A stretch of DNA of 32,000 nucleotides from Limnospira fusiformis SAG 85.79 (GCF_012516315.1 NZ_CP051185.1:1135403-1167402); one strand, 5' to 3'; positions 1 through 32,000 are shown, counted from the stretch's first letter. A program made the numbers and translations. The notes: generated by a model from the letters alone, not told the origin.

Positions 1-12
1 TGCTGTGGGGAG

Positions 13-234
13 ATGGGTTCCTGGTTAAAGTTGAATGGAGGGGTGTTTGTGGCTCCATATCAAAGAATCGAGCAGCGTTTCTTTTCTGTGTTATTTGGGA
101 TCTTGATTGGGTTAACTTTGCTGGTTTGGGTTCTTAGGGGGTTAGGGGTTCTGGGATTTATCCCTGGATTGATAATCTGGGTGTTGTTGCTGTCAACCAT
201 CGCTATGGGGGTTCTGTCTAGAGTGGCTCGATAG
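13..234 (+). CDS. hypothetical small membrane protein (two predicted TM helices)
   Basis: 73-aa ATG-initiated ORF with two hydrophobic stretches (FFSVLFGILIGLTLLVWVL, FIPGLIIWVLLLSTIAMGVL). No family recognised. Confidence 0.35.
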   Translation: MGSWLKLNGGVFVAPYQRIEQRFFSVLFGILIGLTLLVWVLRGLGVLGFIPGLIIWVLLLSTIAMGVLSRVAR

Positions 235-632
235 CTCGGTTTGGTAATTATTCGGTCACTGGGATAGACGAATTGGGTTGAGTTGGGCTATAATGGCGAA
301 TGGCCTAAAACAAGGCGCTTCCTTAAATCTAGGTTGTGTGCGACGGGTTCACTTATTCCGAATAGCACCAATCGGATTTTTCAGAGGACAGTGTTGTTTA
401 TTGAGCTTCAGCCTACAGCCAGAAATGGCCTGGGCAACTGCTAAGGTGAAACTTCCTGGCAGTTGGCGAGAACGCCGCTTTCCAGTCTGGTAGCAGGATT
501 GGGAAACTACGGTTCTATTGCGTAGCAATCGCTCGTGGTCGCGTTCATGTCTTCTCAAGTATCTTTCATATAGGAGGAGACGGGAAGACCTCAAGTAAAG
601 TTATTATTTTTTAGAGAGGTGAAGGATAAAAC

Positions 633-830
633 ATGACCCAAGTTATTCTGGGTGAAAACGAACAATTAGAATCCGCACTGCGTAGATTTAAGCGAGAAGT
701 GTCTAAAGCTGGCATCCTGGCTGATGTTCGCAAAAAACGTCACTTTGAAACCCCTCCAGAAAAACGCAAGCGCAAGGCGATCGCTAATCAGCGTCAGAGA
801 CGAGCTTTCCGTAAAAAGCGGATGTTCTAA
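633..830 (+). CDS. rpsU: 30S ribosomal protein S21
   Basis: 65-aa basic protein. [37 protein letters not shown] matches the conserved S21 pattern. GAGAGGTGAAGG lies upstream of the ATG. Confidence 0.93.
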
Positions 831-918
831 AGCGCTTCATAACCCGATATAACCGCGAACAAAACTCCTATTCTAGTTCTATTGGACTAGAGTGGGGGTG
901 GCTGCGGTTTTTTGGTTA

Positions 919-2025
919 TTAGATAATTTGGGAACTGGGTATTGGTAAGGAAAATGTGAAGGTGCTACCTTTGCCTAACTGACTACTAACGAAAATTTCG
1001 CCGCCTTGAAGTTCCACCAAACGCCGGGTAATAGCTAAACCAATTCCGGTACCTCCATAATTGCGCGATCGCGATCTATCAGCACGCCAAAATCTTTCAA
1101 AAACATGGGGTAAATCTGCCTCAGAAATACCAATTCCGGTATCGCTGACATCCACAAACAAGTAACCACCATGAGTATAAACTTCTATTTTAATTAGACC
1201 ATGTTTGGTGTATCTGATGGCATTTCCTAATAAATTAACTAAAATTTGTTCAGTGCGATCGACATCAGCTAAAGCCAGGGGTAATTCTTCAGAAAAATCT
1301 AATTCTAATATCGGTCCTTCTTCCAGAAGTTGATCAGAAAAACGCTGCACCAAAGACTCTAATAAAGGCCGTAATGCTAAAGGTTGGGGGTTAATGGGTA
1401 AATATCCAGATTCAACCTTAGAGAGTTCTTGTAAGTTATTTATCAGCCTTTCCAGGCGTTTAGTTTCCTTGGTTAACTGCTGATAAATATCTGGTGATGG
1501 CGAAATTCTGCCTTCGGCCATTTCTTCTAAGTATCCGCGAACTACAGTGATCGGAGTTCGCAATTCATGGGTCAAATCACTAATTAATTCCCGCCGTTTT
1601 TGTTCAACATCTTGAAGACTACTAGCCATCTGATTAAAACTCATCGCCAGTTGATTTAATTCATGAATTTCACTAGATGACATCCTTTCTGAGAGATTAC
1701 CCTTGGCAAATTTATGGGTAATTTCTTCCATCTCGGTGAGAGGCTGAGTAATGCGTTTAGTCACCCAATAACTTAAACAGACAGCAGCAGTTGTTCCGGC
1801 TAAAACAGACCAAAAAGTGCTACGATTCCAAGCAATTTCAAAGCCTTCTACTAGGCGAGTTCTTACATATTGTAAGCGAAAGCCAGGACCTTCTAGTTGT
1901 TCCAAACTACGGACAAAGAACCGAGGAGAGGAAATTTTGCCGATGATCACCAGGGATGTGACCCCAATCAGCATAACCAGGAGGTGGGATAAAAATAGGC
2001 GCGATCGCAAATCTACCTTTGCCAT
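919..2025 (-). CDS. sensor histidine kinase (TM-HAMP-HisKA-HATPase_c)
   Basis: H-box LTHELRTPITVVRGY, N-box NLLGNAIRYT, G-boxes DTGIGI and GGTGIGLAI. I start at the internal ATG (MAKVDLRS, codon 30 of the track ORF) because codons upstream of 2047 are group II intron domain V/VI sequence. Confidence 0.85.
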   Translation of the reverse strand: MAKVDLRSRLFLSHLLVMLIGVTSLVIIGKISSPRFFVRSLEQLEGPGFRLQYVRTRLVEGFEIAWNRSTFWSVLAGTTAAVCLSYWVTKRITQPLTEMEEITHKFAKGNLSERMSSSEIHELNQLAMSFNQMASSLQDVEQKRRELISDLTHELRTPITVVRGYLEEMAEGRISPSPDIYQQLTKETKRLERLINNLQELSKVESGYLPINPQPLALRPLLESLVQRFSDQLLEEGPILELDFSEELPLALADVDRTEQILVNLLGNAIRYTKHGLIKIEVYTHGGYLFVDVSDTGIGISEADLPHVFERFWRADRSRSRNYGGTGIGLAITRRLVELQGGEIFVSSQLGKGSTFTFSLPIPSSQII

Positions 2026-2124
2026 TAGTTCTGGGTATGTATGATCTAGTAGGGGTCGAGAGAGATGTCGCCATCTCCCCCTCCCATACAAAACCGTACT
2101 TGAGGCTTTCACCTCATACGGCTC

Positions 2125-4818
2125 CTAATCTGATTGTTCCATTGTTAATGATACAGCGTTGGCGTTATCTAGCGCCGTCTTATCATCATGACAGTGGCGG
2201 TGTAATAATTGAAGGTTCTTGTATTCATCCTTTCCGCCTAAACTTCGAGGTATAATGTGGTCTACTTCAACTAAATCCGATGGTGCGAAATACTGTCCAC
2301 ACCAGGTACACCTACCTTTTTGCTTTTTGAGTAGTTTTGCTACCCTGTTTGGCGTGTCGATTGCTTGTCCTTTCCTGGTTGCCCAGTAAGTCCAGTTTCC
2401 GTCGTATGGTGTTGCATCTGGGCGTATTAGGGTGTGTCTAACATTTGGAGTCCAATTGTGTTTCCATAGTTGAACTCCATCTTTGGTCTGGAATAACCAA
2501 GATTCATGCCTTTCTTTCCCATTGCTAAGTTTTACCGTTCCATGTTTGAAATAGTTTCTTAGCTTCTCGTAACTTGCCTTTCTGCATCTTGATGCTGTCC
2601 ATGCCCTTAGCATTAGCCAGATGGTAGGGGTCGAAAGGAAAGTCACCTTTCCCAACTCCCATTCAAAACCGTGCTTGAAAGTTTCCCTTCACACGGCTCC
2701 TGATGTGGATACCCTCTTTGTCAAAGGAACAAGGTTACTACCCCCTGCTTTATGACTTCAACTTTGGGAGCTATATGCTTGCGTTAGTCTTTAAACTCGC
2801 TTTCGCCATTAAACTCTTACTTATCGCAGTCTCTATATCCATATCGTGACTAGTGGGCATATCCCAACCATTACAGTTAGGCATTGGCTTTCAGTCACAT
2901 CCCTTCCCCTTATGGGCTTGCGCTTACACTTTTCACTACTCTACGAGATGTACTCGCAGAGAGCCCAACAGGGGTTTCAACGTTCCGTATATATGGGCAT
3001 TCCATCTTTAGATTTGTCCTATCCACCGGGGTACATTTAAAGGTCTGTGTAGGTGATGACATAATTACCCTACTTTTCCCCTTGTCCTTTTGGACGCAGC
3101 GTATCAGCCTATTTCGCTGCTAACTAGTTACGGTGGTTCAAGCCAGACATTCGGTTTCCCTAATCATGGATGGTTGGCAGTGGTCGCCTCTGGTAGTAGG
3201 TTCTACTTCACGCCTTCCGTTCCCCGCTTCAATCCCAGATTTGTGATTTCTGAAACTGGGGGTGGCTACCGCCTTTACTCTTTCCCAAATCACCCCAAGT
3301 GGGTTGAAATACTCCTCCTTGTAGTATACTTGGAAGATAAAAGTGTATTCTGTGATTTCTTAAATGGGATTGACCCTGAGTTCCCTGCCTTGCTTAGATT
3401 CACAACTCCCTAAGCGTCGGGACATATATACAGTTGAGGGGTTAGACCGATACTGAGTAACCGTGTAAAGGTCTAATTGCCCTCTAGGAGGTTATTTCGG
3501 CATTGCAGCCTTATTTGACTCCTAAACGTTTCGCACTATATAGTCTAGCTTAACGAAGGTCTCTGTTGAGACGACCGCTGAGTAGTAGTTTGACCATCCC
3601 CGAATAATCGGGTTTAGATTACTTATCAGGGCTGATTGGGGTGCTGTTTTATGTCGTTTTATTACACCCTTAATCACTTCTGTATGGGCTTTGATTGCTT
3701 TCTGACTAGGTTTGATGTGGGTTGGGAACCCTAATGGTTTCCCATGTGGACTTTTCCCAGTTTTATATTTTCCTACAGGATATTGCCTAATATTGAATCC
3801 TAAGAAATCAAATCCAGGTTCTTCAAGTTTTCTATCATATTCAATAGGATTGAGTGTATGACAGATTCGAGTTTTCTCCGGTTTAATCTTTAACCCAATA
3901 GGTTTTAACCATTCGGAAATAGCAATCTTGCATTGTTCAATAATCTCTAGTGATGGTGATATCACTACAAAATCATCGGCGTATCTTATTAAGTTGGCTT
4001 TGACAGCCTTCCCTTTTTTCTTAGGATACATTGTTTCAATTACTCTAACCATTCCCAACAGTGCGATGTTGGCGAGTATTGGACTTATTACCCCTCCTTG
4101 GGGTGTCCCTGTTTCTGTATCCTCGAATACGTCGTTATCCAAAACACCCGCTTTAAGCCATTGTTTCAGGTCTCTCTTCAGGCTGCTCGGACAATGAATT
4201 TTGGACAATAGGTAATCATGGTTCACGGTAAGAGCATTTCGCTATATCAGCATCGAGAACATAGTATTGTCCTTGATTTATGGCAGTATAGATTCTACCA
4301 ATTGCGTCATGGGCTGACCGACCGGGACGGAACCCATAGCTTGTGCCTTCAAATCTTGATTCCCATTCAGGTTCGAGAGCCGACTTAACCAAGGCTTGCC
4401 TTGCTCTGTCTTGGATTGTGGGTATTCCCAGAGGGCGTTTTTCATCCCTGCCAGGTTTTGGAATCCACACCCGTCGCAGTGGTTTTGCTTTGAGGTTTCC
4501 CTTAATGCTCTCAACAAGTTCAAACCTTTGCCTTGGAGAGATTGCTCTCATTCCATCGACTCCAGCCGTTTTCTTACCTTGATTATCTTGGGTCACTCGC
4601 CGCACTGCTAAGAGTCGGGCATAATATGACTTCACCAATAGACGTTGCAACCTTCTTGCCTTTGCATCCTGTCCCGATTTAGCTGCTTGAAATATCCTTT
4701 TTTGGAGCTTGAAAACTTTCCGCTGAACCTTAGTCCATGGGATTGCCTTCCATGCGTTGTTCGTAGTCTTGATTGGTTTGGGCTTACCAAATCCTTTCTT
4801 TAAACTCGCTATCGCCAT
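2125..4818 (-). pseudogene. group II intron reverse transcriptase/maturase/HNH endonuclease (IEP), split by a nested intron and one frameshift
   Basis: Three track ORFs: 4216-4818 (RT0-3: GVDGMRAISPRQR, RPLGIPTIQDRARQ, YGFRPGRSAHDA), 3522-4226 (RT4-7 with YADDFVV, X domain RGWSNYY) and 2125-2655 (HNH: CTWCGQYF...EVDHIIPRSLGG...HRHCHDDKT). There is a frameshift near 4216-4226 (KCSYR/NHDYLL). The 2623-3536 interruption is an intron. Confidence 0.85.
2623..3536 (-). mobile_element. ORF-less group II intron nested in the IEP ORF of intron A (inner intron of a twintron)
   Basis: GTGCGAAACG begins at 3536, directly after host codons KLDYI. Domain V GAGCCGTGTGAAGGGAAACTTTCAAGCACGGTTT is at 2665-2699 and domain VI ends ...CGACCCCTACC at about 2623. 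The host ORF then resumes in frame as IWLMLRAWT; the uninterrupted homolog at 11252-11290 reads KLDNIIWQMLRAWT. Only a stub of an IEP remains (ATGGCGAAAGCGAGTTTAAAGA from 2809). Confidence 0.8.
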
Positions 4819-5528
4819 ATGTACATCTACTAGGCTCTATTTCTTACAATCCAACCGTGACCCGTTAGCATATCCCTACCATTACAGTCGGGCTTTGGCT
4901 TCTGGTCACATCTCACCCCCTAATAGGCTTGCGCTTACATTTGTCACTACTGATATCTCGACCAGATTATCAGAGCCTAAAAGGGGTTACAACGTTCCGT
5001 TTATATGGGCTTTCCATCTTTAGACTTGTCCTATCCACCGGGGTACTTTTTAAAAGTCTGTGTAGGTGTTATTAACAAAACCCTACTTTTCCCCTTGCTC
5101 TTTTGAGCGCAGCGTGTCAACCTGTTTCGCTACTGAATACTTACGATGGTTCAAGTCGGAACATTCAGATTTCCTTAGTCATGGATGGTTGGCAGTGGTC
5201 GTATTATTGGGAATAGGTTTTCCCTCACGCCTTCCGTTCCCCGCTTCAATCCTGAGGTTATGATTCCCAAAACTGGGGGTGGCTATCGCCGTTACTCTCT
5301 ACTCCCTGATTTCTCAGTTTGTTTATGACCTTGAGTTCCCTGCCTTACTTAGATTTCTCCAAGCGTCGGGACATATAAACAGTTATGGGGATGGGCAGGT
5401 GTGCTATCCTTATGTTCAACCGAGGGGTTGAAATCCGCACCAGGCGGTTATTTCAGGTATTGCAACCTTATTTCATGCCTGAACGTCTCGCACGATAATT
5501 TCTATCCTACACTCAAACTTTCAACAGT

Positions 5529-5563
5529 AAAAAGCCCCGCTTGACCAACAAATCAGCGGGGCC
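5529..5563 (-). terminator. Rho-independent terminator (minus strand)
   Basis: Stem GCCCCGCT (5534-5541) pairs with AGCGGGGC (5555-5562). On the minus strand the hairpin is followed by TTTTT (5529-5533). It lies just downstream of the minus-strand ORF ends at 5565 and 5590. Confidence 0.7.
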
Positions 5564-5589
5564 TTTATAAGGAAACCTTTAAAGTAGGA

Positions 5590-5711
5590 TTATCGCATAT
5601 CCCAGAGAGCCTTAAACAAAGTCTCAGGCAGCTTTCTGGAGGTGGCATTCCTGGCAGCCTTGAGCGCGGCCACGGAAACTGTGTTCCCTTTGTGGTATGC
5701 TCTGGTAATCC
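5590..5711 (-). pseudogene. possible 3'-terminal remnant of a chromosomal gene truncated by the intron stack
   Basis: The open frame ...ITRAYHKGNTVSVAALKAARNATSRKLPETLFKALWDMR* ends 27 nt before the terminator. Its upstream continuation is replaced at 5712 by an antisense group II intron 5' end. Frame choice and family are uncertain. Confidence 0.25.
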
Positions 5712-6118
5712 GTGCGAGACGTTCAAGCATGAAATAGGGTTGAAACACCCGAAATAACCGCCTGGTGGGGACTTCAACCCCTTGATTGAATATAAGGAAC
5801 GCACTCCTGAACATCCCCATAACTGTTTATATGTCCCGAATATTTGTATCACACGATACCAAATCAAGGCAGGGACTCCAAGCTCAACATACTTTGTAAC
5901 AAAACGTAACAATTCTTAACATAACGGAAAAGTTACGACAAAAGGTGAGGATAACGGCGATAGCCACCCCCAGTTTTAGGACTCACAACCCGTCAGATTG
6001 AAGCGGGGAACGGAAGGCTCCAAGGTGTAACCCAACACCAGAACCGAGACCACTGCCAACCATCCATGATTAGGGAAACCGAATGTCTGGCTTGAACCGC
6101 CGTAAAGAGTAAGTAGCG
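5712..6118 (+). mobile_element. group II intron B, 5' fragment (domain I), interrupted by intron C
   Basis: GTGCGAGACGTTCAAGCATGAAATAGGG at 5712. It is colinear with intron D (6266 onward) up to ...GTAAGTAGCG, where a new GTGCG starts. No 3' half is present in the window. Confidence 0.75.
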
Positions 6119-6979
6119 GTGCGAGACGTTCAGGCATCAAATAGGGCTGCAATGCCCGAAATAACTGCCTGGTGAGGATTTCAACCCCTTGGTTGAATAT
6201 AAGGAGCGCACTCCTGACCATCCTCATAACTGTTTATATGTCCCGACGTTAGTATAGAAATATACGTGTGATTCGTTTAGGAGTCAAATAAGGCTGCGAT
6301 GCCTGAAATAACCTCCTAGTGGGACTTCCACCCCTGGGTGGAATATAAGGGATTCACACCCCTGACCATCCCATAACTGTTTATATGTCCCGACGATTTG
6401 TATCTTAGGATACCAAATCAAGGCAGGGAACCCAAGGTCAATACACTCTGTAACAAATCGTAATAATTCTTAACATAATGGAAAGTACGAAACAGAGGTG
6501 AGGGTAACGGCGATAGCCACCCCCGGTTTTGGGACTCACAATACCAAGACCGAAGCGGGGAACGGAAGGCTCCGAGGTGTAACCTAACACCAGAATCGAG
6601 ACCACTGCCAACTATCTATGATTAGGGAAACCGAATGTCTGGCTTGAACCACCGTAACTAATAAGCAGCGAAATAGGTTGATACGCTGCGCTCAAAAGAG
6701 TAAGGGGAAAAGTAGGGTTTTCTATAGGACACCTACACAGACCTTTAAAGATACCCCGATGGATAGGACAAATCTAAAGATGGAATGCCCATATAAACGG
6801 AACGTTTTAACCCCTTTTAGGCTCTGATAATCTGGTCGAGAGAGTCAGTAGCGAAAAGTGTAAGCGTAAGCCTATTAGGGGGTGAGATGTGACCAGAAGC
6901 CAACGCCTTACTGTAATGATAAGGATATGCAGACGGGTCACGGTTTGATTGTAAAGAATAGAGTCTAGTAGGAGCACAA

Positions 6980-7551
6980 ATGGCGCAGGCGAGTTTAAAG
7001 AAAGGCTTTGGTAAACCCAAACCAATCAAGACTACGAAAAACGCATGGAAAGCAATTCCATGGGCGAAAGTCCAGCGGAAAGTTTTCAAACTCCAAAAGA
7101 GGATATTTCAAGCAGCTAAATCGGGACAAGACGCAAAGGCAAGAAGGTTGCAACGTCTATTGGTGAAGTCATATTATGCCCGGCTCCTAGCAGTACGGCG
7201 AGTAACCCAAGATAATCAAGGCAAGAAAACGGCTGGAGTCGATGGAGTAAGAGCAATCTCTCCAAGGCAAAGGTTTGAACTGGTTGAGAGCATTAAGGGA
7301 AATCTCAAAGCCAAACCACTGCGACGGGTGTGGATTCCAAAACCTGGAAGGGATGAAAAAAGCGGGAATGGGAATACCCACTATCCAAGATAGAGCAAGG
7401 CAAGCCTTGGTCAAGTCGGCACTTGAGCCCGAATGGGAATCAAGATTTGAGGGCACAAGCTATGGGTTTAGACCTGGCAGGTCGGCTCAAGATGCAATAG
7501 CACGAATTTACTCAAGTATTAACAAAGGTGAATACTTCGTGTTAGATGCGG
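6980..7551 (+). pseudogene. group II intron RT (IEP) N-terminal part of intron D
   Basis: MAQASLKKGFGKPKP... is about 95% identical to the IEP of intron A. A +1 frameshift near 7345-7365 joins track ORFs 6980-7393 and 7275-7577. The ORF is cut at 7551/7552 by a GTGCG intron 5' end. Confidence 0.85.
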
Positions 7552-7596
7552 GTGCGAGACGTTCGGGTATGAAATAGGGCTGAAATGCCCGAAATA
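7552..7596 (+). mobile_element. group II intron E, 45-nt 5' stub inside the IEP ORF of intron D
   Basis: GTGCGAGACGTTCGGGTATGAAATAGGGCTGAAATGCCCGAAATA is identical to the first 45 nt of intron F (13252 onward). It is truncated by ISA-1 at a TA. Confidence 0.7.
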
Positions 7597-8554
7597 TAGC
7601 ATTAGTCAAGGTGGTTAGGACGCAGCTTTGAGAACGGAATCCATGGCATCATGGAGAGAATCAAACTGCTCAATGCAGTGGCGAATACGGGCTTTCAGCC
7701 ACGACCAACATTTCTCTATCTTGTTGAGGTCTGGCGAATAAGGTGGTAGATAGAGTAAACGGCATTGAGCTGCCTCCACCAGTTCAGCAATCCGCCCCCC
7801 TTTATGAAACGTTGCATTGTCCAATACTAGAGTCTGACCTGGCTTCAATGTTGGAATTAAGATGAACTCCAACCACAACTCAAACACTGTCCGATTACAA
7901 CAACCCTCAAAGCTAAAGGGAGCTAAGAGTTGTTGATGACACCATGCGGCTATCATACTTACCCTGCCCTGCCTCTTCCCTGATTTGAGTGCATGGAAGC
8001 GTTTTCCTTCCTCGCAGTAACCATAAGGGTAATCCGAGTCCTGACTATTCATGGCGGCTTCATCGAGGTAGACCACTTCTTGTGGCTCCATCTGTTCAAT
8101 CTGAGCCATAAACTCCTCTCGCTGTTGCTTCCAACGTTCTTGGTAGCCGTAAGTTTTTTTTTCTGGTGAAGCCAATTTTCTTCAAGGCTCTGGATATGGT
8201 GCGAGGAGAGATGTCGTCATCCCAAAGTTCAGCCATTTGAGCTGCTGTTTTGTCGCCATGCTCTTGGGCAAAAGCCTTGAATTTCTGCCAGTCGGTAATT
8301 TTGTGGTTATTGCCAGGTCGGTGATGAGGTTTAGGGAGGAAGTCTCCGGTCTGTGCTTTTCTTTGCAGCCAGAGATTAATGGTGTTCCTGCTGACATGGA
8401 AAACTTGACTGGCTTCTGTTTTGGGCATACCGTCTAGTTCAATGGCATCAATAACTTTTTGTCTGAGGTCGTAACTATAGGGGGCTGGCATTTTTGGTCT
8501 TCTTAGTCATCTCGTCCTCTCCATTATACGTCCTAAGTATTCTGTCTTGTGCTA
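7597..8554 (-). mobile_element. IS630-family insertion sequence, copy ISA-1
   Basis: Ends are TAGCATTAGTCAAGGTGGTTAGGACG... and ...CGTCCTAAGTATTCTGTCTTGTGCTA (imperfect inverted repeats), with TA on both sides. The same 957-958-bp unit occurs at 12246-13203 and 23722-24678. Confidence 0.85.
7615..8491 (-). pseudogene. IS630-family transposase, frameshifted in a T9/A9 homopolymer
   Basis: Track ORFs 8096-8491 (HTH part) and 7615-8175 (DDE part: VYLDEAAM, LVLDNATFHK, YLPPYSPDLNKIEKCW). The run at 8154-8162 has 9 nt, against 8 nt in the copies where the two parts are fused. Confidence 0.8.
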
Positions 8555-8556
8555 TA

Positions 8557-9540
8557 TAAGTTATCACAACCAACTACCATGAGCCGTTACTCTTTAGATT
8601 TTCGGAAAAAGATAGTAGAAGCCTATGAAAAAGGAGACACTTCTATCCGAAAAGTAGCGAAACGCTTTTTGGTGAGTCCAGACACGGTAAGGCGACTGGT
8701 CAAACAGTATCGATTAACGGGAGACTTATCTCCTCGTAAGTGTGGCACTAAAAAGAAAAGCATTTTATCTAAGCATGAGGAAGCCGTGATAGATATTGTA
8801 GAAGCCCACCCCGACCTGACCTTATGGCAATATAGTGATAAGCTCAGAGACAAGCTGGGCATAAATGTCAGTACGACCATGATAGATAGATTTTTAAAGC
8901 AGCACGATATAAGTCTCAAAAAAAAACATACAGGAGCGAAAAAGTAGTAACAGAAGAAGTACAGAAAGCGCGAGTAGATTATTGGGAAAGAATTAGAGAT
9001 GTGGCTCGTGAAAAGCTTGTGTTTATTGATGAAAGTGGGTTATGGGTAGGGATGAGCAGACCGTTAGCCAGAGCGACGAAAGGGAAAAAAGTCTATGAAC
9101 TGCGGAAATCCTATCGAGGTCAAAAAATGACAATAATTGGTGCAATTAAGCTCTCCGGAGGGGTGGCGACTCAAACATTAGAAGGGTCCATGAAAAAAGA
9201 GGATTTTCTCCAATTCATCAAGTTAGATTTATTGCCAAAATTAAAAAAAGGAGATGTAGTGGTAATGGATAACTGAAATTCTCATCATCGAGAAGAAGTC
9301 AAAGAAATGATAGAGTCAGTAGGAGCCAGGGTAGAATATCTGCCGGTGTATTCCCCTGAGTTTAACCCGATAGAGATGATGTGGTCACAGCTCAAAAGTT
9401 TAGTGTGCAAGTTCAGGACGGAGACCATGGAATTATTAGTGAGATTGGTAGAAGTGGCGGTAAGCCTTGTGGATTTACAGTGTTTGAATAACTGGTTTAC
9501 CAAGTGTTGTTAATGTGCTTAATGATTGAGATAAAGGCTG
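8557..9540 (+). mobile_element. second IS630-family insertion sequence type, ISC (full length)
   Basis: It starts TAAGTTATCACAACC directly after the TA that also flanks ISA-1, and ends ...GATAAAGGCTG before TA at 9541. It encodes an HTH plus DDE transposase distinct from ISA. Confidence 0.7.
8579..9513 (+). pseudogene. IS630-family transposase of ISC (A9 frameshift site plus in-frame TGA)
   Basis: The ORF from ATG 8579 runs to stop 8947. The downstream frame (open from the A-run; track ORF 9001-9276) reads KLVFIDESG. It is joined to the first ORF only by a -1 shift in the A9 run at 8918-8926. An in-frame TGA at 9274-9276 (VVMDN*NSHH) is followed by 9307-9513 (YLPVYSPEFNPIEMMW). Confidence 0.75.
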
Positions 9541-9897
9541 TATATCGTGCTGCTTTAAAAATCTATCTATCATGGTCGTACTGACATTTATGCCCAGCTT
9601 GTCTCTGAGCTTATCACTATATTGCCATAAGGTCAGGTCGGGGTGGGCTTCTACAATATCTATCACGGCTTCCTCATGCTTAGATAAAATGCTTTTCTTT
9701 TTAGTGCCACACTTACGAGGAGATAAGTCTCCCGTTAATCGATACTGTTTGACCAGTCGCCTTACCGTGTCTGGACTCACCAAAAAGCGTTTCGCTACTT
9801 TTCGGATAGAAGTGTCTCCTTTTTCATAGGCTTCTACTATCTTTTTCCGAAAATCTAAAGAGTAACGGCTCATGGTAGTTGGTTGTGATAACTTATA
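9541..9897 (-). mobile_element. partial inverted copy of ISC (left 357 bp only)
   Basis: This is the reverse complement of 8555-8911. Track ORF 9475-9900 encodes the same 119 N-terminal residues as 8549-8947, then diverges at ...KQHDI. Confidence 0.8.
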
Positions 9898-9905
9898 CAA
9901 TAGCC

Positions 9906-11021
9906 CTAAGTACAGGACAAAAGTTGTAGAGCCTGGTGAAACCGCCCTGAAAACAAAGGCAGATTAGAGAAAGTGCGGCGTAGAAAATCGAAGCCAGTGC
10001 GGAAAAGACTCTGGGAGCGTCGTCCGTGAGCCTTCAAAGGAATGGGTGAACCTTGGTGAATCCACAAACCCACCTTCATAGCCCAAGTAAAAGCCAGGCT
10101 AAGCAAAGCCAATAAACGGCTCAAGCGCTCAGGGTCCTTAAAGTGAGTCGATTCGAGACAGAAGCCCCGAGTCTTCAAGGCTCCGAAGAGGTTTTCAATA
10201 CCCCAACGCCGAGCATAGTCGGGGAGGGCCGTTTCGGGGCAAGCGTTAGTGATGAGAATCAACAACTCCCCCGAATCAGCCAGACGAGAGCCAATGACGT
10301 AAACCTGCCGTCCCCAAACCCAACGGCGACCCGAAAGCTGGCGAAATTCTCCGGGTCGCAGAGAATCAAACATTCGTTCGCCGCTACGCCGAGTTCCTCC
10401 TAACTTAGGACTAATCAGCTCGCTGTGGCGGATGCGTAGGCGGAAAGGAACCTCGGGGTCGATGAGAAGATACGAGAGCCAATCTCGCCCCACAAATTCC
10501 CGGTCAGCGGTCAGACAAGCCACCTCCACGTCAGGAAATAGTGCCTCGAAGCGGTCGAATAAGTCCATGCGTTCGCCACTGTTGCTATTGCCCTTTTTGT
10601 CAAGCATCGTCCACAGCAGGGGAAAGGCAATCCCCTCGTGGACGACTGCCAACATCAAGATGTTGAAATGGGTTTGACCGAAAGACCAACAGGTGCGGTC
10701 GAGACTAAGAGTCCAAGGTTGGGGAATGTCAATGAGGCTAACGACGAAACGGGCAATCTCTGCCCGGTCAAATTTGAATTGCCGAAAAAAACGTTGTAAT
10801 CGCTGGTAATTTGAGGAAATTTGCACAGGATTTGCGAATACAGTCGCTATTTCCATCAGATTAACCGTCTTTGTTTGGAATAGCGCCATCAGGAACAGAC
10901 AGACAAAGTTTAATCTCGCCCCGTGCCAGGGCAAGTGAGGGCGCAAAGTGTCTCGTAATCGGTTAAGCTCGTTCATGAGAGGGAAGTTTGGTTTGTGGTA
11001 ATTCCGATGTAACCCTCTCAC
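9906..11021 (-). CDS. IS4-family DDE transposase
   Basis: 371-aa ORF with motifs LSLDRTCW, LTADREF and YARRWGIENLFGALK (Y-R-E-K signature). The stop codon is the last 3 nt of the element. The real start may be the ATG at MNELNRL (codon 16). Confidence 0.85.
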   Translation of the reverse strand: MRGLHRNYHKPNFPLMNELNRLRDTLRPHLPWHGARLNFVCLFLMALFQTKTVNLMEIATVFANPVQISSNYQRLQRFFRQFKFDRAEIARFVVSLIDIPQPWTLSLDRTCWSFGQTHFNILMLAVVHEGIAFPLLWTMLDKKGNSNSGERMDLFDRFEALFPDVEVACLTADREFVGRDWLSYLLIDPEVPFRLRIRHSELISPKLGGTRRSGERMFDSLRPGEFRQLSGRRWVWGRQVYVIGSRLADSGELLILITNACPETALPDYARRWGIENLFGALKTRGFCLESTHFKDPERLSRLLALLSLAFTWAMKVGLWIHQGSPIPLKAHGRRSQSLFRTGFDFLRRTFSNLPLFSGRFHQALQLLSCT

Positions 11022-11141
11022 CCCAACTTGGCGCTACCCCCCCACCCCTCGACTTTCACCTCGGCCCGGAGCGCCCCCTTCAGAATTTTCGGCTAGATTC
11101 CCTTTTGGCTAAGACTTTCAGCTTTTTTGTCCTGTACTGAG
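9906..11141 (-). mobile_element. IS4-family insertion sequence, copy ISB-1
   Basis: The 1236-bp unit has terminal inverted repeats CT(C/A)AGTACAGGACAAAA and is near-identical to 22474-23709. No matching direct repeat flanks this copy. Confidence 0.85.
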
Positions 11142-11764
11142 TTAAACAACATAAAACAGCACCTCAATCAGCCCTGATTAGTAAACTAAACCCGATTATT
11201 CGTGGATGGTCAAATTACTACTCAGGGGTCGTCTCAATGGAGACTTTCAGTAAGCTAGACAATATAATCTGGCAAATGTTGCGGGCATGGACAGTGTCAA
11301 GATGCGGAAAGGCAAATTATGAAAAACTAGGAAACTATTTCAGTAATGGAACGGTTAAACTTAGCAATGGGAATGAAAGACAGGAAGCTTGGTTGTTCAG
11401 GACCAAAAATGGGTTCCAGTTATGGAAACATAGTTGGACTCCAATTGTTAGACATACCTTGATACGCCCGGAAGCAACACCATATGACGGAAACTGGACT
11501 TACTGGGCAACCAGACGAGGTCAGGCAATTGAAACGCCAAGTAGGGTAGCAAAACTACTCAAGAAGCAAAAAGGCAGGTGTACCTGGTGTGGGCAATACT
11601 TTACCCCATCAGACCTAATTGAAGTAGGCCACATTGTACCTCGAAGCCTCGGTGGAAAGGATGAATACAAAAATCTTCAGCTATTACATCGCCATTGTCA
11701 CGATGATAAGACGGCACTAGATAACGCCAACGCTGTATCCCTAACAATGGAGCAATTAAACTAG
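11142..11764 (+). pseudogene. group II intron IEP C-terminal part (X domain plus HNH) of intron D
   Basis: The sequence resumes ...KTAPQSALISKLNPIIRGWSNYY right after ISB-1, then continues as track ORF 11237-11764, which ends with the HNH motif (CTWCGQYF, HRHCHDDKT). It is about 85% identical to 2125-2655. Confidence 0.85.
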
Positions 11765-12245
11765 GAGCCGTGTGAAGGGAAACTTTCATGCACGGTTCTG
11801 AATGGGAGGGGGTGAAGGTGACTTCACTCTCGACCCCTAATAAAACAAAGCAGGGAACTCAAAGTCAAAAACGCCAAACTGGAAATCTTAATGATTCCTT
11901 AACAATTGCGTTTAAAGTAAAGGCGGTAGCCACCCCCAGTTTTGGGAATCACAAACCCAGGATTGAAGCGGGGAACGGAAGGCGTGAAGTAGAACCTACT
12001 ACCAGATGCGACCACTGCCAACCATCCATGATTAGGGAAACCGAATGTTCGGCTTGAACCATCGATAACACTAAGCAGCGAAATAGGTTGTGACGCTGCG
12101 CCCAAAAGGGCAAGGGGAAAAGTAGGGTAATCGCAACATCACCTACACAGACTTTTAAAGGTACCCCGGTGGATAGAACAAATCTAAAGTTGGAATGCCC
12201 ATATAAACGGAACGTTTAAACCCCTCATAGGCTCTCTAATAAATA

Positions 12246-13203
12246 TAGCACAAGACAGAACACTTAGGACGTATAATGGAGAGGACGAGATGACTAAGAA
12301 GACCAAAAATGCCAGCCCCCTATAGTTACGACCTCAGACAAAAAGTTATTGATGCCATTGAACTAGACGGTATGCCCAAAACAGAAGCCAGTCAAGTTTT
12401 CCATGTCAGCAGGAACACCATTAATCTCTGGCTGCAAAGAAAAGCACAGACCGGAGACTTCCTCCCTAAACCTCATCACCGACCTGGCAATAACCACAAA
12501 ATTACCGACTGGCAGAAATTCAAGGCTTTTGCCCAAGAGCATGGCGACAAAACAGCAGCTCAAATGGCTGAACTTTGGGATGACGACATCTCTCCTCGCA
12601 CCATATCCAGAGCCTTGAAGAAAATTGGCTTCACCAGAAAAAAAACTTACGGCTACCAAGAACGTTGGAAGCAACAGCGAGAGGAGTTTATGGCTCAGAT
12701 TGAACAGATGGAGCCGGAAGAAGTGGTCTACCTCGATGAAGCCGCCATGAATAGTCAGGACTCGGATTACCCTTATGGTTACTGCGAGGAAGGAAAACGC
12801 TTCCATGCACTCAAATCAGGGAAGAGGCAGGGCAGGGTAAGTATGATAGCCGCATGGTGTCATCAACAACTCTTAGCTCCCTTTAGCTTTGAGGGTTGTT
12901 GTAATCGGACAGTGTTTGAGTTGTGGTTGGAGTTCATCTTAATTCCAACATTGAAGCCAGGTCAGACTCTAGTATTGGACAATGCAACGTTTCATAAAGG
13001 GGGACGGATTGCTGAACTGGTGGAGGCAGCTCAATGCCGTTTACTCTATCTTCCGCCTTATTCGCCAGACCTCAACAAGATAGAGAAATGTTGGTCGTGG
13101 CTGAAAGCCCGTATTCGCCACTGCACGTGAGCAGTTTGATTCTCTCCATGATGCCATGGATTCCGTTCTCAAAGCTGCGTCCTAACCACCTTGACTAATG
13201 CTA
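12246..13203 (+). mobile_element. IS630-family insertion sequence, copy ISA-2
   Basis: Full-length unit flanked by TA (12244-12245 and 13204-13205). The flanks join to the uninterrupted intron sequence ...AATAAATAAGTGAG... as seen in intron F (about 13765-13790). Confidence 0.88.
12309..13130 (+). CDS. IS630-family transposase (HTH and DDE parts fused; 1-nt insertion truncates the last ~24 residues)
   Basis: 273-aa ORF. The A-run at 12638-12645 has 8 nt, so both domains are in one frame. CACTGCACGTGAG here compares with CACTGCATTGAG in the other copies, giving a premature TGA at 13128. Confidence 0.75.
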   Translation: MPAPYSYDLRQKVIDAIELDGMPKTEASQVFHVSRNTINLWLQRKAQTGDFLPKPHHRPGNNHKITDWQKFKAFAQEHGDKTAAQMAELWDDDISPRTISRALKKIGFTRKKTYGYQERWKQQREEFMAQIEQMEPEEVVYLDEAAMNSQDSDYPYGYCEEGKRFHALKSGKRQGRVSMIAAWCHQQLLAPFSFEGCCNRTVFELWLEFILIPTLKPGQTLVLDNATFHKGGRIAELVEAAQCRLLYLPPYSPDLNKIEKCWSWLKARIRHCT

Positions 13204-13251
13204 TAAGTGAGCAATATTACTCACAAGAGTAGTGAAAAGTGTAAGCGTATG

Positions 13252-13968
13252 GTGCGAGACGTTCGGGTATGAAATAGGGCTGAAATGCCCGAAATAACTA
13301 CCCGGTGAGGATTCCAGCTCCGAATCTGGATATAAGGAGACCTCTCCTGACCATCCTCATAACTGGTTATATGTCCCGACGCTTAGGGAACTAAGCAAGG
13401 CAGGGAACTCAAGGTCATAAACGAACTGAGAAATCAGGGAGTAGAGAGTAACGGCGATAGCCACCCCCAGTTTTGGAAATCATAACTCCAGGATTGAAGC
13501 GGGGAACGGAAGGCGTGAGGTAGAACCTACTACCAAGACGCGACCACTGCCAACCATCTATGATTAGCAAGACCGAATGTCCGACTTGAACCATCGTAAT
13601 ACACTAGCAGCGAAATAGGTTGACACGCTGCGCTCAAAAGGGCAAGGGGAAAAGTAGGGGGTTCGTGCGACTACCTACACAGACCTTTAAAAGTACCCCG
13701 GCGGAGAGGACAAATCTAACGATGGAATGCCCATATAATCGGAACGTTGTAACCCCTCTAATGCTCTGCCTATAAATAAGTGAGTAATGCTATTCACAAG
13801 GTAGTAGTGAAAAATGTAAGCGCATGCTTAGAGGGTGAAGGATGTGACCAGAAGCTAAAGCCCAATTGTCATGGTTGGGATATGCCCACAGGTCACGGTG
13901 GGGATATAGATACTGCGGTCAGTAAGAGTATAATGGCGAGGACGAGTTTAAAGACTACGTGGTGCATA
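13252..13968 (+). mobile_element. group II intron F (ORF-less type), 5' 717 nt, truncated by ISA-3
   Basis: GTGCGAGACGTTCGGGTATGAAATAGGG at 13252, inside intron C after ...GTAAGCGTATG. It is colinear with the nested intron at 2623-3536 through the IEP stub ATGGCGAGGACGAGTTTAAAGA (13933). No domain V is present. Confidence 0.75.
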
Positions 13969-13970
13969 TA

Positions 13971-14233
13971 TAGCATTAGTCAAGGTGGTTAGGACGCAGC
14001 TTTGAGAACGGAATCCATGGCATCATGGAGAGAATCAAACTGCTCAATGCAGTGGCGAATACGGGCTTTCAGCCACGACCAACATTTCTCTATCTTGTTG
14101 AGGTCTGGCGAATAAGGTGGTAGATAGAGTAAACGGCATTGAGCTGCCTCCACCAGTTCAGCAATCCGCCCCCCTTTATGAAACGTTGCATTGTCCAATA
14201 CTAGAGTCTGACCTGGCTTCAATGTTGGAATTA
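13971..14233 (-). mobile_element. IS630-family insertion sequence ISA-3, truncated (263 bp of the transposase 3' end)
   Basis: Identical to ISA-1 7597-7859 (TAGCATTAGTCAAGG...GGAATTA), after which similarity stops abruptly. Track ORF 13989-14222 is the last 77 residues of the transposase. Confidence 0.85.
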
Positions 14234-14291
14234 TATATTTTCAATAACCTCGTGATTGTTAAGGATAAAGAATCAGTTAAAATTTAGTTTC

Positions 14292-16910
14292 TTACTTGAT
14301 GATTAGTTCTCTGGGTAATTTCTTGAAAGAAAGCCGCTCATTTTCGACATCAACATAGATGGTATTTCCATCATTAAACTCTCCCCGAAGAATGCCTTTG
14401 GCAATTTGTGTTTCTAGTTCCTGTTGAATAGCTCGTTTGAGGGGACGGGCTCCATAAACGGGGTCAAAACCGACATCAGCTAGGTAGTCCAGGGCGCTCT
14501 CAGACAATTTTAAGGACATTTTATGCTGCTCTAGGCGCTGAGAAAGATTGCCTAATTGTAGGAGGACAATTTCGCGCAATTGGTGGGGTTTGAGAGAGTG
14601 GAAAATAATAATTTCATCAATGCGATTAAGAAACTCTGGACGAAAAGCCGATCGCATAGAATCCATAACCCGGTGACGCATTTCCTCATAGCGAGAATCA
14701 TCGCCAGCAATATCCAAAATATACTGCGACCCAATGTTACTGGTCATAATAATGATAGTATTTTTGAAATCGACAGTACGACCTTGAGCATCAGTCACTC
14801 GACCATCATCAAGAATCTGAAGCATGACATTAAAGACATCAGGATGAGCCTTTTCTATCTCATCAAACAGAATGACAGCATAGGGACGGCGGCGGATCGC
14901 CTCAGTGAGTTGTCCTCCCTCATCATAACCTACATATCCGGGAGGAGCGCCCAAAAGGCGGGAAACGGAGTGTTTCTCCATGTATTCAGACATATCAACA
15001 CGCACGATCGCCTCTTCGGTGTCAAATAGGTAGGAGGCTAAAGCCTTAGCTAGTTCGGTTTTACCGACTCCGGTTGGTCCGAGGAAGATAAAACTAGCCA
15101 CAGGTCGGTTAGGGTCGGACAGACCAGCGCGCGATCGCTGAATAGAGTCAGCGACGGCTGTTACAGCTTCATCCTGTCCCACTACCCGTTGATGTAACTC
15201 ATCTTCTAAATGCAGTAATTTCTCCTTCTCAGATTCGACTAATTTACTAATAGGAATCCCCGTCCACTTAGAGATAATTTCAGCAATATCAGACTCGGTT
15301 ACTTCTTCCCGGAGGAGAGTTTTCCCTCCGGTTTGAGTATCTTGTAATTGTGACTCAGCTTGATGGAGTTGTTTTTTGAGAGCTTCCAGGGTCCCATATT
15401 TCAACTCAGCAGCGCGGTTGAGATCGTAATTACGTTCGGCTTGTTGAATTTCAATGTTAACCCGATCAATCTCTTCTTTGAGGGACTGAATATGGGTAAT
15501 TGTATTTTTTTCCGACTCCCACTGAGCGCTGAGGGTGCGTTGTTCTTCCTTCAGGTTGGCTAAGTCTTTTTCCAGTCGTTCTAACCTTTCTTGGGAGGCG
15601 GTATCACTTTCTTTTTGCAAAGACAGTTTTTCCATTTCTAATTGGAGGATTTTCCGGTCGATTTCGTCTAGTTCCTCCGGCTTAGAAGTGATTTCCATTT
15701 TCAACTTAGCAGCGGCTTCGTCTACCAAGTCGATCGCCTTATCAGGAAGGAAGCGATCGCTAATATAGCGAGTAGACAGAGTAGCCGCCGCCACCAAAGA
15801 ACTATCAGAAATCTTCACCCCATGATGAACCTCATAGCGTTCTTTCAAGCCTCGTAAAATCGAGATAGTATCAACCACATTAGGCTGATCAACGTAAACC
15901 TGCTGAAAACGTCGCTCTAAGGCTGCATCTTTCTCAATATACTTACGATATTCATCTAAGGTTGTGGCACCAATACAGCGCAACTCACCCCTAGCTAACA
16001 TAGGTTTCAGGAGGTTTCCCGCATCCATCGCACCTTGGGTAGCTCCCGCACCAACAACGGTGTGAATCTCATCAATAAATAGGATGATTTTACCTTCCGA
16101 GTCCGTCACTTCTTTCAGGACTGCTTTTAAGCGTTCTTCAAATTCTCCCCGAAACTTAGCCCCCGCAATAAGTGACCCCATATCCAGTGCTATTAGTTTT
16201 CTTTCTTGGAGAGATTGAGGCACATCTCCGGCGATAATACGTTGAGCCAATCCTTCTGCGATCGCAGTTTTTCCAACTCCTGGTTCCCCAATTAAAACCG
16301 GATTATTTTTAGTGCGCCGACTCAAAATTTGAATAGTGCGACGGATTTCTTCATCCCGACCAATTACCGGGTCTAATTTCCCCATACGCGCCGCTTCAGT
16401 TAAATCGCGTCCATATTTCTCCAAGGCTTCATATTTGCCTTCCGGGTTCTGATCTGTCACAGTTTGATTTCCTCGAATTTGGGTAATAATTTGTTGAAGT
16501 TTCGCTTCATCTAGTCGAAATTCTTGATAGAGAGTTTTACCAAATCTAGCATCTTTAGTGTAAGCCAATAACAGATGCTCAACCGATATATATTCGTCTC
16601 CATATTGTTGGCGGTAGGCTTCAGCGTTGTCTAACAGCGTATCTAAAGTGCGACCTAAATATACGTTGGTGCTGTTTCCTTTAATTTTCGGTTGACGATT
16701 AATAAAGTTTTCCGTACTTTCCCGGACCTTAGCTACTGATATTCCCGCTTTGTTAAATAAACTATTAGCCAGTCCATCTTGCTCTAGCAAGGCTTTCATC
16801 AAATGCTCAGTTTCGATTTGTTGTTGTTGAGCCTGTTTGACTATATCGGGAGTTTGTGCTAAGGCTTGCCATGCTTTTTCTGTAAATTTACTCGGATCTG
16901 TGGGTTGCAT
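14292..16910 (-). CDS. clpB: ATP-dependent chaperone ClpB
   Basis: 872 aa with two AAA+ modules (Walker [10 protein letters not shown] and GPTGVGKTE), a long coiled-coil middle domain between them, and the Clp N-domain. Confidence 0.95.
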
Positions 16911-17127
16911 AATTTATAACCTCCTATACTGATTTTATCTAATAATTGACTGCTATTAACCATGGGGGACCTTTGGCGGAAGATTTTGATAAGAATGCCA
17001 TCATTTTCTCAAGGTTTGAGTCTGTCCGACTATTTATAGACTTTAGCTTAATTGACTAGGGGCATTAGTTCTCTATTCCTAACCTTCGGGGTACGGATCA
17101 CCGAAGTGATCAGCAGAGCTATGGTGG

Positions 17128-18849
17128 CTACAAATACTGACCAGAGACGTGGACTGGCAGCCAAACGACAAAGGTCGAGCCTACTCCTTCACGGCTTTTG
17201 ACATAAATGCCGCCGCCTAAAATCTCACACAGTCGTTGGCTGATAGCGAGTCCTAAACCAGTGCCACCAAATCGTTTAGTTGTGGAAGCGTCAGCTTGGA
17301 TAAAGGCTTTAAAAATGTGTTTAACCTGTTCTTTATTCATACCAATTCCTGTGTCTTTGACCTGAAAAACTAAATACTGAGTTTTAGCACTGGCAAATTT
17401 TTCGGCATTCAAGGTGTCTTTTTTCCACTCATTGGGAATTTTGGTTACTCGCTGCACTTGCAGGGTAATGGTTCCTTTATTGGTAAATTTGGAAGCATTA
17501 CTTAATAGGTTTAATAGCACTTGTCTGACTTTGGGTAAGTCGGCATACATGGTGCCGAGGTCTTTGGCGGTTTTGACTTTCAGAGCGTTATGATTTTTTT
17601 CGGTTAAGGGGGTGGCGGTGGCTACGACATCATCAATTAATTGTTGTACGGCAAAATCTTCGAGATACAGGGTGACATGACCTGCTTCGATTTTGGAGAT
17701 ATCCAAAATATCACTAATCATGTCTAAGAGGTGTTTCCCGGCGGTTTGAATCCTCTCTAAATCGGGTAAAAAATCATCGTAGCCTAAATCTTTTGATTCT
17801 TCGTGCAGCATTTCGCTATAGCCAATAATGGCGTTTAAGGGGGTGCGAAGTTCATGGCTCATGTTGGCTAAAAATACGCTTTTTGATCGGTTGGCTGCTT
17901 CGGCGGCAATTTTGGCTTTTTGGAGTTCTTCGGTGTATTGTGCCACTCGTTTAATTAGTTGGTTAAGGGTGGTTGTGAGTTTGCCGATTTCTGTATGCTG
18001 GTCTTCCATTAGGGGAATTCTTAGGGCAAAATCGGAATCTTCTCCTACTTGATCAGCAATGTCAATCATTTTTTCAATCGGATCGGCGATCGCTTTACCT
18101 GTATATTTGGCTAGTAACCAACCTAAAACTATAGCGGTTAATAAACTTATTAATATAATGTTACGAGCGATACTTTGTCCGGTTTGTAATTCAACTAAGG
18201 CTAAGTCGGCGCGATCGCGGAAATTAACCGCTAACCGCAATGCTTCCCCAGACAAATCATAGAGGTTAGTGGCGGCGGGGCTGTTGTTGAAGTTGTTTAA
18301 TGATTGTTGGATTATTTGTAGATTTTCTGGGCTATTATTACCAGTTTCTGTAGCTGGAAATATGCGGTTTATTTCCTCTGTATATACAGCGATCGCACTG
18401 CTATAATCCTGCAAAATTTCTTGTAATCTTTGATAGTCTGGCTGGATTTTAGGGTCCGTGGTGCTAGGCACTTCCTGCCAATTGTTCAGAGCCAGTTGTA
18501 ATTGAAAAATTTCTGACCTAATTTGGGAAATTATGATTAATATTTTGTCGGGGTTGTTGATATTATTAACCAGCTTTTTTTGCTGGTCTTTTAGGTCAAA
18601 AATATTCGTATCTAAGTTAATTAAAAAATGGGCTTGGTTGTGATTAATCTTAAACTGTTTATTACTGTTATTGGTGAGAACTGTGTTAACTACAAATCCG
18701 GTTAACACACCCCCGACGGCTACACCGAGAACAATCATATAGCCACTACTAATTTTTTGCCGAATTCCCAAATTATTGAAAAACGGCAGAGACAACCCCC
18801 AAGGAGTTAGGGTATTTGAAGAATTGGGTTTGGGTGAGGTTTGAGGCAT
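17128..18849 (-). CDS. sensor histidine kinase (2 TM, extracytoplasmic domain, HAMP, HisKA, HATPase_c)
   Basis: 573 aa. H-box [20 protein letters not shown]-box LLNLLSNASKFT, G-boxes DTGIGM and GGTGLGLAI. TM helices lie near residues 37-58 and 225-247. Confidence 0.88.
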   Translation of the reverse strand: MPQTSPKPNSSNTLTPWGLSLPFFNNLGIRQKISSGYMIVLGVAVGGVLTGFVVNTVLTNNSNKQFKINHNQAHFLINLDTNIFDLKDQQKKLVNNINNPDKILIIISQIRSEIFQLQLALNNWQEVPSTTDPKIQPDYQRLQEILQDYSSAIAVYTEEINRIFPATETGNNSPENLQIIQQSLNNFNNSPAATNLYDLSGEALRLAVNFRDRADLALVELQTGQSIARNIILISLLTAIVLGWLLAKYTGKAIADPIEKMIDIADQVGEDSDFALRIPLMEDQHTEIGKLTTTLNQLIKRVAQYTEELQKAKIAAEAANRSKSVFLANMSHELRTPLNAIIGYSEMLHEESKDLGYDDFLPDLERIQTAGKHLLDMISDILDISKIEAGHVTLYLEDFAVQQLIDDVVATATPLTEKNHNALKVKTAKDLGTMYADLPKVRQVLLNLLSNASKFTNKGTITLQVQRVTKIPNEWKKDTLNAEKFASAKTQYLVFQVKDTGIGMNKEQVKHIFKAFIQADASTTKRFGGTGLGLAISQRLCEILGGGIYVKSREGVGSTFVVWLPVHVSGQYL

Positions 18850-19217
18850 CCGTTGCTTTACAATTAGCCAGGAAGGTCTACAAAATACCAGGCGTAACCC
18901 TCGGTTCTGATGGCTGTCAGAATTTTAGATTTTGGGGATGTCTGATATTATTATCGGTATCTATAATTCAGGCGGCACATTCAGGATCAAGTTGAGCAGA
19001 AGGTGAGAACCTACTGGACAAGTATTCTAGCATTTTAATAAGTCAATTTTGATCAACCTTTGATAAACTTAATGAAGTTGGGAGATGCACGCTCAACAGT
19101 GTGCATGGGTCAAGGAACTTTGATAGTCCCCAGGCTATCTGCAAATTTTGGTTTTGGCATGGTGATGGCGCTAGGGGTACACTAGAAGTAAATTTAGTGA
19201 ATGACGGGTAATTGTCC

Positions 19218-19742
19218 ATGAAACTATTTGATCAAATTGTCGGTGCATTGAATAACCCAGCACTGCAAGCCAACATTAACCAAATTAATGATCTCATAAA
19301 TACGGCACAACAGCTAGGGGTTAACTTTGGTGGGTCTCCGGAAACCACCCAGGCGGTGATGTCTGTGGTGGGGGACTATGTGCGATCGGCACTCAAGGAA
19401 AAGTGCAACCAGGAAGGCAAGGAGTCAGTACAATCCTTTGTTAATCAGTATAGTGGTATCCAAGCGAATCCTGCTGTGGTACAATTGCTATTTTCTCCCC
19501 AAACGCAAAATCGACTGATTGAAGCGGTCGAACAGCGCACCGGAGTTAATGCTCAGACTATTAGAAGTTTGCTGCCCCTATTGGTTCCTGTGGTTTTGAA
19601 CTTTTTGCAAACTGGGACTAATAGCCAAGATCCACAAAAAGGCGAAAATCCGGTTTTGACGAGTTTCTTAGATAGTACCGGTGATGGAGAGGCTGATATT
19701 GCGGGTGTGCTGCGACTAGCTAGTAGCTTTTTTAAGCGCTAA
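19218..19742 (+). CDS. DUF937-like hypothetical protein
   Basis: The ORF is taken from the ATG at 19218 (the track starts at a TTG 6 nt upstream). The pattern LFDQIVGAL...SFLDSTGDGEADIAGVLRLASSFF resembles the DUF937 family from memory and was not searched. Confidence 0.6.
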   Translation: MKLFDQIVGALNNPALQANINQINDLINTAQQLGVNFGGSPETTQAVMSVVGDYVRSALKEKCNQEGKESVQSFVNQYSGIQANPAVVQLLFSPQTQNRLIEAVEQRTGVNAQTIRSLLPLLVPVVLNFLQTGTNSQDPQKGENPVLTSFLDSTGDGEADIAGVLRLASSFFKR

Positions 19743-19763
19743 TCTGATAATTGGTCTAATGAT

Positions 19764-20057
19764 ATGGTGATTGAATGGTTACGGTTTAAGGTTCCCCCAA
19801 CACTGTGGGAAGCCTTTATTCAGAAGGATGAACAGGTTTGGACAGAAGGACTGAAGCAGTTTCCGGGTTTTATTGGTAAGGAAACTTGGGTTGACCCCAA
19901 ACTCGAAGAGGTGATCCTAGTAATTCGCTGGGAAACTCGCGAACAGTGGAAGTCCATTCCCACAGAAGCCTTAGAAAAGCTAGACCTAGCCATGGGTGAT
20001 CTGAAAATGCCGATTATTGAAAGCTATGAGTATCAGGTGCGTAAGTTCCTACATTAA
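19764..20057 (+). CDS. small conserved cyanobacterial protein, ABM/dimeric alpha-beta-barrel-like (TIGR03792-like)
   Basis: 97-aa ATG ORF, 21 nt after the preceding gene. The family assignment (EWLRFKV...IRWETREQWKSI) is from recollection only. Confidence 0.55.
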   Translation: MVIEWLRFKVPPTLWEAFIQKDEQVWTEGLKQFPGFIGKETWVDPKLEEVILVIRWETREQWKSIPTEALEKLDLAMGDLKMPIIESYEYQVRKFLH

Positions 20058-20070
20058 GGATTGAGGAAGA

Positions 20071-20205
20071 TTAGCTGAATTTGTCAATGAGGGCAAACAT
20101 AAGGTTAAGGGTCAGTAAACCTACCCCAATCAGGAGTCCGATAAACGTGGCAATACTCAAAAATGGACGAATTTTGGCGAATCCCTGGTTTGGTTTTGGT
20201 TCCAT
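20071..20205 (-). CDS. candidate 44-aa single-pass membrane peptide (below the ORF-track cutoff)
   Basis: Hand translation gives MEPKPNQGFAKIRPFLSIATFIGLLIGVGLLTLNLMFALIDKFS*. AGGAG lies 12-16 nt upstream of the ATG. It has one clear TM helix, is convergent with 19764-20057 and divergent from 20320-21135. Confidence 0.45.
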   Translation of the reverse strand: MEPKPNQGFAKIRPFLSIATFIGLLIGVGLLTLNLMFALIDKFS

Positions 20206-20319
20206 AAAACGGATAACTCCTGCTAGGCAACATATCGGACAATTACGGATTAGACTGGGATTATAACATAATTGCTTGTAGCATAATCGACCTGCTCACT
20301 TTTAACCTAAATTGAAATC

Positions 20320-21135
20320 ATGGCTATGTTTTCTCCGATTTCTCACCCAAATCAATCTGTACTTAACCATAATCACAGTGCTGCCATGCCCAAACCTAAT
20401 TCGTCAGAGTCTGATCTGTTAGCCTCGTCTTTACCTCAGCGCCACTGGTTGGAGTGGGCAGAATATATTTCTTTGGCAAGTTCTGCTATTGGGTCGGTGG
20501 TGGTGGCGCTTTCGGGTCAGGCTTTCTATGGGGTTGCGCCTCTGACTGTGGCTCTCTCTCTTAATGTTGCTAACCGACATCGCCTACAACAGTCTATGGG
20601 GGAAACTCAGGCTGATGTGGTTGAGGTTCGGGAGTCGGTGGAGGTTTTGGAACAAAAGGCGGTGCGGGCAATTTTGGGGTTGCGCCAACAACTAAGGGGA
20701 GATATTGAGGCACTACAAAGCCAATTACCAGAGCCTGTAAGTGAGGATGAATTGATGAGGGTTCGTGGGTCAAAACAGGTGGCTGTGTTAACGGAGTCTG
20801 TGGCTTCGTTTCAGAGTGAAATGTCTCAGGCTTTGGATGAGATGGAACAGCAGTTTCACCAGGAAATTGCCCCTTTACAGGGTAGTGTGATTGAGTTACA
20901 AAATGCGATCGCATTATTACAAAATCAACAGGGTAAATTGACAACTCCTGTTCAGCGGCAGGCGGGTGATGTGTCTCAAATTCAGGCTGAAATAGAACGC
21001 ATATCTAATGAAAACGAGACAATTATTAAACCTCATATAAAACGTTTGCTTTTGGTAGTTAAACAAATGCAAAAAACTGAGAGTAATAATTATTTACCTC
21101 GTCCACCCAAACCCAATTCTAATAATAAGAATTAG
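20320..21135 (+). CDS. hypothetical membrane-anchored coiled-coil protein
   Basis: 271-aa ORF. The N-terminal hydrophobic region (WAEYISLASSAIGSVVVALSGQAFYGVAPLTVALSL) is followed by Q/E/L-rich heptad-like sequence. The next gene begins 8 nt downstream. Confidence 0.6.
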   Translation: MAMFSPISHPNQSVLNHNHSAAMPKPNSSESDLLASSLPQRHWLEWAEYISLASSAIGSVVVALSGQAFYGVAPLTVALSLNVANRHRLQQSMGETQADVVEVRESVEVLEQKAVRAILGLRQQLRGDIEALQSQLPEPVSEDELMRVRGSKQVAVLTESVASFQSEMSQALDEMEQQFHQEIAPLQGSVIELQNAIALLQNQQGKLTTPVQRQAGDVSQIQAEIERISNENETIIKPHIKRLLLVVKQMQKTESNNYLPRPPKPNSNNKN

Positions 21136-21143
21136 CTGGCAAT

Positions 21144-22133
21144 ATGACATTAACAATAAAGCCGAGAAAAATTCTCTTAGATACTGACCCAGGTGGGGAT
21201 GATGTGTTCGCTTTGCTATGGTTGCAAAGTTTGGTTAGCCAAGGTATGGCTGAATTGGTGGCGGTGACAACTGCAGAAGGAAATGTGGAGGCTCAACGCA
21301 CTTTTACCACGGCTAGTCAGGTTCTGGCTTGGACTGGAATGGATGGGGTGACGGTGGGTCGTGGGGTGATGGGGGTTAATTCTTTGGTGGGAAATGCTAG
21401 TCATATTCACGGGGATGATGGTATCGGGAATTTGTCGGATACTTTACCGCCGCCTACCCATAATTTTGAGGAGGCTTTGGGTTCGCCACAGGTGATTATT
21501 GACTGTTTAGAAAAATATCCAGGGGAAATTACTATAGCAGCGATCGCCCCTTTAACTAATTTAGCCGCCGCAGAACAAATACGCCCAGGTATTCTCAAGT
21601 TAGCGCGGGAAATTGTGATTATGGGGGGTTCTTTTCATTTGGGGGGAAATGTTACCCCCCATGGAGAGTTTAATATTATTTATAACCCGGAAGCGGCGGC
21701 TACTGTTTTCGCCAGTCGTCATGATTTGGTGATGATTTCCTTAGATGTTACCCAGCATTTAATTTTCACCCCAGAAATTAGCGATCGCATAGCCGCAGTT
21801 AATCCCCAAAGTGCGATCGCAGAATTTATAGTTGATTTAGTCAAGTTCATGGTAACAACCGCCTTAAAAAACCGCCGCACTCGTGGGATTCCCGGTTTTT
21901 TAGTGCATGATGCCGCTACTATCGCTTATATATTCTACCCGGAATTATTCAAGTTTTACCGGGCGAAAGTTGAGATAGAAACCCAAGGAATATCAACTCG
22001 CGGTCTCACCTGGTTTGACCGCACCCATAAACCCAAATTAGATGTTAATAGTTGGGTAATTTCCGAGGTAGATGATGATATGTTTTTTGCGATTTTAGTC
22101 GAAGACTTGAAACAATTAATAATTAATAATTAA
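21144..22133 (+). CDS. inosine/uridine-preferring nucleoside hydrolase family protein
   Basis: 329 aa with the N-terminal IUNH signature LLDTDPGGDDVFAL (DxDxxxDD) and a family-typical length. The last residues (QLIINN) are encoded by the TAATTAA-type microsatellite that follows. Confidence 0.85.
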   Translation: MTLTIKPRKILLDTDPGGDDVFALLWLQSLVSQGMAELVAVTTAEGNVEAQRTFTTASQVLAWTGMDGVTVGRGVMGVNSLVGNASHIHGDDGIGNLSDTLPPPTHNFEEALGSPQVIIDCLEKYPGEITIAAIAPLTNLAAAEQIRPGILKLAREIVIMGGSFHLGGNVTPHGEFNIIYNPEAAATVFASRHDLVMISLDVTQHLIFTPEISDRIAAVNPQSAIAEFIVDLVKFMVTTALKNRRTRGIPGFLVHDAATIAYIFYPELFKFYRAKVEIETQGISTRGLTWFDRTHKPKLDVNSWVISEVDDDMFFAILVEDLKQLIINN

Positions 22134-22473
22134 TAATTAATAATTGATAATTGATAATTGATAATTAATTACCGATTACCGATTGTCCATGGCCGATTAT
22201 CGATGGTTGAAAGGATTAATTTTCGTCGCTGAGAATTTGAGGAACTCGGAAGAAATCCCCTAACAATTAATAATTAATAATTAACAATTAATAATTAATA
22301 ATTAATAATTAATTACCGATTACCGATTGTCCATGGCCGATTATCGATGGTTGAAAGGATTAATTTTCGTCGCTGAGAATTTGAGGAACTCGGAAGAAAT
22401 CCCCTAACAATTAATAATTAATAATTAATAATTAATAATTAACAATTCATAATGGACAATTTATAATTGATAA
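22134..22473. repeat. tandem repeat, units R1 (22168-22260) and R2 (22312-22404), with (TAATTAA/TTGATAA)n spacers
   Basis: The 93-bp core ATTACCGATTACCGATTGTCCATGGCCGATTATCGATGGTTGAAAGGATTAATTTTCGTCGCTGAGAATTTGAGGAACTCGGAAGAAATCCCC is repeated at a 144-bp period. The core equals the gatC 3' end plus downstream DNA. Confidence 0.9.
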
Positions 22474-23709
22474 CTCAGTACAGGACAAAAAAGCTGAAAG
22501 TCTTAGCCAAAAGGGAATCTAGCCGAAAATTCTGAAGGGGGCGCTCCGGGCTGAGGTGAAAGTCGAGGGGTGGGGGGGTAGCGCCAAGTTGGGGTGAGAG
22601 GGTTACATCGGAATTACCACAAACCAAACTTCCCTCTCATGAACGAGCTTAACCGATTACGAGACACTTTGCGCCCTCACTTGCCCTGGCACGGGGCGAG
22701 ATTAAACTTTGTCTGCCTGTTCCTGATGGCGCTATTCCAAACAAAGACGGTTAATCTGATGGAAATAGCGACTGTATTCGCAAATCCTGTGCAAATTTCC
22801 TCAAATTACCAGCGATTACAACGTTTTTTTCGGCAATTCAAATTTGACCGGGCAGAGATTGCCCGTTTCGTCGTTAGCCTCATTGACATTCCCCAACCTT
22901 GGACTCTTAGTCTCGACCGCACCTGTTGGTCTTTCGGTCAAACCCATTTCAACATCTTGATGTTGGCAGTCGTCCACGAGGGGATTGCCTTTCCCCTGCT
23001 GTGGACGATGCTTGACAAAAAGGGCAATAGCAACAGTGGCGAACGCATGGACTTATTCGACCGCTTCGAGGCACTATTTCCTGACGTGGAGGTGGCTTGT
23101 CTGACCGCTGACCGGGAATTTGTGGGGCGAGATTGGCTCTCGTATCTTCTCATCGACCCCGAGGTTCCTTTCCGCCTACGCATCCGCCACAGCGAGCTGA
23201 TTAGTCCTAAGTTAGGAGGAACTCGGCGTAGCGGCGAACGAATGTTTGATTCTCTGCGACCCGGAGAATTTCGCCAGCTTTCGGGTCGCCGTTGGGTTTG
23301 GGGACGGCAGGTTTACGTCATTGGCTCTCGTCTGGCTGATTCGGGGGAGTTGTTGATTCTCATCACTAACGCTTGCCCCGAAACGGCCCTCCCCGACTAT
23401 GCTCGGCGTTGGGGTATTGAAAACCTCTTCGGAGCCTTGAAGACTCGGGGCTTCTGTCTCGAATCGACTCACTTTAAGGACCCTGAGCGCTTGAGCCGTT
23501 TATTGGCTTTGCTTAGCCTGGCTTTTACTTGGGCTATGAAGGTGGGTTTGTGGATTCACCAAGGTTCACCCATTCCTTTGAAGGCTCACGGACGACGCTC
23601 CCAGAGTCTTTTCCGCACTGGCTTCGATTTTCTACGCCGCACTTTCTCTAATCTGCCTTTGTTTTCAGGGCGGTTTCACCAGGCTCTACAACTTTTGTCC
23701 TGTACTTAG
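22474..23709 (+). mobile_element. IS4-family insertion sequence, copy ISB-2
   Basis: 1236 bp with the same termini as ISB-1, flanked by a perfect 9-bp direct repeat AATTGATAA (22465-22473 and 23710-23718). Confidence 0.9.
22594..23709 (+). CDS. IS4-family DDE transposase
   Basis: 371-aa ORF, identical in protein sequence to 9906-11021. Confidence 0.88.
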   Translation: MRGLHRNYHKPNFPLMNELNRLRDTLRPHLPWHGARLNFVCLFLMALFQTKTVNLMEIATVFANPVQISSNYQRLQRFFRQFKFDRAEIARFVVSLIDIPQPWTLSLDRTCWSFGQTHFNILMLAVVHEGIAFPLLWTMLDKKGNSNSGERMDLFDRFEALFPDVEVACLTADREFVGRDWLSYLLIDPEVPFRLRIRHSELISPKLGGTRRSGERMFDSLRPGEFRQLSGRRWVWGRQVYVIGSRLADSGELLILITNACPETALPDYARRWGIENLFGALKTRGFCLESTHFKDPERLSRLLALLSLAFTWAMKVGLWIHQGSPIPLKAHGRRSQSLFRTGFDFLRRTFSNLPLFSGRFHQALQLLSCT

Positions 23710-23721
23710 AATTGATAATTA

Positions 23722-24678
23722 TAGCATTAGTCAAGGTGGTTAGGACGCAGCTTTGAGAACGGAATCCATGGCATCATGGAGAGAATCAAACTGCTCAATG
23801 CAGTGGCGAATACGGGCTTTCAGCCACGACCAACATTTCTCTATCTTGTTGAGGTCTGGCGAATAAGGTGGTAGATAGAGTAAACGGCATTGAGCTGCCT
23901 CCACCAGTTCAGCAATCCGCCCCCCTTTATGAAACGTTGCATTGTCCAATACTAGAGTCTGACCTGGCTTCAATGTTGGAATTAAGATGAACTCCAACCA
24001 CAACTCAAACACTGTCCGATTACAACAACCCTCAAAGCTAAAGGGAGCTAAGAGTTGTTGATGACACCATGCGGCTATCATACTTACCCTGCCCTGCCTC
24101 TTCCCTGATTTGAGTGCATGGAAGCGTTTTCCTTCCTCGCAGTAACCATAAGGGTAATCCGAGTCCTGACTATTCATGGCGGCTTCATCGAGGTAGACCA
24201 CTTCTTGTGGCTCCATCTGTTCAATCTGAGCCATAAACTCCTCTCGCTGTTGCTTCCAACGTTCTTGGTAGCCGTAAGTTTTTTTTCTGGTGAAGCCAAT
24301 TTTCTTCAAGGCTCTGGATATGGTGCGAGGAGAGATGTCGTCATCCCAAAGTTCAGCCATTTGAGCGGAGGTTTTGTGGCCATGCTCTTGGGCAAAAGCC
24401 TTGAATTTCTGCCAGTCGGTAATTTTGTGGTTATTGCCAGGTCGGTGATGAGGTTTAGGGAGGAAGTCTCCGGTCTGTGCTTTTCTTTGCAGCCAGAGAT
24501 TAATGGTGTTCCTGCTGACATGGAAAACTTGACTGGCTTATGTTTTGGGCATACCGTCTAGTTCAATGGCATCAATAACTTTTTGTCTGAGGTCGTAACT
24601 ATAGGGGGCTGGCATTTTTGGTCTTCTTAGTCATCTCGTCCTCTCCATTATACGTCCTAAGTGTTCTGTCTTGTGCTA
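23722..24678 (-). mobile_element. IS630-family insertion sequence, copy ISA-4
   Basis: 957-bp unit flanked by TA (23720-23721 and 24679-24680). The flanks rejoin as GATAAT-TA-ATTACCGATTACCG, i.e. the repeat-unit sequence seen at about 22160-22180. Confidence 0.88.
23740..24615 (-). pseudogene. IS630-family transposase with a nonsense mutation at codon 26
   Basis: The ATG is at 24615. In-frame TAA at 24538-24540 replaces GAA (KTEAS in ISA-1 and ISA-2). The homopolymer has 8 nt, so the rest is one frame (track ORF 23740-24360). Confidence 0.8.
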
Positions 24679-24680
24679 TA

Positions 24681-24931
24681 ATTACCGATTACCGATTGTC
24701 CATGGCCGATTATCGATGGTTGAAAGGATTAATTTTCGTCGCTGAGAATTTGAGGAACTCGGAAGAAATTCCCTAACAATTAATAATTAATAATTAATAA
24801 TTAACAATTAATAATGGACAATTTATAATTTATAATTAATTACCGATTACCGATTGTCCATTGCCGATTATTGATGGTTGAAAGGATTAATTTTCGTCGC
24901 TGAGAATTTGAGGAACTCGGAAGAAATCCCC
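24681..24931. repeat. tandem repeat, units R3 (24681-24773) and R4 (24839-24931; R4 is the genuine gatC 3' end)
   Basis: Same 93-bp core as R1 and R2. R3 differs by one base; R4 differs by two (CCATTGCC, TATTGATGG). Confidence 0.9.
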
Positions 24932-25180
24932 ATCAGGTTCTGGGGCGGCGGCGAGTAAAGCGTCGCGATTTGGATAGGGTTCAAGTTGATCAGGACGGGT
25001 GATATTGCTGACATCGATCGCCCGCATAGTAGGGGCGACTTTTTCCGTATCCAGCTCCTTGAGTTGTTCAAAGTAATCCAAAATACCATTCAATTCCTTA
25101 GTAAACTTTTCCTCTTCCGAGGGCTGTAGTTGTAAGCGAGCTAAGTGAGCCACTTTGCGGACTTCTTCGCGATCAATCAT
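24887..25180 (-). CDS. gatC: Asp-tRNA(Asn)/Glu-tRNA(Gln) amidotransferase subunit C
   Basis: 97 aa. MIDREEVRKVAHLARLQL...ELNGILDYFEQL...VAPT is the typical GatC pattern. Confidence 0.92.
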   Translation of the reverse strand: MIDREEVRKVAHLARLQLQPSEEEKFTKELNGILDYFEQLKELDTEKVAPTMRAIDVSNITRPDQLEPYPNRDALLAAAPEPDGDFFRVPQILSDEN

Positions 25181-25200
25181 GCTGGTAATCCAACTCCTAT

Positions 25201-25722
25201 TTAGAAGTAAACATCAATATCACTGCGGCCTGTTGTTTTCAGCCAGTTCTGAGCTTCAATGTAGTTATTAGGAGCGAGACGAATAGCGCGTTTCCAGTAT
25301 TCTGCCGCTTCCCGATAGGCTTGTTCTGCGGCATCCTCATCTCCCGCTTCTTTGGCGCGATCGCCACGATAGTGGAAAATCACAGCAATATTATTGAGAG
25401 CCTGGGGAAGGCGGGGGTTGAGATCAATTGCTTGATGGTAATAATCTAGTGCTTGGTCATGTTCGCCGTTGCTGGTGTGAATCAAACCAATGTTATAGAG
25501 GATATAACTGCGATCGTTAGGATCTTGTTCAAGTTTGAGAGCCTCATAATAGTTTTCGAGAGCTTCTGCATATTCTCCATCAGCTTGAGCCGACATTCCA
25601 TCGCGATAGTAGGCGAAGGCTTCTTTTGCCTCCCGGCTGGTAGGTAGCATTTTCAGAAGCATATCAGCCGCGACCGTAAAAGTCTTATCAATGAAATTAT
25701 CGTTACGTTGAGTTCTGGGCAT
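25201..25722 (-). CDS. ycf3: photosystem I assembly protein Ycf3 (TPR)
   Basis: 173 aa. [15 protein letters not shown]...[25 protein letters not shown]...[12 protein letters not shown]...[21 protein letters not shown] is highly characteristic of Ycf3. Confidence 0.95.
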
Positions 25723-25851
25723 ATTATAGGAGTCTCCACAGTAGGGGGGCGATCGCTTGGAGTTACCGCATCAGGGGCAAAACCAATATTAAGTTTACAC
25801 CTTCGTTAATTGCTAGAGCAATCTAACCGGGTATTCTTGTTTCTGATACAT

Positions 25852-26988
25852 TTACGCGACATTTATCCGGCTATTGCCTGACAATGCGACGATAGCACTA
25901 TTACCCGTTAAGGTAACAGAGGCGGTATCCCGCAAAGCTTTTAGAAAGATTCCAAAAGCACCGTTCCAGTCCCTGGGTAGAGTGAACCCACACTCAGGAC
26001 ATCGGAACACTTTTGAGCCACCTAGCTGGGAATGCACATGACCACAGTGAGTACAGGTTTTGCTGGTGTATTCTTCCGTCACATCTACAACTGTGGTTCC
26101 AGTTATTTCCCCTTGATGTCTCAGGGTTAGTTTGAATCGATAATGCGCCCATGTCAGCATGGCGCGGGCAGTCTTGGATTTGATTAGACGCTTCACCTTG
26201 GCAACCATGTTGGAAGTCTCGAAGGTCGGCAGAAAAATTATACTGTAGTTGTGAGTCAAGTAGTGAGCAATTTGTTTGTGGGCTTCATCAACTAGATTGC
26301 GGATTTTGGTTCTCATTCGTTGATCCGCTTGCCTCATCCGTCGCCTTCTTGAACGACAGGGTTCCTTGGCGATTCGGCTCATCAAATCATCCAAATGTTG
26401 ACATAGCCTAGTAATGCCTCCAATATCCCCGGAGCCCAATTCCAGAAATCGTGAACCATCAAACCCAGTTATGAAAGTTCGGACGCCCGGGTCTAATGCA
26501 ATTACGCTAGTAGCGTCAGTTGGGGTAACGGCAACTGGTTCAGGGAAAATCGCCAACCATCGACCTTTGGTAAACACCAACTGAGTCCCTTGCCCGCAAG
26601 TTTTAGGGATAGCTTCGGAAACCATGAAAGTTAATCCTTTCGTTAGTCTTGGATACCAACTCCCTGAAGAGAAATTAGCATTGTTAAACTTGATGGCTTG
26701 AGAACTATCCCGACAGCTCCTAAACCTGGCGCCTGGACTGGCTGAAAAGGCGAGATAGGCATCAAAGATAGCATTCTGCCGAATATGGCCGGGTGTTTCT
26801 TTGACCCATGCAGGCAAGTCGCTCTGCATCACTTTATTGCGTAACTTTAACTTGCTTAGTCGTTTACCACTCCTAGATAATGCAATTGCTTGGTTGTAGC
26901 AATACCGACAAGCAGCCAGCCATTTACGCCAGACTTGATTTAGCTCCGGGCTGGGGTAAATCCGGATCTTCTTTGACCTGAGTTTTAT
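25852..26988 (-). CDS. tnpB: TnpB (IS607/IS605 OrfB-type RNA-guided nuclease); start codon unclear
   Basis: This is the C-terminal ~379 codons of the 564-codon track ORF. The N-terminus reads KKIRIYPSPELNQVWRKW. RuvC candidates are ALDPGVRTF (D), FLPTFETSN (E) and LPRDWNGAFGI (D). The zinc finger is CTHCGH...CPECGF. There is no ATG, GTG or TTG near codon 187, and the frame stays open up to TTG 27546. Confidence 0.75.
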   Translation of the reverse strand: MKLRSKKIRIYPSPELNQVWRKWLAACRYCYNQAIALSRSGKRLSKLKLRNKVMQSDLPAWVKETPGHIRQNAIFDAYLAFSASPGARFRSCRDSSQAIKFNNANFSSGSWYPRLTKGLTFMVSEAIPKTCGQGTQLVFTKGRWLAIFPEPVAVTPTDATSVIALDPGVRTFITGFDGSRFLELGSGDIGGITRLCQHLDDLMSRIAKEPCRSRRRRMRQADQRMRTKIRNLVDEAHKQIAHYLTHNYSIIFLPTFETSNMVAKVKRLIKSKTARAMLTWAHYRFKLTLRHQGEITGTTVVDVTEEYTSKTCTHCGHVHSQLGGSKVFRCPECGFTLPRDWNGAFGIFLKALRDTASVTLTGNSAIVALSGNSRINVA

Positions 26989-27532
26989 ATTTACGCAGTC
27001 CGTATAATCGGGAACTGAAGCAGTGGAGGATGGCGAGGATGTCCTCAACCATTTCTCGTTCTGGACTGAGACTTGTCTGGTTGAGAACCATGAGTGAGCA
27101 CCTGTTTTGCTCACAGAGCCATCGAAACAAGTCAAATCCAAACCTTGCCAATCGGTCTTGGTGGGCAATGACAACCATGCGGACATCTCCTGACAAATGA
27201 TGTCCCAGTCAGGCCAGCATTTTCTTTCCCTTGAAGTTGAGCCCGCCTCCGATTTCTGAGACGACTTCTGCTTCGGGGTAGAGGTTGGACAGTGCGGCCA
27301 CCTGTCGGTTGAGGTCGGACTGCTGGGCGCGGCTACTAACTCTGGCATAGATAACGACTTTGCGTTTGTCACTGCCTGATTTGGCAGCAGTATATCACTC
27401 AACGTTGTATCGTCGTTGCCCAGCGGGGGTTCTGATGGTCTCGATTGAGCCATTGTCGTCCCATCTGCGGAGTGTTCTTTCATGGACTCCAAGGATTTGG
27501 GCGGCTTCCTTGGGTTTGACATATCTGGCAAT
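26924..27532 (-). pseudogene. tnpA: IS607-type serine recombinase TnpA (MerR-like HTH plus resolvase domain), decayed
   Basis: The frame reads ...IARYVKPKEAAQILGVHERTLRRWDDNGSIETIRTPAGQRRYNVE*YTAAKSGSDKRKVVIYARVSSRAQQSDL...KKMLA*LGHHLSGDVRMVVIAHQDRLARFGFDL.... In-frame TGA codons are at 27395-27397 and 27209-27211. No canonical start codon is present. Track ORF 26924-27196 is its tail. Confidence 0.7.
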
Positions 27533-27804
27533 AGGTTTATCCTCAACTCTTCTCGCTTATTATACCCTATTGCCCTAAAATATTAACCTAATTTGAGATT
27601 AAATCATGCTCTTTACTGTAGCAATGATTGCCTTGCGATGCAGCCTACACCCATTCGCTTCCAGATCCTTGAGTTACTGGCCCAAATTCATCTTGTCTGC
27701 GGGGTGGCGGGAACCGTTTTATATTCCCAAGGTATGGCGGTGGGGGTTTAATCCGGTTCCCAGAAACTGAATTTACGATAACAGGGAGAAAATCGCCAAA
27801 ATCC

Positions 27805-28221
27805 CTACGAGTCTGGATTGGCTCGTTTCAACAAATCAGAGCGAATTAAACCACCCATCCAAGTCCAGTTTGTGCGTTCTTCTTTTGGTATAAAATGAGC
27901 CATGACAGTATCTGGACTACTTTGATAGAAAGTCTTAATTTCTGCCCGTGCCCACAGTCCCCAAGGCGCTCTGACCAGAATATGATCTCCGACCACAAAC
28001 ACCTCACCCTCAGAATTGTCAGCCTGGGGAAGTTTCACCGCAACTTTCGGCTTATGTTTAATGGGTTTTGAAGGTTTCACGGTGCGACTAGGAATGTGTT
28101 TGACAGTCCCAGTAGACCGAGAATGTTCTTGGGTGTTGGTAGTGGGCGATTCGGAACTAGGCTCAGGGGGTTTGTTTGGTCTAGTAACTGCTAAAATTTT
28201 GTGATTGCTATTCATTGACAC
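27805..28221 (-). CDS. hypothetical protein
   Basis: 138-aa ORF with a P/S/T/K-rich N-terminal half and a more ordered C-terminal half (GEVFVVGDHILVRAPWGLWARAEIKTF). No family recognised. Confidence 0.45.
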   Translation of the reverse strand: MSMNSNHKILAVTRPNKPPEPSSESPTTNTQEHSRSTGTVKHIPSRTVKPSKPIKHKPKVAVKLPQADNSEGEVFVVGDHILVRAPWGLWARAEIKTFYQSSPDTVMAHFIPKEERTNWTWMGGLIRSDLLKRANPDS

Positions 28222-28309
28222 TCCTGGATGCTACATCTCACCATATCCTTTGTTCCTATTTTGGCATCCTTGTTCCGCAAATCCAAGATGATATTTGGAA
28301 CTTAACCGC

Positions 28310-31234
28310 TCAAAGATCTGGGTTTCCGGTAATAAAAGCCAAAATTCGGTCAAATTCAAAATTATCAGCCCATCCCTTTAATAAATCAGCCCAAGCGCCA
28401 TGATACTCTGGAATTTCAGCAATCAAGGCTAGAATTTCCGGTTCGTTGGTACACAAAACCGCTTGATGTAGTTGCTCTATCCAAGTCGTCGGCATCACTT
28501 GCAGGGAGTCCCTGTCAAGGGGGACAGCAGGCTGGTTTTGCAGATCGGAAGTTAATGATACATCCTCTACAGGACTTCCTTCGTATAGATAGCGCACCCC
28601 TAAGTATTGAGCCATCTTATCAAAAATCACTGCTTCTCGAAAGGGTTTACTGACAAAATCATCACAACCCATAGCTAAAATTTGCGATCGCTCCTCTTCA
28701 AAAGCATGAGCTGTCAGAGCGATAATGATAGGGGCGCGATCTGGTGGTATCGTGGCTTTAATCTGTTTAGTAGCTTCCAAACCATCCATAACTGGCATTC
28801 TCATATCCATCCAGACCAAATCAGGTTGCCACTGAGCGCACATTTTAATCGCTTCTAAGCCATTCTCAGCCGCCTGCACCTCAAAACCCACCTTAGACAG
28901 TAAACAGACCAGTACCTGGCGATTTTCTTGGGCATCTTCTACCACCAAAATCCGATAAGATGGTTGTCCGTCAGCTAAAGCAATCACCCGTTTTTGGATA
29001 GGTTGAGCCGGGATTTCTTGAGGGTCTGCTGCTTGTACGAAAATGGTAAATCTGACTATTGTACCCTTTCCCACCTCGCTGATAATCTCAATTTCGCCGC
29101 CCATCATTTGTACAAATTTCTGGCTAATTGGTAATCCTAAACCCGTCCCTTCATTAGACTTATGACCCGTTTCAGTTTGCCCAAATGGTTTAAATAGCAT
29201 ATCAATTTCATCGGGAGCAATTCCTAGTCCGGTATCTTCCACCTCAAAACTGAGGACAGTTAGATCAGGGGTTTCATAGTTCTGAGACTGAACTCGCAGG
29301 GTCACTCGTCCTGATTCCGTAAACTTAATGGCATTTCCCAATAAATTAATCAAAACTTGTCGCAGTTTATTTTCATCGGTTTTCACATAGGGGACAAAAT
29401 TATGATGCACCTGAAACTCTAATTTTAAGCCCTTAGTTTTACTTCTTAAACCCAGCATTTCGTGTAAGTTTCTCAGAAGATAGTAAAGGTCAAAACTGAT
29501 TTGATTAAACGTAATGCGACCCCCTTCAATTTTCGACATTTCTAGGACATCGTTAATCAGTTCTAACAGATGCTCTCACGAACGACCAATAATTTTGATA
29601 TATTCCTGTTGAGCTAAATTTAACTGTTCATCCCTAGCCAGAATTTGGGTAAAGCCTAAGATAGCATTTAAAGGAGTGCGTAACTCATGACTAATTTTGG
29701 TGAGAAATTCACTTTTAGCTCGATTAGCCGCATCAGAGGTTTCTTTGGCTTTATGTAACTGTTTCATCAGTTCTACTTGTTGGAGAGCGACACCTAATTG
29801 ATTGGCAATTTGAGCTAATAGACTCACTTCTCGATGCATCCACTCTCTGGGGAAATTGTGTTGATAGGCGGCAATCATTCCCCATTGAGTTTAGCCTAAA
29901 AATACGGGAGTAATCATATAGGATCTAATCATAAATTCATCGATGAGGACTTGATGAGAATTAGAAAGGGTGGATTTGTAAATATCATTAACTGCCTGTT
30001 GATTATAAACTTGATTGAGATTTCCTTGGGTCTCTTTCCAATGCCAAGACAACCAAGTATTAGGGTCAGTCATATTGATAAACTGGGGGCAGTTTGGGGC
30101 TACCGACTCAAACAAAAACTGGCCGTTTCCTTGGGGTAAAAGTCGGTAAACCACAACGCGATCGCATCTGAGAATTTGGCGCACAGCTTGAGCAGTAGCC
30201 CTCCAAATCATATCCATATCCAGGGTTGGGCGTATGGTTTCAATTCACCTAGATAAAGTCCTTTCCTGTTGAGCGGCTTTGGTTTGTTCTGGGGATTGTT
30301 TCTGCGCCTGGGTGAGCAATTATGCTTGTGGCAAAGCCACCACCAATTGTAGGGCTATTTTCTGTACAAATTCGACCTCAGAACTTTTCCAATTGCGAGA
30401 ATATGAGCATTGATGAATACATAGTAAACCCCAGAGATGGCTCCCTTTTTGCCTGGGAATTACCAAATTTTCTCTCACCTAAAACTTAGCCAAAAGTTGA
30501 ATATAGCAAGGGTCTAAATTTGCTTCATAAATATCAGCAATGGATTGAATGCGGGAGTTTTTGTATTCCTCCACAAATGAATTGGCGAAACAAGAATCAT
30601 GAACTTGCCAATTTAAAGCTGATTCAAACTCAGGTAAAACATCTTCCGAGACAAAATTACCATCCCGGTAATTAGAGAGGGGATGAAAGCTAAATATAGC
30701 CACTCTGTCGGCGTTCAAAAGTTGACGGACTTCGGCGGTAGCTGTAGCCAAAATTGTGTTAATATCTAAGGTGCGCCTGATTTTATCAATCACTTAGGCT
30801 AAGGCTCGTTCTCGTTGGGCTTCCCTGGCTAAGTGTTCGGCTTGGCGACGTATTTGAGTTTTGACTCGCACTAGGACTTCTTCTACCTGAAAAGGCTTAG
30901 TAATATAATCTACTCCACCTATAGTAAAAGCCTTGACTTGATCAGGAAGTTCATCTAAAGCGCTCATAAAAATCACCGGAATTTCTGCCGTAATTTCATC
31001 AGCTTTCAGTTGCAAACAAACCTCATAACCGTCCATATCAGGCATTTTGATATCTAGTAGCACCAAATCAGGAGGTGACGCTTTAGCCGTAATCAAGGCC
31101 ATTTTTCCTTTGGTCACTCTCCTGACATTGTAGCCCTGCTCCGTCAACATTTGGGAAAGCAGTCGCAAGTTATCCGGTTTATCGTCAACCAGTAAAATAT
31201 TGCCAAATTGGGATGTGTTTGGGGGCCGCATCAT
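28310..31234 (-). pseudogene. hybrid sensor kinase REC-GAF-GAF-HisKA-HATPase_c-REC-C-terminal domain, interrupted by six in-frame stop codons
   Basis: Five track ORFs (30794-31303, 30479-30793, 29891-30217, 29576-29878, 28310-29539) share one frame (end coordinate mod 3 = 1). Stops are TAA 30794, TAG 30479, TAA 30320, TGA 30245, TAA 29891 and TGA 29576. Motifs include ILLVDDKPDN...DIKMPDMDG (REC), [14 protein letters not shown] (H-box), RS*EHLLELINDVLEMSKIE, NLLGNAIKFT, DTGLGI, GTGLGLPI and ILVVEDAQENR...DMRMPVMDG (REC). Confidence 0.8.
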
Positions 31235-31579
31235 TAGCGTGTCGGTAAACCGGATAGCTAGAATAGGTAGCCAATAGTCAAGGGAATTGACAAAATGCCT
31301 CAAAATCGAGGACAGTTGATATTTTCCCCCAATGGTTGCCTTGAGAGCAACCCTACCATTTACCTAGAAGGTAAGCAGGAGGGCTGTCTTGTTTATAGAT
31401 ATCCCGCCAGGTGAGGTGGGATGTCTCGCAGTTTCCTAGTTTACCATAATTGCTGTCCAGGGATAATTTTTGATAACCGCTCCTGTAGCGGGGTTGGTGC
31501 TGGTCGTTCACAGAGATGTCATATCAATGCTACAACTTCGCCAAATCTCTCATTTAATCTAAGAACTATCAAGCGATTA

Positions 31580-32000
31580 ATGGGAGTGTTAACGATGCAA
31601 GATTCTCTAAAATCCTCTGTGCGTCCTATTCAGCCTGTGGCTTATTTATCGATGCTTTTGTTGGGTGCGGGGCTTACTTTTGGTGTTGTTTCCCTTACTC
31701 CTAATGCTGGTTCTTCCCGTGAAAGTACCGGTGAAACTAACAGTGGAGCGGCAGATATGAACCCTGGGATGGTTTCTCCGGGTCACGTTTTGGCACAAAA
31801 TCCTAATGTAGTCAGTGCTGTGGTGGAGCGGGTGGGAGCAGCAGTGGTTCAAATTGATACAGCCAGAACTGTAGAAACTCAGATTCCTGATGTGTTTAAT
31901 GACCCGTTCTTCCGACGGTTTTTTGGCCAACGACTCCCTAGTGGTCCGGGGCGGCGAGTTGTTCAGGGTTCGGGTTCCGGTTTTATTGTGGGTTCTGATG
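31580..32000 (+). CDS. HtrA/DegP-family serine protease, N-terminal part (runs off the window)
   Basis: Hand translation from ATG 31580 gives MGVLTMQDSLKSS...YLSMLLLGAGLTFGVV (signal/TM) ...NVVSAVVERVGAAVVQIDTARTV...NDPFFRRFFG...VVQGSGSGFIVGSD, the typical start of the trypsin-like domain. There is no stop before the window end. Confidence 0.8.
   Translation, partial: MGVLTMQDSLKSSVRPIQPVAYLSMLLLGAGLTFGVVSLTPNAGSSRESTGETNSGAADMNPGMVSPGHVLAQNPNVVSAVVERVGAAVVQIDTARTVETQIPDVFNDPFFRRFFGQRLPSGPGRRVVQGSGSGFIVGSD

Follow-up and report, generated by a model that had tools for sequence, protein, structure and literature searches.

Evidence for a decayed nest of group II introns and insertion sequences in an Arthrospira/Limnospira chromosome

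Group II introns spread by retrohoming: the spliced intron RNA reverse-splices into DNA picked by EBS/IBS pairing, and an RT/maturase that carries an HNH endonuclease copies the RNA. Their insertion into one another has been described in several settings. Methanosarcina acetivorans carries nested arrays of up to five introns, termed "perpetual homing sites" (Dai & Zimmerly 2003, as relayed in PMC4424553 and PMC2882425). The twintrons of Thermosynechococcus elongatus consist of ORF-less derivatives at a conserved site in the RT ORF of relatives (Mohr, Ghanem & Lambowitz 2010, PMC2882425); the first two ATGs flank that site, nesting in it is one level deep, and the inner copies are identical, with structures that are intact and mobile. 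A twintron in a protein-coding gene of Trichodesmium erythraeum splices sequentially in vivo (Pfreundt & Hess 2015, PMC4649490), and plant mitochondria are reported to contain 'zombie' twintrons and a self-invading hypermobile intron (PMC7049729).

We analysed a stretch of 32,000 nucleotides of the Limnospira fusiformis SAG 85.79 chromosome, referred to here as the window. It very probably holds a decayed mobile-element nest, in which introns were inserted inside introns and the whole was then broken by insertion sequences (ISs) and deletions. As far as the relayed descriptions of M. acetivorans go, the likeness to its arrays is close: several introns are nested with no coding exons around them, ORF-less and RT-encoding introns have homed repeatedly and site-specifically into relatives, ORFs included, and copies have been lost by deletion or recombination. 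On the same descriptions the differences are that the host here is a cyanobacterium, that at least four diverged lineages and target sites are involved, and that the array is overprinted by IS630 and IS4 elements and truncated, with most levels incomplete. With T. elongatus (PMC2882425) the locus shares ORF-less introns that lie in an RT ORF and that would choose targets mainly by EBS/IBS pairing and be mobilised in trans, and an IS element has entered one of the T. elongatus introns too; unlike that system, the RT-ORF site here falls between the codons for LDA and D (the RT motif 3 region), the nesting is deeper, and the copies are diverged (70-90%) and mostly broken. Like the Trichodesmium case, this is a cyanobacterial intron-in-intron in a repeat-rich filamentous genome, but the plus-strand array is intergenic and cannot splice. 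Splicing-dead twintrons and an intron family invading its own relatives are shared with the plant mitochondrial case as reported, although the plant introns are organellar, eukaryotic and without IS elements. The features are as follows.

[quoted passage not shown]
2623-3536, minus strand: intron A', 914 nt, ORF-less, inside the IEP gene of A; 5' GTGCG (3536), domains V/VI at 2624-2701
3537-5493, minus strand: intron A, 5' segment; domains I-III, IEP RT/X region, shared frameshift patch reading KCSYREP-stop
5494-5711, no strand: spacer between the diverging A and B; repeated sequence of ~213 bp with a terminator-like hairpin at 5528-5560
5712-6118, plus strand: intron B, a 407-nt domain I fragment that stops in the putative EBS2 loop exactly at the C start
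6119-6265, plus strand: intron C, piece 1; C nt 1-147, ending with a GTATA-GAAA-TATAC hairpin
6266-7551, plus strand: intron D, 5' segment; domains I-III and IEP codons 1-190, with a +1-nt patch near 7359
7552-7596, plus strand: intron E, first 45 nt only, after ..TTAGATGCGG in the D RT gene
7597-8554, minus strand: IS630-family copy 1, ends TAGCATTAG and CTTGTGCTA, TA on both sides
8557-9895, no strand: chimeric IS630-like element, inserted at a TA abutting IS630 copy 1
9906-11141, minus strand: IS4-family element (NCBIfam IS4, 298 bits)
11142-11841, plus strand: intron D, 3' segment; IEP codons 387-591 (X, D and HNH regions), domains V/VI at 11763-11841
11842-12245, plus strand: intron C, piece 2; domain I resumes right after the last base of D
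12246-13203, plus strand: IS630-family copy 2, inverted relative to copy 1; TA duplicated at 12244-12245 and 13204-13205
13204-13251, plus strand: intron C, piece 3, ~46 nt, ending ..AAAAGTGTAAGCGTATG at the F start
13252-13970, plus strand: intron F, ~717 nt, an ORF-less mini-intron of the E/F lineage
13971-14233, minus strand: IS630 fragment, 263 nt from one end, 100% identical to copy 1, truncated at ..GGAATTA

An nhmmer profile built on the 5'-terminal 140 nt of introns in the window and run on the 32 kb placed seven intron 5' ends exactly. The plus strand has five of them, at 5712 (E=4e-41), 6119 (E=5e-44), 6266 (E=3e-37), 7552 (E=4e-10) and 13252 (E=5e-40), and all five had been named in the sequence-only reading of this DNA that preceded our analysis; the minus strand has the other two, at 5493 (A, E=1e-43) and 3536 (A', E=4e-31). 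Every copy starts with GTGCG or GTGTG and matches the 140-nt profile, intron E over 45 nt only. The 3' ends, sought with Rfam RF00029 and a DV/DVI profile, number three in the 32 kb: 11841 on the plus strand, and 2623 and 2048 on the minus strand, with RF00029 scores at the gathering score (D 60.6 bits, A 59.4, A' 59.7). The single plus-strand match bears out the earlier view that D is the sole plus-strand intron with a 3' end, and since domains V/VI of B, C, E and F are absent from the window by both searches, the outer plus-strand introns are indeed unable to splice; only D on the plus strand and A/A' on the minus strand retain both ends. Rfam group-II-D1D4 models gave no match in 1900-14400 even at E<=1, so domains I-IV are identified by homology among the copies alone; the models are silent probably because they do not cover this lineage. 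Domain I had been described as near-identical across copies, but pairwise identity among the intron copies is 69-90%, with the sole exception of E and F, which are 100% identical over 46 nt. At least four diverged intron lineages took part in the nest.

Taking a twintron to be a complete inner intron whose outer flanks are colinear when rejoined, we found two in the window. One is D in C. From 11842 onward the sequence is colinear with C, as had been claimed, and rejoined C aligns with A, A', D and F. The rejoined junction, GTATAGAAATATAC followed by AAAACAA, equals the uninterrupted hairpin of five related introns (L012, L017, L024, L025, L064), in which GGTATAGAAATATACAAAACAAGG is the empty-site match to rejoined C at the D site; in addition, L074 has an uninterrupted intron that piece 1 of C matches at 99% identity over 131 nt. 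C had been drawn in two pieces and is in fact in three, with an IS630 copy between 12245 and 13204: 13203-13251 aligns with F 13776-13826, contiguous with the preceding C/F match, and C has no further continuation beyond 13251. The other twintron is A' in A, a complete level on the minus strand, where the A reading frame rejoins across A' (..KLDYI joined to IWLMLRAW). A' has both ends by profile (5' E 4e-31, 3' E 1e-25) and 59.7 bits on RF00029.

The claim of true nesting thus holds for D in C, with both junctions and an empty-site match, whereas for C in B and F in C the 5' junction alone survives. E in D is not a twintron in this sense. Its 5' end does lie in the RT gene of D at 7552, as had been proposed, but E is cut at the TA at 7595-7596 by IS630 copy 1 and covers only positions 1-45 of the 5' profile, and the D IEP, without codons 191-386, resumes at 11142, 196 codons (588 nt) past the E entry point. 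Because those 588 nt of the D RT gene are missing, the D flanks around E do not rejoin, an outcome that the sequence-only reading had itself named as a refutation, so that its clean four-deep stack is lost at the level of a 45-nt remnant. Its statement that each later copy starts where the previous one breaks fares better, in that the GTGYG ends of C, E and F abut internal positions of B, D and C; the rejoining of flanks is not general. Such exact termini against internal intron positions have the character of a retro-insertion signature, as read from sequence, and C, F and E would once have been fully nested in B, C and D, respectively, to judge by the one junction that each retains. B has no continuation in the window beyond 6118, and a paralogous intron in L089 extends beyond its break point; F is without its last ~150-200 nt, domains V/VI included.

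The proteins of these introns are recognisable. The 5' segment of D matches the A IEP by tblastn over aa 1-127 and 127-190 and has Pfam RVT_N; its 3' segment matches over aa 387-591, has Pfam HNH and gives 60.6 bits on RF00029. The 3' segment of A (Pfam HNH; RF00029 59.4 bits) is 83.5% identical to D at 11267-11842, and the A IEP, whose ORF is frameshifted and split by A', has Pfam RVT_N, RVT_1 and GIIM and, when repaired, reaches 333 bits on TIGR04416, where the cut-off is 300. The ORF-less type is represented by A', E and F. Most cyanobacterial group II introns are of the CL (chloroplast-like) type (PMC8919778); the IEP here has an En domain (HNH).

The interval 5712-14233 (8.52 kb) had been taken as an intron stack throughout, but more than half, ~4.77 kb (56%), is IS-derived and was overlooked: two IS630-family copies, one IS630 fragment, a chimeric IS630-like element and an IS4-family element. 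The IS630 family is marked by a DDE_3 transposase with an N-terminal HTH, terminal inverted repeats and a TA target duplication, and here TA flanks every end. IS630 copy 1, whose right-hand flank is not intron E, is 99.2% identical to 23717-24680, and its sister copy has Pfam DDE_3/HTH_Tnp_IS630 and 198 bits on NCBIfam IS630. IS630 copy 2, 99% identical to other copies and with an intact 273-aa transposase (DDE_3/HTH_Tnp_IS630, NCBIfam IS630), is a simple insertion into C, whose rejoined flanks match F. The IS630-like element has 357-bp perfect inverted ends (8555-8911 is the reverse complement of 9541-9897, 100% by self-BLAST) and ORFs with an HTH and a partial DDE_3. Another 8 nt (9898-9905) lie between it and the IS4 element. 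A DDE_Tnp_1 transposase, terminal inverted repeats and a 9-12 bp target duplication define the IS4 family; the inverted ends here are CTAAGTACAGGAC/CTCAGTACAGGAC, and the copy at 22471-23709, 99.8% identical to 9906-11141, has a 9-bp duplication, TTATCAATT, whereas 9906-11141 has none (left flank CAATAGCC, right flank the D IEP), which marks a rearranged junction. D is interrupted by a 3.6-kb IS block. The terminal IS630 fragment is joined straight to DNA downstream of clpB, a junction also present in nest-free strains (L005, L007, L008). The 100% identities of E(1-46) to F(1-46) and of this fragment to copy 1 hint at duplication or gene conversion.

The insertion points recur elsewhere. In A. 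platensis PCC 7345 the RT-ORF site of E is occupied at 3047 in L079 by a full-length member of E's lineage, the F site GTGTAAGCGNATG by F's lineage (L074), and the domain I hairpin, where D sits, in three cases (L017, L023, L047); 3' junctions are found at the RT-ORF site in L052, L061, L067, L072, L073, L079 and L086, and at the F site in L050. The spacer at 5494-5711 is the 5' exon of both A (minus) and B (plus), and its paralogue upstream of ribBA in Limnospira loci L089-L092 is 92% identical and has an intron 5' end at the B-equivalent position. That the E, F and D sites recur in PCC 7345, and the B site at a Limnospira paralogue, supports homing that is site-specific and directed at relatives, the latter as had been suggested; the accompanying idea of a landing pad is not new, having been put forward earlier for the M. 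acetivorans arrays and T. elongatus twintrons (PMC4424553, PMC2882425). The insertions used no fewer than four distinct target sites, namely the RT ORF, the domain I hairpin, the EBS2-loop region and the DI/DII boundary, and the DI/DII boundary of F itself comes close to being a perfect target for F. Intron 5' ends abut intron sequence in 16 of 39 cases in Arthrospira/Limnospira and in 0 of 8 in other genera, in a sample biased to intron-rich neighbourhoods.

Putative EBS loops, assigned by covariation among 14 copies only and with a modest signal (EBS1 pairing with flank -6..-1, EBS2 with -14..-9), score 12/12 for F (EBS2/IBS2 6/6, EBS1/IBS1 6/6; shuffle P~3e-4), 11/12 for A' and 9/12 for C in B (P~0.02 each), and 10/12 for A. 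For D there is no in-register match to its flank (8/12, equal to background); its putative EBS1 loop could instead pair 8/8 with a site 5 nt upstream.

These observations bear on the possibility that only D in C is truly nested and that the B/C, C/F and D/E junctions were made by recombination or segmental shuffling of dispersed intron and IS copies. Several features speak for it: other strains have different genes beside clpB (L002, L005, L007), with a different intron fragment in L002/L005, which places the nest at a strain-variable synteny break; the IS4 element lacks a target duplication; 588 nt of D are missing at the E/IS block; and the intron copies of the genus are mosaic in make-up, while for Arthrospira extensive rearrangement from group to group has been reported (PMC4991836). 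Homologous recombination would not, however, give inner elements that begin at an exact GTGCG terminus; the same junction and lineage also occur in another species (E site in L079, F site in L074), F's putative EBS loops fit its flank 12/12, and we consider shuffling unlikely. Sequential splicing of a functional multi-level twintron, as documented in a cyanobacterium (PMC4649490), with an effect on neighbour-gene expression, is very improbable. D, A and A' do retain both termini and good domains V/VI, and A ends at 2048, only 22 nt before the ATG start codon of a same-strand HAMP/HisKA histidine kinase, but nowhere in the window is there a 3' end for B, C, E or F, D holds the IS block and has lost 196 RT codons, and the plus-strand array lies outside any gene and reads towards the 3' end of clpB on the opposite strand. 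An assembly artefact, by collapse or chimerism of dispersed repeats, is scarcely credible: multi-copy repeats make up the region and draft assemblies L006, L008 and L009 end at 14073-14236, yet the whole nest is colinear within 22.6 kb at 99.87-99.95% in three complete, independently deposited chromosomes of 6.2-6.5 Mb (CP146095.1, FO818640.1, CP162027.1), and its junctions are coherent, with TA duplications, exact intron termini and frame-preserving rejoining.

On the reading of a decayed nest, the order of events, taken as outer before inner, would have begun with a B-type intron entering a small repeated sequence, followed by C into domain I of B, then D into the hairpin of C domain I and the ORF-less mini-intron F further along C, and lastly E, a sister mini-intron of F, into the RT gene of D; on the opposite strand A would have received the ORF-less A'. 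Each build-up step would have been a retrohoming event, with ORF-less members using a relative's protein in trans. Decay would have followed as IS630-family and IS4-family elements entered the introns, and deletions or rearrangements at IS ends would have taken away E past nt 45, the 588 nt of the D RT gene and the tails of introns F, C and B. We found no deletion intermediate, and we infer how, and in what order, these deletions came about. The array is presumably inert now and may persist because insertion into other selfish elements costs the host nothing.

Three short patches in the RT gene recur across many diverged Arthrospira intron copies:

+1 nt at 'DEKRPLGIP', present in D
-2 nt after 'LDADIAKC', present in A
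55-nt insertion in the RVT_N region

Every one of these patches gives the downstream segment an additional in-frame ATG or GTG, which overlaps the upstream stop or lies shortly ahead of it, and dN/dS in the downstream half of patched copies is 0.16, equal to that of unpatched copies. It is conceivable, if rather doubtful, that the introns make their RT/maturase in several separate pieces, or else rely on recoding, and that patched copies are still active drivers of nesting. Such a reading is weakened in two ways: the patched copies do not form a single clade, which points to gene conversion or mosaicism, and many N-terminal segments are broken further. If it were true, breaks in the RT gene would not be simple decay. 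The nest itself is a genuine, non-functional example of a type of structure already described in other microbes, and it adds a cyanobacterial case to the kind known from the nested arrays of Methanosarcina acetivorans and the twintrons of Thermosynechococcus.

Our analysis resolves the locus as a nested array of group II introns with one complete nesting on each strand, recurrent target sites inside the introns, and insertion sequences (IS) that lie there with or without target duplications. The Rfam D1-D4 models gave zero matches, at the gathering score or, over 1900-14400, at E<=1, and the intron 5' ends were located with home-made nhmmer profiles in their place. A profile covering 140 nt from the start of each copy found seven 5' ends in 32 kb, with E-values of 4e-10 to 5e-44: two on the minus strand (5493 and 3536) and, on the plus strand, all five that the sequence-only reading had proposed (5712, 6119, 6266, 7552 and 13252), the match at 7552 being limited to model positions 1-45. 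Rfam matches to the 3' domains DV/DVI occurred only at 11763-11841 (plus), 2624-2701 (minus) and 2049-2126 (minus), even at E<=1, which bears out the claim that D alone retains a 3' end on the plus strand. The same reading had called the domain I copies near-identical; this is too strong, because pairwise identity in the self-comparison is 69-90%, except between E and F, which agree at 100% over 46 nt. At least four lineages can be told apart by their first 25 nt.

Introns of the array (window coordinates).
5493 to 3537 and 2622 to 2048, minus strand: intron A, interrupted by A'
3536 to 2623, minus strand: intron A', complete, 914 nt, ORF-less
5712-6118, plus strand: intron B
6119-6265, 11842-12245 and 13204-13251, plus strand: intron C
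6266-7551 and 11142-11841, plus strand: intron D
7552-7596, plus strand: intron E
13252-13970, plus strand: intron F

The nesting of D in C is proven. D keeps both of its termini, and the pieces of C, once joined, are colinear with A, A', D and F. The rejoined C (GTATAGAAATATAC|AAAACAA(A)G) restores a hairpin, GGTATAGAAATATACAAAACAAGG, that is uninterrupted in related introns (L012, L017, L024, L025 and L064), and it matches them as an empty site with no bases gained or lost. The insertion of A' in A is likewise complete, the frame of A rejoining across it (..KLDYI|IWLMLRAW). Past the end of this twintron, after a gap of 22 nt (window 2023-2047), comes the ATG of a HAMP/HisKA/HATPase histidine kinase gene on the same strand. 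Expression of the kinase may therefore require splicing, or a promoter that lies within the intron or beyond it. An empty site upstream of the kinase was sought by exact-protein look-ups with two choices of start codon, and none turned up.

The stack proposed from sequence, four deep (B>C>D>E) with F in C besides, holds for D in C but fails at E, where the flanks do not rejoin. Aligned to the intron-encoded protein (IEP) of A, that of D covers codons 1-190 ahead of E and picks up again at codons 387-591 beyond the IS block, a loss of 588 nt from D. E itself extends no further than nt 45, where an IS630 element sits in a TA, and on the far side of this element lies a different IS rather than the rest of E. 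In the other two plus-strand nestings, C in B and F in C, the 5' junction is present and the 3' junction missing: F breaks off at a truncated IS630, and the window lacks the tails of B, C and F.

What the intron-stack reading of 5712-14233 overlooked is IS DNA, which makes up 56% of that interval according to self-comparison, ORF content and family searches. The ends of the elements and their target duplications were read directly from the sequence.

Insertion sequences in the array, with intact reference copies.
7597-8554: IS630-family, copy 1, TA on both sides
8557-9895: IS630-like chimera, 357-bp perfect inverted ends
9906-11141: IS4-family, target duplication absent
12246-13203: IS630-family, copy 2, TA duplication
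13971-14233: IS630 fragment, 263 nt, truncated
22474-23709: intact reference IS4, 9-bp duplication
23722-24678: intact reference IS630

IS630 copy 2 is a simple insertion into C with its TA duplicated. The IS4 inside D has no duplication, compared with 9 bp at the 22474-23709 copy, which indicates that its junction has been rearranged. The IS630-like element at 8555-9897 has two N-terminal HTH coding regions facing one another with a partial DDE_3 ORF between them; this layout suggests a head-to-head chimera, and the three complete genomes compared below all retain the element. An IS630 relative occupies the identical TA (nt 44-45) of an E/F-type mini-intron both in the window (7595-7597) and in Arthrospira platensis PCC 7345 (L074, position 3336; the same locus as L093), in the latter in the opposite orientation and with the mini-intron in a different host site. 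This TA may be a preferred IS target, with only two independent events; the idea that it is an established one was dropped after a metagenome scan for further cases returned the L074 locus again and no new event. Short direct-repeat arrays (22111-22481 and 24679-24931) flank the intact IS4 and IS630 downstream of a nucleoside hydrolase gene, with registers of roughly 144 bp and 7 bp and 86-97% identity by self-BLAST only.

The orphan 5' junctions nevertheless appear to be retro-insertions. Every inner element starts at an exact GTGCG terminus, and the target sites recur among 79 fetched loci that encode related IEPs, PCC 7345 representing a different species. The point at which E entered the reverse transcriptase (RT) gene of D (..GATGCGG|) holds a full-length intron of the same ORF-less E/F lineage in L079, and 3' junctions at this site, in which inner-intron ends are followed by |ATATAGCGAAATGC, occur in L052, L061, L067, L072, L073, L079 and L086. 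In L074 an intron fills the F site (GTGTAAGCG[T/G]ATG|), for which L050 supplies the corresponding 3' junction, and L017, L023 and L047 have insertions in the domain I hairpin, shifted by +3 or +4 nt. The 5' flank of B (5494-5711) is a repeat of about 213 bp whose paralogue upstream of ribBA in Limnospira (L089-L092; L089 5986-6232) carries another, diverged intron at a position identical to that of B. Of 39 Arthrospira/Limnospira intron 5' ends in the loci sampled, 16 adjoin intron sequence, as against 0 of 8 in other genera, in a sample biased to intron-rich neighbourhoods.

The repeat beside B has a terminator-like hairpin (5528-5560) and is a target for introns of both strands. Two 46-52-aa "hypothetical proteins" annotated there, P0001 and P0002, read out of an antisense intron end and are probably spurious. 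We rejected the possibility that B interrupted a gene: the 40-aa frame beside it matched only 46-52-aa Limnospira ORFs, which are probably spurious and read out of antisense intron ends in a repeated element.

Intron-exon pairing was assessed with putative EBS loops chosen by covariation across 14 copies. The putative EBS1 is the loop of GTAGGG[loop]CCTAC, matched to flank positions -6..-1, and the putative EBS2 is the loop that precedes GCGAAAYAGG, matched to -14..-9; the covariation displaced a candidate EBS1 in a third variable loop near CTCTGATAATCTGG. The predicted pairing is 12 of 12 for F in C (shuffle P ~3e-4), 11 of 12 for A' in A (P ~0.02), 9 of 12 for C in B (P ~0.02) and 8 of 12, a background value, for D in C. 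The putative EBS1 loop of D (TTTTCTATAGGAC, 6718-6730) is complementary at 8/8 positions to TATAGAAA (6253-6260), which lies 5 nt upstream of the 5' end of D, rather than to the adjacent flank bases. ATAGAAA stands at the same offset in the flank of A, and the paralogous L089 flank diverges directly after it. A 5' splice site offset by 5 nt, giving A- and D-type introns five extra 5' nt, was rejected as the main reading: TATAC completes the hairpin of C and is present in uninterrupted relatives, and the loops of A suit the in-register site.

Misassembly, a concern raised with the original claim, is very unlikely because independent finished genomes contain the entire array: the complete chromosomes CP146095.1, FO818640.1 (PCC 8005) and CP162027.1 run colinear with window 4.3-26.9 kb at 99.87-99.95%. 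The draft assemblies L006, L008 and L009 end at the edge of the array. The clpB product (14292-16910, minus) is identical in many Arthrospira/Limnospira assemblies. The genes beyond clpB differ in L002, L005 and L007, with just a short intron 3' fragment in opposite orientation there in L002 and L005, and a junction between the truncated IS630 fragment and the clpB flank is common to L005, L007 and L008. Since the clpB-side DNA differs among strains, the array is located at a strain-variable synteny break, in keeping with the extensive rearrangements between Arthrospira groups (PMC4991836). A and D (4301-5509, minus, and 6250-7498, plus) form a 1.25-kb inverted repeat of 83% identity, about 740 bp apart; long inverted repeats of this kind have been linked to chromosomal inversions in Arthrospira (PMC4991836). 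A neighbouring 564-aa ORF (25852-27546, minus) has orthologues in L001 and L003 (1-1060) with OrfB_IS605/Cas12f-like TNB domains (TnpB-type); the segment at about 25.9-27.5 kb is missing from strains L002 and L005, which makes it another strain-variable mobile element.

The RT ORF is broken by short identical patches in many diverged Arthrospira copies (L049-L088), each patch making a new downstream start codon.

Patches in the RT gene.
Patch 1: -2 nt after LDADIAKC, in A, 4216-4260, minus strand; KCFDRINHDYLL gives KCSYREP* + GTG-NHDYLL
Patch 2: +1 nt at DEKRPLGIP, in D, 7350-7400; gives DEKS.. + ATG-KKAGIGIP
Patch 3: 55-nt hairpin-like insertion in the RVT_N region; gives ATG-LPNSQ..QGKKTAGVDG

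Patch 1 occurs in at least 21 of 34 copies. Because patched and unpatched copies intermingle in the tree, gene conversion among mosaic copies is the simplest reading of the origin of the patches. The downstream half has dN/dS = 0.16 in patched and unpatched copies alike; an argument from this value for selection after the frameshift is undermined by the non-monophyly of the patched copies, and a split or recoded RT is a low-probability alternative.

The array would have been built, as B>C>D>E with F in C, by successive retrohoming, in which EBS/IBS pairing would guide reverse splicing and an RT/maturase with an HNH endonuclease would then carry out target-primed reverse transcription. For A', E and F, which are ORF-less, mobilisation was presumably in trans, as has been demonstrated experimentally for the TeI3 introns of T. 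elongatus (PMC2882425). IS630 and IS4 elements would have inserted after the introns had built up, and deletions anchored at IS ends may then have stripped F, C and B of their tails and taken 588 nt from D along with everything in E from nt 46 on. Abortive reverse transcription is ruled out as the source of the truncations because it would lose 5' ends, not 3' ends. Judged from their remaining domains, none of the plus-strand outer introns is able to splice, and D, to splice, would have to do so around a 3.6-kb insertion and with maturase supplied in trans.

The array is a well-resolved case of an already known structure, for nested arrays, RT-ORF homing and twintrons have been described elsewhere. 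For Methanosarcina acetivorans, nested arrays of up to five introns have been described, in which introns home again and again to specific sites in their relatives, deletions offset the gains, and the arrays are viewed as perpetual homing sites (summarised in PMC4424553 and PMC2882425). T. elongatus has ORF-less introns whose conserved homing site lies within the RT ORF of relatives, and an IS inside an intron (PMC2882425); Trichodesmium has a spliced twintron (PMC4649490). Arthrospira genomes carry from 101 to at least 150 group II introns each (PMC8919778, PMC2853384), and we found no description of nested arrays in that genus in the searchable literature. The array is set apart mainly by its lineage and target-site diversity and by heavy IS overprinting. 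Group II intron biology as now understood is unaffected by it. Its value for annotation lies in commercially important genomes in which such regions break draft assemblies and yield spurious small ORFs, and it also serves as a natural inventory of the sites that these intron lineages target. It shows in detail the assembly and later erosion of intron-in-intron arrays in the most intron-rich bacterial genus known: homing recurs at specific sites within relatives (the RT gene, the domain I hairpin and the DI/DII boundary), the most active invaders are ORF-less mini-introns, and the agents of decay are IS elements.
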